The notes beneath the pieces are model-generated. The model did no database searches, was not told the origin of the DNA, and saw only the letters and a list, made by a program, of their open reading frames with translations. Both the position numbers and the translations under genes were made by a program. DNA of 64,000 nucleotides from Trichoplax sp. H2 (Eukaryota). Shown here in pieces: positions 1-64,000 of this stretch (position 1 is the first letter of the stretch; each line of letters opens with the position of its first letter). The stretch spans positions 1 to 64,000 of the forward strand of contig NOWV01000169.1 in assembly GCA_003344405.1 (NCBI GenBank). Direction: 5' to 3'.

Positions 1-740
1 AGAAGTAACCCTCCTAGTAGGTAGCCAATAGCGGGACCAATTGCTGATAACGTCACCATAATTCCAATATAGACAGAAGAAGCAACAGGATCAACATTTT
101 CGTCTACATAGGCCATACCAACGTTCCACATCAAGTTGTTACCGGTACCGATGATTACTTGCGCAGCGATAAATATGTATAAGTAGTTTCTTGCTGAAGA
201 CGCGATATAGGAATTACAAACTGATGATGTATTAGAAGCGATACTCTTATTTAAACTTTCAAAGCATAAGTTACTGGTAATTTCACTGTTGATAGGGCTA
301 TATTTGCCACTAAAGAAATGCGGTGATACAAATGCAACCGCTCCTAATCCTGCCATTACCGATCCCGTTGCAATAAATTTTCCCTTATGTCTTTGACCAG
401 CATAATAACTAATTACTAGGCCGCAAATCGCTGCGGCTACTTCATATGAGCTAGTAAACAAGCCAGTCTCAGCGCTACGTAATTCATACCGAGTTTCCAG
501 TGATGTAATAACGACACCTCCAAGTCCGGTAGTTTGAATACCGGAAATGAAAATATAAATGCCGATAAAAGCCATTAACCATTTCTGAGAATTGAATAGC
601 TGAATATACTGAGGATGGAAACAACCCCATCCATACCTATATTGATATGTTTGATCATCTATAGAATTTTCTTGAGCACTACAGATTCCATCAGTTCGTA
701 AAGTTGCTATTTCAGACGTTTTAGATGACCTTGCAACCAT
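1..740 (-). CDS. Organic anion transporting polypeptide (OATP/SLCO family), N-terminal part; runs off the window start
   Basis: ATG at 740 (-) with an open frame to base 1: MVARSSKT...YGWGCFHPQYIQLFNSQKWLMAFIGIYIF...VITSLETRYELRSAETGLFTSSYEVAA...LVISYAGQRHKGKFIATG...GMAYVDENVDPVASSVYIGIMVTLSAIGPAIGYLLGG. These match OATP motifs (E-R-Y/F-x-L-x-S, SY-E/D, YxDENV, GPAxGYLLG). Subfamily not assigned. Confidence 0.9.
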   Translation of the reverse strand, partial: MVARSSKTSEIATLRTDGICSAQENSIDDQTYQYRYGWGCFHPQYIQLFNSQKWLMAFIGIYIFISGIQTTGLGGVVITSLETRYELRSAETGLFTSSYEVAAAICGLVISYYAGQRHKGKFIATGSVMAGLGAVAFVSPHFFSGKYSPINSEITSNLCFESLNKSIASNTSSVCNSYIASSARNYLYIFIAAQVIIGTGNNLMWNVGMAYVDENVDPVASSVYIGIMVTLSAIGPAIGYLLGGLL

Positions 741-840
741 TCTTTTATTTTACTTCTTTATAAAATAATAAATTAATTAATTAACTGTAAATCTCCAAGC
801 ACCCTTTCAATGTAAAAAGTAGATTATGCTAAAATGGAAT

Positions 841-1200
841 TATACTGTCTGTACACAGTGTACACTGTACAGTACAGTTGATTAATTAATTATAACTACT
901 GTGTTGATTAAACCTATAATTAATTAGTGCTGATGACAGTGATGCCAGACTCTGATATTATAATGTAGTGTACAGTATACTGTATGCTTTATGAGCAACT
1001 AGAAAAAGCCTGGACTTTTTCTAGTGTCCATGATACTGTACTTTACAGTACTGTACATTCGTATACTGTACTGTACAGTACAGTACAGTACGCTAGCAAA
1101 TTTTACTTTGTACTGTGTGTACTGTAGCGTACGTCAAGAACACCGTGTCACCAAGGATACAGTCCTCAATGTTATCCATCTCTTCTATGTACTGTATAAA
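841..1200. repeat. CAGTA/CTGTA cluster in the SLCO/Apaf-1-like divergent spacer
   Basis: e.g. GTATACTGTACTGTACAGTACAGTACAGTAC at 1061-1091. Confidence 0.9.
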
Positions 1201-1352
1201 CCCTAATCTCAGTATTAATTACAGTTATAGAATACCGTAACAAAATATGAAAACATTGCGCTAATATGCTAGAAAATTTATCTTAATATGCTCAATTACT
1301 GTACATAATCATTAAAAGATTAACTTATTCATACGTGATCGTAAACTGAAAC

Positions 1353-4300
1353 ATGGATAATTTCGAGAAACAAGCAATAGAAGACTACAAGGAACGAATA
1401 TGCCAATCAGTTCCGATTGAATTCATCCAGAACGCGCTAAGTGGCATGAATATTAGTGATAATCACGATCTGTACGCTCTAAACAACACCGCAATTAGCA
1501 CTGATAAAAATGAAACAAAATTAAATGAAATTCTTCAGGCACAAGATAAAAATACCTTTAAACGCGTTGTAGCCATTTTAAGAGAAATAAATCAACTGAA
1601 TATTCAAAAATTAGCAAATGAATTAGAAGAACACTGTCAGTCTTTACGAACTGGTAAACTGGAAGACGCAGGCATACAACAAAAAAAGAAATTTTCAGCG
1701 TTTGGCTTTTTAGGTGAAGGTACAGTGAGAGCTCTTGATAGGAAATCCTAGTTATCCTTCTCGTGCAACCACTACCGTATATATACCAGTAGTATCCCTG
1801 TTAGATACTATGTAGAATCAAAATTATATTGATACAACATAAAAAATCAGATTTTGTTATTCAAAGTTTAAGATGAATATGAACTACAGTATACAAACCA
1901 TTTAACCATAGCATAATTAAATTCGATTTCTCATCTTCTCTGCATTGTCCGGAATTAACAAGAGAAATAAAATATTACTTTCTTCATATTTTTAGTCTAC
2001 GACATTTTACTATACTAACGGATAGATCATTAGAATAACCATATTATAATAACTACGTTGAACGAGTGAAGTTCGTCGGCGAAAATGTACCCAAGCCAAG
2101 TATATTTAATACTCATTTAACTTTTTTTATTTTTCCTTAGCTCGTAAATTATATATAACATTCCTCATTTTTATTTTTATTTAAAGTATGGTAGAATAAG
2201 CATTACTTACCGCTAATTACACTCCATTCGCAGCAGGGATGTATCTATACAACTCCATATGCTTTGCGCGCTAATAATTTATAAAAAGAATCGATACGTA
2301 ACTGTAAATTAATGTATACTGTATACTGGAGTACTACTTTGCAGTTAATTGTCACTAAAAACTGTTTAATCCCAACAACAAACTTCTTTTGCTAAATTTT
2401 AGTTAGGACTGCATTACAGCAGTTTTTATTCTCCTACTCTTATCAACTACTATTAAGTCACTTTCACTCAATCACTATCATGAACGCACCTCCGCCTACT
2501 TCAGTATAAAATGAATACCAACAAATAAGAAATTCATAATCAATTTCTATAGCATTTAAAAAACATTTATTTCAAGTAAATACTGAAAATGATTAATCTA
2601 TTCTATTTGGTACCTTGGAAAGTATACTTGTAGTATCGTTATAAAATCAAAGGTTTTGTAAGTTACTTCTTTTAATTACATGAGATCTTACAATATGCAG
2701 CTTACAACATTGACCACCTGTTGAATAGAAACAAACAACTAAAGGCAAACCCTATACTAAGGATAATGGTATATGTCCTTTGCAGATTAATGTTAGAAAT
2801 GAGTCAGTACGTGGATTCTTCGATTAAAAATTACTTAATAAATTGCAATCGCTATACTAATATGTTATTATTGCTATAGTTTTAAGATTATTTAGATAAT
2901 TATGATAATGCTCATTTATTACAGGATTTATGCGTAAAAATATGTATGCTTTTGTTATGTATCTATGTTATCATCTTAGGATAATTACTCCGAGAGTAGC
3001 TAGTAAAAATCGATCATTTTATTCATTAAGCTGTGCTTATATACTTCCACTAATGGCACAATATTCTATCATGATACGCGAACTTTACTAGCTAAATTTA
3101 GGGCTATGATGTGGGCTATGCTCTCTCACATTAGTTAAATCTTACGCAACCATATTAAGAGTTACAGACGATTAATATTAAATCTTACATACTCATCTAA
3201 CTTACTTTATAATTGTAATTACTTATTCTTTACAATACTGTACATATATCAGCCTTCAATTGTGGACTTTTTAATTTTATTCCAGAATCACATAAGATAC
3301 CTGTGATTGGACAAGTACCAGTGCTACCTGATAATATAGTAGCTCGAGAAAAAATAAGCAAAAAATTAAGCGGTTTACTTCAAATAGCTCTTAAAAATAG
3401 AAAGTGCGTTGTTGTCCATGGTGAAGCTGGTTGTGGAAAGACTACTGCAGCTTATTTGACTCTATTTGTAAACGATCTCAGTTTGGCTAACAAATTGCAT
3501 AAAGGAGGTGTCATCTGGATAAAGCTAAGTAAGTAATAAACTATTGGTAAGCTGGTAAACATTACGACAGTATAATAGCTGAGATAATTACGTCACTACT
3601 TACTAGGTGATTTGATGCAATTGCAGCCCCTTCGCTAAGTTGAAGCTCTAGACAGAAGTATATTAGTATATAACTGCATAATAGACAAGGAGATAATGAT
3701 TTGTTAATCTACTAGCTAAGATCATGTTTCTACTATATATTGTGAAATCTAACAGAATAACTTTGTGAGATAGAAGCCACTTATTTAAATTACAACTGTA
3801 AGATGCTTATGAAATGTAATAGAAAACTTTAGAGAAATGAAGACCCCTAAAACTGAGATTATTACGCAATGCAGGGTTTGCTATTAGTAAAAACACGGTT
3901 CGTTTAACAACTTTAAGTATTCACGAGTTTAAAAATCATAGCTTCCTAAGTTTGTCCAATATACCCCATCTAGAATGATTTTTTATGGGCAAATACTATT
4001 ATCTTAATTCTAGATCAATTATTATTAGTAAATATCAGGACTTTTTCATTGCTACTACCACTTCATATCGATAGCTAGGCTAAATTAATTAACTTAAATA
4101 ACGTAAATTTGCCTATAAAATTCAATAATTGTAACAAGAAAATCACTAATATAATTGGTTTTCACATTAAGGGCTAAATTCACTCAAATAATACCTAGTA
4201 GATTGCTTTTTCTAGTCAGAAAGGATCAAAATTAAATGAAAGTATAGTACATCATTACAGTCCGAAAATCGACATTATTTTTATAAGTATAAGGTTTTGT

Positions 4301-7300
4301 AGCTTGGTATTACGCATTCTAAACGCCTTTTAAAATTCGTACGACCAATACCTGTTTTTCGAAATAATATAAAATCCAGCTCACTGTGAGAATGATTATT
4401 GCTTAATCTTAACTTGTACCTGCTATTTATGAAAGATTATAATGTTTTAATTGTCTCCATTCATTGTAGGTAATTCAAATTCTGCAGAAATCTTGCTTCA
4501 AATGCAACACCTACTCACCTCGATTTCAAATGATGAATCTCGTCTTCCGTCAACTATAGAGGAATGTAAAAATCAAATATCTTGCATCATCGGTAAAATT
4601 TTACTAGTACGGTCGATATTTTATTACGACTTTAATTTATCTTGATGATGCATAATAATTTAATACAACAGTTTTATTACTTCTTTGAAATGAATAATTT
4701 TAAAAAATTGTTATTTACCGTCTATGACTTTCCTCTTGAACGAATAAGCAGCTGAGCGATACAATGGCATCCTCTTGGTTTTAGATGACGTACTAGACAA
4801 AAATTTCATTAAATGCTTCGACTTCCATTGCGCAACGCTGGTTACTTCACGTCAGCCTGATATTGCTGATAATACTTACGAATCACCTAATTTGTTCGAA
4901 GTTGAGGTATTACAATATAAACTTATATTAGCTGATGGATCGGTCATCAAACCAGTAAACTTCTTTCCTAAGTTACAGATTAATGATGTGCTTACGGTAT
5001 CACATAGTATACGTCTTGTTGCATGTTATGTATCCAGCTGAGGACAGTTTCTAAAAATATAAAATTAGGCCTACAGAAATCTCTACTTTATTCAGTGCTA
5101 GCTTCTTACATACTGTATCCGATATCTCACTATTGTTATGTAATTGGCATACAAGTTACAGTTACTTTGCTATCGCTCACATCGTATACTGCTTCATGTG
5201 CGTTATAATTTCTCCAAATAATATCTTATCTTTAACACTATCCTTACTGTCTTCCTACACATAACATTGCACGTCGTTCATCTACAGTAGTTGTATTTAT
5301 CGAATTAGGAGTTCTGAACAGACTAGCTGAGAACATTTTTATATTTATTTGCGTAGATAAGAGTCTACAATCATATTGGTATGATAGTTTGTCAGTCTCA
5401 TTGATTTCACGATAATTGATTTGATTTTAATACAATTAGTGTACTCCTAAAAACAGTTTAAAAATATTAAGTATCTAAGTACTTAATTATATTACGTAAA
5501 CATGTAGCCTAACTTTATGCCACCCATATACCAGCACAGTAACTAAACGAATTGTCGTAGCTGAGAAGCAATAATTTATAAATATTTATTGTTATACTGT
5601 ATTATTTCATAGTTTTTCGCTACTAACAGATCTTATAGGATAAATTAATTAGATCGAGAAAACTAGAATCCTTATTTACTTAGTAACAAACATCTATTAG
5701 CTCTGTAACTCGGTAAATGAAACCCATTGGTACGTAAGTACCAGCTTAATAACCTTTTGCGTCGTGATACGATTAAGGTGTAATGTAACGAATCGAAAAT
5801 TGCATGCTGTAAATACTCTAATTGCAAACCGAAGTTTTAACATTTCTGCTTCAGTAATCACATCTCATAACCGCGAAATACTTTCACATACGGACTAACA
5901 ATCATCTGTCACATGATAGTAATACCAGAAGTTCCAAAACTTAAGTATCTGTCAGACCATTACATAATCCTGTATCTTACTATTATAGCCTTTCCAGATA
6001 AATGAACTAAAGGAAATCATTCTTTACGATTTGGAATCTGTCTCGGAAAAAGAAAACTGCATCACAACTAAAATGGCTCGTATATTGGAATATTATCATA
6101 ATCTACCAATCTGTTTAAATTCTCTCCGTATTTTAAACCTAACCAATTCTCAAGAGGTTAATCGTCATCTGCTTGCGTTAGGATCGAAAATAGATCGCGC
6201 AATGGGTCATAACAAAACTCTTCAAACAACTTTAGATTTTATTATTCGATCGTTAGACGAAACCAAAAGATCCCATTATCAATTGTTAGTTGTATTTGCA
6301 AATAGCGACAAAGTTCCGATTACAGCAGTGTCATTATTGTGGTCTTTAGATATTAAAGTCATAAAGAAAATGTTCGAAAATTTAGTCCATGGTGGTTTAA
6401 TGATTAAGATAATCGATACAATAAGGTAAGGTATAGCGAGTTAGTGTTATGAACTAAACTATCTGACATAGTTAGTATTGCAGTATAAATTGAATTTTAC
6501 AACAGAACAATTAGAATAACTTCATTACACAGGAGAATAACAATTTTTTATGTATGCGGTTACGCTGAATCTAGTCAATCTACTATCATTAATTCTTAGA
6601 TACTTAGCAAAATAGGCCAATGTTTCAGGGCAAGAAGAAAGTTTGCTTATTGACTCAATCTCCACTCAAACAAAAGATAACTAGGAAAATCGCGGGATCA
6701 TGCTAATGAGCAAACATTTCTTCTCACCCTGAAGCATTGGCCAATAAAATGTCATCAATCTTGACTGCTATCAGTTTCACTAATTCTAAGATATATTATT
6801 CTTGATTACAACAACATCCTTATTTTTAGTGGCAATAGATATTATCGACTTCATTCTGTATTCTGTCATTATTTATTGGAAAAGTACCCCCATGCAGTTG
6901 GATTTCATCGTAAATTAATATCTCATTACAAAGAAAATTGTCGCGATGCTTTATATCAATTGGCAGATGATGGTTACATATATAATCATATTATTGTTCA
7001 CTTACTCGCTGCTCGCGAAGTTAAAACTATTAAAATGTTATTAACTGATCCAAAATGGTTGCAATCTAAACTAAATATGACCTCCATTACGCATGTCCTA
7101 AATGACTACATCAAATGTCGCCAAATACTGAATGATCAGGTATGTTATATTATATTCTGATAATAGTGGTTATAATTGTACTTACCGTCTGCTAACTATA
7201 CCTTCAATATTATATATAATAGCTTTTATTAACTCGTATTCACATTTAGTATTACTGCACATTTTGATTTGATTTAGGAATGGCAAGAAGTGAGTCATTT

Positions 7301-10300
7301 TTATCGATTTTTATCTGCCAATATGAACATATTACTTCGTACAGACCGGCCAACTTTGGCTCAGTTATCCCTGAGTAAAACAGAGTGGCAAGTATTTTCT
7401 AAAAAGGCTAGAGATTTAATAAACAAAAATGATACATCGACAATCTATGTTGAATGGATGTAAGTATGATTAATACCCATCTATGATCCTAGTCAAGTAT
7501 TTAATTTTTTAGCTAATTATTCTAGTTTGTATATTGAAAATATAGTAATGCTTAAATCGTATCATCGCTGAATATATTACAGGAATAAAGAGGCAATAAC
7601 TAATAGTGATGATTCAATCACTACTGCTTATCTACATGAAGGTGCAGTAAGCGACTGCCGCTATTCCTGTGATGGTAGAAGGATTGTTACATCTTCATGG
7701 GATGGTATTATTAAAGTATGTAGTTAACAATTAAATTAATACATGATTTGCATTGTATGAGAAAAAGTATCACACTTCAATAGTACGCCGTAATGTATAA
7801 AGCGCACGTAACATATTGATTTACGCTATTATGATACTTTACTTAAATATTAATAACAAGGTTTGGGATCCAATCTCTACGGCTGTGTTTGTACAATTTC
7901 ATGGTGTACATAAAATATCTTGCTGTTGTTTCTCACCTAATCGAAGATATGTTGTAACTGCCTCGTGGACAGGAACTGCACAGGTAAACATATTCTACTG
8001 ATAACTGTGAATAATGGAAGTGGATGAGACGCTACATTCTTATTGGTGTTATAGTCATAACTATTAACAAATTTTTAGGGCTCATTAGATCGTGCTAAGC
8101 TGTTCACTTTAGTTAATTAATTAACTGTTGAGTATGCTGTAAAATTCCCCAAGACAGCTGAAGTTTCGCATTATTCGCACTGTCTAGTTCAAGATAATAC
8201 TCCTATTACTAATACGTGCGCTATGGCACTGTTTAATAACTGTTATTGTGCGTTTATCCATGTATTTCTAGACTAATACATCTGATTTTACGGCTTATCC
8301 TGTTCCATTGTAATTACTTATTTCAGAACTTGCTTGAGACACAAACGAAAATGTTAAAACTGCATCCGCTAACAATTTTTTACTTAAGTATCTAGACTTA
8401 GTAATTTATAAAATATGATGTTTACGTATAGGTCTGGGATATTGAGATGGAGAGATTACACCTCGAGTATTCTAACCACTCCGATAGAATATATTGGTGT
8501 GATTTTTCACCAGATGGTCAATACATTGCGTCTTGTTCCAAAGATAAAACGATTAGGGTAGGAATTTTTAACCGTATAACATAGGTATACCATGAGTGTC
8601 CAAAAATCTTTTAGATGTAAAAATAGAGGCGTTAAGATTAGGTAACTAGTAACTGTATCCGTATTTTTATTTTAATTTATAAGCTAATATTTAATAATAG
8701 TAATTGACCTAAAACTATTATTCAAAAAAGATATGTGATTTTATCCGCTATTGATAACTCAATATTTGTTCAAAAGATTTGGGATTGTATGAATGGAATA
8801 GATATTATCACCTGCCGAGGACACAAAGACGGCGTTCTTCAATGCCGTTTTAATTACAGTGGCGATAAATTAGTATCATGTTCCTCTGATTCCACCATTA
8901 AGGTCTCGATAAATTTACTGCATAAACATTGTCTATCAAGTAATTTGAGATTTGATCCTGTAATGTAATGTCATGATTTGATTTATAGCCTGATATCGTT
9001 CAGTCTATCTTAATCACACACCTTATTGAATGACCACTACAGATTTGGAAAATTCCAGTGGCTAAAGTAATCCTGGATTGTGTATGTCATCGTCAGGATT
9101 CAAACTATAGGATAACATCATGCGCATTTTTTAATGATGACCAGGCGATCTTATGCACTTATCGCCAATTTGTCCACACTTGGAGTTGCGCAACTGGTGA
9201 ACCATTATTTCAGTTGAAATGTTTTGGTCCGATAACTGCATCAGCTCTCTCTTGTAATAGTAAATACTTAGCTGTCAGCGTTAGGGGCAGCAATGCTGTA
9301 CAGGTACTTGTTAATACTGATATTTTGGGGTTAATTCTCGTATTTAATATTATAATTATATCTTCTTACGTACCACAAACCACCACTTAAATTAATTGTA
9401 ACTTATGAATGTGTTCTTTGTAATAGTACGTTATATTGTTGTAACGAAACTTACTATTGTGATTGTAGACTTTTAGCTGTGTTAGTGAGACTAGTACAAA
9501 CTCACGTCGCTTTGCTGACGGTTTACGATAATGTACCCATTTGTTAATAATTAACAGATAGTATTACCATTTGACATTATATATATCCCGGTAATAGCCA
9601 GGCACTACTACATTCACAGCTATGCTTGTAGAATACTACTTTTCAATAATGCATTCACGGATGAAATGCTATGAAATGTTATATTAAGATTAGTTAATGG
9701 TCCAAAGCACATAATTATAACTAATGTACGGCGATGGACATTCCAAGTTAAGATTAGCAGGTACTGTAAGATATCTACAGTGCGGTACAATGTCCTTAGT
9801 CAATAGTTGTATTCGGCTAGAGTAGAGCTGTGTGTAGCTAGTCTTTGTATTAGATCTAATAAAGTTCTAATTTTCTACAACTTTGGAATTTTCGTGATTG
9901 GATTTTATCACAATTGATTATGATATAACTTATAGTCTCAGATTGTACTACAATCAATGAATCTATTCTTTCTTTGTGTAGGTTTGGAATCTAAGCAATC
10001 AGAAACAAGTTGCTTTCTATCGTGGGCATACTGACTATACGCAAGCCGTCCACTTTGCCCCTAATGGCAAGACAATTATATCAGCATCGGACGATAAGAC
10101 CGTCAAGTTTTGGAGTTGCCAAATTGACTTAAAGAATACGGTCCATGTTCGATCTAAAAGGATGCAATTTAAGCCAACACCATTTGAATGTAGATTTGTT
10201 GATAATATCATGCACGCTTATTGCATTACAGAAAGCAATGGCTACCAATTAAAGGTAAATTTATCAATATTACACTGAGTCTGATACAAAATGATAAAAG

Positions 10301-13300
10301 CACCCATAAATTGATACTAATACTTGATAATAATGTATATTCTCTTCAATCCGTTGTCAAAATTTTACGCCAAAACTTCAGTTTATATTGCTAATAGATG
10401 TAAATTAAGGTGGCCTTTCATGTGCACTTACACTATATAGTAGTATGTATATGCATCAGTACCTGAAATCATGTCGCAAGATGGAAATAAAGACTTGCAC
10501 TATATAATCCACCGGATAAAATCTTTGCCATATTCTACAGAAGAAATTAGATTTAATGTTGCAAAACTTGAAGGATTAGACTCTAATTGCATTATAACTG
10601 TAGATTCAAGTGATGCTCTTTCTTAAACCTTACGTCTATTTATAACTCAGTTTCAGATATTGCAATATTATACTGTACTATTGACTCCTAAAAATACTTT
10701 AAACCACTGCATTTATGACAGTGTCACAAGAGCCACTAGAATGGCTCTCCTAAAATTTTAGGCTTTTTTACAGACTAGTGATCACTTGCTCCTGGTATTT
10801 CTATACAAAAAAACGTTATATTCGTCTGCTTAGTAAATCTAGAATTAAAGACTTTAACTTAAAAAAACATCAATAGTAGCATACATATATTTCACCGACA
10901 TATAGCATTAGCTGATTGTGGTACAACTTGCATTGAGCAAGAAGCTGACATAGTCTTCTAATACCTTCTCTTGCAGCATTTTATTGGATCTGATTCTAAA
11001 TTAGCTTCAAAGTGTGAGAAATTCTCTGAATTAATATGGAAATGTTGCTTATCTCAAGATGGATATAATATAGCCGTTGGATTGTATAATGGAGAAATTA
11101 AAGTAATACATATTTACTACTTTTTGCAGATTTTCATTTATTAATATAAATCATATATATAATCACGAGAAACCTACGAGCGCATATAGATGGAATATCG
11201 TAAGAAATAGTAAGCGTGTAGACTAATGTTAAATATTTATTTGTTTTTATAATTTACTATTTATAGTTACTATCTGCAAGCAATCAGCAAGTCATTTGGT
11301 CAGAGAAACCAAGCAATGAATCGGTGGTTTCGTTTTTATTTACTGACAGAGGGAACAAATTACTGGTGGTATACGAGACAGAAATATACGTATGTCGGTT
11401 AAATATGAGTGAAATGTGAATAAACTTAACTAATAAAGTATTAACTAGCAATTACCCGCTGCTAACATTCAACCTTACAGTTAACCTTATCTTAAAACAT
11501 TTTACTACACCTTATCAAGATCTCTGGCGCGTGATTTTGTCAAATACCAGTATAGAATCAAATATCTCTATGAGCTTCTATTATACCAACAAATGGCCTT
11601 ATGAAGTAGAATGCCATCAAGTTAGCATCATTAGTCTTTGTTATATTACGGTAGTTCTTCATTATTTATCAGCTATACAGTCGAACCTAGATTCTCATAG
11701 TTCATTTGAGAAGGAAATTATTTGTAATCCGTCAGTAATCGGCTGGTACACTGACCAATACGATAAAAAATTAAACTCTATGCAGTATAACGTAACAATC
11801 TTTCATATACAGTCTAAACACTGTTCCTCACTTATTTCCGTTCTTATATATGATCATTGTATCATGGGAGTATTTGATTAAACGTGCATTTAGAAAATGA
11901 CCATTGACCAGACTGTACATTTATCTATCTATCATCGTTTTATAATTTTTCTGTTAATTTTCATTGACATGATGACTATCCTTTAGATTTTAAGCAGAAG
12001 AAACGGATACCTATTAGGTAAAATTTCCAAGTTATGCTCTGTAATAAAACGCTGTCTGCCAGTAAATGATAAGCTGCATAAAGTTATTTTGGCATTTAAG
12101 AATGGAAAATTACAGGTAAACCAGCTTATATCGAATTAAAATGTAAAACAGGCAATTGCATAACCACTGTACTTACAAGATTAAGTACAAAAGTTTAAGA
12201 TTCGCAAATTATATCAACCGATTTAAATAGACGTTATACTGTAATAAATTCTAAATACTGTTTTACTGTAGTGTCACTCTACCAGGCTGTATATAATCTT
12301 TTGTAACCCTCTGGATTTCACTATTGAAATACTTGTGTTCCGTAGGAAATATCTCCTTGTCTTGCAATCTCAGCTAACCGTATTTATTATATTTTTACTT
12401 AGAAGTAGTTTCTAGGAAATTAACTATATTAAAGTACTGAATTTGCAATTATCGTGTAAAGAGTTTGTATACAAAGAGATTATTTATAATCTTTATATGC
12501 ATATACAGTACGGCGCAACATGTCACCGAATAAAAGCCATGAAAAGAATTAATATAGTGTTTATATGTTGGTAATCATTAGCAAATAATTTATTTTTTTT
12601 GTGTTTATATGGATGTTTAATGTAGATGATCCAGTTTACTAATAATCAAGTGCTTTTGGAAAAGAAAGCACATAAGAACGGCATAGAAATTTGTGAAATA
12701 TCACCAATAAGATCATTCATTATTACTTCAGCCGCAAACGGAGTAGCGAAAGTAAGTGTGACTGCTGGAAAGTTCAATATGTATAATAGATTATAAATTA
12801 TTATTGACGACAAATTTTTACAAATAATACATATGATAAGAGTGCTGTACTTTAAGAATTTAAAGTTAACAACTATATGGTGTAGTTCCTGTTTTGTATG
12901 ACCACAACTTTATTGTGCTAGTAAAACGTCAAAGTGCTATGCAACTCATCGCTGCTTAAAGAATACTCATCTTATATATGCTTACGCTATCTTTAAATGT
13001 ATATTGATCTGCATAATGCTAAATTAGTTATACCATGACTATACACAATTACACAATAATTACGCAAGTGTAGATTTTAATAATGCTATTCACTCTACTT
13101 CCTATTTCTATTGAATACAAATGATTTATAGCGCCACGAAGAGGCTTATGAGTTACTCTGCCTGCTTACATGGTTCAGCAGGGAAGCTAGAATTTAACTC
13201 AAATTAAGCACTTTGAACCATAGTTGAGTGCTTCTAACTATCCTGCAAATGATAATCATTAAATGGATTATTACGTACATTAGTGAATTTAGTTTCTCTA

Positions 13301-14132
13301 TTAGAAAATTTAAATGCTTACACCATGGCATAATATATATCTCGGCAATGGGATTAGCTATCTATTCATAAAGTAACGAATAAATTGAAAATTTGCTGTC
13401 TATAATGCTTTTGTCACTACAACGTCATTTCTGCTTGATAGCGTCAGCGTAAATATGTTAATATATTATACGTTCGTTTATATAGGGACTTGCTTCATCT
13501 CAGAATTATCGTATCTTTGATACTAATTTTTATAATCTTACATTCTTGATCTAGCTTTGGAAGTCTATTTCCTTAACTAACATTCATAATCTACGTCATA
13601 ATTGTAAAATTACTTGTTGTTCCTTCGCTAATTTCGCTGACCAAGTGGCAATAGGATGTGAAGATGGAACTATAAATGTAAAAATCTTTCCTTGTAACAT
13701 AAATATTACTTTTATGCATCTTCTAATATACAGCACAATTAATCAATCATTACTGATTTATTACAATTTAGGCTAACGTTAGATTTATTTAAAATGTTTT
13801 AGATATGGAACATACTTGATGGTTGCCAGATACTTAAATTTAATTCTCAATATACTGCTATTCTTAGCTGTCATTTTTCGCCTGATGATCTCATAATTGT
13901 AAGCACTGGCGATTCAGTTATTTGGTGGAACGCAATTGACGGTATCATAATACAGAATTTTCCTCTTTATGGAAAATCTTATGATATTAAGTTTTCATCG
14001 GATTTCTTACAATTTTTTACAACCGATACACGCGGCTATATGTATGCACTAGCTCCAACACAATCATTTAGCAACTTTGTTAGAAAGCCCAATTCTCATT
14101 TACAGCAATCCAAAATGTGCTCTGTATTGTAA
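1353..14132 (+). CDS. APAF1: Apaf-1-like protein (CARD, NB-ARC, helical domain, WD40 repeats), about 19 exons
   Basis: In-phase GT-AG exons, approximately 1353-1719, 3286-3528, 4470-4592, 4749/4752-4906, 5989-6425, 6830-7139, 7278-7459, 7583-7715, 7861-7983, 8432-8557, 8777-8902, 9043-9303, 9982-10254, 10977-11102, 11267-11389, 11987-12115, 12626-12751, 13555-13677, 13803-14132. N-terminal CARD-like helical segment, Walker A GEAGCGKT (3420), Walker B LLVLDDV, sensor LVTSR, the Apaf-1-typical DDGYIYNHIIVHL...LTDPKWLQSKL, then many WD40 repeats (e.g. CDFSPDGQYIASCSKDKTIR). Could be a paralogue rather than the 1:1 orthologue. Confidence 0.88.
9491..9613 (-). mobile_element. Helitron-like element, 3' part, within an Apaf-1-like intron
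   Basis: The reverse complement matches about 40250-40372, including the hairpin and CTAG|T. Confidence 0.75.
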
Positions 14133-15714
14133 TAATATTATGCATTGTTGCAATATCTGTATAAAATAGTGATTGCAAAACTGTACACATTTCTATCAAA
14201 TACTATGCAGAATTCACGATTGACTAATGTATGTTTACGCTACGATACCTACACTCGGTTCAACGTAACAGATGGCATCATATCGCTAAGTCTTACTGTA
14301 CATAAAATACTCGGCATAATTTGCTTCGTAAGCCGTTTATTTGTATCCATGATATGTATCGTACACAGTGTACGTATTTCCTACAGTATGAAGACCATCA
14401 GCCACCGATCCACTTGTATACTTAACGTAAGACTCGAAATAAATTAATAATACTGCATTTAGATAAGGAATGCTAATTTTGATAGTTCAAATATCTACGT
14501 GCAATGATCTAGTAATGTCTTAACAGATAATATCGGAATACTGTATATTAATTACAGTATTTATTAATCAATTTCTTCTATAACGTAAACGATATTGGAC
14601 TACTGTAATTGACAACAAAATCACTTACATTCTTATGCAATGTTTATATTTATGACATTATATTGAAAGAATCTGACTAATTTTATATAGTTCTAAATTA
14701 CTATGATTAATACATAATTAATTGATTATTATTCTTTATATAATTATTTATATATTAAAATGATTGCCTACAATGTGAGTATACGTACGAGATTTTGCTA
14801 TAGGTACTTATTGTTCTATAGCTAAGTTATTTAATTCCTCGAGTTAATAATTAGTAATATAAAAAGCTATATCGACAACTATTTAATAATAATTTTATTC
14901 TCATCTCTACCCGAAATAAAATTAAGTTACAAGAGTGCAAAGTGTGAGAACCGATTGAACACTTAGTTTATAAATATTAGATTGAATTAATTAAACGTCA
15001 GCTTCCTTTCACTTTTATTCCTGAACCAAGCGTTCGAAATGGCCGCATAATCTGGCAGAGCCTAGTTTTCATATCCGTTAAAATACTAGTTCTCTCGCGC
15101 ACATCTTAACTCGCATGCTTTGGAATGCCTATAACTTGCTGGTATTACCCACTAATTAACATTAAGGTGATGAAATGATTCGTCTTTCTTTTCTATCGTA
15201 TTATTCGATCGGAGTCGAATGACAATCAGAATATTTAGCTGAAACCGTCCTAAGAACTTTATGTAAGGTGGTGGGGGACTACCGCACAGTGCAATGTAAT
15301 CAGATGTGATAATGACTGTAATAGATCTTGAGGTTGACCCGTGATACTTTTCATATAATATAGCTAGTGCTTTTCTACTACAGTAGTTAATTAACTTTAT
15401 TTATTGAGGCTTGAACTGTACGTACTGTACGTTAGCAGAATAATCAAAAGGCCGTGTAAAGCAATGCCGATGAAGTATTACTTATCTATTATACATAATT
15501 AATTATAATTAATTATATTATAATTATCAGACATGACATTACGCTACGGTTCGGACTTAGTATTATTATAACTATACTGTACACATACTGTACACTAGTG
15601 AGTGTACAGTACTGTACTTTAATCGTTATTCGCGACTTAGAGTACTGTATCTCAGAATGCAGACCGTCACAGTATGCGGTACGTCTATACTGTAGTACTG
15701 TACAGTGTACAGTA

Positions 15715-15876
15715 CTAGTCTAAACTCCTGTCGCTTTGCTGACGGTTTACGATAATGTACCCATTTATTAATATTTCGCCTTTCAGATCGCTGACTAACT
15801 GACATTATCCTCTTAGAAACACTTTTTGTTATATGATATATAGCAATCAAAATAACCGGGACAGGGAACTACAGTA
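15715..15876 (-). mobile_element. Helitron-like element, internally deleted copy
   Basis: The reverse complement matches about 40086-40190 joined directly to about 40314-40372, ending CTAG|T. Confidence 0.75.
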
Positions 15877-18274
15877 TGCACAGGGAAGAATTAAGAGTTA
15901 ATTAAAACACCACATTTAGTGACGAAAGCCGCTAATATGAATTTTACAAATAGAAAATAATGATAGGAATACCGTCACGGGATTTAGGTAACTCAAAAAA
16001 GGTGACGGCCATATTCGTCATTGGGATACGGAACTCTAAAAGATAAATTTGATAATTATAATTTACAATAAAATGATTCTTTATTTTGAACTGATTATCT
16101 TATAGAATAATACATACTGACTTATGTACTGTCTGTATTTCGAACTATCACGTTAGTCATGCAACATCTTACTACGGAAGGCCATAAGCCCCAAAAAGTA
16201 TCTAAGATATAGTAATATATATGGAATTCATTTAATATACTAGTGATTTCCGCATTACTCAATAGTGTAATAGCAGCTTGTGAACCAGAAATTAACTAAT
16301 TTCCTAAATATATATACTAACTCGAGATCTGAATATAAATTATCTTTAAGGCACTATATAAATCAATGAGCCCTACATTAGTATGAAGACTAAATATTTT
16401 ATGATTATTTGGGTTTAAAATTTTTTCGGCGAATGTAACGGAATCACTGCTAATAATGTGCCATATTAAAGCGAAAACTACAGTAATTACTTAATATAAA
16501 TTAATAAAAATATTGGTATTTACCCAAATTAACCATTAAAATATTGTAATTTTTCGTAACGACAGTATATCTACAATGATACTATGCTATGACACTAAAA
16601 AGTTCGAAATATATGATAAGAAGTGCATAATTTCGTAATTTAATCTCCCAAAATTCGTATATTGCCTATGCAAATAATTTTATATTTCGTAATAATTAAC
16701 ATTCTCGTCTAAAATATAATAAGCTACTGCAGTTATCTCGTAATTTTAATCCGTTTGTTATGATTAGATACGTAACCGATAGTTAATTATATAAATTGTG
16801 AAAAAGAGCACTTTAAACAGCAATTACTGTACATTGCTATGTATATGTCTATAATTTTCTTACTTAGAATTATTGAAATTTATTGCAATCTTCACATCAC
16901 TACAAAATTACTTACATTTCTCCTGTTCTATGTTCGTAAAAGTTTTGTTAAATGATATCTTGTCAGTGCCTCTTGATATCGTTTTGTTTAGCGTTAAAAG
17001 AATTACAGTTGACTTTGTTAATGATATTTCTATACTGCGGATTAAATTATTACATTTAGTAAATGCTAACTAGGATGAACCGTATTGATTGATTGATAAT
17101 TATATAATTATTGAACATCTATTATGCACATATTTATAAAATAGCTCTGTAGATTGATATAAATTGTGCTATCTACAGATATATTATATATATTAGGCTT
17201 ATAATTATAATGATATTGCAAGTATTACAGGTAATCTATAAAGTGGCCAGAATCTTTTATAAAAAGCCTAAGAATTAAATATATTGCCTAGATACTATTG
17301 GAGAAAATTGTTTCTCTTTGCATGTTACTAATTACAAATTTTTCTTCACGACCATGGGCTACTTGTTGAAATGTTGCTAAACCTTATGCTGCATAGAAAT
17401 ACGTCTACATATATATATTTATATATAAATCTAGAAGCTTTAAGCTATCAAACATTTTTAGCGAAAATCTTGGGGATAAATCGATTTACATGATAAGTAA
17501 GCTGTTTATCTTAATCGATTTAGGATACACTGTTAGTTAATATAAATACCATCTGCCATCTTAAGCTACAGTATAGGTTAATAGTTATCATATGTATCTG
17601 AATAGAAGCAAACATCAATTGCAAATTTTATTATTCTAATCTTTTACGTTAATTTATTTTGTAGAGTAAGTTAACAAAAGTTTATTAATTGACATGATGG
17701 AGCAAGTGTATCAGATACGGCATGATTTAAGATCGAAAGACATGTTACCATAGAATAACATAAATTCAATTTCAAGCATCGATATAGTATCGAATGCCAT
17801 AAGTGCAAGGTTAAATCAGACAAGAATCGACTATTTAATGCGGTATATTAAAAGAAAGGTCTAAAATAAGCATTTGAATTTAAAAATACTTAACATGGGT
17901 ATAAATACATAAGATATATTTTACTTTCATTACTTCGAATATAAAAGAAAATCTTATAAAGAATTACGAATTTACTAATAAATCTAAGCTATAAGTAAAC
18001 ATTATCAAATTAATTTCCTTTAAACTCGTAGTTTAGGGGTAAATCAGAAAATCAATTGCGACTAGTTTTGAAAAAGTGATAACAATACAGTAAACATATT
18101 TGAAATTATTAAATTATTTATCCTTTTAGGTGCAGATTATATATGTTTGATTACATATATAAAAAGATAAGTTGCATAATTAAATAAAACACCAAATATA
18201 ATTATGACAACCAAGTTAACAGAGCTACTATTAATTAGTGTCACACAGACACATCGCTGTTAAAGTACCATAAG

Positions 18275-18760
18275 ACTACACTGTACAGTACATCTTACAG
18301 TACAACATCTGTAGATTCTACAGTACAATGCACCGTAGAACCTACAGTATACTGTACAGTACAGTACAGTACAGTACAGTACTGTACAGTACATGAACCG
18401 ACAGGGCTACAGTACTGCACTGTACGTTACCACCACCACCACCAGTGTTCACCACCATGAGTCCATGACCACCACTCTCACTGTACCACACACACACACT
18501 GACCAGGGGGATAGGCGGTATTGAAAAGGGTACGGTATCATACAGTACAGTATTTACGTAGTCTGCATGAGTATCAAGACTACTATACTGTACTGTACGG
18601 TACTGTACCGAATACAGTACAGTGTACACTGTACAGTATTCACTGTATTTTAAGGAAAGGTACGGAATCGGAACGGAATCACTAATTAATTCAGGTAATT
18701 AATGCATGAAAGGACTAGTTACGCTCTGGTACAGTACAGTACTGTACTGTATACTGTACG
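18275..18760. repeat. CAGTA/CTGTA cluster upstream of UROS
   Basis: e.g. TACTGTACAGTACAGTACAGTACAGTACAGTACTGTACAGTAC at about 18350-18392. Confidence 0.9.
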
Positions 18761-18825
18761 GGTATTTCCAGTGGTCTGTGATTACGTGCGCGACCTGTGC
18801 TTCTTCCAGGCAGCAGTGAATCTAG

Positions 18826-21320
18826 ATGTCCAATGCAAATTCTGCTGAAATTCTTATACTGCGCGCGACAGAATGTGATAATCAACATGACAAATATTTA
18901 CAGGTCATTCATTCATGTTTACGACCAATAAAACTGATAACTGAGTTCAATATCGCTACGAAATCAGTAAAATGTGCCACATCTACTGATGCGGTACAGT
19001 ATAGCTATGCAAAATGTCTAACGTATATAGTAATTTATAATTATTATAATTATAATTAATCTGTGTACATATACAATTCTTTTTTCTATGTAGTGCTTTA
19101 AAGATGCTAAAATCAATTCGCATATCTTGCCAGCGCTGCAGTTTTGTTTTATAAACTTAGAAATCCTTAAGGACTATCTGATCAATTCAGTCCGATTTTG
19201 TGGTAAATCAATTATTTTGGATTTTATGTTGTTGATTGATAAATAATCCCTAATAATTATTATAACTGGTATACACGTATATTATAGTGAATAATCGTTT
19301 TGCAAGTAGTCAGGATTACTAGGACTATTTGAGTAGTCCCTAATATTACTGTACTTAGTCAAAGTATTACAGTAAAGTTTAGCCAGTCACAGCCTAATCT
19401 TAAATTTGATAAGTGAAATGTTGTAACATACAATATCGAATAGAATAAATTTAGTTGTACTGGTATATCGGTCATTTCAACTCAAGATGAGTAGGCTTCA
19501 TTTAACTAGCTTTTTAACGATACTGTGTTCTACTCAGTAGACATACACGCGAAATATCACGATCTAAACCCAAAAAAGTAAATTTCATTAATTCAACTGT
19601 GTTTCTTTTTAGATGATGATGGCTTTCTGATTATTTTCCTGCTTGTAGGAATTATTTTTACCAGCCAGAGAAGTTTAAGCGCTTTAGAACGCTGTGTACA
19701 GAATAATCCAACATTAAGCCATGCTTTAGTGCAAGAATGGAGCAAGCTACCAGCATTCTGCATTGGTTATGCGACTCAACAGAGAGGTCCTTTGATGTAT
19801 CTAGTTCTTTTTATTATTTCTTTGGACTGTTTAGTTGCCTAGATTGCTACTTGTCTTGACTGCTGTAATTTAGCAGATAGACAATGCATAACTGTTTAAA
19901 TAATGTGGATTACGACAGTGGATATAGAAGAAATTAACAGTTACTGTACTGTAGGACTTATATCGTATTTATCGATAAGATAATGAAATGGTGGTGTTTG
20001 TATGATATCTAAAGTAGAACACAATTACTGAATAATGCAGGGCTTAATTCTTGATTCTAAAATCAATGATATTGTATGTATTCTTTGCCCATTAATATTG
20101 GTGCGTATAACCAAGTAATTGAAACATAGAATTACTTGCCTGAATCTGATAGTAAACATACACAATATTTATTTCTCGTTTGGTCATACAGCTTCCGAAC
20201 TAGGGTTTAAGTGTGTTAGCAACTACTGTAAGAATTCTGAAAGTCTCGCCATGGTAATTACTGAATGTATGTATAAAGATAATTATAATCAAGCAGACTT
20301 GTTTACGAATATTTAAAATACGAAACGTAGCTGTTAAACGATCTATCAGATTTCAGGACAAGAGATGAAAGGAAACCATTGTTATTTCCCGGTGCAGAAA
20401 ACAGAATGCAGAATATTTCTCTGGCTTTAAAGATAAATCGTTCGTTTAATACATCTACTATACTATGACATGATTCACATCTACAATATGTAACCGTAGA
20501 CAGTAAATACTTCAATAATTATATTATTTACATATGTCTTGTACATATATGATGTCAGTAATCAGAACTCCTAATTAGCCAAAAAATAAGATAATGAAGC
20601 ACATGAACATTTACTTTACTGCTTTGCATGTCATCCTGCATTGTGGTTGTAGTAATGATGAAGAGCAGAGGAATTTATGAATATTTATTACTAGCTTCTT
20701 AAGTTCTGCAGTTAATGGTAAATCTTGCTATTTTATCGCAATAGAAATTCGTTATGTAGTTATAGACGTTTACAAGTCGGTACCTAGAAATGACTTGGAG
20801 AAGGCAATCCGGCAATTTATATCACTGCAGGTGAATTATTCATTATAATTTTTGAAATTTTTTACCGTTCACTTATGTATATAATTAATGTTTTAATAGG
20901 TTTTCAGTAGCGTAGACAATAATGTTCTAACTTATGTAACTTTTCATCGATTTCTTAATTACAATATAGGGCATCCCTAGATGTATAATATTTTTTAGTC
21001 CTTCCGTTTTTATGGCGTGTATTAATATTTTAAAGGAGATTCAGATGATTCCTCCACGATGCCATGTAAGATGTACACTATATTTTCTTTAATTTGCTGG
21101 CTTAACATTCCGTTAAGCTATTTTAGTTAGCAAACAAATTAAAATTCGCTAAATAAAAGATTATTGCGCGTATTGTACTACGAAGTTTGCCGCAATAGGA
21201 CCTACAACCGCCAAGTCAATAACTGATCACGGCTACAACGTTGACTGTCACGCTAGGGAGCCTGATCCTGAAGGTTTATTGCAAGCTATCTCTAGATTTT
21301 TACAGTCTTCCGAAAAATGA
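18826..21320 (+). CDS. UROS: Uroporphyrinogen-III synthase (heme biosynthesis), about 8 exons
   Basis: Spliced translation MSNANSAEILILRATEC...DKYLQ/CFKDAKINSHILPALQF.../GIIFTSQRSL...LPAFCIGYAT/...KPLLFPGAENR.../...GIPRCIIFFSPS.../FAAIGPTTAKSITDHGYNVDCHAREPDPEGLLQAISRF*. Carries the HEM4/UROS motifs GxIFTS, LLFP, FFSPS and AIGPTT. Stop TGA at 21318-21320. Confidence 0.92.
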
Positions 21321-24271
21321 TTCTCCATGGATGTTACTAAGTGGTTAAAGCGATTAAAATTCTAGCATTCAACAATAAAAGATTTATTTAATATGTAGAA
21401 ATTGCTTGAGCATCCTTAAACTAAATTTATTGCAACAACTAACTACAGTATCTTTATCGTGTATTAGCTGATTTTGCAAAAAGTGAATAGCGGCATAGTT
21501 TGTTAAACCTATACATGGTTCATATATAGTATAATTAATTATCCAAAATTTACCGGAGAGAAGTTAAAAATTAGCCTTTTTGCTTTAAGATGTAAATTTA
21601 ATATTGCCAAGGCAAATATGGTATTATACATATCGACTATTACCGTACGTGTCTGCGCTTAACGTGTACGAGCACGTATATTAAAGAATAAGTGCATTTA
21701 TTTACTTACTTAGGTAGGTACCCGCTCGCAGTGCGAGCGATTAGACCAATAAAATCTATGCTAAATTAATAGTTATACAAGTGTATCCGTGTACCCCCTC
21801 CTTCCTCGCAAGCGTAGCGTGCGTAAAAATTTGTAATTAATTATAATTACCAGTAAAGTATCATGCCGCTCCCTTAACAGTGATGCTAAACGGCAGATAA
21901 TTTAAAGAACTAGCAGAACGATACGTCACCGCGTTTTATCTGTTGAAGCATATTTACAACTACGATTGCAAATAATTACACAACTGTGTCATTAAAAAAG
22001 CAGTATACGTACGAGTATATACTCATATATTTGTCAAAACTGGTATAATCGATAACATAATCGCTAAATGTTAGATGCAAAGAAGAAAGATTTAACTGTA
22101 ATCCCTCTGCGAAACAGAAAAATGATAGATACAGAAAGTTATCATATCATCTATGCAGCTACATCAAAAAAAATCTTAGTTAAAGTAATTATTCCGTACT
22201 TAATCTATATGTCACGGCAATGTAAAAAACTCTAATATTGTATTGACCCACATATATATGGAAAAATAGTAGCCATTGAAAGTTAATCATTTGCTGTACT
22301 TCCTATACCATAATTTAGGCTACTAGATAACACTAGTTGTAGCATACATTTCTAAAACTGTTGTAAATAATGTTGTGAGAGCGACACTTCCCTAGTTTAC
22401 CCTTTCAAATGTTCGTTAACAAATGCTCCTGTAAGAATATCTCTCCTATCATTAGAATCTTCCATTATGCGATTTGCTTGCAAAATTAACAATCTATAGC
22501 CATGGCTATTCTTGATATAGTAGGTTGCACAATAAACAATATCACTGTAATTGCAAGGAATTAAACTTAATTAATGAGCAGGATTTGCTGTTATTTTATC
22601 TTGACTTATTAGATGCTGCTCTCCTGTTGAATATGCATAACTGTTATCAATTTAAGCGAATAGATCATATACACATAGTCTGTAATACTGTGCTATTCGC
22701 GGTAATTTAACATTGTCTTACTACTTATGGTTTTATTACCATTTTCTATTGGTCGACTATATCTGATTCTACTGTTAGTAACTCATTAAATCTGTCAATT
22801 TATGTTGGTATCATATGAAATTTATTATTTTGCTCCACTGCAGGTTATCATAACTTGTGAACGGCGTTACCGCATAGCAATCAATTGAGCGAGTAATGCT
22901 ACAGTATTTATGAATAAATTGTTGTGTTGATATACTAATTACGCTATCGGTGTTAGTCATTGTACATAGTTCTTAAAACTTTATTTCGAACTGTATAATT
23001 AACGCATAACTAATAAGTTATCCTGAGATAAATATGAATTACACATCCTAACCTTTTAGCAAAACCCTACTAAAATTATGTTATCTATAAAAGTACGTCC
23101 GTGGGGTAAATGTTGCTAGATATCATTTTCAACGCTTGCCGTGCGTCATTTATTGCAGTCAAAAAAACTGAAATAACGAGATAGCATGCTGTTATGTCCA
23201 ACTACCAATGCTATACATCGCAATACTTTGTAGTATAGATATTTATAATTTTTTCTTTAGCCTCTGATCCGTAGCTACATAACTTCAGTAGAAAAATCCT
23301 CGTCAAGATCAAATTTACAAAACATCCTAGTATTGTACCGAAATCGTACGACTAAAACTGATTCCTATATACTATAATTCCTAAATATAAAATTTCGCAG
23401 AGAATGTAAGACAATAACAACGTTCATCAACATAGACGTATTGAGGAATTTTATGTACAACATTATGATATAATTTTATTGTTATCGTTTAATTTTCTAT
23501 AGATAAGTCAGTGGTAGTACATTTCTATCTCAGGAACGTCTCAAGCTATAGTAATAGTGCTTCTAATAAGGAAAACAATACATGTGGTTAACTTAATAAG
23601 TTATTCAATATGTTCATACGATAACATTTATAAAAGCGATACCTTAACTGAGCTTAGAATATCATACAGTAAGCTGATTTTGTACTTTATTAGAACTACG
23701 AATAATTCACCTGACATTTAGTTTTAATTGTACAGAAAAATTTAATATTTGTGAAAGTAAAAGTCAATACTTCTGATGAGTACGTAATCCAGCGCAGCCT
23801 CAACATCCACTAAATCTAAAAACCGGATAAACAGTTGTTGGACACTTTATGAAGCTAGGCTATCTTCGATTGTTGTTTAAGTTAAAAGTTCTACATAAAA
23901 TTTTATTTCACATCTTCAATAACTCATATATTTCTATTGTAGATGACATACGCGTATACAATATTACTATTTCCTGGATTTATCCAGTCTCGCAGAACTT
24001 CGTCTCCTTGTAATAATTCCTCTAGCTTGACTACCACTAATTACGTTAGCGTTATTAATCAATCGTTGCAAACGCTTCCGACCCGTTCTTCTTTTAGTCC
24101 TTGAATCAGTGATCTTGGACTGCTTTCGTGATCTATTACCTTTAATAGCGTCAGATTGATTGCTTATACATTGATTTACGCATTCGTCGTTCTGCCTATT
24201 AGAATTTAATTTGTAAATTTTAGTATCTGCCATCTTGTTGTAAAATAATATACAGAAGTCAACCTCTATTT

Positions 24272-26843
24272 TTACCGTTGCACTGATAAATTTCTTCCAG
24301 TCTCAGATGCCGTAATGATATCGTCTTCTTCGTCGGAATTTGAGCTGCTGAGTGATGGAGATGAAATGGAGCTGATATCATCATTGAATGAAGACAAGTC
24401 ACTCGTATGAACCGAACTAATTTGCTCTGAAATACCAGAAAGAGAATTATCTGATTCTCTTTCACTACCGCTCTCTGAATTTTTAATTTCAGAATATGTA
24501 CTTTGCGCTATATACCCATCTAATCCACAATTGAATGCAGCTTTATTCCTAATGTTCATATCTACAAGTATGCCTGTTTTGTCCAATTTTGAAGTCTGCG
24601 ATAAATTTAATACCATATCTTCGGTATGAGATGTTTCTGTAACATGATTAGAATAGCCGTCCTGAACTAAATCACGTTTATCAGTTGTTACTAAAGCAGC
24701 CGTCAAGTCATGAGGTACTTTAGCCGAGCTGTGACGCTTCTCTACGATATTATTTGAAGGTGTATCATCATTAAAATAGGTATCATGCAATACTCGTATA
24801 TCCGATTTCATATCAATTCCAATCCGTGAAGTATTTTCCACAAATGACGGTATCTGTTTAGCACTTGGAATTATACTAACATTTACGTCCTTGTCCAAAG
24901 GGGTACCCTTAGTCACTTTAAACATAGTAGAGCTCTCTTTATCTAAAGAATTTTCCACAACGCAGTTCGCGTTTTCAGCAGAATTTCCCACAGGAGGCGT
25001 AATGCATTCTGAGCATGGTTTTATAGCACTCTTAAAATTCTCCACAGACCTTTGTACACCAAGTCTAAAACTATTCTCCGAAACGATGTTCTTAGTAGCT
25101 CCAGCAGTGTTTTTAACAAGAACTTTATTTTCCGTTGAAACTTTTATAGTATTCCTAATCGCTTCCGAGGAATTCCTGCTAATCATTCTAGAATCTTCTA
25201 TGGAATGTTTTAAAATCGTTTTATTGCTATCAATTTGACTTCTTGGGTTACTTTTATTACCTTCCTGAAGACTTTTTGTAGCAACTGCTACACTATTTTG
25301 ATCGCTAGCGGAGATAATACTTGATGAACTACCGTTATTAAATAATGCCGTCCTGGCAGTCTGCTCCAATTGGATCTTGCTGTACTGAGCCTGGCTTAGT
25401 AAAGTTACTTCATCATTCGCTAAATTCTTTATCGAATTTACAGGACTACAGGTTTCTTGCTCCTTTTTTTCAAGTAATTTTTTTCGCTCTTCTTCTTTAT
25501 TTATGTAATCTCTAACCACATCCTCGATCCGTGATCGAAAATTTTCTATTCTTGATCTTAAATTCAATGAAATAATGCTATCCAATGTTGCTTTGACTTT
25601 GTTCGATCTACAGTTGCCAAAATATTCAAAATAATGTTAACTACTGTATCAAACTAATGCGTCGTAGATAATCCATTTTGCTTAATTTATTTGACCATGA
25701 AAGCTTTAGCTTTTAAGCACGGTAGAACTAGATATTAGTCTAACTATAGGTACTAACAGTACATTACTTTTAATATATCGCACTATAGTTCTGACACTAC
25801 GGAAGTTTTAGCAACTCGGTTGTGGAGCTGAAGTAATAACATACTACAGCAAACATAAGATATGAGCTCTTGAATGGCAGTACCTATCCACTTGTTGTCG
25901 TAAATCGTTTCTGTGCTTGTTCTTGTTACTAGATTCAGTCCATCTTTCGTTAAGTAGCCAATCGTTGACATATTCTTGTACAAAGTGTTCCAATTGACGA
26001 TATTTATCCTGTTATGCCATAAAGTTAGATATAAAAAGTTGCTTTCACATCTTCATATTTATAACAGTTGGTAGCCATGGCTTAGCACGCTAGTAGTAGT
26101 CTCCGGGTAGTACGTAGTTATTTTTCAAATGTTAACTATTTACCTTAAACACAGTTACTACAAAGATTCGCTTTACTGTACTGTACAGTAATACGAGTAC
26201 GTTTAAACGCAACAACTAATACAGTACTAATCTATGTACTAGCGAATAAACAACAAATGAATACACTGTAGAATATTACATACTGCAACCGAATTTATCG
26301 CATGAACAAGAATAGCATATCACCTTCATAAATAGCAGCTATAAGTTCATGACAGCTATGGGATTAAATTCTGTAATTATATTATATTATTAACAATGCA
26401 CAGCGAAGATGTACCAAATATATAATACCCTATACTATACGATGTAATATTGCACGTACTGTATACTAGAGTAATAGATATGGTTGATCGAGAACTTCAC
26501 TTAACCAATACAATACTGTAATTACTCTGCATAAAGTTTTGGATTCAGACCCTTTATATTTTAATTTTATATAAAGGTAGTTGCCCCCATAACATAAATT
26601 AAGTTTTATTTTAAGATTTAAGATTTACGAAGGCGTAGAACCATAAATTTGTGCTGTGCCTTGCAAGTGTACAGTATATATATATATATATATATACTGT
26701 ATCAGTCATGTCAATTTTTACTGACTTACCATTTGAGTTATATCACCATTGCAATCCCTTCTAAACTGATCAAAAACCCCCTCAGATTTGACAAACGCTG
26801 TGATTTTAGTAACGATCGGAGTCACATCAATATTTGGTTTCAT
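24272..26843 (-). CDS. BOD1/BOD1L1 (Shg1-like COMPASS-associated) family protein with a long low-complexity C-terminal region
   Basis: Exon 26843-26730 MKPNIDVTPIVTKITAFVKSEGVFDQFRRDCNGDITQM, exon 26008-25884 DKYRQLEHFVQEYVNDWLLNERWTESSNKNKHRNDLRQQVD, and exon from 25607 RSNKVKATLDSII...FRSRIEDVVRDYI resemble the BOD1 domain (KSxGxFDxFRRDC). It continues as the 437-aa Ser/acidic-rich ORF. The 3' end is uncertain (possible extra exon 24233-23967). Confidence 0.8.
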
Positions 26844-26949
26844 GTTCGAAGGTTTAAACTTTAAAATATCAATAAATGCTCTTTAACTGTGGATACAGTG
26901 CAGTCATCGCAGTTTAACTTAAAAAACGATCTTTTTCTACGTCTACACG

Positions 26950-27540
26950 GGCATACAGTACTGTACCGGGCAAGGGCAAAGCTAGTTCGTACTGTACAAA
27001 CTGGAAAGAGAAGAGTGACAACGCTTTGTACAGTACTGTACTGTACAGTACTACAGTATGAGTACAGTACTCCTGTTCATGGTTGTACAGTATACAGTGC
27101 AGTACATGTACTGTACAGGTAAATTATTCGGTTTAGCGCTGCTCGCCATTTAGCAATACTGTACAGTACAGTACTGTATTCTCCGCATTGTCGATCTGCA
27201 TGGACTCTTCCGTACTGTCGTGAAACTCCGCTAGCCAGTGTCCTTTATCGGGTTGAGTCCTGTCAGGAATTAAGGCATTATCATTGCATTTGTATGAATG
27301 GCACATTAGGCTAACCAGGTGTTTGCTGGCTGGGTGGCCTAATTCACACAAGTGACAAGTGTGTACAGTACTGTAAAGTACTGTACTGTACTGTACTGTA
27401 CAGTGTGTATCAAAGTACTGTATTTTGTTACTTTGAAAAGCATCAACCAGTGATCTTAATAAGCAAATACTGATTAAAAGTTGTTACATTCCATGTTCAT
27501 TGTACAGTACTGTACAGTCTGTACTGCAATTATACAGTAA
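26950..27540. repeat. CAGTA/CTGTA cluster in the BOD1-like/COX15 divergent spacer
   Basis: Several mixed arrays, e.g. 27027-27120 and 27361-27405. Confidence 0.9.
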
Positions 27541-27645
27541 GTTGCAAACTCTTCGAACTCTGCAAGGACCTCGGGCAGAAAGAAAGAATCCTTCAATAAT
27601 TATAATTAATTAAAGTTGAAGAGAAAGTATAATTGTAAACTCGCA

Positions 27646-30415
27646 ATGTCATCCAAGTTGCTTTCCAGGGCAGCATTTCTCCGTGGTCAAGTGCGTGCAC
27701 GTACGACTGTTTCACTATTTATTTATTTCAATGATCTTTAACTATAATAACCGACTTTCATTGCCAAGAGCGATATTTGCAAGATTACTCGAGCGTGATA
27801 CGAGTACAGCAATACGAGCTTACTCGTGCAGCATTTTAAAATAAATAAAATGAAATTAAAATTAATCATTAAACATCTATTGGATGCGTAAGCTCTCTTG
27901 TTTTGCAACACACTACAGTACGATTTTGTATAATTAACAGCGGTTTTTTTCCATTGTATACGGGTTACTTTATAGATTTTTCAAATATCTCGTATTCCGA
28001 AAGTCACTTCTCAATTATGTACAGATTACTTCCGAATTCGTTTAACTTTGAGGAAGGTACAATTCCAATGTTCTACCTATACAACATTTTGTGCTAGTTA
28101 TGATGTACAGTATCAGCTTTTTCTTACAGAATTTTTCTAACCAAAATCAAAAAGAAACTGATCAGTATTTGAATGCTTGCTCTTATAGGGATTTTGTAAC
28201 AAAATTGGTAAGACACGAGATCTCGGGGCATCGGATAAAATCATTGGGTACTGGTTGTTAGGATGTTCCGGATTAGTTTTTGGAGCCGTTATTCTTGGTG
28301 GAATAACCCGTTTGACAGAATCTGGATTGTCTATGGTTAGATGGCATATTATCAAAGGTATGAAACCCCCAAGTTGTCATGAGGAATGGTTAAAGGAGTT
28401 TGAGACTTACAAGTTGTATCCGGAATACAAATTGTAAGTATGTTACTAGATCTTCAGATATGTAATTCAAACTTTTACAGTAATATTTATGTTTTAAATT
28501 AACTGTAAATTCGCTATTGATCCAATAGATATCAGGGTTGGTGTACTAAATCTTTTTAAAGAATAATTTGTTTATGATTATAGCTCGATCATATGAGCGT
28601 ACCTTTATAATATAATAATAAAGCAGAAAAGGAAATGTTAATCTTCTGTTCACTAAAGTAGTATGCAATAACTTTTCTTATTAAATTAGTGGAATACTAC
28701 AGTAGGCACGATAGTATCTCATTCGCGAAGCTTCGATTTGGCTTAGTATGCTTTACAGTTCTATAAACATGGTCATCTGTTTCTGTACTATACGGTAGCT
28801 GATGCTTGTAAATAAATATAAATTAAATATAATGGTGAATGGACAGTAACAAGGAATTTCGTACTCATGGTAACAGTGATAACATGCCAATAAGCTTTTT
28901 GGGTTGATAAAAAAGTGTCATATCATTTCGTTTGATTTAAATGGGATTTAAGCTTACTGTAATTCACTTTATAACTATGATAAAGTATTGCATTTACAGT
29001 TAGATTTGTGATGTAAAATTTTTTGGTATTTATTTCTTACAGCTCGAAACATAATATTACGCTGGAAGAATTCAAACGAATCTTTTACATGGAATATTTG
29101 CATAGAATGTGGGGTCGCTTAATTGGAGTTGCTTTCGCGGTACCAGCGGTATATTTCTTAAGTAGAGGACGAATCTCGAAGGCTATGAAACCTAGACTCG
29201 CTATATATTTTTCTTTGCTAGTTTTTCAGGTATTAACGTATAAATTTTATTCTCGTCCTAAACGCTACATGAACTGCAAATTGTTCATAATGTGGTTAAT
29301 GAGCATTTCTAATGCTGCTACCTCAGGGTTTACTTGGATGGCATATGGTCAAAAGTGGTTTAGTGGAGGATAATCGGACACGTAGTATACCTCGTGTGAG
29401 TCAGTATAGACTTATGGCTCATCTAGGGTCAGCTTTTCTGTTGTATGCCGGCTTATTTTGGAGTGGACTATCGTATCTTATCAAGCCTAAACAAGTATGG
29501 TTTGTTCGCTTTTGATCCTGAAATCTATATATTGATACGAACATTTGCATTTATTGAAATCTAGTTATCAGAGAGCCCAAAATTAAAAGCGCTGCGAATT
29601 CTAAGCCATGGAAATTTAGGAATAATTTTTACCACAGTTTTAGCCGGTTAGAATTTACAATTTGTTTAGAGTTTCAGGGTTCTATATATGGATCTCTCTA
29701 GATAATAATTAAACTTTCACAGTTGTTTGATACCTGCGGTAAACTTAATGCATTCTACATCACTACAATCCTTGTTGAGAGTAGGTGCAATTGTGGCTGG
29801 TTTGGATGCCGGCTTGGTGTATAACTCATTTCCAAAAATGGCTGGTAAGTGGATACCCGAAGACATTATGGCCATCTCGCCAAAATGGAGAAATTTTACG
29901 GAAAACTCAACAACTGCTCAATTCACCCATCGTGTTCTAGTTAGTTCTTAACGTCTTAATGTCCTATTATAAATAATTGGTCATAGTAAATGCTTCAATG
30001 AGCAAGAATATAACAGTGCATATTAGATTGATACTGGCTATGTACGTATGTATTTACTGATCTAATATACACGAAATTTTGATTTAGGGTCTAACAACTC
30101 TTACAAGTATTTTTGGTTTATGGTGCTTTGCCAGGCCATTGACGTTACCGAGGCGAGCTCGTCTAGCGACGAACTGCTTATTAGCTATGTCTGGAGTGCA
30201 GGTAAATACTACATAAATCATTTCAAATAATTATAACTATACTTACCGAATTTAATCATTTTTTAATTATAATAAACTCAAAGGTTTCACTGGGAATTAC
30301 TACGCTGCTGTACTATGTACCAACCCCGTTAGCAGCTTCCCATCAAGCTGGCTCATTGCTTTTATTTACGAATGCGTTATGGCTTGCGTACGAACTGAGA
30401 AAGATGAAATTTTAA
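27646..30415 (+). CDS. COX15: Heme A synthase / cytochrome c oxidase assembly protein COX15, about 9 exons
   Basis: Presequence-like start [15 protein letters not shown], then [93 protein letters not shown]. Stop TAA at 30413-30415. Confidence 0.96.
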
Positions 30416-31022
30416 ATCTCTTTCTATATAAATCATGCAGCTTCTACCGAAGATGGATGTTAATTGTAGCGGAAATCTAAGTAGTCTGCGTGCAAGCTTA
30501 GATTCATACAATAAACTGAATCATCTTTTCGTCTGATAGGTCGGTGAAAAGTAGCCGAAAAGATAAATTTATTTATTGTCTTAAAAAATCTGATGGGTTG
30601 TGTAATAGAACAGATACACATTAGAGAAGTTTAATGGTTATCACTCTCATGAGAACCTTTTTAGGCTATCTACAAGAAATAGCTGGGATGGGTAAATTAT
30701 AAAGAGTCAAGGAGTTATCATACAGTGAATTAATTCGCACTTTTAAAATATCGAAATCGTAATTAGATGAATGTAAAACTTTATTATAGATCACTGATAG
30801 ATTATAGTTATAAATATTAAAACTTTTGAATACAATTTAAAGATTTTTAAATTCGGATATACATCTGAAACGTAGGAGAGATGTATAAAAATTTACCATA
30901 AATCTTCATAAAGAGTGGTACGGTATTATTTGCACGCGTCTATATGACATAACCAGATATACATCATGAATGATTAGAGCCTTGTAATCAATGCAACAAG
31001 CTTGTAACTTATTTCTACATTG

Positions 31023-34000
31023 TTATAGTAAAAATACTCGTTTTAATTCGCTAAACGGGTAACTAGTATTAGTTCGTGGACAGATTACTGTTCCATGGTT
31101 AGAATCGGCTAATTTCAGTAGAGCCTGTATAAACATATGAAGTCAAAAAGCTCACGACAAATCACAAGAAATTCTAATCTTTGGCATAAATAAAACCATC
31201 AAGGAAATTCAATTATTTTTCGTTATGTCGCACCTTCTCGCTGTAAACCATTCCATTTGGCAACATCATTGGAGGATTGTTACCATTCATTTCTTCGCCA
31301 CTTATTCTGCATACCAAGCGTGAGTGAGAACAGTGCGAAAATGGCAGAGTTCGAGCTATTTCATTGAAGTTACTGCTACATATTGGACATTGCAAACTCT
31401 TCTTGTTTTCGTCGTAGCAGTCACTGTGCATCCGTAGTTAAGGAACTAAAATCTTGCAGTAGCAATCTTTACTGTTATAAAATATATCTTATGCAGTAAC
31501 TTCAGTACAATTTACAGCTTTTTAACTTAAGTAAATACAGTACAACAATATAGCTAAAACTGCGTAATGTTGACATATGATACGGAGTTTTTAAAGACGC
31601 CAGACCAACTTGAAGGATAACAGAGAACATTGATCGTTCTTTAAGTTGATACAAGGAAAAAATATCATCCCGAAACTGTCGCAGTAACATTTTCCATCGC
31701 TGTGGATCATACATATCCTAAAGAACAATATCATTATTTTACAACAAACACAGCACTGAGTTGCTTCATGGTACCGTAATGTACATATTTCTTTACAAAA
31801 TTTTGCTGACGAAAAGAATCATACCAGGACTACTGAAGATAAAGAGTCGTTTTCTGTCTCCCTTTTGCTTCAGTAGTCCCTGCCGTATGCAGCGTGATAC
31901 GGGTGCAGTTATAGTGTTTAAATATAGGCCTATGACATAAAGTATACTAAACTATCAGCTGTATGTACACATGTGTTTCCAGATACCAATTTACTGTTAC
32001 GTACAAATCAGAGTCGACTATGGGTACAATTGTACTTCGTGCAGTCATTAGGAAATGATAGTAAGGTTAAGGGCAGAAAAGATACATAGACAATAGATTA
32101 TTACAGTATAACTGTAGCTTGCAAGTGAAAGCGAAGGAAATAGTAAATATTTTCTAAAAGAAAGTGCGATGAAGTGTATGATGGTATTGATATCAAGACA
32201 GCATACACGATCATAAACGTACTTGGTACGGTTGACAATTGGTATCTATCTGAAAAGCCAATAACCCCATTGCACGCTTCATTAAGTCACAGCTGCTTGA
32301 ATCTATATTAGAAAAGTGTCGCCTTGCGTACCTGCATATTGATCAATAATTCATACTTTTAATTGCAGATTACACTATATGTGGTCAAACATGAAGATAG
32401 TATTGTAATATACGCTATACTCATTGCTTACTTTACTGCATCTAATCGCTTTCCTTCCCGGATGAGTTCGATAAATTCTTGCATTCGTAAATTAAACTCT
32501 AACGTGCTCTAAACGTGATGTAATTCCGTTTTGTAATCATTATAAAAACAAACCCGTATAAATAGGTATAAAGTGAAATCGTGGTACCAATAAATGAACG
32601 ATACTAGCCTAGCATACTTATATTCAATTCTACGTACAGTACCTTAATTTTTTTTAATCTGGACCTATTATCAATACACCAGTTTAAGCATAAAGTGATA
32701 TTATTAGCTTGCAAGGAAGCTTCAATTTTTCGCGCAACGGTGAAGATTTCGATGTTGCACAGCCCCTAAAATTAGTAATGTTAAAATAAAAATCTTTAGG
32801 ATAAAGCTACGAAAATTAACTACTTAATTAGTAAACACTGGCAAGCATCTTACTACGATGTCAATTACAGCTAGGCGCAATAATTACTTAATAGTTCGTT
32901 AACTGAACAGCACATTGCTGTATATTGCATCAAACCTCAATATCAGATTCTTCCATGAGATCAATTGCAGCCTTGTAATATCCTTGTCGTAATAGATGAT
33001 CAACTATAAAACGATTGCAGCGTTTCCTCTGCCACATAGTAACTGTAAAATCATTTTCAGGCAAATCTTTCCTGACTTGATCCATTCTATCTTGCAAATG
33101 GCTAATTCTTAATTTACAGTTCTTAATACATCCTTGCTCTTGCTGGTAACAATCATCAGCCTTTAGGAATAAAGGATTATTAGTTGTTGAACAGTGAGAT
33201 CTTTAGCGATATGAATACTGTCTAAATATAACAAAATTTAGCTCCTTCTCTTAAACATTTTAATTAACCTTTCTTTTCAAAGCAGTTAGTTTCTGAACAA
33301 CACCTCCTAGAAAATCGGCGACTGAATCGATAGACTGGTTCTGTGAATCTGAAGAGCAATGTAGTATATCATTACTTCCTCCTAACACATTAGCAACTTC
33401 TCTATCGATTGCCTTTTGAGCAGTTCTGAATTTCTTGTTGAGGATCTCGTACGGTACCTAAGTAACGGTAGTTTATTTACAGTTAATAAGTTAAAAGTAA
33501 TACCAGTATAGCTTATAGCTAGCTATCGGATACTGACAATAACAGTACTTCCGATCCTAGAGAAATCATCTACGATCTGTAGTGTACATTCGTAACGTTA
33601 ACGACTACCATATCTTTGGCCGTAAGGTGATATACAGCTTATTAAGTGTAAATAATGGCATGAGTATAATAATTTTTACACTTTTTTTACTGTGATTTTA
33701 AACAGGATTCTTTCATCACACTGGCACAGTATTTGGATCATATGCAAGTATTTATTTTATATGTAGTGCTGGTATAAAATTACGAACTGCATTGTCTACA
33801 AAATAACCAGAACCAGCGAAAGACGCCAAAAACTCTGTATTAACCTACGTGTAATTGTTATTACAGGTAATTGAAATTTTTGGCAGTAAGCGGAACAAAT
33901 GTCGGACGATTTGGTACAGTGTTAATTTTCATATTTAGTATAATAATATAGCAAGTAAAGAAAGTACTGCGAACAAAACATTCAACCATTCTACCATCAA

Positions 34001-34189
34001 AAGCAATTGTCGTCCATCTGCACTTACTTTACTGCACTAAATAGCAAAGGAGTAACTGGTTTATAAAATTTCTCGTACAGCAGATTAATTATATAGTTAT
34101 CCGTTCATTGCAGTTCCTACTTTTAATGTTGAATGTTCCAGGGCTCGGATGTCAGGATATTCCCTCCTTGCAGCTTCTTTATCAACCAT
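31023..34189 (-). CDS. MAEA: CTLH/GID E3 ligase RING subunit MAEA (Gid9/Fyv10)
   Basis: Spliced [43 protein letters not shown]...[20 protein letters not shown]...[17 protein letters not shown]...[12 protein letters not shown]...CPICS...[41 protein letters not shown]...VICPRT...KRVFLL*. Confidence 0.94.
31825..31882. mobile_element. Small hairpin MITE-like element in a MAEA intron
   Basis: GGACTACTGAAG (31827-31838) and CTTCAGTAGTCC (31868-31879) form a perfect 12-bp inverted repeat. Confidence 0.6.
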
Positions 34190-34309
34190 CTCTTTTCAAG
34201 ATTCCTTACTGGCAGTCTCTTAAGATTCCTATTTGCTAAAATGCCTGAAGTACAATCACTGTCAGAATCTTAGAAAAGGTGCATCACGAAATGACGCTTG
34301 TGTTATTCT

Positions 34310-34520
34310 TACACTGTACTGTACGTACGTACTGTACAGTACTATCGTACAGTATTAGTACAGCGTAACTCCATTTTATTGATAAACAAATCCAATACAG
34401 TATACAGTACAGTACAGTACAAGTACAGTACAGTGTACATGCTACTGTAGCCAGCCAACTTGGTGGCTACTTTTGATAGCTTGTCAGCAGTCAGCACTAC
34501 TACAGTAAGTACAGTACTAC
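34310..34520. repeat. CAGTA/CTGTA cluster upstream of MAEA
   Basis: e.g. TACAGTATACAGTACAGTACAGTACAAGTACAGTACAGTGTAC at about 34396-34438. Confidence 0.9.
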
Positions 34521-34623
34521 AATTACCGACGTGCACTCGAACCAAAGAGTGGTGTCAATGTAGTTAAAATGGCTAGCAAAAAGTCGACCTATTTTTCTAT
34601 ACGATATTGATGCGGTCTTGAAG

Positions 34624-34680
34624 CATGGAATACTAGAAGAAGAAGGCAGGGTCTCCTTCGTTTTCTTCTAGTAGTCCATG
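34624..34680. mobile_element. Small hairpin MITE-like element (terminal inverted repeat about CATGGACTACTAGAAG)
   Basis: CATGGAATACTAGAAGAAGAAGG...CCTTCGTTTTCTTCTAGTAGTCCATG. Relatives at 31825-31882, 35720-35756 and 37004-37040. Confidence 0.65.
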
Positions 34681-34744
34681 GTCTTTTTCAAAATGTGCCA
34701 TGTACATTGTACGGTATACCAGGCCAGGGTAACAGAAAGAAAGA

Positions 34745-35330
34745 GGGATTGTTAACGATTTTCATTGAAAAATGTGATCGCTGACTGTTTTGCTAGTCAT
34801 TTCGCTATATCGGAAGACTGGAACCGTATACTATGCGTAACCAACATGGTAGCTACTTCGGACTTCGGAGCATAGCCGTAAACAGTACTGTACTGTACTG
34901 TACTGTATACGTACAATCGTCGTACAAGTTAGACGGTAAGCCTCTTTGATGAAAGTAATAGTAATTTAGTGTACTGTACTGTACAGTTCGAAACTGACGC
35001 ACGGGATATACGATTGTACTGTATACTGGAGTTTCTAACCTTAAAATAGCTGAAAAGCTGACATTTGCATATATTAGAAAAATTAAAATTTTAATTTAAT
35101 AATGTAATATTTTTGATTGAAATCCAAGTTGTGTACTTTTTAAGGNNNNNNNNNNNNNNNNNNNNGGGATTGTTAACGATTTTCATTGAAAAATGTGATG
35201 GCTGACTGTTCTGCTAGTCATTTCGCTATATCGGAAGACTGGAACCGTATACTATGCGTAACCAACATGGTAGCTACTTCGGACTTCGGAGCATAGCCGT
35301 AAACAGTACTGTACTGTACTGTACTGTATA
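34745..35330. repeat. Gap-flanking duplicated segments: 34745-34909 ~ 35166-35330 and 34910-35145 ~ 57545-57785
   Basis: Direct sequence comparison shows near identity with a few SNPs and indels. Runs of 20 N at 35146-35165 and 36231-36250. Confidence 0.93.
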
Positions 35331-35577
35331 GTACGGAATATACTGTGTACAGTGTACAGTACTGTATGTATCATTTCATATCATATGCGTTCACTATCTT
35401 TCAATATTGGCTGGCAGGGGGATTTTGGGAGAGAAGTATAAATTTTTTCATGAGTAGGCCCTGTTTACTGTACGTATGACTTTTAAATTGCTTCGTTTAG
35501 AACTTCAAACTGATGTAGGTGAGGCTTACAATGATCTTAAGAGTCACTTTGGCTGGTTTCAGGGGAAGCCTAGAGTA

Positions 35578-35621
35578 ACATTATCGTAAACCGTCAGCAA
35601 AGCGACGGGAGTTTGTACTAG
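35578..35621 (+). mobile_element. Helitron-like 3' end fragment
   Basis: ACATTATCGTAAACCGTCAGCAAAGCGACGGGAGTTTGTACTAG|T. Confidence 0.7.
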
Positions 35622-36204
35622 TGTTAATAAAAAAAATAAAATGTTGAACCTCCAGGTTTATCATGGACAGAAACATACTGTAGTATGCTTACTACTGTAC
35701 AGTACAGTACAGTACTGTACCATAGGCTGCTAGAAGAAGACTCTAGTAGTCCATGGCGGTAAAGCTTACTGTACAGTACTGTACAGTGTACAGTACAGTA
35801 CAGTACAGTACAGTACATAAGTGCGGATGCTAACTACCTTAGGCGGGTTGGTGTTTAGTACCGTGTTACTACTGTACCGTAGCAAAGACTGCTTGAGTTA
35901 GTGAAGTTGAGTCATCGCACGTGTGATGATGATACGGTGTATTAGGCACCGTACACTAGAGTACTGTACTTTACTGTACTGTACAGTACAGTGCATCTAG
36001 TGTTGTTTAATTAACTAATACTGTACAGTACAGCAAACCAGATTCCTCAACCTCAATCGCACTTCTATTTAATGTCAACTGAAATTACGGTACTGTACTG
36101 TACAGGTTCGAAACTATACTGCACTAACGGCAAACGGCAGTGCAGAACTTTACAAACGTTAGAAGATTTTTTTTAGAGTTGGGACATCATTATTATATCG
36201 TGCT

Positions 36205-36230
36205 ATGTCGGAAGCAGGCCCTCCACAACA
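36205..36230 (+). other. Second (allelic or duplicated) copy of the ATP5MK start, cut by an N gap
   Basis: ATGTCGGAAGCAGGCCCTCCACAACA is identical to 37459-37484. The region 35325-36230 is a polymorphic copy of 36631-37484. Confidence 0.9.
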
Positions 36231-36267
36231 NNNNNNNNNNNNNNNNNNNNTATATATAATAATGTAC

Positions 36268-36355
36268 CGGCCAGTAAATGAGATGATTGCAAGAAATGAA
36301 TGGCGGTTATTGGAGATGATATTGCTAACTGCTTGGCAATCACTTCTTTGGCCAT
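36268..36355 (-). other. Second (allelic or duplicated) copy of WDR6 exon 1
   Basis: The region 36251-36629 is a polymorphic copy of 57192-57550. The 88-nt exon matches 57209-57296. Confidence 0.9.
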
Positions 36356-36880
36356 TACTCTTGCATTAGTGTCTAGTATTCAGTAGTACACCAAAAGTTT
36401 TTACTAGATGCTGCAGCAGTGTGTCGTATACTACTGTGCAGTATATAGCAATTGGCTCTTTATGTTTTTATTACTTTTTATTGCAGTATTTAGTATTATT
36501 AAGTAATTTTATTATTGTAGTATTGACAGACCGCGACATATATACAGTTGTTTAATAAAGTAATATACCATCATTTTCAGATGGGTGTCCGGCCATCCGT
36601 TTTCACGTGACGTACTGTACATTCGTACATTGTATAGTACGTAACATACTGTACTGTACACTGTACAGTATGTATCATTTCATATCATATGCGTTCAATA
36701 TCTTTCAATATTGGCTGGCAGGGGGATTTTGGGAGAGAAGTATAAATTTTTTCATGAGTAGGCCCTGTTTACTGTACGTATGACTTTTAAATTGCTTCGT
36801 TTAGAACTTAAACTGATGTAGGTGAGGCTTACAATGATCTTAAGAGTCACTTTGGTTGGTTTCAGGGGAAGCCTAGAGTA

Positions 36881-36924
36881 ACATTATCGTAAACCGTCAG
36901 CAAAGCGACGGGAGTTTGTACTAG
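36881..36924 (+). mobile_element. Helitron-like 3' end fragment (counterpart of 35578-35621 in the duplicated segment)
   Basis: Same 44-nt sequence with the same flanks. Confidence 0.7.
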
Positions 36925-37458
36925 TGTTAATAAAAAAAAATAAAATGTTGAACCTCCAGGTTTATCATGGAAAGAAACATAGTATACTTACTACTGTACT
37001 GTACCATAGGCTGCTAGAAGAAGACTCTAGTAGTCCATGGCGGTAAAGCTTACTGTACTGTACTACAGTACATAAGTGCGGATGCTAACTAACTTAGGCG
37101 GGTTGGTGTTAGTACCGTGTTACTACTGTACCGTAGCAAAGACTGCTTGAGTTAGTGAAGTTGAGTCATCGCACGTGTGATGATGATACGGTGTACAGTA
37201 TTAGGCACCGTACACTAGAGTACTGTACTGTACTGTACAGTGCATCTAGTGTTGTTTAATTAACTAATACAGTACAGTACTGTACTGTACAGCAAACCAG
37301 ATTCCTCAACCTCAATCGCACTTCTATTTAAGGTCAACTGAAATTACGGTACTGTACAGGTTCGAAACTATACTGCACTAACAGCAAACGGCAGTGCAGA
37401 ACTTTACAAACGTTAGAAGATTTTTTTTAGAGTTGGGACATCATTATTATATCGTGCT

Positions 37459-38199
37459 ATGTCGGAAGCAGGCCCTCCACAACAGTTTCAAGGTTGGCAG
37501 CGTTATTTTAATTCCAGCACCATAGCTGGTAAAAGAAATGTAAGTATGGTACTGTATGTACGGTACATCTCATATTCTCATTTACGTTGTCACGTTACTG
37601 TACTGTGCTACCGCAAAATTTGTACATACCGAGCTCATTTATATGGTAATACTCGATTGTTTTTGAACATAAACGTGCAATAGGGTTCGGTTAGGGTTAC
37701 TAGCTAAAGGTTACACTGTTTTATACTTTTACACCGTAGTAAAGTAGTAATTCTGAAATTAAAGTCTGACATCGCTTAGAAAGTTCGAAATAGTGTTATT
37801 ATATACTGTAGTTCATCTGCTCTGTTCATGACTGGAGTTTTACGGTAAGTGTCTCACTTTATTAGATCATTTAAATTTTGTTCTGCGGAAAGTTTATATC
37901 AAGATATAGAAAAGTAAATGGTAATGATCTTTAACTTACTACTAGTTAATTCGAAATATATCGAAGCTATAGAAATAAAGTTAATAATATTCGTGTATTG
38001 AACTTCTCAGTAGGCTAGTAATAGCTTATGTTGCTTGATCAATTTATAGTAAACGTGTGCATACGAGTATAAATGAATTACGCATATGTAACTATGGCAG
38101 ATTTCAAGATTCTTAATATTCTGCTTGTAGATCGTTCTTGCTACCTACGGAACTATCTTTGGATTCTATTGCATCTACCGTATGACTAAGAGAAAATAG
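37459..38199 (+). CDS. ATP5MK: ATP synthase membrane subunit k / DAPIT (USMG5), 2 exons
   Basis: Exons 37459-37539 and 38131-38199 give MSEAGPPQQFQGWQRYFNSSTIAGKRN/IVLATYGTIFGFYCIYRMTKRK*, matching the DAPIT pattern F-x-G-x-x-x-YFNS-x-T-x-x-G-x-x-N-x-VLATYG. Confidence 0.9.
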
Positions 38200-39782
38200 T
38201 GCTCGGGTTGACATGGCGCATGGTCACTAATGGTTACGCAACCCAAGGATCGTACATGATAAAAAGAAAAAACGCAGCAGCCAAACTTAGCCACCATAGA
38301 TGATGCAAGATCATATATTTTAAATCGAGTAAATAATATATTTATAATATAATCAAATTGCTATGTACCAATATACCAAATGTATGCGTGTTGTGGCTTT
38401 CTAAGATACTGTGATGAATGCTGGATTGGTGACTACGTATTTAGCCGTAATGTTCTGGTTTTGTTGTACATGTTAAGATTACGTGATAATCATAATCGGT
38501 GGGGTTATTAAGTTTGCTGATAGAATTTGATGCTCTTCGAAAGTGTTACTGATTTATCAATGTAAACTTAACCTGTTAGCTTGCTTAGTAGTTATTCGGT
38601 AAGAGTATAAAATAAAAAGAGAGCGTTTTAATACATATGGATTGTAGTTGAATTATCTACATGTGTATTCACAACTATATATCTGCCTCGGCAATCTTTC
38701 TTTAAAACCATCAATGGTTATTATTATTAATTGTCTAAATCGTGTGAGAACTGTCTATTATACATATTTGATTACTGATACAAATCTACTCCTGATCAGC
38801 ATTTTATTTTGTTTTAGTGATAACATTCTTCTACTTAGTACACGGCTTTTTCATCTTCGATCTTGATTTCAGGAAGTCTAATTACGTCATATGAAGTATT
38901 TGTATTGACAAATTATAGTTTATGCATTAGTAATAATTGTTATTACGCCTAAATTATTCCTATGTGATAATTAATTAGCCATAGTTATTTTAGGTGTAAT
39001 TAAGCGTATAAACTATATCATGCCTGTCACGACTGCAAGTTAAACTTAAAAAGATCTCCTTTACTTTCACGTTACCAACGAGTGGCCACAAATAGCAAAT
39101 TACCAACGAGCAACTTAATGACTTATTCAAATTTAATATAAGCAGAAGTCTCCCTTTCCTCTATCGTATCTCCTTTTTATATCATTACAGTTAATACATC
39201 AATACTCTATATTTGTAAGGTAAGTTAATAAAACCACGACAACAGTAAATCCCACGAGCAGCGCGGGGGGTATTTATGCTACTGTTAGATGACTCTGATT
39301 ATGGGTTCATTTCAATAGGTCAGTATAAGATTCTTACAGTACTTTTTACCTAAAGATTTCTTCATGTAAAACGAATAGCTCTAAGGTAGTAATTTCTACA
39401 GAGTACTGATTATTAAAATAGTATTCGTTATATCGTTAAGGGTGGCCACTGGGCCTTTAAATTTTGATTTGAGGTAATGCTCTGATGAAAATTGAATAAA
39501 CATAGAATCTTTATAGAGTTTTCTACACAGTTATTTTGATTGTTACATTTTCTTATGACGGTTGTTATCGACAGAGCAAGCTTTGCTTGCATACTCAATC
39601 GATCCTTAGACACATTATAATGATTGGTATAGTATTCACCACAGCACTAAGGACATTGTACCGCACTGTAGATATCTTACAGTACCTGCTAATCTTAACT
39701 TGGTATGTCCATCACCGTACAGTACATTAGTTATCATAATGCGCTTTGGATTATTAACTAATCTTAATATAGCATAGTACAT

Positions 39783-39845
39783 TACTATTAGCGGGATATA
39801 TAATATCGAATGATAATACTATCTGTTAATTTTATTAACAAATAG
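39783..39845 (+). mobile_element. Degenerate internal fragment of the same Helitron-like family
   Basis: CTATTAGCGGGATATATAATATCGAATGATAATACTATCTGTTAATTTTATTAACAAAT resembles 40266-40324. Confidence 0.6.
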
Positions 39846-40085
39846 AGCATAAACTTATATTTGACAGTTTCGCTTACCAACCTTAACGTAGCATTAATAC
39901 TGTATATAGTAACCATCCTTATTCGGTAAACATACTAATACGAAAGTTACTAGGAAATTTGAATTGGTATAGAAATGAATGATCTCTAGGGTTTATGTAA
40001 ATATTATTGAGAAGGTATAAGTGATTGATACACATCAGTAGGTACTATTAGCTCTATTGCTCTCATGCATTTCGTAGTGTTACCC

Positions 40086-40372
40086 TACTGTAGTTCCCCT
40101 GTCCCGGTTATTTTTGATTGCTATATATCATATAACAAAAAGTGTTTCTAAGAGGATAATGTCAGTCAGTCAGCGATCTGATAGGCGAAAGCGAAGTGAA
40201 CAACGTGGAAATGTACGATCAGTACGTACATGAAATCAATCTGTTTTAAATATAGTAGTACCCGGCTATTACCGGGATATATATGATGTCGAATGGTAAT
40301 ACTATCTGTTAATTATTAATAAATGGGTACATTATCGTAAACCGTCAGCAAAGCGACGGGAGTTTGGACTAG
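40086..40372 (+). mobile_element. Non-autonomous Helitron-like element, longest copy
   Basis: Ends with the GC-rich hairpin CCGTC-A-GC-AAA-GC-GACGG, then 9 nt, then CTAG followed by T, the canonical Helitron 3' end. No TIR or TSD seen. The 5' boundary is approximate. Confidence 0.75.
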
Positions 40373-41770
40373 TAGGTTTTAAAATATAATCTCACGACAG
40401 TAATTATCCCTAAAATGGTAAACACAACCAGTAATAATCCCTAATATGGAAATAAACTGAACATAACAATGCCAATGTTTGTCATTGACTTATCCTAGCG
40501 TTTTAATGATCTTACTGTTCCACAGTAAATTGGACAGATATAAATACTACATCAGTACTTGTGTAGAGCTCATCAGATGGGATATATAGTGTTACTATCA
40601 CTGCGCACATTGAATATGTCCATTCAGCAGTTTTTAACCTTAAAATCGTATACAAAGGTCATGGCTTTGTGCTCCGCTAAACATTCTTGAAATTAATCAA
40701 GAGCTCTGGTACTATTTAAAGGATAATGCTAAAATTTTGCATCTACTAAGGATTCAGTGTCTTAATAACTTTGAATTTGAGATAAAGAGTACAGGAAATT
40801 TCAATGTAAATTTCATCTGATGTAATTTTGTATTAAAATTCTAATTTATCACCTACACCTGTACACGAATAGACATGTAAAAAATAATAAAAATCGCAGG
40901 TGTAATTAGATACAGCTCAGATACCTTACATCAAGCATCGGAAATTTATAGTTACCACTTCAAACGTATGACATACACTATTTATTGTCACAATCTCATT
41001 TCGAAGTAATACTTTCAATACAACGGTGATCAGTATCGTATTCATTATTAAGAGGTCCTTCCGTTTAAAAATCGCAGATACGAAGGTATCACACATTCGT
41101 GATATCGGACAATTAGGATTTCAAAACAGTCCGTTATTCATACATTAAATTTTATTTTATGTTCTGTAATTTGGTCTAGTACAGTGACCCGTGTGATTTA
41201 GGTCAAAGAAACTTCAACGACGTTCCGACAGTAAATTGGCAGTATCTCAAGTCAAAAGAGGACTAGCGATATTGGCGCTTCATGGTTTTAATATACCATC
41301 ATTTCTATCTAACTAAATCGGCTAAAAATGTTGATCTTTATTGGCTTATCTCCCCTAGGTGGTAAACTACAAAGGGAGAAATCTTGCTAAGTTATTCTAG
41401 AGTAAGTAGTGTAGCATATCGTGCACAAAAGCAGTGTTATTGAATCTACATTTCCAGCAATTAATTATGAGTCCTCATACCGCATATCTATAATATGGGT
41501 TCAATTTCAGCTGCAACGTAAGAATTGTAACTCTTTATAAAATTTTTAATTAATTAAACAAGGCAGGATTTAAGAGTAGTAAAATAAAAGTATGTAGATA
41601 ATAATTTATTAATGTTAATACTAGATAGCACTGTAGCATTGCTGCGAATTTATAATATAAGTATATTTATAAGCAAGCAAGTTAGTAAGTCTGCTATTTA
41701 TTTTTCAGATATCAAAAACAAGTCCATATGCTACAGACTGAGTCAGCTGTCAAAAATATGTGATAAAAAA

Positions 41771-44036
41771 TTATCTTGGGGAGTCATTTTCGTGGGATTC
41801 CAGCAATCGCTTTTTTGACATAAATTCTCTTTCATGCTCAAATTCGATATTTGATTTTGGTAATAACCTCGAAACGTTTTGCCTAGCCTCGGTATCTGCA
41901 GGCAATATTTGATCAAATTCTTCGATATCACTGATATTATACTCATCTATGTCATCGTCAGCTATAAATTCAATTTCCTAGAGGTATTTAAGGCGATAGC
42001 AGATAAGAAACAAATACTTTGTGAGTATATATTAAGATCTTAAGATAGTATTTTACTTCTACTTCGTCGTCACTTTCTATTTCTTTTAGCTGATAAAGGG
42101 ATAAAGAACAAAACATAAGCAAAAAAAACGAGTCTAAGATAGCTTTTATAAAGAAAATATAAATCATAAATATATCTTTCAAGGATAAAAATAACCTTAT
42201 CCTCTTCCCTTATGTCCATCTCCTCACTATTAAGAGCACTTTCGAAAGCTTTCTCAGGAAAGTTATATATTTCTGCATACTAGTATCAAAGCGAAAAATA
42301 CAGTATTAAAACTTGAAGAAAAAGGTAAGACAGGGGTATCATCAACATCACACTCTGAATCACTTACTGTTCCTTTTCGTAACCTTTCTAGTAATTCATT
42401 TTCAACCGCATTCTCAATTCGTGCAGCAATCAAGGCTTTCTCCTAAACAACACACATTCTTAACTGTTTATATATTTCAAGATTTCACAGAGTCTTAAAG
42501 ATTTTGATAACCTCTCGCTTTTTGTTCACGTTTTCAGCCTTCTTACTGATGCCCACTAACACTTTCTGGCTACATATACATTGTAAGTTTGTGATTATCT
42601 TTTATTCGTCAATGTGAATATAGAAATTGTGCTATACCGAAATAAGGAGTGATGCAAAATTTTTTCTTACTTTGTTTTTAACTTCAGTTTTCTCATTTTG
42701 ATAAGATACTATTCAATAAAAGAAAGTATATATTTCACTATCTACTTTATTAATTACAATAATGACCTTCCTGACATACTAAGCACCAAAATCAAAGTCA
42801 CATACCTGGGTAATTTTTGTAAACCGTTGCTTGCACTTATGAATCGAAAAATTTGGCCAATACATCAAATTTTTATCAATCTGATAACAGCACCAACATA
42901 TTGAATTATAATTTTGAGCTATCACATAATATAACATCGCAACAATAGAAATTCTTGTACCACATTTAGAGCTTTCTCATAGTTTTTTGGTAGCTTTATT
43001 TTTTCCCACAGTTTAGCTGGTGAATGAGCTCGCTCAATAGTTTTTATATATAAAAAGCAATTGCCTATATAGAAGAACAATCGTAAATTTACAATTTGTG
43101 TGACAGTCTCCTAGTTAGCTAGCTAGCTAGCCCAGAGATGCCTTCATAAGCTACTGTTGTAGTATAAGTCTACATAGCAACAAAACAATCGAGTCAAGAA
43201 ATCTAGCGACAAAACTCTACTTGAGCTGCAGTATAGTTCTTTTAAGTACAAAGGGCAGAAAATTTATGTTGAGGAGACCTGCTTTGCATTTTTATGCTAT
43301 AAACGTTAAATTATAGTAATATATTATAATACAAATGGAAGATGCTCAATAACCAACATTAGACGCGTCCAATCTAATTAATTACTAATATACAAATGCA
43401 AATATATATATATATATACTTGATTTATGAAATGATAACTAAACATTCTTAACGGACTATACGAAATCAGACTTTGTTAATTACCGTTTAACTCCTTGAC
43501 AGTGGCGTATCGGCTGTTCGCTAATGGGCATGATTGCCTATTACATAATCCAGTTACATTATATTCATTACGACAGAAACTCTGCGCCTTTGTCCTAAAA
43601 TATGAACATGCGCTCACTACTAAGATCTCAACATTCGTACTGTATATTCATAGCACATTTACATTCCGTCGAATTACATTTAGCTTAAAATGATAACTGA
43701 TTAATTAGCATTCAACTTAAATTATATTATTCAAGAAAATCTGCATAAACACGTTCTTGTTACTTATAAAATAATTACTGGCTGTTACTGAATATCATTG
43801 GACATTTACTTTGCTTTAAATGAACAGAATCCGTTATTGATAACGCTCCATATCACCTATTTAAAGTATAAGAAAATACGAATAACCTTAGGTCTTTACT
43901 GAATATGACAAATTAACATATTACTGCGGCTCCAAATCTGAATACTGTACATTTTAACAATAATTATAATTATAACTAATCAATAGCAATACAGTATTAT
44001 TTTGTGCAACTGTAACCTCACCTCATCATTCTGCAT
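41771..44036 (-). CDS. MAK16: Ribosome biogenesis protein MAK16
   Basis: Spliced [55 protein letters not shown]/...[21 protein letters not shown].../...[20 protein letters not shown].../[33 protein letters not shown]..., then an acidic tail. Stop TAA at 41773-41771. Confidence 0.95.
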
Positions 44037-44079
44037 GTTGCTCTGTACAAACCTTCGCAAAATCAAATAAAAAAGCTTG

Positions 44080-44800
44080 CAATATACTGTACAGTACTGT
44101 ACATATAGAAAAGCGAGTATGTAAACCTAAGAAGGGTATATACTGTACGTACTGATCTCTTATTGTCAAGAATTTGGTAGATTAACTAAGCACTGGTATA
44201 ATACTGTACTGTACAGTACAGTGTACACTGTACAGACTGGAGACTCGTGGGCATTCTAACTTACAGTAGTACTGTACAGTACAGTACAGTACCGTACTGT
44301 ACTGTACGTTCACTAGTATCTCAACACCAATATTTAGTTTTCGTGTACTCTACTACAGTATTTACTGTACTGTACTGTACTGTACAGTACGTTAGACCCT
44401 TCATACTGTACTGTACAGTACAGTACGGTATTGTGAGACGTTTCAGCATACTGTACAGTGTACAGTGTACTGTACAGTATAATTACAGTACAGACTACTG
44501 TATCGAGTGCAGCCAGTACTGTACTGTACAGTACAGGCAATGTGGAAAATACTGTACAGTATACAGTACTCAGCGTTGTTGATAATAATGTTTACTGTAT
44601 GTTTAATGTTATACTGTATACTGTACATACTGTACCGTACTGTAAGCTGCAGCGAAAAGCCTTCTGCTCACAGTAATGTACAGTACAGTACTGTAGTGCA
44701 CAGTATTGTGAACAAATAACATTGGACACCTTTTTTTACATACTGTACAGTGTACAGTACAGTAAAGTAAGACGGTATTGTACTGTACTGTACATTACAG
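44080..44800. repeat. Dense CAGTA/CTGTA pentamer array in the MAK16/DHX15 divergent spacer
   Basis: Dozens of TACAGTA/TACTGTA units in mixed orientation, interspersed with unique sequence. They generate the spurious YSTVLYCTVQ ORFs in the track. Confidence 0.95.
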
Positions 44801-44877
44801 TGAACCGTAACTATAACGCAAATTATACCCATCAGATATCGATAGTGATTGCTCCCTGAGCTATAAGTGGAATAGCC

Positions 44878-49447
<4,570 letters not shown>

Positions 49448-49984
49448 AATTTATTTTAACGTAAAGATCCTAAGACCTAATTTATATAGTATGGTATAGT
49501 CATATTAATATCGATCGAAATTCTTGATACGCGTATTCACAACATACTGTAGTATTAGCAATTGATTAATATGCAGGATTTTCGCAATGGATACCGTAAT
49601 ATGGGTAATGCTGTATAATTACATCTGCTATGTGAGGTAGCGATCTAGTATCGAGTTGCGTTTAACTGTCGTCGGTAATAAAGGCTACGTATATATATAA
49701 GTTGAATGATTAGTTATATAATAGAAATTTAATCCGAAATACTTCCAATTCATCGTTCCTTTGTTTGATTGAGGTTTTTTCTTGATGAATATAGGACGTG
49801 TTATATAGATTGCGCTATCTTAATCCCTAGCTATACGGCTAATAGTGATGTGCATATCTGTATAAAATAATAAGGGAGATGGAATATCAATTATTCCGCT
49901 AATTGATCGACCGTTTATTGATGTATTTTAACGCCGATGAGTTTATGAATAAACTTCGGATTAAAACATGGAATCAAGAATTTT

Positions 49985-52900
49985 TCACTGTTCATCAGGC
50001 TTTATAGTAACGTGAAAAATTTCTATACCAGTGCCGCAAATACCTATTATCCATTCATTGCATCTGTCACAAAATTAAGTGAAACAATTTCTCAATAAGC
50101 ATTTGCTCTAAAAGAAATTTATAACCAGAAATATCGTTTCGCATTGACTATTCGTGCGAAATTTTCAATTTTTTTGCTTTAATAACCTAAAAAAGCTAAA
50201 TGTTTCTTACCCGATTGGACAAGCATGTAGATTTGAAGCGTCGGCAACATTAACAAAACTGGAGAATATCCGCTTTACTGAACAAAACTACAATATGTTA
50301 TAAGTGATTAATTACAATTACTAATAAATATTCTAAATATGAGTACAACTAGGAAGAGTTCTTTACTTTGGCATCAGTTGGGATATACCAAATTTTTAAA
50401 CGTTGATCAATTGATACAGAAACTATATATGTAGGGCTCAAGAACTGGATACCTACGTTGTAATAAAAAAGGACTTTTAGACATTTAATAATTTAAAGTA
50501 TTTAATTACGGTTAAATTTACATCACTTGACGAACCGGTTATTGAAGCAGTATGTGCAGAGTCGATAATTTGAGAATTCAAGACAGTAACGCAACCATTA
50601 CCGCTCTCATTTATGATAATGCAGCACAGAAAGATTTTTGTGTCGTCTCCTGCGCTAGTTATCTGATACCTATTCGTTATTACTTGTATTGTCATATTAG
50701 AACAAAATTGATGGACATGACTTAAGATCGTTTTTCATTCCAGACTTCTTGTAAAATAAGTCCAATTGCACTCTGACAAAAATTTTTATAATCACATGAT
50801 AATTAATCAACACAAGTGTAATTTCTTACCAGGATCTCGCATCGCATTGATTTTATTAACACCACAGGCATGGGCTTTCAGGACGTCAGGTTTATCTACA
50901 GAAATTCAGTATTAGTTCACTGAGAAATACACGCACACATCATAAAATAATCTTAATAACATAGACCCGTTTCATCTCAGAAGACTTTACGATTATTATA
51001 TAATTTTAGCAAGTAATAGCGTCAAATTTCCTAACTACATTTAGGATCAAGCAAGACTTCTTCTTGTGATAAGGAAAACTGGTCCAATAATGCAGTGTCG
51101 ACTTGCCAAATAGCAATTTTGCCATCAGTCGCACCACTAAGTAAAAAGGGGATAGAATAACGGTTTGCATCTGAGCTATAGATGAAGTAATCAATACTAA
51201 GAATGCAATGCTGATGATAACTCAATTGCCCAATAAACTTAAATTTTTTCTTGATTGCATAAAACCCGTATAGTCTGAAATGCAGTACATCGATAAAAAA
51301 AGTTAAGAACGTAAATATCAACAATTATTGTTATCTTTAAAATATGCAGCGGTACCTAATTAATCCGTCAGAGCAAGCGGCAGCAACGAAGTATATGCTT
51401 TCGTCAGTAAACTTGCTATAAATGGTTTGATCAATACAAAAAGATGCAAGAGCCATGATACGGCTTTCCAATGATGAATCTTGCTGTGTTTTAACTTTTT
51501 TACGGAAATTTATTTCATTTTGTGATAATTCAGAAATAAGAGTAACATCGGAGTCGTTATAGTTCTGACTCAGTGCAACGTCACCATCGCCACAAGCTGG
51601 CAGAGTTACCTTCCAGGCCTTTAGAAGCATTCGTCCACCAGCAGTAAATAAAATGATAATCCGGCCTCGCTCAGAACCATCAAGATTACTTTGCAGGCGT
51701 GAGCCCACGATTGCTCGAATACTCGAAATATGGTCTCGGCATACTTTCAATCTTCTTAGAAATCCCTCATTTCCAGTAACTTTATTGATGTTAAGGCATA
51801 TCCGATAGCATATAACTCTTTCAGAATTATCTAATAATTTAATTTTGAACACTCTAAAAGTAAACTGTCTACTGAAGAACGCTAAACAGTAAACTGTTGT
51901 AAATACTTCGGTATTTAGTAACTTCACTGGATACATGCTGTAATAGTCATATTTGTATCTTCGCTACTAGTGACCGTTATCCCTGAATGTTGCGATGTTG
52001 CTTTATTCCACAAACATGAGTTCATGATTTTTTAGTGACATAGATTATTACGAATGCAAACTTAAAAATACGATGAATATAAAAATGTGATTCTTATTCT
52101 ACATAAAAGAATTAAATACAATACTGTACAGATCTCTTACTAGCTCCAAGAGGTTTTCGCCGCCAATCCAAAAGATAAATATCCGTAATTTCTCTGCCAT
52201 GAAGTGATTCCTAATTACAAATAGGCGGGATAATTTCGTATAATTTTCTTGAATATCTTCAGTAAACTCAAGGATTTTACTACCGTATTAGCATAGTACC
52301 TTTAAAATTACTTTACAAGTAGGTTTTGTCAAAGTGAAGTTGCAAATACAGGCTTTTGTTGCTTTAATATAAGCGAAGGTACCTCTTACACCCCCATCCT
52401 TTCAGAACCGATAAAATGGAAAATCAATATTTTGAGTACGTACTATGTTAAGACTTTTAAAGGCAAATATCGAATATTAAAATATTTATCAATTAAAGCG
52501 GACTTCTTCGATTAGGCAAATATCCCAGCCACGATGCCCTCCTCCACATTCCATTTGAAAAATAACTTCATTTCTTTCCACATGCCAAATAACAAGATTG
52601 CTCGAACGAAACGCGATTATTATTAAGTTGCCATTACTGATTGTAATTAAACGTTCTATCCAAGTCAACCCTTTAAACGGAACCTAGTTACATAACGAAT
52701 AAAACTTTCAAAAATCTAGCTAAGTTTCTAAAAAGCTAGCCAAAAGTGTATCATTAAAATACAGCAATACAAGCGGTAGTCATTTACCTTAAGTTTTTCA
52801 ATTAGCTCAATACCACGTTCTGTTTTTAGAAACTTGCAATACATTCCGTTTCTACCACAAGTAAAAACATGATTTCTAGAACTACATATCGACGTAACAC

Positions 52901-55900
52901 CGTTGTCTCCATGCAAATTTCGGAATGAATTAATCGGAAGAATACCCTATAGTGAAAAGAAAGCAGCAATAACCACAGTGGTTATAAAACAAGTTAAATT
53001 CTTGATAACTGATATCATCAGGAATTCAAGTTGATAATTGTAGGTATTACGAAATAAAATCACTCGTCCACTATTTAGCAAAGTATCAGTGATGCACGTA
53101 TAATTATTAAACTAACAACATACTATGACCATTAGCAAAGACAGAATCTTATGACATCATACCTCCTTAATGTTATGATGAACTTCGCTAGTATCAGTAT
53201 CATTTCCATCGTATACATGAACAGTTCCATGTCTGTCCCCACAGATGATAAAACATGTCTTCCGCTTTGTACGGTTGCTACTCGTACTACCAAGACTTAA
53301 ATCATTAACACTAGAAATGCTGATGATTTGTGCACAGGTTACCCAGCGATGCTTACAATTAGGCAAATTCATGCTCTTCATAAGGTAAGTCTTCAATCCA
53401 TCTTTCGTGCTAACAATTGTAAACCAAACCTAAAAAATTATACGTATAACCATGTTATTATGCTCGGTCTCAATACTTTTATTAATTAAGAAAACTAATG
53501 CATGAAACTTATAATACCATAACTCCTTCTGGACCTGTAGCAATTAAGTTAACAGATTCGTGGTCAGTGTAACCGATTGCCCAAACCAGACTTAAAACTT
53601 TACCGGAAAAGTAATTTTCTAATTCGACTGCTTTGCTGTTAGAACCTAAAGACGTTACCGTCACCAGACGTACAAAGTAACAGTATCTAGTTATAATTAT
53701 TACAAATTTAATAACTGATTAATGCGTTAATCATACCAATCGAAGATATGTAAATACTTCCGCTAAGGTTACCAATCGCAATCAACCTGTGTGGTCTATT
53801 TACGGAAATTATGCTATACGATGCATAATTTATATTTTTAAATAATAATTTCCAGACGTTCCTTACAGGATTTTGTTGCTGTACCTCCCAAGAATACTGA
53901 TACAAGTAACTAACAGACAGATATGTATACGAAAACTCTAATAAGATCAAATGTGTCAAATATTGTGATGATGTAGTAAGTCAAATTTTAAGATTATTTA
54001 TTCACCCCTTATCTGTCATTAGCAGTATTGAAGTTGCATTCCACAAAGCAAGCGATCTTGGAAAATCCTTTCAACAATTCTTTGATAAGCTGTCAATGTA
54101 TACCGTACTATATGATTAAATAACTACACTTACATACGATTAGTTTTACCTTAGATTCAGTTTTAACACTTTCGTCGAGATTAACGGGCAAAGTAATTGT
54201 TTGATTGACAACTTTGAAAAGAGAATTGGAACACTAGTGTAAATTTGTTGACAAGTAAAGCTTGTGGCTTAAAATTTTTGATTACGAAACCAAAATGAAG
54301 ATTTACCAAGCGGATGAAAATTAAGAATAGGCCAGAGACGTATTGATGCATCTCCACCACCAGTAGCCTGTCATGCCATTAAATAAAAAAGAAGAGCATC
54401 AGAAATCTCATCGATTCTTAAAAGATCAATTGTATCTACCGCAAGAGATCCATCAGGAGAAATTGCCATACTCCAAATATTTTTTCCCTGAATTGATAAG
54501 GACGTAAATAATATTTTGTAAGACTCTACGTTTATATATCTAAATCAAAGATTGTAATACTCAAATAAACGTACTATATGTCCATTAAACGAATAGATCA
54601 TGTTGCCTTCCAGGTCCCAAAGTATACAAGAGGCATCCTGACATGAAGATTCAAATTGTATGAAAACAAGAGGAGACAAATTTAAAATTCGTCGTGATCT
54701 ATACGGATCAGAAATTTCTGAATACCTCTCCAATACTTATGACATAATCAGACAGTAGGTACGCATCCCAAACTCGCGCCTTATGACCATAGAAGGTCTT
54801 TAACGGAGATAATATTACTGGCTTTCTTTCTTTTCTGGGATCTGAAATCCAATCTTCATTTACTTGCCACAATCGTATACTTCGATCATCGGACGCAGAG
54901 CAGAGATAATTTTCATTAGCGAAAGTAATTGAGAAAATAGCACCCTACAAGTGAATTAATTTGGAAATTACACTGCTCATATAGTGTGCTTAAAATGGTG
55001 ACATAATTCATACTCTTATATGGATATATTAAGTAATTGATTAAAGGTTTATTACAGCTGCAGTAGAATATTACCTCATGTCCTATCAGCTTTATGGAAA
55101 CTTCTGCTACTTGTTTCTTTTCTTGTAATGATTCCTTGGAAGAAAAGGCTCGCCATAATAAAATCTGATTATAAACTGTACCACTTCCCAGCGCTAGCTC
55201 GAGCAAAGTACAGTTATGTTTGACGAAGCTGGCAGAATATCTTTATTTACATGATCGATTAAGGAAGATAATTTAGTAATAACTGTGGTGGAAACTTTGT
55301 ACTATTTCATAAAGTAATAAATCACCAAAGTCTGATACAACATACACTGCTGGTTGCATTGCACGATGTAACGTACATTTAGGGTTTTCCATTCTAGTAT
55401 AACAACGGCATTTAACCCAGTCACAAGAGCTAGGAGGATAGGCTCCTGAAAGTAGCGTATAAGGTAGCACATGAAGTTATCTCAAATTTAATTCAGCGAT
55501 AATTTTCAATCACGATTTACAATTTGGAATTATGATTACTAGCAAAATTGCATTGCATAGGAGCAGATAATTATTATTCTTGTTGTCATACCTTCGTTCT
55601 GATGTCTTTATTGTTATCATAAATCCATGCAGCATCCCATATCCAAGATTTCACATTGAATACCGAGGTCAAAGTGTCCATTCTGGGTCATACAAATAAG
55701 TTACAGTCATGATCGTTTCTAACTACGGAATTAGGGTAAATTACAATTGAGGATACAAATTTGGGCGAAGGAAACGCTTAATCATGATGGAATTATCGTT
55801 GCGATGTTAATACGGTAAAGGTATAGTACATACCGAAACATTATTGACTGACTAAAGACCTTTAGATGGCTAGAAAGTAAAAATGCAAAAAAAACAGCGT

Positions 55901-57296
55901 AAACGCTTTTCAGAGTAGTGAGGAATTACTAGTGATTGGTGTAATCATGCAATTGGCAACGTCCTTATTTACTGGAAGTTGATAGCCGCTTGAATATTAA
56001 GTGTCAAAATAATAATAATGGAAAAGTATAATCACATGCACTCATCTACTGACATACATTTACATTTTACGCCGTATAAGATGAAGGGTGATATCTACAT
56101 GCTAAGGGTAATTCGGTATTCACACATTTTACACATATTTCAATATACAGGATAAGATAAATAAGCGGTATAGTTTAGTAGCCACACAGGATAGATACTT
56201 GAACTTACTCAAACAAATAACGATCACTACTTCCAATAACGTTGATGATTCGGAGGCATTTTTCACCAAATATTGCCACGACATAATCGTTATTAGAAAA
56301 AGCTGATTTTAAATATACAAAATAGTCGTCAAAACATTTCTTACCCATGCCCAAGCAATCATCATTGGAGTTCGCCGACAACTACAATATTACATCTTTT
56401 TAAACTAATCTGCCGAGCTGCAGTATTGCCTAATAGTGAGCTCTACGGACGTACCGTACCTATTGTACTGTACTTATCCGAAACTGTATGTCAACATCGG
56501 ATTACTTTAATTATTTTAACGTGAAAAGATGTAATTAACTCAAAGATCGCATTTTCATACTTTGTACGTCTTCATTGCAGTAAACGGTATTACATTAATG
56601 AAAATATTTTAAAATAGTACTCTGACAAGACGTAATGGATCGATTTATGCCAGCAGGAAATCATAGAGTTATAGTAATGTAAGCGACAAATCCACAACAG
56701 CACAGTATCGATTCTTAGCCATTTATTATTTTACTTTTTAGTGTTTGCTAATTACACCGATTCTATGCTATCATGTATACGCGTATGGTTAACCTGATCG
56801 TATTCCATGGATATTACAACCATGCAATACTTTTGATGTGTTCTGCTTACAACCAGTTAAAACATCGAAAAGATGTAAGTATTCTCCTTCACCTAAATTA
56901 AATTGCGCAAATTTATAACGATTAAGATTAAAATATCTTGCATATACGTACGTGTATACCTAAATTTAAAGCTTGATGCGACAACTGCATGTAAAACACA
57001 CATATCCACTTAAAATGTGCTTGTGTTATTATAAATGATGCAAGCACACAGCACATAGGATAAGTACGAACTGTATCTCCTATTTGCAGTTAAAATATTA
57101 GAAGTTTTTACTTTACATAACAAATTATCCATGAGTATGTTACAGAGTGTACGTATGAAACATAGTGCATGTTATCATTTTGCATATACTGTATATATAA
57201 TAATGTACCGGCCAGTAAATGAGATGATTGCAAGAAATGAATGGCGGTTATTGGAGATGATATTGCTAACTGCTTGGCAATCACTTCTTTGGCCAT
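49985..57296 (-). CDS. WDR6: WD repeat protein WDR6 (Trm734, tRNA 2'-O-methyltransferase cofactor), about 20 exons
   Basis: Exon 1 MAKEVIAKQLAISSPITAIHFLQSSHLLAG; later LALGSGTVYNQILLW, SASDDRSIRLW, FYGHKARVWD, ATGGGDASIRLW, ICGDRHGTVHVY, MECGGGHRGWD, ESLHGREI, VTSSEDT, DHISSIRAI, LFTAGGR, AAACSDGLIR, SGATDGKIAIW, SAGDDT, AHTASITG, VSVSIDQRLKIW, ICGTGIEIF. This motif order is characteristic of WDR6/Trm734. Confidence 0.9.
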
Positions 57297-57625
57297 TACT
57301 CTTCCATTAGTGTCTAGTATTCAGTAGTACACCAAAAGTTTTTACTAGATGCTGCAGCAGTGTGTCGTATACAGCAATTGGCTCTTTATGTTTTTATTGC
57401 TTTTTATTGCAGTATTTAGTATTATTAAGTAATTTTATTATTGTAGTATTGACAGACCGCGACATATATACAGTTGTTTAGTAAGGTAATATACCATCAT
57501 TTTCAGATGGGTGTCCGGCCATCCGTTTTCACGTGACGTACATTCGCACAATCGTCGTACAAGTTAGACGGTAAGCCTCTTTGATGAAAGTAATAGTAAT
57601 TTACAGTAGTGTAATGTACTGTACA

Positions 57626-58150
57626 GTTCGAAACTGACGCACGGGATATACGATTGTACTGTATACTGGAGTTTCTAACCTTAAAATAGCTGAAAAGCTG
57701 ACATTTGCATATATTAGAAAAATTAAAATTTTAATTTAATAATGTAATATATTTGATTGAAATCCAAGTTGTGTACTTTTTAAGGTATCATTGACTGATC
57801 GTTAAGCGAAAAAATAATCCAGATTTGATATCGACAATGCAGTTTAAATCGATATCAAAGAGGTGCGATTAGCAGAATTTCCTCGCAAAATGGCACAAAA
57901 CGATGCTAAATCGCTCAAATCGCACTCCTTCGAGATAGATTGAAACTATACCCTCGGTATTAAATGTGGATTTTTTACATTTAGCAATCAGTCAATGACT
58001 ATCTTAAAGTACACAACTTAGATTTCAATCAAAGCATTGCGATATTAAATTATTCTAATTTATGTAAATGTCAGTTTTTCAGCTGTTTTAAAGTTAGAAA
58101 CTTCCTAGCCAATCGTACAGTATACCACGTGCAGTACGTCCATTTCGAAC
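57626..58150. mobile_element. ~525-bp imperfect palindrome (foldback/MITE-like element)
   Basis: Arms pair over about 240 bp: GTTCGAAA/TTTCGAAC, GTTTCTAAC/GTTAGAAAC, CTGACATTT/AAATGTCAG, TTTGATTGAAATC/GATTTCAATCAAA, AAGTTGTGTACTTT/AAAGTACACAACTT, TCATTGACTGAT/ATCAGTCAATGA, GTGCGATT/AATCGCAC. Confidence 0.85.
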
Positions 58151-59269
58151 CGCACACTTAACTGATGTACACCGTGTCATCTACAATAGTATGCACTTAT
58201 GCAAATGAGCTTTGACATCACTATGAAAATGAAAATATAAGACCCCTATTTTAGCCTTCAACTTAATTAGATCTTTTAATTTTTCAAAGCATTTACATTA
58301 AATTTGGCTCAAATTCCACATAAACTTTATTTCATTTCTTTGAAATTCTAATATAAGCCAATAGTCACTGGTACATGGTCGGTCGGTTCAACCAGCATAC
58401 AACTCACGCCTTATAACAGTGGTCTTATATAAATAAATTAATTAATTGCTGTCGCGGTCCGTAAGTAATACTACAGTAAATCCCATTAAAAGGCCTGTTG
58501 CTGAGCTCTACTTGGAAGCGGCAGCTTTAGATCATAAACGTTATTCAAATTAATTAATTCGAGTGATTTAGAAAACGGACACGAAAGATCCACACTGAGG
58601 AGAGTGTCCAGTGTACACTGTCCAGTCCAGGTATATTCCTAGTGGGTCAGGGTACATTGTCGTATTCATATGCATTCACAGTGCGAAGTGACAGTGATAA
58701 TTATAATGTCAAGTAAAAAAGTACATGCATTTGGACATTTTCGTGATATTATCATGCGTTTCAGTAAAAACTAATTTGACATAAAAATTTGTTCGAGCTT
58801 CATAATTTTCGAAAAAGAAATGTTGGAAAATGTCTAGAGAACGGTTTCAGGCGTACAGTAGCTTGGATTTATTCATTTATGTCACGTTTTAGATTTCAGC
58901 AAACAACGCTGTTATAACTGCAGCATTAACGAGATACGTGTATAGTGTGAGAATATAATATAAAAATTTTATTAACTCGAAATGCACAGCTAGCTCCGGG
59001 CGATGAGTGTAGATAAATTAGGTATGCACTCATAATGCATATAAAATTTTGTATTATTATTTGTATAATATTATTGTTATATTATTGTCTACTATGCATT
59101 TTCCTTTCATATTGCTGCGGAATCTTTACACCTAACAAGGTAATGTGTAACACTATGAATACGTATGTAGTATCGTACTATATATTGTAAAAACTTAAAG
59201 TCCTAAGGGTAGGTTTAGTATACTGTAACAATTTAGTAAGCAGGTACAGTACATTAGTATATGCTAGCG

Positions 59270-62200
59270 TCACATTTTCATTAATCCCTCTGCCACAGCC
59301 AAATTTATAAGAAATTTTTCCTTGGACGCGGTTAGATTTCTAGATGTAATGCAATCTGGAGATAACATTCCATTTTGGTCGGAGGCCAGTGATTTTAAAT
59401 TACTAATTAAATCCCCTATCGTTGATGACAGTTCCTTTGAAAAATAATTGCAATAATTCGTTCAATTAAGATTTTACGCTCACTCATGTAAACATATCAA
59501 AAGAAAATTCTCCTCGCATTTTGCAATTTCATGTATTCGATTAAATTAGGAAAATCAATGATTTTCTATAGCATGTGGTACCTGAACTATGTCTTGATTT
59601 GAACACTCGTCATTTTGGGCAAGGGACACCAATTGCGAAGCGATATCTTTGTGAATCTTACTGAGCACAAAATTTTCTAAGGTATGATGCAAATAATATA
59701 GTGGTATCAATCGTTTAGTAACTCACTTTACACAGCACCATACTGGACTGCAACTCTGCAGCATACCAAATATAGAATTACGTTATGCGAAAACTTTATA
59801 ATAAATGTTCAAAAGCATTCAAAAATTTATGATGAACCTTAATGTAAGCAAAAATTTCCATAAAACTTTACTATCAACGCTTAACTGCAAGATCTCAATG
59901 CAATCACGTTTACCTTTTGCATGTGAGGCTACATAAATTTCACGACGTGGCACTAAACATATAATTAGTAATATTGTTATAATAAATTTATAGTATAAAA
60001 CAAGCTGACTAATAACTGAGCTATCTGGAAAGATAGCTTACTATTAACTAGTACATCGAAAAGATACTCCTTATCTTCGATGCTGGGATCTGTTACTCCA
60101 GCGACGTAGTGTTGCAAGCTCTTTAGGTTAAAAACTTCATTAGTTTTACTTAAGTCTATAAACGGATGTACAATATCCCAATTTTGTCGATGCCATGATA
60201 GCAAAGGCATAGTTCTAAATGTTAATAAGAGGTTACTGTTAACAACTCATTCGAATTTCTTAATATTCTTTTACTGATATGGCAGATCAGAAAATAGTTT
60301 TAACCTGGTACTATCCAGAAGAAATCTAAGGTTTGAATCAAAAATAACAATTCGTTTCTTTAATAGCAATGCGACACAGATAAGAATTATTTCCAACCCG
60401 AATTCCAGAATCAGTCCTAAGTTTATCGTTAAATGAAATGGAACATTAACAAAATTAGGCTTTCTATGATTAGACAATTATAATGACATCAGTTTCGGTC
60501 GAAGGAAAAACAGTCAGCAATAAAGTAAAGCAACAAGCGTCAGGTGAAAGCTTTTCACACTTGTTTCAATCGGTAAAAATCTTCCGTATTATCAATATAC
60601 GTACTTTAAGAAATTTTAACATCTGTATGCTTAGTTAATAACAAACTGGAGATGTACTACAAATGTCTACAATTAGCATTACTGCATGTACGTAGAGCAT
60701 ACGTCATTTTACGGTTCCTAGGGAACATTCGTTAGTCAGTGTACTTTAATACAGCATTTGTCTAATTTTAAAATGAAATGCATAACCCAGTAGCGATTTT
60801 CTAGAAAATCTGATGTTGCCTAGGAAGTTTAGATACCTGTCTTTGCAGGCATCAAGGAATAAGAGCTACTTTTTGCTAGAGAGATTATACTGAAGATCTG
60901 CTAAATTTAGGAGCGCCTAGCACCCAAATGCTACTTTTAGTTTAAAGTGTTTGGGTAAGTTGTTAAGTTAAAAGAAATCAATATTACCTAATGTTAGGCT
61001 ATCAAGACACCAGTAACGGAAATGTTTTACGATATTTCGAAAAATCTAGAAAAGTATCCACTTCAGCAACTTACTCTGTAGAGTATTTGGAAATTAGTGG
61101 AAACTGTTCATTGTACAATTTTTAAAGTGTAAGTGTGTAAGCATATCATACAATGGTTGAATATTACTGTACTGTATATCAGTCTCTTAGTACCGTATAT
61201 TGTAGAATCTAGATAAAATTTCAAGACAGTAATCTGAGGAGAAATATAGGATTTAGCATTAAAGTTGCGCAGTAAGCCTATCTAGTACTGTAATTCTGCA
61301 TTTGATGGTATAGTTCACTATGGTGACAGACCGCTAGAAAAATCATATAGTTCTTCTCCGGTCGAATCATACAAGTCATAAAGCCTCTTAGACTCTTAAC
61401 TGACAGTTGGGATTTAAGAATCGACAACATTCATAGATATACAGTATATAATATGCTATCGACACCGCATCCTATAACTTTCGCATGTTGTCCAGGCTGT
61501 CTAATGCCGAAACAAAAGGTTGATTATTGTACGAATCTTTAGAAGTCCTCGTTCACCTTACACTCAGTAAAGTATTATAACAAGTAGTTAGCGGGTATCT
61601 AATGCTTAACAACAGCCATAAGACAATAAATACTGAATATATACTGTACTGTAGCTTCACCGCATAGCATGGAATAGTTGATGACTGCATAACAAAATAA
61701 GATCGCGGATAATTTCTTTTACTGGATATCTAACGATAAGTACCGTTACCGTAGCTTTCATAATTATAATAATATCGTTACCTCGCATGCATGCGGACGT
61801 TGCATAAAACGCAGACACAGCGGTAAACTTATCAAAATTAAAAGTACCAAATTGCTCGTGATTCCAGAAGCCATGTACATTGACTGATATAAAAGCTGTA
61901 GCCATTAGCGATGGATTTCCACAAATGTTATATATATCCCCAAGAAATTTGCAGAATTCTTGATACTTTTCTGGGTGAAAGTCCTAAACTTGATGAAAAG
62001 CACCATGCGGCTTAGGAAACAAATGTGACTACTTGTGCTTTTAATACATTAAAGTGTAATACTATTTAAAATTTAGACAGCAAGCATATGCAGTGAGCAA
62101 TAATTACAACTTGTCTATAATGCCCCATCAATATTTGAATCAAAGTTCCGAAAGAACATTAAAACAAATACGAGTATGTAAGTCATACCACAGAAGCTAG

Positions 62201-62886
62201 CAATTCTCGTTGCATGCGAATGTAGAAAGCCATACGTTTAGTTAATTAATTTTACAGCGAACTACGAAAAATTGCACTACAAACCTTGCATCTAAGTATC
62301 ACACAAAATTGTTTCACCTATAAAGAGTACAAAAATAGGAGAAATTTGTTTAGTAACTGTACTGTATACTCCCTGCTGTAACGTATCCATTTCACTATCT
62401 GCATTTAATAATTACCGTGTGTACAGTTACAAGGACTGCATTTGCTAGATTGTTAGGGTACTGTACACTGTACAGTATACAGTACAGTACAGTAATAGTA
62501 GAAAGGTTGCATAGTTCTATCATTATATTGTACTGTCTAGAATCAAAGAAACGCAAACAGTAACCTGAGAAAGTTGTTCTTTCGCGAATGGCATTGCTTG
62601 AATGTAATACCAGTCATGCAAATGTCTACCGAATATAAAGTCAATTGTATTTTTTCGGGAAGCATTCATTAATTTTGATCTCGACAAGATTAAGTCAGAG
62701 AATGATTGATTACTTGCGGGAAAAGACCAAGTTATTAATGAATCTCCATTAACATCGGATTCTGCGATATTGTGGTAGCAGAAATGCAGAGATGTTAAAG
62801 GTTTCCCTGAGCATACACGCGTAAATTCATTAATTAACATCAGTACCTATAATATGTAAGCTATGCAATTTCAAACTTCTACTCAT
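59270..62886 (-). CDS. DENND10: DENN domain protein 10 (FAM45A), about 9 exons
   Basis: Spliced MSRSLKLHSLHII/ESDVNGDSLITWSFPA...FIFGRHLHDWYYI.../VKQFCVILRCK/DFHPEKYQEFCKFL.../LILEFGLEIILICVALLLKKRIVIF.../MPLLSWHRQNWDIVHP.../...KFLINLAVAEGLMKM*. Stop TGA at 59272-59270. Confidence 0.92.
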
Positions 62887-63009
62887 CTCGTAGTAAAAAT
62901 TAAAAGTTCTCGCCTTCCTTTCACTTCTTTACAGGACTTTAATCTAAATTAATAATTTTTAATCTTAAACTCTGCTATAAACGTTTCCACATTCACTGCT
63001 AAGAATCTC

Positions 63010-63660
63010 TGAGTTACTGTATCCCTAATGTTTACTGTACTGAGTAGTACCTGTAGCTACTGTAGTGTCGTGCTGTACTGTACAGTACAAGTACAGTACA
63101 GCTATCATGAACTCAAGTACTCAACGATGCTGTCTGGCAGCAACATACTGTAGCAGCATAGAACTATTTAAATTAAATAGTTTTTAAACTTACTGTACAT
63201 ACCATACATTATAGTACAGTACTGTACTGTACTGTACAGTACATTTAAAACCGTACAGTACAGTAATGTACAATATACTGTACTGTACTGTACTGTACAG
63301 ACCGGTATTACGTTGTAAAATGGTTATACACAGTACACGGTATAAAGTTACTGAACCTCTGACAGGTCTATGACAAATGGTAATACTATCTGTTAAATGA
63401 GCACATTATCGTAAACCGTCAGCAAAGCGACGGGAGTTTGCACTAAAATTAATTATTCAATACTACAATACAGTACTGTACAGTGCACTTGTGCACTAAA
63501 TGTGCAGTTTGCTGTAGCGTTTACGGCTACACTCCAAAGTAGCTACCAATAATACCGTACACTGTACCGTACTGTACAATACATGTACAAAGTTGTCTAC
63601 AAACTATTAATTGACGGTTACTCTGAGAGGTACTGTACTGTACTGTACTGTACCGTACTC
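63010..63660. repeat. CAGTA/CTGTA cluster in the DENND10/DCTN1 divergent spacer
   Basis: Several mixed arrays, e.g. 63213-63300 and 63630-63660. Confidence 0.9.
63371..63446 (+). mobile_element. Helitron-like 3' fragment in the DENND10/DCTN1 spacer
   Basis: AATGGTAATACTATCTGTTAA...ACATTATCGTAAACCGTCAGCAAAGCGACGGGAGTTTGCACTAA (CTRR end). Confidence 0.7.
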
Positions 63661-63742
63661 TACAAATTTCACAAAAATTTCTTGAATATCCCTAAATTTG
63701 CAACTCACAAGTTTGCAAACGTCTTAAATATCATTTATTACT

Positions 63743-64000
63743 ATGTCGGAAAAAAGTATCAAACTTGGTCAAAAGGTAGAAGTACCCGGTCGTGGATATA
63801 TAGGCACTGTTGCGTATATTGGCTCTACCTCCTTTGCTCCGGGTAAATGGGTCGGGATAATTTTGGATGAGCCAAAAGGCAAAAATAATGGCACAGTACA
63901 GGGCAAGCGATATTTTACATGTGAAGATAATTTTGGCATGTTTGTAAGACCTACACAAATTAATATTCTTGAAGAAGTACCGTCGACCGACGTAACTTCA
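63743..64000 (+). CDS. DCTN1: Dynactin subunit 1 (p150Glued), N-terminal CAP-Gly domain; runs off the window end
   Basis: MSEKSIKLGQKVEVPGRGYIGTVAYIGSTSFAPGKWVGIILDEPKGKNNGTVQGKRYFTCEDNFGMFVRPTQI is a CAP-Gly domain at the extreme N-terminus and closely resembles p150Glued. Only this domain is visible. Confidence 0.85.
   Translation, partial: MSEKSIKLGQKVEVPGRGYIGTVAYIGSTSFAPGKWVGIILDEPKGKNNGTVQGKRYFTCEDNFGMFVRPTQINILEEVPSTDVTS

What the first reader, a model, noticed from the sequence alone, without database searches (positions are those of the whole stretch)
14055..14132. Apaf-1-like protein ends in a CaaL geranylgeranylation motif (…QQSKMCSVL*)
Seen: the last exon reads ...FSSDFLQFFTTDTRGYMYALAPTQSFSNFVRKPNSHLQQSKMCSVL-stop (Cys codon 14118-14120, TAA 14130-14132). 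Established: human APAF1 ends right after the homologous last strand (…DNLGILYILQTLE) and is soluble, and C-a-a-L termini are GGTase-I substrates as in Rho/Rac GTPases. Inference: a ~22-aa extension with a prenylation box could tether this apoptosome/STAND scaffold to a membrane, a mode I do not know for Apaf-1 proteins. The upstream polybasic signal is weak (RK, K).
Basis: partly seen in the sequence, partly recalled or inferred. Interest (0 to 1): 0.75.

Follow-up and report, generated by a model that had tools for sequence, protein, structure and literature searches.

The report
Lipid-anchor tails on placozoan Apaf-1 copies
In the simple animal Trichoplax, two extra copies of the cell-death scaffold Apaf-1 end in a short floppy tail carrying a lipid-attachment signal, so they are probably tied to membranes, unlike the ordinary Apaf-1 copy, which has no such tail.

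Summary
Confirmed. The gene is a Trichoplax sp. H2 Apaf-1 paralogue (public model RDD38615.1, 1265 aa). It runs 22 residues past the end of human APAF1 into a disordered tail ending CSVL-stop. An older H1 model ends on another exon, which RNA contigs skip. New evidence against chance: a paralogue only 30% identical (contig C186) ends in a basic tail, KKKES-CIIC-stop, behind four RRxS sites. A third paralogue ends in a basic tail without Cys. These three group together in whole-protein trees (98/96 without tail columns; weaker on halves). The canonical Apaf-1, one more close paralogue and 20 divergent paralogues have no CaaX. Random frames in this DNA end in a classic CaaX 0.4% of the time. In a published yeast GGTase-I screen CSVL and CIIC both fall in the 137-of-8000 class typical of canonical geranylgeranylated boxes. 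GGTase-I, FTase and ICMT genes are in the genome. Most likely a small placozoan Apaf-1 subfamily is prenylated and membrane-bound: the window copy on endomembranes, the C186 copy at more acidic membranes. Not shown: prenylation, localisation, conservation in other placozoan species (none found in the databases). No report found in my searches. A new variant of a known kind.

The parts
1353..14132 (+). Apaf-1-like gene: CARD-like domain, NB-ARC, winged helix, helical domain, WD40 propellers, tail; equals RDD38615.1 (1265 aa)
   Evidence: Pfam on exons; P0152; best PDB matches are human and mouse APAF1, E 5e-102; 8 spliced joints inside the gene listed in RNA contigs
1353..1719 (+). first coding exon, CARD-like death-fold domain
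   Evidence: no Pfam hit; ESM Atlas lead to CARD clusters, score 0.87, a lead only; the aligned region of paralogue C186a hits Pfam CARD at 6e-6
13132..13197 (+). alternative last exon used by the H1 model TRIADDRAFT_58457 (no CaaX); skipped in RNA contigs
   Evidence: P0001 ends on this frame; joint 12751>13555 in X10 and X17 skips it
13803..14132 (+). last coding exon: final WD40 strands plus tail
   Evidence: a profile of five such exons aligns to the last residues of mouse and human APAF1
14064..14129 (+). 22-residue extension beyond the end of human APAF1; predicted disordered; R, K, K and no acidic residue
   Evidence: AlphaFold model of the exon: pLDDT under 50 and no secondary structure for residues 90-109
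14118..14129 (+). CaaX box CSVL
   Evidence: yeast screen row; predictor rows
14130..14135 (+). tandem stop codons TAA TAA
14438..14443 (+). first AATAAA behind the stop; possible poly(A) signal, unverified

Best explanation
A placozoan-specific subfamily of Apaf-1 paralogues gained a C-terminal tail that acts as a membrane address. In the window's protein GGTase-I adds geranylgeranyl to the Cys of CSVL on a disordered 22-residue tail (inferred), probably followed by trimming and methylation (inferred). The resting monomer then sits on the cytosolic face of membranes, most likely ER, Golgi or endosomes, since there is no strong polybasic stretch (inferred). The Walker A, Walker B and sensor I motifs are intact (shown), so it should still switch and oligomerise; an oligomer would carry one lipid per subunit and recruit CARD partners at that membrane (inferred from Apaf-1 knowledge, recalled). 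The sister copy C186a pairs a CaaX (CIIC) with a basic stretch and four RRxS sites, a design that suggests phosphorylation-controlled binding to acidic membranes (inferred). C186b keeps only a basic tail. The canonical Apaf-1 has no tail.
For: Tail and box real. Second CaaX in an intact 20-exon paralogue model, 30% identical. The three tailed genes form one branch: 99/97 on whole proteins, 98/96 with tail columns removed. CaaX in 2 of 3 tailed genes, 0 of 2 other close paralogues, 0 of 20 divergent last exons found, 0 of 2 outgroup animal Apaf-1s. Given the first box, chance of at least one more classic box is 0.8% among 2 genes, 1.6% among 4, 8.8% among 23; a classic box with 3 or more K/R upstream occurs in 15 of 20,456 frames. 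Yeast GGTase-I screen: 37 C scores 0.012 (CSVL) and 0.073 (CIIC), both under the 0.2 cut that holds 137 of 8000 boxes, mostly canonical geranylgeranylated ones (PMC11304957). 4 of 4 predictors call both prenylated (PMC9231725). CSVL is also the box of Rab18 (PMC2652301). GGTase-I beta, FTase beta, RabGGTase beta and ICMT genes present. Precedent: a CaaX-L box alone is necessary and sufficient to take OAS1 to the Golgi (PMC8357416).
Against: No orthologue from another placozoan species was found, so conservation of this Cys is untested. The two boxes differ at all three positions after Cys and the tails hardly align, so common origin of the boxes is not shown. The clade is weak on halves (65/53 WD40 only, 77/77 N-half), unresolved on NB-ARC with divergent paralogues, and its rows are long branches. 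C186b has no Cys. The yeast readout is indirect (depletion, low counts: 78 reads falling to 1 for CSVL). Cleavage of CSVL is predicted by 1 of 2 headline methods and 5 of 13 models, and its Ras-reporter score is low, 3.4 against 19.8 for CIIC (PMC10320760; table row only). Rab18 was assayed there with RabGGTase, a different enzyme. The last joint is not directly listed in RNA, and C186a's expression was not examined.
Confidence: 0.68

Rival explanations
1. The window's tail is neutral drift (a lost stop codon) that happens to end in a CaaX-like word; it may even be prenylated but this has no selected role. Only C186a's anchor, or neither, is functional.
For: The finding was picked because of the motif; 0.4% of frames end so and the family has over 30 loci. 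Weak basic signal. Tails barely align. Other paralogues have short variable tails. A hemichordate Apaf-1 has a 10-residue tail without Cys.
Against: The second box lies in one of the two closest relatives in the whole-protein trees, not among the 20 divergent genes; all three tails are basic and share a Ser-Phe pair before the basic residues (weak).
Confidence: 0.17
2. The lipid is real and selected, but serves protein binding or sequestration, not a signalling platform: a prenylated, membrane-parked paralogue that dampens the canonical apoptosome (decoy) or is held by a prenyl-binding chaperone.
For: The window copy has changed the GxP motif (NLP) and the winged-helix His-Asp pair (His-Ser); its CARD misses Pfam. 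An earlier, unchecked note reports another paralogue lacking NB-ARC in this genome. 14-3-3 extracts phosphorylated prenyl tails (PMC3690454), and C186a's end fits that paper's relaxed consensus, whose tested members bound weakly.
Against: Walker A, Walker B and sensor I are intact; His-Asn variants occur in a hemichordate Apaf-1 and in C563, so change at that position is tolerated.
Confidence: 0.1
3. The gene ends elsewhere in vivo (the H1 model's exon at 13132-13197 or another), so the box is not in the main product.
For: The H1 model P0001 ends without CaaX; the final joint is not listed.
Against: RNA contigs of two runs skip that exon; the H1 ending would delete the last WD40 repeats that align to APAF1; the H2 model ends CSVL; depth fits.
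Confidence: 0.05

Closest known systems
Apaf-1 (human/mouse APAF1, PDB 3JBT, 5JUY, 3SFZ) and the placozoan Apaf-1 expansion (Kamm et al. 2019, PMC6321704)
   Same: Domain order CARD-like, NB-ARC, winged helix, helical domain, WD40 propellers; best PDB matches; member of the published expansion of 12 or more Apaf-1 homologues among 39 NB-ARC genes.
   Different: 22-residue tail with CaaX; about 25% identity to other animal Apaf-1s; altered GxP and His-Asp motifs; that paper's main text has no 'prenyl' or 'CaaX'.
Prenylated innate-immune sensors: OAS1 p46 (PMC8357416), ZAP-L (PMC8568172, listing only), GBP1/2/5 (recalled)
   Same: A sensor family in which some forms gain a C-terminal CaaX that moves them to endomembranes.
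   Different: Those are not NB-ARC/STAND proteins; in OAS1 the box comes by splicing, here it marks separate paralogues.
Ras-family C-terminal targeting: Rap1A, Rnd3, K-Ras4B phospho-prenyl switches (PMC3690454); Rab18 CSVL (PMC2652301)
   Same: Prenyl-Cys plus basic residues plus nearby phosphorylatable Ser (C186a); identical box CSVL (window).
   Different: Attached to a 1265-residue oligomerising scaffold; phosphorylation not shown; Rab18 was assayed with RabGGTase.
Membrane-held NLR/STAND proteins: CED-4 held by CED-9, acylated plant NLRs such as RPS5, palmitoylated NOD1/2 (all recalled, no call)
   Same: A STAND switch kept at a membrane.
   Different: They use a partner protein, N-terminal acylation or reversible palmitoylation, not a C-terminal prenyl group.

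Membership tests
Apaf-1 family | NB-ARC with Walker A, Walker B, sensor I | tested here: met
Apaf-1 family | winged helix and APAF1 helical domain | tested here: met
   APAF1_C 6e-25; WHD 3e-4, under the cut-off
Apaf-1 family | C-terminal WD40 propellers ending on the homologous last strand | tested here: met
Apaf-1 family | N-terminal CARD | tested here: inconclusive
   no Pfam hit; Atlas lead 0.87; paralogue C186a hits CARD
Apaf-1 family | GxP and winged-helix His-Asp nucleotide contacts | tested here: inconclusive
   NLP and His-Ser in the window copy
Apaf-1 family | oligomerises and activates a CARD-caspase; cytochrome c trigger | not testable with these tools
   needs biochemistry
Canonical (orthologous) Apaf-1 of this genome | shortest branch and closest match to other animal Apaf-1s | tested here: not met
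   C1030 is 35-40% identical to jellyfish and hemichordate Apaf-1, the window copy 24-25%
CaaX proteins (GGTase-I substrates) | Cys four residues from the true C-terminus, a2 aliphatic, X = Leu | tested here: met
   screen and predictor rows
CaaX proteins (GGTase-I substrates) | flexible, accessible linker before the box in a cytosolic protein | tested here: met
   pLDDT under 50 for the last 20 residues in a model of the exon alone; low confidence suggests but does not prove disorder
CaaX proteins (GGTase-I substrates) | second membrane signal (polybasic stretch or palmitoylated Cys) | tested here: inconclusive
   window: 3 basic, 0 acidic, no second Cys; C186a: 5 basic and 3 acidic in the 15 residues before the box
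CaaX proteins (GGTase-I substrates) | Cys conserved in orthologues | not testable with these tools
   only H1 and H2 Trichoplax proteins found
CaaX proteins (GGTase-I substrates) | lipid actually attached; membrane localisation | not testable with these tools
   needs labelling and imaging

The most novel reading that the evidence does not exclude
Placozoans, which lack LRR-type NLRs (PMC6321704), turned duplicated Apaf-1s into membrane-addressed sentinels: one geranylgeranylated copy on endomembranes, where a resident symbiont lives in the rough ER (10.1101/568287, abstract), one prenylated copy released or recruited by kinase action on four RRxS sites, one held by charge alone, beside a soluble canonical Apaf-1. 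This would be the first prenylated apoptosome-type STAND protein I could find, assembling on a bilayer and firing on compartment-specific cues.
Probability: 0.3. Interest if true: 0.82.

Novelty: new variant of a known kind. Interest (0 to 1): 0.62.

Why it matters
Apoptosomes are treated as soluble platforms. A natural, lipid-anchored Apaf-1 would show that the scaffold can be wired to a membrane, and would give a first concrete difference in function among the unexplained placozoan Apaf-1 duplicates. It is cheap to test: a 25-residue tail on GFP and one Cys>Ser change. It would also add NB-ARC proteins to the immune sensors that gain a location through a CaaX box.

Tried and rejected
Orthologues in other species: three word-based protein searches (last exon, helical-domain exon, two-paralogue last-exon profile) returned only Trichoplax H1 models and unrelated WD40 proteins; a blank is weak evidence. 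The HMMER search of cluster representatives was swamped by WD40-rich proteins and gave only 2 animal Apaf-1s that I identified among 150 rows; 3 of those 150 have Cys at -4, about background. Run X18 (organism C) gave only short pieces and no usable tail. ESM Atlas on C186a's last exon gave generic WD40 clusters. The NB-ARC-only tree did not resolve the tailed genes. Last exons were not found for 8 of 33 fetched paralogue stretches (L047, L060, L061, L062, L065-L068; several are cut by contig ends), and two weak candidates near L050 end without Cys and are not counted. Other CaaX-like frame ends inside the fetched stretches were set aside because they are not homologous last exons. PMC11152559 does not mention CSVL or CIIC in its main text. 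Look-ups of earlier scan notes found no Apaf-1 plus CaaX note. No complex prediction was run, as no binding claim is made. The position of the C-terminus on the assembled ring was not modelled.

Full report
Observation. The frame 13803-14132 (+) ends in CSVL and two TAA codons, with Cys at 14118-14120. Upstream exons carry NB-ARC, winged-helix, APAF1 helical and WD40 matches. One exon is 100% identical to TRIADDRAFT_58457 of Trichoplax adhaerens. That cluster's other member, RDD38615.1 of Trichoplax sp. H2 (P0152, 1265 aa), matches the window's exons and ends CSVL. Its best PDB matches are human and mouse APAF1; residues 1095-1240 align to 1090-1245 of 1248, which leaves a 22-residue extension.

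Is it the true end? The H1 model ends on a different exon, 13132-13197. RNA contigs of runs X10 and X17 splice 12751>13555 and skip it. I laid 4 of 21 listed runs. The last joint is not among the 15 joints shown (38 hidden). X10's piece stops at the donor 13677, and its depth over 13525-14025 (18.4) fits coverage of the last exon (18.1) better than none (6.4). This is indirect. A model of the exon alone gives six strands and a low-confidence, unstructured tail, residues 90-109.

Paralogues. The genome has 38 matches to the APAF1 helical domain. Four other genes match the last exon. C1030, the canonical Apaf-1, ends at the last strand. C563 ends three residues later. C186b ends in a basic tail, RRNLRRK. 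C186a ends in four RR(L/I)SFD repeats followed by KKKES-CIIC. A spliced aligner gave stop-free models of all five (C186b's model lacks its first exon). I fetched 33 stretches downstream of the other matches and five more. Homologous last exons of the divergent paralogues were found in 19 of these and then 1 more; none of the 20 ends in CaaX. Eight stretches gave none. A jellyfish and a hemichordate Apaf-1 have no CaaX.

Tree. The window gene, C186a and C186b form one branch: 99/97 with ten proteins, 98/96 with tail columns removed. Support falls to 65/53 on WD40 columns and 77/77 on the N-terminal half. With seven divergent paralogues on NB-ARC columns the three are unresolved (the C364 model was left out as partial). 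Branches are long, so the clade is likely, not proven. The window protein and C186a are 30% identical. The boxes were either kept over that distance or gained twice; both imply selection if chance is excluded.

Chance. Of 49,394 stop-terminated frames in 470 kb of this genome, 200 end in C-x-[VIL]-[LMSQACF]; of 20,456 frames of 15 or more residues, 15 also have three or more K/R upstream. Taking the window's box as given, a second classic box has probability 0.8% among two genes, 1.6% among four and 8.8% among 23. The pattern was written after seeing both boxes; with a looser pattern (1.2% of frames) the figures are about 2%, 4% and 21%.

Substrate quality. In a yeast screen of all 8000 boxes without FTase, boxes scoring under 0.2 at 37 C (137) were mostly canonical geranylgeranylated ones (PMC11304957; section 16 part 1, passages, supplement rows). 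CSVL scored 0.012 and CIIC 0.073. The readout is depletion on low counts, so it is indirect. Four of four predictors call both prenylated; cleavage of CSVL is split (PMC9231725; supplement rows only). A Ras-reporter score is low for CSVL (3.4) and high for CIIC (19.8) (PMC10320760; supplement rows only); I read this as CSVL being a poor farnesylation box, which fits X = Leu, but I did not read the method. CSVL is the box of Rab18, assayed with RabGGTase (PMC2652301; passages). The genome has exons best matching GGTase-I beta (C852), RabGGTase beta (C197), FTase beta (C896) and ICMT (C630). Rce1 was not searched.

Mechanism. Shown: the tail, the boxes, the enzymes' genes, intact Walker A, Walker B and sensor I. 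Inferred: geranylgeranylation and membrane residence. With three basic residues and no second Cys, endomembranes are the likelier site; a CaaX-L box alone sends OAS1 to the Golgi (PMC8357416; passages). C186a resembles phospho-prenyl switches, in which phosphorylation near a basic prenylated tail loosens membrane binding (PMC3690454; passages); RRxS as the PKA consensus is recalled. Inferred from recalled Apaf-1 biology: oligomerisation would cluster several anchors and recruit CARD-caspases, of which H2 has two candidates (PMC6321704). The altered GxP and His-Asp motifs leave a decoy role open.

Known and new. The placozoan Apaf-1 expansion is published, with no mention of prenylation or CaaX in the main text (PMC6321704; passages; 30 of 40 NB-ARC places of supplement 4; its FASTA supplement could not be read). 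PMC10959488 has no 'prenyl' (passages). Full-text searches pairing Apaf-1, NB-ARC, NACHT, NLR or Trichoplax with CaaX or prenylation showed no report of a prenylated Apaf-1 or NB-ARC protein in the listings I saw (6 of 6; 32: 20 of 39; 52: 20 of 54; 73: 20 of 5,155; 79: 7 of 7; 94: 20 of 23). The library lacks most subscription papers. Prenylated immune sensors are known in other families (listing). The ER-dwelling symbiont is from 10.1101/568287 (abstract); any link to it is speculation.

Verdict. It is a new variant of Apaf-1, not a new kind of system. Confidence in a selected prenyl anchor is about 0.7. Orthologue conservation and the lipid itself remain untested. Interest 0.62.

Noticed in passing
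L032:1501-1881 (G000 C186:636397-636777, +): Paralogue C186a ends in four RR(L/I)SFD repeats, KKKES and CIIC: a stronger membrane signal than the window's, with possible kinase control. No database protein with this end was found.
   Followed up: yes
L034:1501-1812 (G000 C186:617768-618079, +): Neighbouring paralogue C186b ends in a basic tail without Cys and has lost the GxP motif and the winged-helix His.
   Followed up: partly
window 5989-6845: The window protein has NLP for GxP and His-Ser for the winged-helix His-Asp pair; this could alter nucleotide control.
   Followed up: partly
window 13132-13197: The RefSeq H1 model TRIADDRAFT_58457 uses this as last exon and so loses two WD40 exons and the box; RNA skips it.
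   Followed up: yes
window 1044-1092, 9490-9740, 15570-15770: High-copy TACTGTAC-rich interspersed repeats with very high contig depth and many loose ends; a shared stretch near 9505-9540 and 15730-15765.
   Followed up: no
L073:3-6648 (reverse strand) and L070 upstream of the C563 paralogue: A long low-complexity frame plus a multi-pass membrane frame (wolframin-like, recalled resemblance) and an EF-hand frame (MCFD2-like, recalled) lie upstream of the C563 paralogue.
   Followed up: no
P0051 (database protein, unnamed, 2483 aa): A WD40-rich protein ending in three Cys then VIS, a CaaX with nearby Cys; whether it has a STAND domain was not visible in the top 25 Pfam rows.
   Followed up: partly

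Follow-up and report, generated by a model that had tools for sequence, protein, structure and literature searches.

Promoter arrays of a TA-anchored pentamer in Trichoplax sp. H2 resemble accumulated Tc1/mariner excision footprints

Results

Pentamer arrays occupy a divergent promoter

The DNA analysed here, called the window throughout, is the 64,000-nucleotide stretch at positions 1 to 64,000 of contig NOWV01000169.1 (assembly GCA_003344405.1) from Trichoplax sp. H2. At 34.3-37.4 kb it carries a dense cluster of the word TACWGTA, in which a CWGTA pentamer follows a TA. One flank is formed by a CTLH/RING gene that reads away from the arrays, and the other by an ATP-synthase small subunit gene, with the arrays directly 5' of its exon at 37459. 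The interval is a divergent promoter, which supports the proposal of a preliminary description that the arrays lie in 5' regulatory DNA.

31216..33202, minus strand: exons of the CTLH/RING gene (CTLH, E=4.7e-08; RING below the cut-off)
34317..36102, no strand: left part of the pentamer-unit cluster, with 49 TACWGTA units (21 A-centred, 28 T-centred); includes haplotig sequence
36613..37810, no strand: right part of the cluster, with 23 units (5 A-centred, 18 T-centred)
37459..37680, plus strand: first coding exon of the ATP-synthase small subunit gene (Pfam ATP_synth_reg, E=4.9e-08)

The window holds 311 TACWGTA units, all TA-anchored by the definition of the census, against a mean of 20.2 and a maximum of 28 in 30 dinucleotide shuffles, or about 15 times the mean. 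Among its 1,161 heptamers of the form TA-NNN-TA, these 311 carry the filler CAG or CTG, and the next commonest filler occurs 75 times. The central base is A (CAG) in 134 units and T (CTG) in 177, compared with 33 units centred on G or C. Most units (277 of 311) fall into about 14 clusters, 4-14 kb apart, between identifiable genes; a second array, at 43.6-45.8 kb, lies upstream of a DEAH helicase gene. There are 152 single units, 117 of them within 200 bp of another chain, and only 35 units are at least 200 bp from any other, about twice the expectation. Nearly all of the 48 tandem-repeat rows reported by TRF are of the ACAGT class, and an Rfam scan of the window returned no family. The 454-aa ORF at 24275-25636 had no match when longer proteins were searched.

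The units belong to the known ACAGT repeat

These arrays fit a repeat already known from Trichoplax, the ACAGT pentanucleotide associated with promoters. The accessible part of the report by Wang et al. (2010, PMC2871265) on Trichoplax adhaerens describes ACAGT as the leading tandem repeat, found just upstream of genes, with 54% of its occurrences no more than 1 kb upstream; in the window too it dominates the tandem repeats and lies within about 1 kb upstream of genes. A G+C content of about 33% is also common to both genomes. In its 64 kb the window contains 40 perfect runs that exceed 12 bp, a density about ten times that expected genome-wide from the counts in that report. The accessible text regards ACAGT as a microsatellite that may serve as a transcription-factor site, and mentions neither mixed orientation, TA anchoring, single units nor footprints (the word 'footprint' occurs 0 times). 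The repeat itself is already known; a footprint origin for it is absent from the literature searched.

Selection offers one account of the arrays. The units would be putative binding sites of a factor acting at promoters or on chromatin, which would recognise TACWGTA or a five-base-spaced GTAC, homotypic clusters would be kept by selection, and the origin of the units would be secondary. We know of no protein that binds them. The confinement of 277 units to 14 intergenic clusters and the published upstream bias both favour this account, as does the repeating ACAGT motif that a neural network recovered after training on Micro-C maps of Trichoplax (10.1101/2024.11.14.623548, accessible part). 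Even so, we consider it unlikely in view of the allele and junction data given below, and it is compatible with a footprint explanation rather than a replacement for it.

Duplicated segments behave as alleles that differ mostly by whole units

Self-BLAST identified four duplicated pairs, which surround two assembly gaps and extend to a second locus at 57 kb.

34745..34914, plus strand: segment D, 98% identical to its allele D' at 35166-35334; both end in the chain CAGTA(CTGTA)4
34907..35145, plus strand: segment C, a copy of 57542-57785, taken as an allele by extension from B
35146..35165 and 36231-36250: 20-N assembly gaps; 35166-36230, the contig that separates them, is a haplotig
35311..36230, plus strand: segment A, allele of A' (36612-37484)
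36251..36615, plus strand: segment B, allelic to 57192-57541
36612..37484, plus strand: segment A', allele of A, continuing into the main contig
57192..57785, plus strand: contiguous B''-C'' locus, with the short state at TA 57539-40 and the long state at 57602-57608

The reading of these duplicates as alleles is borne out by the diagnostic SNPs 35553, 34779 and 36363, which show one state per covering run at full single-copy depth. Segment B was assigned to the 57-kb locus because a single 12,752-base contig of run X2 joins B-type sequence with 44785-54000, with 3,186 unplaced bases between them. A 22-kb tandem duplication behind the D-C and B-A' joins was ruled out, since depth is equal to the left and right of the region.

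Across the homologous cores of the four pairs, 1,538 aligned columns contain 16 substitutions (1.04%) and 15 internal gap runs, a count that excludes the start of pair A (35311-35371), where no unambiguous alignment exists. The comparison of A with A' covers 793 columns, with 8 substitutions and 12 gap runs, nine of which are pentamer-unit changes. As the preliminary description had claimed, the segments differ mainly by TA-anchored CWGTA modules: 11 of the 15 gap runs are unit changes, the others being three of 1 bp and one 15-bp non-unit indel. Seven unit changes measure 5 bp and the remaining four measure 10, 15, 12 and 17 bp, the last two within one complex array. Such length polymorphism in whole units is also expected of slippage. 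Where read-run contigs cross arrays, gaps of 5, 5, 10 and 10 letters accompany 0-2 substitutions; the Logan contigs of the four runs (34001-54000) end at every array, and foreign array contigs cross-map in thousands.

Units are gained or lost at lone TAs

Seven of the 11 unit indels fall inside existing chains or at their edges, and the other four lie at lone TAs.

35676..35682, no strand: lone unit TACTGTA, insert CTGTA at 35678-82; allele plain TA at 36980-81; nearest other unit 10 bp away
36613..36619, no strand: lone unit TACTGTA, insert CTGTA at 36615-19; allele plain TA at 57539-40; nearest other unit 27 bp away
37194..37200, no strand: lone unit TACAGTA, insert CAGTA at 37196-200; allele plain TA at 35940-41; nearest other unit 20 bp away
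57602..57608, no strand: lone unit TACAGTA, insert CAGTA at 57604-08; allele plain TA at 34967-68; nearest other unit 8 bp away

All eight coordinates of these long and short states proved exact on recheck. Each of the four 5-bp indels outside chains opposes TA to TA plus CWGTA, with TA-NNN-TA in one allele and no unit at the TA of the other, and the additional pentamers match no adjacent sequence. Under slippage a new unit would be a copy of the adjacent unit, which is not what these four events show. All four sites lie 8-27 bp from some other unit, so that copying from a neighbour is possible, and we count this against a footprint origin.

Their proximity to other units favours an origin in which no transposon takes part. 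A lineage-specific habit of replication or repair would add and remove near-palindromic GTAC+W units, in either orientation, in or near arrays, with chance TACWGTA words as seeds; fold-back priming, strand switching and polymerase-theta-type templated insertion with TA microhomology are candidate processes. Seeds would be plentiful, since some 20 TACWGTA words are expected by chance in 64 kb, and the seven indels within or bordering chains point the same way. The lone events themselves are a difficulty, as all four are clean +5 changes with 2-base homology and intact flanks, which would be unusual for templated end joining. We regard this origin as a serious but rather doubtful alternative.

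Five allele differences concern a single unit, four of them 5-bp indels and one a substitution (34973 region, TACTGTA vs TAATGTA). Binding sites would be gained and lost by point substitution, and the predominance of indels means that a special mutational source would still be needed if the units were kept as sites for a factor.

Larger allele differences include T-A-a vs A-A-T-T-a in unit order at 36019, which likewise does not fit the copying of an adjacent unit, and a 15-bp difference at 35697, T-AAA-T vs T-T. The latter would be one step if it were a deletion, and it lends some support to the reverse polarity, in which old arrays would shrink by precise removal of TACWGTA to TA, in single units and array units alike, through site-specific cleavage and religation at the TAs on either side. 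Site 39717, within a repeat family, is compatible with this polarity but points clearly in neither direction: the unit is present in most genomic copies and missing from a minority, including the copy at 9.7 kb, a pattern that possibly reflects unit loss. Precise removal would leave the origin of the units unexplained, and decayed units are scarce around the chains, as described below. We know of no enzyme that removes 5 bp between two TAs, and we consider this polarity very unlikely.

Orientation is mixed within arrays

The preliminary description held that CAGTA and CTGTA are mixed freely, unlike the products of slippage. We compared the window with 110 environmental and metagenome contigs that carry the same motif and were chosen by an orientation-blind pattern. 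In perfect chains, 38 of 106 adjacent pairs (36%) switch orientation here, against 71 of 1,961 (3.6%) in the control, so mixing is not an intrinsic property of the motif sequence, and the single head-to-tail orientation expected of slippage is not found in the window. Pure chains account for 14 of 26 chains of two units (control, 226 of 236), 8 of 21 chains of 3-4 units (197 of 211) and 1 of 6 chains of 5-8 units (132 of 146). These ordinary (ACAGT)n slippage microsatellites of other organisms share the 5-base unit and unit-step length changes with the arrays studied here, but they are longer (up to 23 perfect units vs 8) and their neighbours are alike in 96.4% of pairs vs 64%. A minority orientation above 25% was seen at 7 of the 110 control loci, two of which were inspected; L058 is a higher-order repeat of about 57 bp, and L098 owes its second orientation to an unrelated satellite.

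The contrast with slippage stands, while the prediction of near-random orientation does not. Adjacent units are alike in 68 of 106 pairs against 51% expected (p=0.004), and the A:T ratio is heterogeneous among clusters (p about 0.016-0.045). Orientation is not free, and slippage or local copying must act as well. Autocorrelation and variation between clusters are in keeping with a repair-based origin; that the same motif in the control is nearly always in a single orientation counts against it.

Two other sources of mixing were considered and rejected. Point mutation is excluded because A/T switches (36% of pairs) are commoner than G/C-centred units (33 vs 311). Selection for palindromic unit pairs is excluded because A-T/T-A junctions are not in excess (38 vs about 52 expected), a result that also tells against selected binding sites.

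Chain ends abut a degenerate unit (4 of 5 bases) in 19% of 410 cases here and in 70% of 2,167 in the control; for the ends of single units the figures are 14.5% of 304 and 60% of 917, and for background TAs 3.8%. The scarcity of decayed units around chains argues for young, fast-turning-over units and stands against precise removal from old arrays. The unrelated sequence at 81% of chain ends is a further point against a repair-based origin, and flanks of this kind are also seen with binding sites.

The unit matches Tc1/mariner excision footprints

Canonical Sleeping Beauty footprints are TACAGTA and TACTGTA (bioRxiv 10.1101/659086, accessible part), and the unit is identical to them, as the preliminary description had stated for CAG-ended Tc1/mariner elements. 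Scars of such elements have the form TA + C(A/T)G + TA, with a net gain of 5 bp and both centres, as here, where C-(A/T)-G occurs with both centres and is flanked by TA on each side. The scars known from that source are single and stand at a former insertion site, whereas the window has arrays of units. Non-canonical Sleeping Beauty scars are common in cell culture according to the same source; here the corresponding words (TACTA/TAGTA, TACATA/TATGTA, TACGTA) are just 1.15-2.1 times enriched near units.

At unit-bearing TAs (n=254), base -1 is A with a frequency of 0.43 vs 0.31-0.33, and T with a frequency of 0.19 vs 0.33. This preference matches A-TA-T, the target context of Tc1 and Sleeping Beauty. 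A second class, TA-CA(G/C)TG-TA, is enriched 17-fold (19 vs 1.1) and is, per unit, ten times commoner than in the control contigs; such a class would be expected if CAGTG ends were cut at a depth of 5 bases. To our knowledge, genomes rich in active CAG-ended Tc1 elements do not build arrays of this kind, and no description of arrays built from repeated excision scars was found in the literature searched.

The predicted source element did not appear in the 64-kb window: a search for TA-CAG...CTG-TA inverted ends returned matches of array against array and one other pair. That pair, 32635/36097, was rejected as element ends, because 13 of 14 bases match and the sequences then diverge. No striking transposase was seen among the 18 ORFs of at least 110 aa that were read, and the ten that were scanned against Pfam gave no transposase match. 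In Trichoplax, the accessible part of PMC2871265 puts transposons at 0.13% of the genome, none active, and lists 11 Tc1/mariner fragments, 3 intact Tc1/mariner ORFs that are single-copy and lack inverted ends, and a MITE family with about 20 members. This very low transposon content, like the lack of an element in the window, favours a repair-based origin.

A multicopy element shares the promoter

The same promoter also contains the end of a multicopy element.

35578..35632, plus strand: end of the multicopy promoter element, a hairpin CCGTC..GACGG followed by ..ACTAG; allele at 36881-36941
9490-9614 and 15713-15776 (both minus strand), 40249-40390 and 63370-63445: other copies

Read depth at 39.3-40.7 kb is about 100 times single copy, and the core of the element had 0 matches in the metagenome scan. 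The DNA transposon Mutator targets placozoan promoters (Kim et al. 2025, PMC12221973, accessible part), and the Mutator-derived motif reported there is likewise DNA-transposon sequence concentrated in promoters, those of housekeeping genes, although its sequence differs from the pentamer. From the 'ACGG' described in the accessible part of the Chimaera preprint, we infer that the CCGTC..GACGG element of the window is the placozoan Mutator motif. The position of this element inside the array-bearing promoter was counted, alongside Mutator promoter targeting, in favour of a footprint origin.

Discussion

Together, our results are best explained, at the level of sequence, if the array units were not made mainly by replication slippage and were added instead as TA-anchored modules; the loss of units as discrete modules probably occurs as well. 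What we observe directly is the signature, the contrast with slippage arrays, the gain or loss of units between alleles at lone TAs, and the siting of the arrays in promoters. A Tc1/mariner-type footprint origin is the best fit to this signature, and we hold it tentatively, at somewhat less than an even chance. The signature itself, the lone-TA indels, the alleles and the promoter site support this part of the preliminary description, and the lack of an element in 64 kb, the few Tc1/mariner copies in the published survey and the constrained orientation weigh against it.

We then propose a model for the growth of the arrays. A cut-and-paste element of the Tc1/mariner type would insert at TA, its CAG...CTG ends being cut with a 3-base stagger. 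Excision would leave a duplicated TA and three element bases, the centre of which would be resolved to A or T. The change from TA to TA-C(A/T)G-TA means that every scar would supply a new TA. Slippage would then copy neighbours and give short same-orientation runs, and the concentration of units in promoter regions between genes would be maintained by a preference of insertion for open promoter DNA, by selection, or by the two together. What we infer is which way the change ran, the involvement of a transposase and the cause of the promoter bias. It is tempting to speculate, with a little less confidence than in a footprint origin as such, that a low-copy or domesticated Tc1/mariner-type transposase keeps inserting and excising at promoter TAs, and that its scars have become the dominant microsatellite and may be co-opted in promoter function or three-dimensional genome organization.

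ACAGT is the commonest placozoan microsatellite, is present in most promoters and is detected by chromatin-contact models. If its footprint origin is true, it would represent a new route to a tandem repeat, by transposon scars rather than by slippage. It would also explain how a genome that looks nearly free of transposons is still shaped by one, and the arrays would record, in molecular form, the activity of a transposase at promoters.

Results

Distribution of the pentamer units

The unit TACWGTA, in which CAGTA (A-centred) or CTGTA (T-centred) follows a TA, occurs 311 times in the window, against a mean of 20.2 expected from 30 dinucleotide shuffles, and among all TA-NNN-TA fillers the CAG/CTG class (311) is followed by a next class of 75. 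The 205 perfect chains TA(CWGTA)n comprise 152 single, 26 double, 10 triple, 11 four-unit, 5 five-unit and 1 eight-unit chains. Fourteen clusters contain 277 of the 311 units, and every cluster whose position relative to genes could be established is intergenic; 35 units are isolated and distant from all others, roughly twice the expectation. The cluster at 34.3-37.4 kb is flanked by two genes:

31.2-33.2 kb, reading leftwards: CTLH/RING gene, left flank
37459, start of first exon: small ATP-synthase subunit gene, right flank

Given these orientations, this cluster is a divergent promoter. A second cluster lies immediately upstream of a DEAH helicase gene. Elsewhere, a 454-aa serine-rich open frame (24272-25636, minus strand) matches no Pfam family and has no relative among the longer proteins searched.

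Duplicated segments behave as alleles

The window has the composition of AT-rich animal DNA (about 33% G+C). Its base composition and its repeat, together with the 95-101 million contig letters of three of the four runs compared below, make a placozoan origin probable. Self-comparison revealed four duplicated pairs, near both assembly gaps and at 57 kb:

35146-35165 and 36231-36250: 20-N gaps
35311-36230 and 36612-37484: pair A/A'
36251-36615 and 57192-57541: pair B/B''
34907-35145 and 57542-57785: pair C/C''
34745-34914 and 35166-35334: pair D/D'

The contigs of four public sequencing runs (X1, X2, X4 and X9), which carry two organism labels between them, were compared with 34001-54000. At SNP 35553 (A versus A'), the A' state alone is present in X1 (49/49) and X4 (33.3/33.3), X2 and X9 being without cover; at 34779 (D versus D'), the D' state is found in X1, X2 and X9 and the D state in X4; at 36363 (B versus B''), X1 carries the B'' state and X2, X4 and X9 the B state. 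Each covering run thus shows a single state at full single-copy depth. Paralogues would be expected to show both states in each genome; the pairs therefore behave as alleles, as the preliminary description had proposed.

A 12,752-base X2 contig contains B-type sequence, 3,186 unplaced bases and then 54000 down to 44785. The unplaced stretch equals the distance from 57191 to 54001 within five bases, and therefore B belongs at the 57-kb locus. Segments 34907-35145 and 36251-36615, which flank the haplotig, form a circularly permuted copy of the contiguous 594-bp stretch 57192-57785. At the joins D-C (near 34907) and B-A' (near 36612), both of which lie at pentamer units, short strings are duplicated (TGTATA; CGTACA). 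Either haplotigs were mis-assembled at these units or the sequenced animal is heterozygous for a (reciprocal) rearrangement. Depth is the same on either side, which excludes a 22-kb duplication behind the joins.

The opening 60 bases of pair A (35311-35371) were omitted from the count, since several unit changes overlap there and, with a CAGTG/CACTG difference, make the alignment non-unique. The pair cores, tabulated from global alignments, comprise 1,538 aligned columns with 16 substitutions (1.04%) alongside 15 internal gap runs. Eleven of these runs are pentamer-unit changes, three are single-base and one is a 15-bp non-unit indel. The latter (36432-36446, TACTGTGCAGTATAT) is no whole number of units, yet holds TA-CTG-TG-CAG-TA. 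Logan contigs end at every array, and the run contigs that do span arrays show few substitutions and many gap letters.

Run contigs spanning arrays
X4, 44477-44736: 0 substitutions, 17 gap letters
X9, 43538-44143: 0 substitutions, 10 gap letters
X4, 34913-35145: 0 substitutions, 10 gap letters
X2, 34428-34909: 1 substitution, 5 gap letters

Four differences described as new units at a lone TA proved base-exact, with a plain TA in one copy and TA plus CTGTA or CAGTA in the other, and none of the inserted pentamers copies adjoining sequence:

35678-35682, CTGTA; plain TA at 36980-36981
37196-37200, CAGTA; plain TA at 35940-35941
36615-36619, CTGTA; plain TA at 57539-57540
57604-57608, CAGTA; plain TA at 34967-34968

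At these sites another unit lies 8-27 bp away.

Comparison with slippage arrays

As a control, we used public metagenome contigs (at least 110) matching an orientation-blind pattern, (GTACW)x5 then GTAC. In perfect chains, adjacent pairs with opposite centres make up 38/106 (36%) in the window and 71/1,961 (3.6%) in the 110 control matches listed. Chains of a single orientation differ accordingly, although the control was ascertained on long arrays and its short chains adjoin long ones and are not independent.

Pure chains by length (control: matches listed)
2 units: control 226/236, window 14/26
3-4 units: control 197/211, window 8/21
5-8 units: control 132/146, window 1/6

Chain ends abut a one-mismatch unit in 70% of 2,167 cases among the control matches listed and in 19% of 410 in the window; for single-unit ends the rates are 60% of 917 and 14.5% of 304, and 3.8% of background TAs abut a near-unit. 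The control chains are thus fragments of long decaying arrays, while the window units stand mostly alone within unrelated sequence. The minority orientation exceeds 25% in 7 of the 110 control contigs listed; of the two inspected, one (L058) is a higher-order repeat of about 57 bp, and in the other (L098) the second orientation stems from an unrelated satellite. Four metagenome contigs (L044, L086, L092 and L104) hold about 95-131 ACAGT-class units per 2-3 kb, nearly all in one orientation; such ACAGT arrays therefore occur in other organisms.

Point mutation as the cause of orientation mixing was rejected, there being 33 G/C-centred units against 311 A/T-centred ones; the centre switches between A and T in a third of neighbouring unit pairs. 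The claim that the arrays mix both orientations in a manner foreign to slippage holds for the switching rate, but not for free mixing: like-oriented neighbours reach 64% versus 51% expected (p=0.004). The A:T unit ratio also varies among clusters (p=0.016-0.045), where the two clusters of the 34.3-37.4 kb region share allelic sequence and are hence not independent samples. Together, the repeat is a set of discrete TA-anchored modules that behaves unlike slippage arrays of equal motif.

Multicopy repeats beside the units

One multicopy element, at about 100 times single-copy depth in the four runs, usually adjoins pentamer arrays:

9490-9614, minus strand
15713-15776, minus strand
35578-35632
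36881-36941
40249-40390
63370-63445

Its core is invariant, with a hairpin CCGTC-AGCAAAGC-GACGG; one end is constant (...ACTAG, then T), and the 5' extent varies. The hairpin followed by CTAG presumably resembles Helitron 3' ends, a candidate likeness. The element is probably the transposon-derived promoter motif, called Mutator, of Kim et al. 2025 (PMC12221973), whose available text describes a concentration of Mutator-derived motifs in placozoan housekeeping promoters.

A repeat family of about 100 copies lies at 39.3-40.7 kb (X1 depth 5,000-9,000 versus about 65). At 39713-39719 it reads CCGTA-CAGTA-CATTAG, versus CCGTA-CATTAG at 9.7 kb (about 9730, minus strand). In the runs, CAGTA at this TA (39717) is present in most genomic copies and absent from a minority that includes the 9.7-kb copy, which may reflect loss of the unit or a distinct subfamily. 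For the units at large, such reversed polarity appears quite improbable. Boundaries of homology between repeat copies coincide exactly with a pentamer unit at 40086 and 15876 (minus strand; TACTGTAG...) and at 15713 (minus strand; ...ACTAG/TACTGTACACTGTACAG, boundary at the slash). Units may be favoured at element borders.

Discussion

The observation reported in the preliminary description is real, and stronger than could be known at that stage. It had been read as accumulated excision scars of Tc1/mariner elements. According to the available text on Sleeping Beauty (bioRxiv 10.1101/659086), canonical footprints are produced when CAG ends next to the duplicated TA are cut with a 3-base stagger; the centre mismatch can be resolved either way, and both footprints are identical in sequence to the window unit. 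Such scars explain why the period is 5 bases and the units are anchored at TA, why both centre bases occur and how new units come to lie at lone TAs. At unit-bearing TAs with non-unit flanks (n=254), position -1 is A in 0.43 (versus about 0.32) and T in 0.19 (versus about 0.33). Tc1 and Sleeping Beauty favour the target context A-TA-T, which we take this preference to match.

A 7-base variant class, TA-CA(G/C)TG-TA, occurs 19 times versus 1.1 expected (17-fold), per unit ten times more often than in the control matches listed, and 18 of the 19 have a normal unit no more than 30 bp away; where pair A begins (35348-35356 and 36657-36665), the alleles differ in the G/C centre. This class could derive from CAGTG ends cut five bases in, with G/C ambiguity; duplication of a GT/AC dinucleotide would also produce it. 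Non-canonical Sleeping Beauty-type scars close to units are enriched merely 1.15 to 2.1 times.

The 64-kb window contains no TA/CAG...CTG/TA element with true inverted ends. As far as the accessible text of Wang et al. 2010 (PMC2871265) goes, transposons make up 0.13% of the Trichoplax genome, none active; the Tc1/mariner group is represented by 11 fragments and by three intact ORFs, each single-copy and lacking inverted ends, and a single MITE family numbers about 20 copies. By a rough estimate, the ratio of four lone-TA events to 16 substitutions in 1.5 kb would call for either a handful of highly active copies of an element or a large number of copies; from the published counts, only the former fits. 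A lineage-specific repair mechanism that makes units without any transposon is possible, if doubtful. Excision footprints offer the most economical source of the TA-anchored modules, and we favour them tentatively, at somewhat below even odds.

The accessible text of the same report (PMC2871265) names ACAGT as the commonest microsatellite of Trichoplax adhaerens, with 54% of the repeats at most 1 kb upstream of genes, and there the term 'footprint' is absent. A repeating ACAGT motif also emerged from a neural network whose training data were Trichoplax Micro-C maps, as the available text states (10.1101/2024.11.14.623548). Selection on putative binding sites, compatible with either excision or repair, is an unlikely explanation. 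Our search with Tc1, Trichoplax, microsatellite and footprint terms found no proposal of arrays built from excision scars. The ACAGT repeat itself is already known, and the proposed footprint mechanism would be a variant of a known process, directly testable on public placozoan genomes.

What the first reader, a model, noticed from the sequence alone, without database searches (positions are those of the whole stretch)
34745..57785. All four junctions of a reciprocal ~21-kb deletion plus tandem duplication (or excised circle) covering ATP5MK-MAK16-DHX15-WDR6
Let A be the MAEA upstream region, B about 36631-57550, and C the sequence from 57551. Seen: an A-C join at about 34910 (B absent), an A-B join at about 35330, a B-end/B-start join at about 36630, and a B-C join at about 57550. 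Each end occurs as two polymorphic versions, so this is not simply a duplicated read. Inference: the most economical model is unequal reciprocal exchange between homologues, giving A-B-B'-C on one and A-C on the other, with the first B collapsed into the gap at 36231-36250. Copy number stays balanced, but the A-C chromosome lacks genes essential in model organisms (DHX15/Prp43, MAK16), so it could persist in a clonal animal yet be lethal when homozygous. Alternative: B excised as a circle, either free or reintegrated in permuted form.
Basis: partly seen in the sequence, partly recalled or inferred. Interest (0 to 1): 0.82.

Follow-up and report, generated by a model that had tools for sequence, protein, structure and literature searches.

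The report
Reciprocal 21-kb rearrangement joints in Trichoplax
At two scaffold gaps in a Trichoplax draft genome, short contig ends carry a join that skips a 21-kb block of housekeeping genes and a join linking that block's end back to its start; this fits one reciprocal exchange, but no reads spanning the joins could be obtained to prove it.

Summary
The window is three contigs split by two 20-N gaps. Contig 1 ends with A joined to 236 nt of C. Contig 2 is A joined to B-start. Contig 3 begins with 379 nt of B-end joined to B-start, then runs through B (about 20.9 kb) into C. Each duplicated piece differs from its twin by roughly 1-2% substitutions plus indels. That matches the allelic level of the organism, Trichoplax, so two versions of each end do not by themselves show a rearrangement.

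Points for a real exchange:
- The flanks share no exact word above 14 nt, so repeat collapse or homologous recombination between repeats cannot explain the joins.
- Both novel joins keep the same two hexamers (TGTATA and CGTACA). They read as the two products of one exchange.
- The A|B breakpoint sits at the tip of a strong DNA hairpin.

Not shown: no junction-spanning read or contig. Public runs were available only as k=31 contigs, which break in the very abundant GTAC-type microsatellites at every join.

My odds:
- duplication on one homologue and deletion on the other, about 0.4;
- excised circle or subclonal mosaic, about 0.2;
- assembly artefact, about 0.33.

This would be a new member of a known kind, of moderate interest.

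The parts
34745..34909 (.). A, version 1: the end of contig 1's upstream region (intergenic, upstream of the MAEA-like gene). It ends in a (GTACT)n array plus TGTATA.
   Evidence: 165 nt, 2 mismatches against 35166-35330.
34904..34915 (.). A-C join: TGTATA followed directly by CGTACA, with B absent.
34910..35145 (.). C, version 1: the 236-nt tail of contig 1.
   Evidence: 96.7% identity to 57545-57785.
35146..35165 (.). Scaffold gap, 20 N.
35166..35330 (.). A, version 2: the start of contig 2.
35331..36230 (.). B-start, version 2: the rest of the 1065-nt contig 2. The A-B join is at 35330|35331.
   Evidence: matches 36637-37484.
36231..36250 (.). Scaffold gap, 20 N.
36251..36629 (.). B-end, version 2: the 379-nt head of contig 3.
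   Evidence: BLAST match 36251-36615 = 57192-57541; the ATTCGYACA motif extends it to 36629 = 57550. Includes a 15-nt and a 5-nt indel.
36621..36641 (.). B-end to B-start join: ATTCGTACA + T + TGTATAGTACG.
36637..57544 (.). B, the main copy: about 20.9 kb carrying ATP_synth_reg, Mak16, DHX15 and a WD40 gene.
37417..37680 (+). Exon of an ATP synthase regulation (ATP5MK-type) gene.
   Evidence: PF14960, E 6.7e-08.
42266..43647 (-). MAK16 exons.
   Evidence: PF04874 E 7.1e-08; PF01778 E 3e-13.
45450..49346 (+). DHX15/Prp43-type DEAH helicase exons.
   Evidence: Helicase_C, HA2_N, HA2_C, OB_NTP_bind; 99% identity to the Trichoplax DHX15 proteins.
51009..55476 (-). WD40-repeat gene.
   Evidence: PF00400 at 54711-54944.
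57192..57550 (.). B-end, version 3, continuous with C.
57545..57785 (.). C, version 3. The ordinary B-C join reads ATTCGCACAATCG, at 57542-57554.

Best explanation
The A-C join and the B-end/B-start join are real DNA joins in the sequenced Trichoplax clone. They are the two products of a single reciprocal exchange between the left and right borders of a 20.9-kb segment. Most likely one homologue now carries A-B-B-C and the other A-C, so copy number stays balanced.

The exchange used no long homology. It happened in GTAC-rich, self-complementary microsatellite sequence, in one of two ways: at a 6-nt TGTATA overlap, or after two breaks staggered by 6 nt and filled in. The left breakpoint lies at the tip of a cruciform-capable hairpin, a plausible place for a break.

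The short-read assembler collapsed the two B copies. It kept the four joins as allele-specific contig ends and stacked them at two minimal gaps.

Shown: the four joins in the assembly, the absence of repeats, the base-level complementarity and the hairpin. Inferred: that reads carry the joins, that both products sit in one nucleus, and that they lie on different homologues.
For: - All four joins are present and each twin pair is highly similar.
- The longest exact word shared by the A-end and B-end flanks is 9 nt. For the B-start and C-start flanks it is 14 nt. Neither a k>=31 graph nor an overlap of 40 nt or more could fuse these places in silico.
- The tail of contig 1 and the head of contig 3 both point to the same place 21 kb downstream, in reciprocal configuration, with break positions that overlap by 6 nt (57545 and 57550). 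Two independent random chimeras would not do this.
- Both novel joins keep TGTATA (34904-34909 = 36631-36636) and CGTACA (34910-34915 = 36624-36629). They therefore read as the two products of one event.
- The A|B breakpoint lies in the apical part of a DNA hairpin: -17.2 kcal/mol, z -4.15, 0 of 200 shuffles fold as well.
- The organism is Trichoplax, propagated clonally. Kamm et al. infer a long period without sex and fixation of somatic mutations (PMC6057997: abstract and section headings; passages).
Against: - Every unusual piece is a short contig end next to an N gap (236 nt, 1065 nt, 379 nt). Each is no longer than one or two filled read pairs, and this is where assembly errors concentrate.
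- No read or contig spanning the A-C or B-B join was obtained.
- If the window is the published H2 assembly, a reference-guided re-assembly step was applied. Its authors say false read placement can lead to chimeric joins (PMC4058956, passages).
- At four positions in 4.4 kb (34299, 34675, 34779, 38119) all four public runs differ from the window. None of them may therefore be the source clone.
- Two versions of each end are expected without any rearrangement.
- Strictly, the two joins together hold one more copy of each hexamer than a conservative crossover between the two ordinary joins seen in the window would give. This needs an extra assumption: an unseen B-C allele, or staggered breaks.
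Confidence: 0.4

Rival explanations
1. Assembly artefact. Both haplotypes are plain A-B-C. The A-C tail and the B-end head are wrong extensions of contig ends, made during assembly, gap handling or reference-guided re-assembly in low-complexity GTAC microsatellite. If an ordinary B-C allele contains TTGTATACGTACA, then TGTATA is a shared 6-mer node with two entries (A, B-end) and two exits (B-start, C). The four joins would then be its four possible traversals in a very small-k graph.
For: - All anomalies sit at contig ends beside 20-N gaps.
- The tails are shorter than a 500-bp insert (the library is described in PMC6057997, section 14).
- The swap happens exactly at a shared 6-mer.
- GTAC-type arrays are very abundant: 36 arrays in 64 kb.
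Against: - No identified step of the named assemblers fuses places 21 kb apart that share 14 nt or less.
- A positional graph should keep places 21 kb apart separate.
- That the window comes from that pipeline is itself an inference from N density.
- AlignGraph's small default k is recalled, not seen in the paper.
Confidence: 0.33
2. The joins are real, but not a fixed duplication/deletion pair on the two homologues. Either B was excised as a circle (free, or re-integrated in permuted form), leaving A-C. Or an unequal sister-chromatid exchange produced two cell lineages, one with the duplication and one with the deletion, which coexist in the pooled clonal animals.
For: - The same base-level complementarity fits an intrachromatid exchange at TGTATA giving a deletion plus a circle.
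- DNA came from many pooled animals (PMC6057997, section 14).
- The pattern of allele versions fits an event on a single haplotype equally well.
Against: - A circle without a centromere, or two reciprocal subclones, would have to stay frequent enough to be assembled.
- Nothing in the window separates this from the tandem arrangement.
Confidence: 0.2
3. The scaffold is literally right. One haplotype carries short local duplicated fragments: an A-C piece, then an A-B piece, then a B-end piece in front of B.
For: This is simply the order written in the scaffold.
Against: - It needs three fragment insertions whose ends coincide with the same two breakpoints.
- Contig 2 overlaps contig 3 by about 850 nt, so the 20-N gaps cannot be true distances.
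- In four runs the summed contig depth over the B-end piece equals that of the flank (bin 36299-36445 against 33800-34240). The tool warns that this figure is no copy number.
Confidence: 0.04

Closest known systems
Reciprocal duplication/deletion products of unequal exchange between homologues or sister chromatids (mitotic unequal crossing-over; reciprocal end-joining after two breaks)
   Same: One deletion joint and one tandem-duplication joint with the same two breakpoints. Copy number is balanced if both products stay in one nucleus.
   Different: Classical cases use flanking repeats of hundreds of bases or more (NAHR). Here no shared word exceeds 14 nt. Retention of both products in one clonal animal lineage is inferred, not shown.
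Extrachromosomal circular DNA formed by excision at microhomology
   Same: A head-to-tail joint of a segment together with the matching deletion joint, with only a few bases of overlap.
   Different: No evidence for circular topology. The segment carries housekeeping genes. Persistence at assembly-level frequency would be unusual.
Palindrome-mediated breakage (for example at palindromic AT-rich repeats in human translocations; recalled, not looked up)
   Same: The left breakpoint lies in the apical part of a strong self-complementary hairpin.
   Different: The stem is short (about 20 bp, imperfect). The right breakpoint, in the allele seen joined to C, has no such structure (z 0.54). Cleavage was not tested.
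Haplotype-induced duplicated contig ends at minimal scaffold gaps in short-read diploid assemblies
   Same: The twin copies of A and of B-start on either side of the gaps differ at the allelic level and overlap rather than abut.
   Different: Ordinary haplotig overlaps do not attach sequence from 21 kb away, and not in reciprocal form.

Membership tests
Reciprocal unequal exchange (duplication plus deletion pair) | A deletion joint (A-C) and a head-to-tail joint (B-end/B-start) that use the same two breakpoints. | tested here: met
   A-C uses 34909|34910 (= 35330 and 57545). B-B uses 36629-36631 (= 57550 and 35325). The two joins overlap by 6 nt at each breakpoint.
Reciprocal unequal exchange (duplication plus deletion pair) | Both novel joints are present in independent reads of the same individual or clone. 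| tested here: inconclusive
   Only k=31 contigs were available. None of the 32 listed pieces (of 21,321) bridges a join with 31 nt or more on both sides.
Reciprocal unequal exchange (duplication plus deletion pair) | Depth of B equals depth of the flanks (balanced). | tested here: inconclusive
   Contig mean depths for B against the A flank are X1 61.4 vs 64.3, X2 28.9-31.8 vs 34.8, X4 40.9-43.5 vs 46.3, X9 31.6-35.3 vs 32.3. The tool states that this is no copy number. Equal depth is also what no rearrangement would give.
Reciprocal unequal exchange (duplication plus deletion pair) | The two products lie on different homologues (phasing). | not testable with these tools
   Needs long reads or a phased assembly.
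Non-allelic homologous recombination between flanking repeats | Direct repeats of at least some tens to hundreds of bases at both borders. | tested here: not met
   longest shared exact words are 7-9 nt (A-end vs B-end) and 9-14 nt (B-start vs C-start); no repeat family links the two borders.
Excised circle (eccDNA) | Head-to-tail joint on a covalently closed molecule. | not testable with these tools
   Needs an exonuclease-resistance test or long reads that go round the circle.
Repeat-collapse misassembly in a k-mer or overlap graph | A shared sequence at least as long as k-1, or the minimum overlap, at the swapped joins. | tested here: not met
   14 nt or less. Only a graph with k of about 7 or less could swap partners at TGTATA.
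Transposable element or site-specific excision | Terminal repeats, or a recombinase or transposase gene within B. | tested here: not met
   no terminal direct or inverted repeat of B; of the 127 ORF pieces scanned (out of 171 that remained of 187 after a low-complexity filter), none gave a transposase or recombinase family at E <= 0.01.

The most novel reading that the evidence does not exclude
B persists as a stable 20.9-kb extrachromosomal circle, or a permuted re-integrated copy. It carries DHX15, MAK16, an ATP synthase subunit gene and a WD40 gene, and it supplies the second gene copy for a chromosome that has lost them. That would be an animal keeping housekeeping genes on an episome through clonal propagation.
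Probability: 0.06. Interest if true: 0.8.

Novelty: new member of a known kind. Interest (0 to 1): 0.35.

Why it matters
If real and fixed, this is a structural footprint of ameiotic propagation in a placozoan: both products of one inter-homologue exchange are kept in one lineage. One chromosome would then lack at least two genes essential in model organisms (DHX15/Prp43 and MAK16), sheltered only by its partner. After selfing or sib-mating, a quarter of zygotes would lack B entirely.

That would give a simple PCR marker for tracing lineages and for testing claims of rare sex in Trichoplax. It would also point to GTAC-type self-complementary microsatellites as breakage sites.

If it is an artefact, it is a useful warning about contig ends at minimal gaps in this assembly.

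Tried and rejected
1. Reads across the joins.
- 17 of the 18 listed runs hold part of the stretch, from 5 studies. The best share of words is 0.83.
- Four runs from four studies (X1, X2, X4, X9) were laid on 33800-38200. All are k=31 contigs, not raw reads.
- None of the 32 listed pieces (21,289 more were not shown) bridges a join.
- Pieces end at 34909 (X1, X2, X4) or 34911 (X9), begin at 34913 (X1, X2) or 34941 (X4), and end at 36600 (X1, X2, X4) or 36503 (X9).
- X9 record 28 (35305-35552) has only 26 nt left of the A|B join.
- I first read the breaks at 34909/34913 as forks that support A-C. I rejected this. The A-end array has exact 24-26-nt matches elsewhere in this 64-kb window alone, and depth in these arrays runs into the thousands. 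Breaks at array ends are therefore expected anyway.
- The joints table (15 rows shown, 657 not shown) is microsatellite noise, with sides of 20-28 nt.

2. Contig depth as copy number. It is about equal for A, B and C in all four runs. The tool says it is no copy number, and equal depth does not separate the models.

3. Independent assemblies.
- No whole genome is held for this window.
- Exact 30-mers next to the C and B-start joins found 0 matches in metagenome contigs and 0 in genome contigs.

4. Earlier scan notes: nothing on this genome. One unrelated note about a duplicated gap flank had no bearing.

5. Literature.
- Searches listed no paper on heterozygous structural variants in Trichoplax. 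No claim beyond these searches.
- Searches found no text for my recollection that Celera-type scaffolders write a minimum of 20 N for gaps estimated as short or negative. That point stays recalled.

6. Rfam and tRNA scan over the window: no hits.

7. Transposon-like ends for B: none.
Full report
WHAT IS THERE

The window holds exactly two N runs, each 20 N, at 35146-35165 and 36231-36250. It is therefore three contigs.

- Contig 1 (1-35145) ends with the upstream region A, followed at 34909|34910 by 236 nt that match the sequence 22.6 kb downstream (C, 57545-57785).
- Contig 2 (35166-36230, 1065 nt) starts with a second version of the last 165 nt of A. At 35330|35331 it continues into B-start.
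- Contig 3 (36251 onward) starts with 379 nt that match the end of B (57192-57550). At 36629-36631 it joins B-start, then runs through the whole of B into C at about 57544-57550.

The twin copies:
- A: 2 mismatches in 165 nt.
- C: 96.7% over 241 columns.
- B-start: 846 of 859 aligned bases identical, plus many microsatellite indels.
- B-end: 94.8% over 365 columns, including a 15-nt indel.

ORGANISM AND ASSEMBLY

[quoted passage not shown] Kamm et al. 2018 (PMC6057997; passages, sections 14 and 16) report about 1% SNPs and 0.1% indels within each lineage. Two allelic versions of any 200-900-nt piece are therefore expected with or without a rearrangement.

Their Table 1 gives 44.8 kb of N in the 94.9-Mb H2 assembly, against 10.8 Mb of N in the 104.6-Mb T. 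adhaerens reference. The window's 40 N in 64 kb fits the first, not the second. That assembly was made from a single 500-bp paired-end library (2 x 150) with MaSuRCA, then re-assembled with AlignGraph against the reference.

That the window is this assembly is my inference. That 20 N is the minimum gap a Celera-type scaffolder writes for short or negative gap estimates is recalled; two literature searches found no text for it. It does fit the fact that contig 2 overlaps contig 3 by about 850 nt rather than abutting it.

GENES

Pfam on 127 ORF pieces, out of the 171 left from 187 after a low-complexity filter, shows:
- a MAEA-like gene (CTLH, RING) upstream of A on the minus strand;
- inside B, an ATP_synth_reg exon (37417-37680, +), MAK16 (42266-43647, -), DHX15 (45450-49346, +) and a WD40 gene (about 51000-55500, -);
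- an SPA/Avl9-type gene in C (59980-60477, -).

Both borders of B are intergenic. WDR6 as the name of the WD40 gene was not tested. There is no transposase or recombinase hit, and no terminal repeats of B.

CAN THE ASSEMBLER HAVE INVENTED THE JOINS?

The longest exact word shared by the 165-310 nt before the A|B join and before the B|C join is 7-9 nt. For the 236-301 nt after them it is 9-14 nt. No k-mer graph with ordinary k, and no overlap of 40 nt or more, can fuse these places. For the same reason, recombination between flanking repeats is out.

The two odd contig ends point to the same place 21 kb away, in reciprocal configuration, with break positions that overlap by 6 nt. Two independent random chimeric reads would not do that.

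What remains on the artefact side is an unidentified step working with very short words. The AlignGraph paper says the approach can join contigs that overlap by only a few nucleotides, and that false read placement leads to chimeric joins (PMC4058956, passages). Its small default k is my recollection, not something I saw in the paper. A positional graph should in any case keep places 21 kb apart separate.

BASE-LEVEL ANATOMY

- Ordinary A-B join: ...CTGTACTGTATA|GTACGG...
- Ordinary B-C join: ...ACATTCGCACA|ATCGTCG...
- A-C join: ...CTGTACTGTATA|CGTACAATCGTCG...
- B-B join: ...ACATTCGTACA-T-TGTATAGTACG...

Both novel joins contain TGTATA and CGTACA, in opposite order. Two readings fit:
- (a) A B-C allele with an extra TTGTATACGTACA existed. 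The exchange was then a conservative crossover, or an excision, inside the 6-nt word TGTATA, and it gives exactly the two joins seen.
- (b) Two breaks staggered by 6 nt were filled in and cross-joined, with one filler T.

Either way the two joins look like the two products of one event. This is the strongest internal argument that they belong together. The same pattern, however, is what a graph with k of about 7 would produce by wrong traversal of a TGTATA node.

BREAK SITE

As single-stranded DNA, the A|B region folds into a hairpin of -17.2 kcal/mol (z -4.15; 0 of 200 shuffles fold as well), with the breakpoint in its apical part. The B-B join also folds strongly (-17.3 kcal/mol, z -3.28). 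The ordinary B-C join does not (z 0.54).

GTAC occurs 550 times in the window against 198 expected. There are 36 arrays of three or more GTAC[AT]-type pentamers. These arrays are self-complementary, so they are plausible fragile sites. This is a hint at mechanism, not a test.

INDEPENDENT DATA

Seventeen of the 18 listed public runs hold the stretch, from 5 studies. I laid four runs from four studies on 33800-38200. All are k=31 contigs.

None of the 32 listed pieces bridges any join; 21,289 further pieces were not shown. The pieces stop at 34909-34911, start at 34913 or 34941, and stop at 36600 or 36503.

I do not count these stops as forks in favour of A-C. The array at the end of A has exact 24-26-nt matches elsewhere within this window, and array depth reaches thousands. 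Breaks at array ends are therefore expected regardless.

Contig depths of A, B and C are about equal in each run. The tool warns that these are not copy numbers, and equality does not separate the balanced rearrangement from no rearrangement. It speaks only weakly against a plain hemizygous deletion, a plain extra copy, or a literal reading of the scaffold in those runs.

The contigs of the four runs show mosaics of the window's two versions at the B-end sites (36363, the 15-nt indel, 36555/36559). At four positions all four runs differ from the window (34299, 34675, 34779, 38119). None of them can be taken as the source clone.

No other assembly of the locus was reachable.

VERDICT

The reciprocal-exchange reading is coherent down to the base and I found no concrete in-silico route to the joins. 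But all the evidence sits in short contig ends beside gaps, and no spanning read was seen.

My odds:
- about 0.4 for duplication on one homologue and deletion on the other;
- about 0.2 for a circle or a subclonal mosaic;
- about 0.33 for an artefact;
- a few percent for the scaffold being literally right.

Unequal exchange giving a duplication/deletion pair is a known kind of event. What would be notable is that both products are kept in a clonal animal, with one chromosome lacking DHX15 and MAK16. My three literature searches listed no report of this for Trichoplax.

Noticed in passing
window 9471-9614 (-), 40249-40373, 35578-35641, 36881-36944, 63403-63453, 15714-15758 (-): A small dispersed repeat family. 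There is a 125-nt inverted pair at 94% complementarity (9490-9614 / 40249-40373), plus 45-64-nt fragments at 88-98% identity, one of them inside B-start. It is possibly a MITE-like element. No Rfam hit.
   Followed up: partly
window about 57670-57779 and 58006-58102: An inverted repeat in C, about 110 nt at 78% identity. The tail of contig 1 stops at the position equal to 57785, just after the first arm. The public-run contigs that cover the tail (X1, X2, X4) all stop 31 nt further on.
   Followed up: no
whole window; clusters at 18350-18750, 27028-27518, 35693-36105, 44085-44794, 63075-63651: GTAC is 2.8-fold over-represented (550 against 198 expected). It forms 36 arrays of GTAC[AT]-type pentamers (1.2% of the window), clustered between genes. 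Depth of these arrays in public-run contigs reaches thousands, so the motif is very abundant genome-wide.
   Followed up: partly
window 36600: The B-end contigs of three runs (X1, X2, X4) all stop at 36600. That is 18 nt before the point where the window's two B-end versions diverge (36619). This suggests a further variant or join at 36601 that the window does not show. Unexplained.
   Followed up: no
window 34299, 34675, 34779, 38119: At these four positions the contigs of all four public runs carry the same base, and it differs from the window. The window's source has private alleles, or consensus errors, relative to these runs.
   Followed up: no
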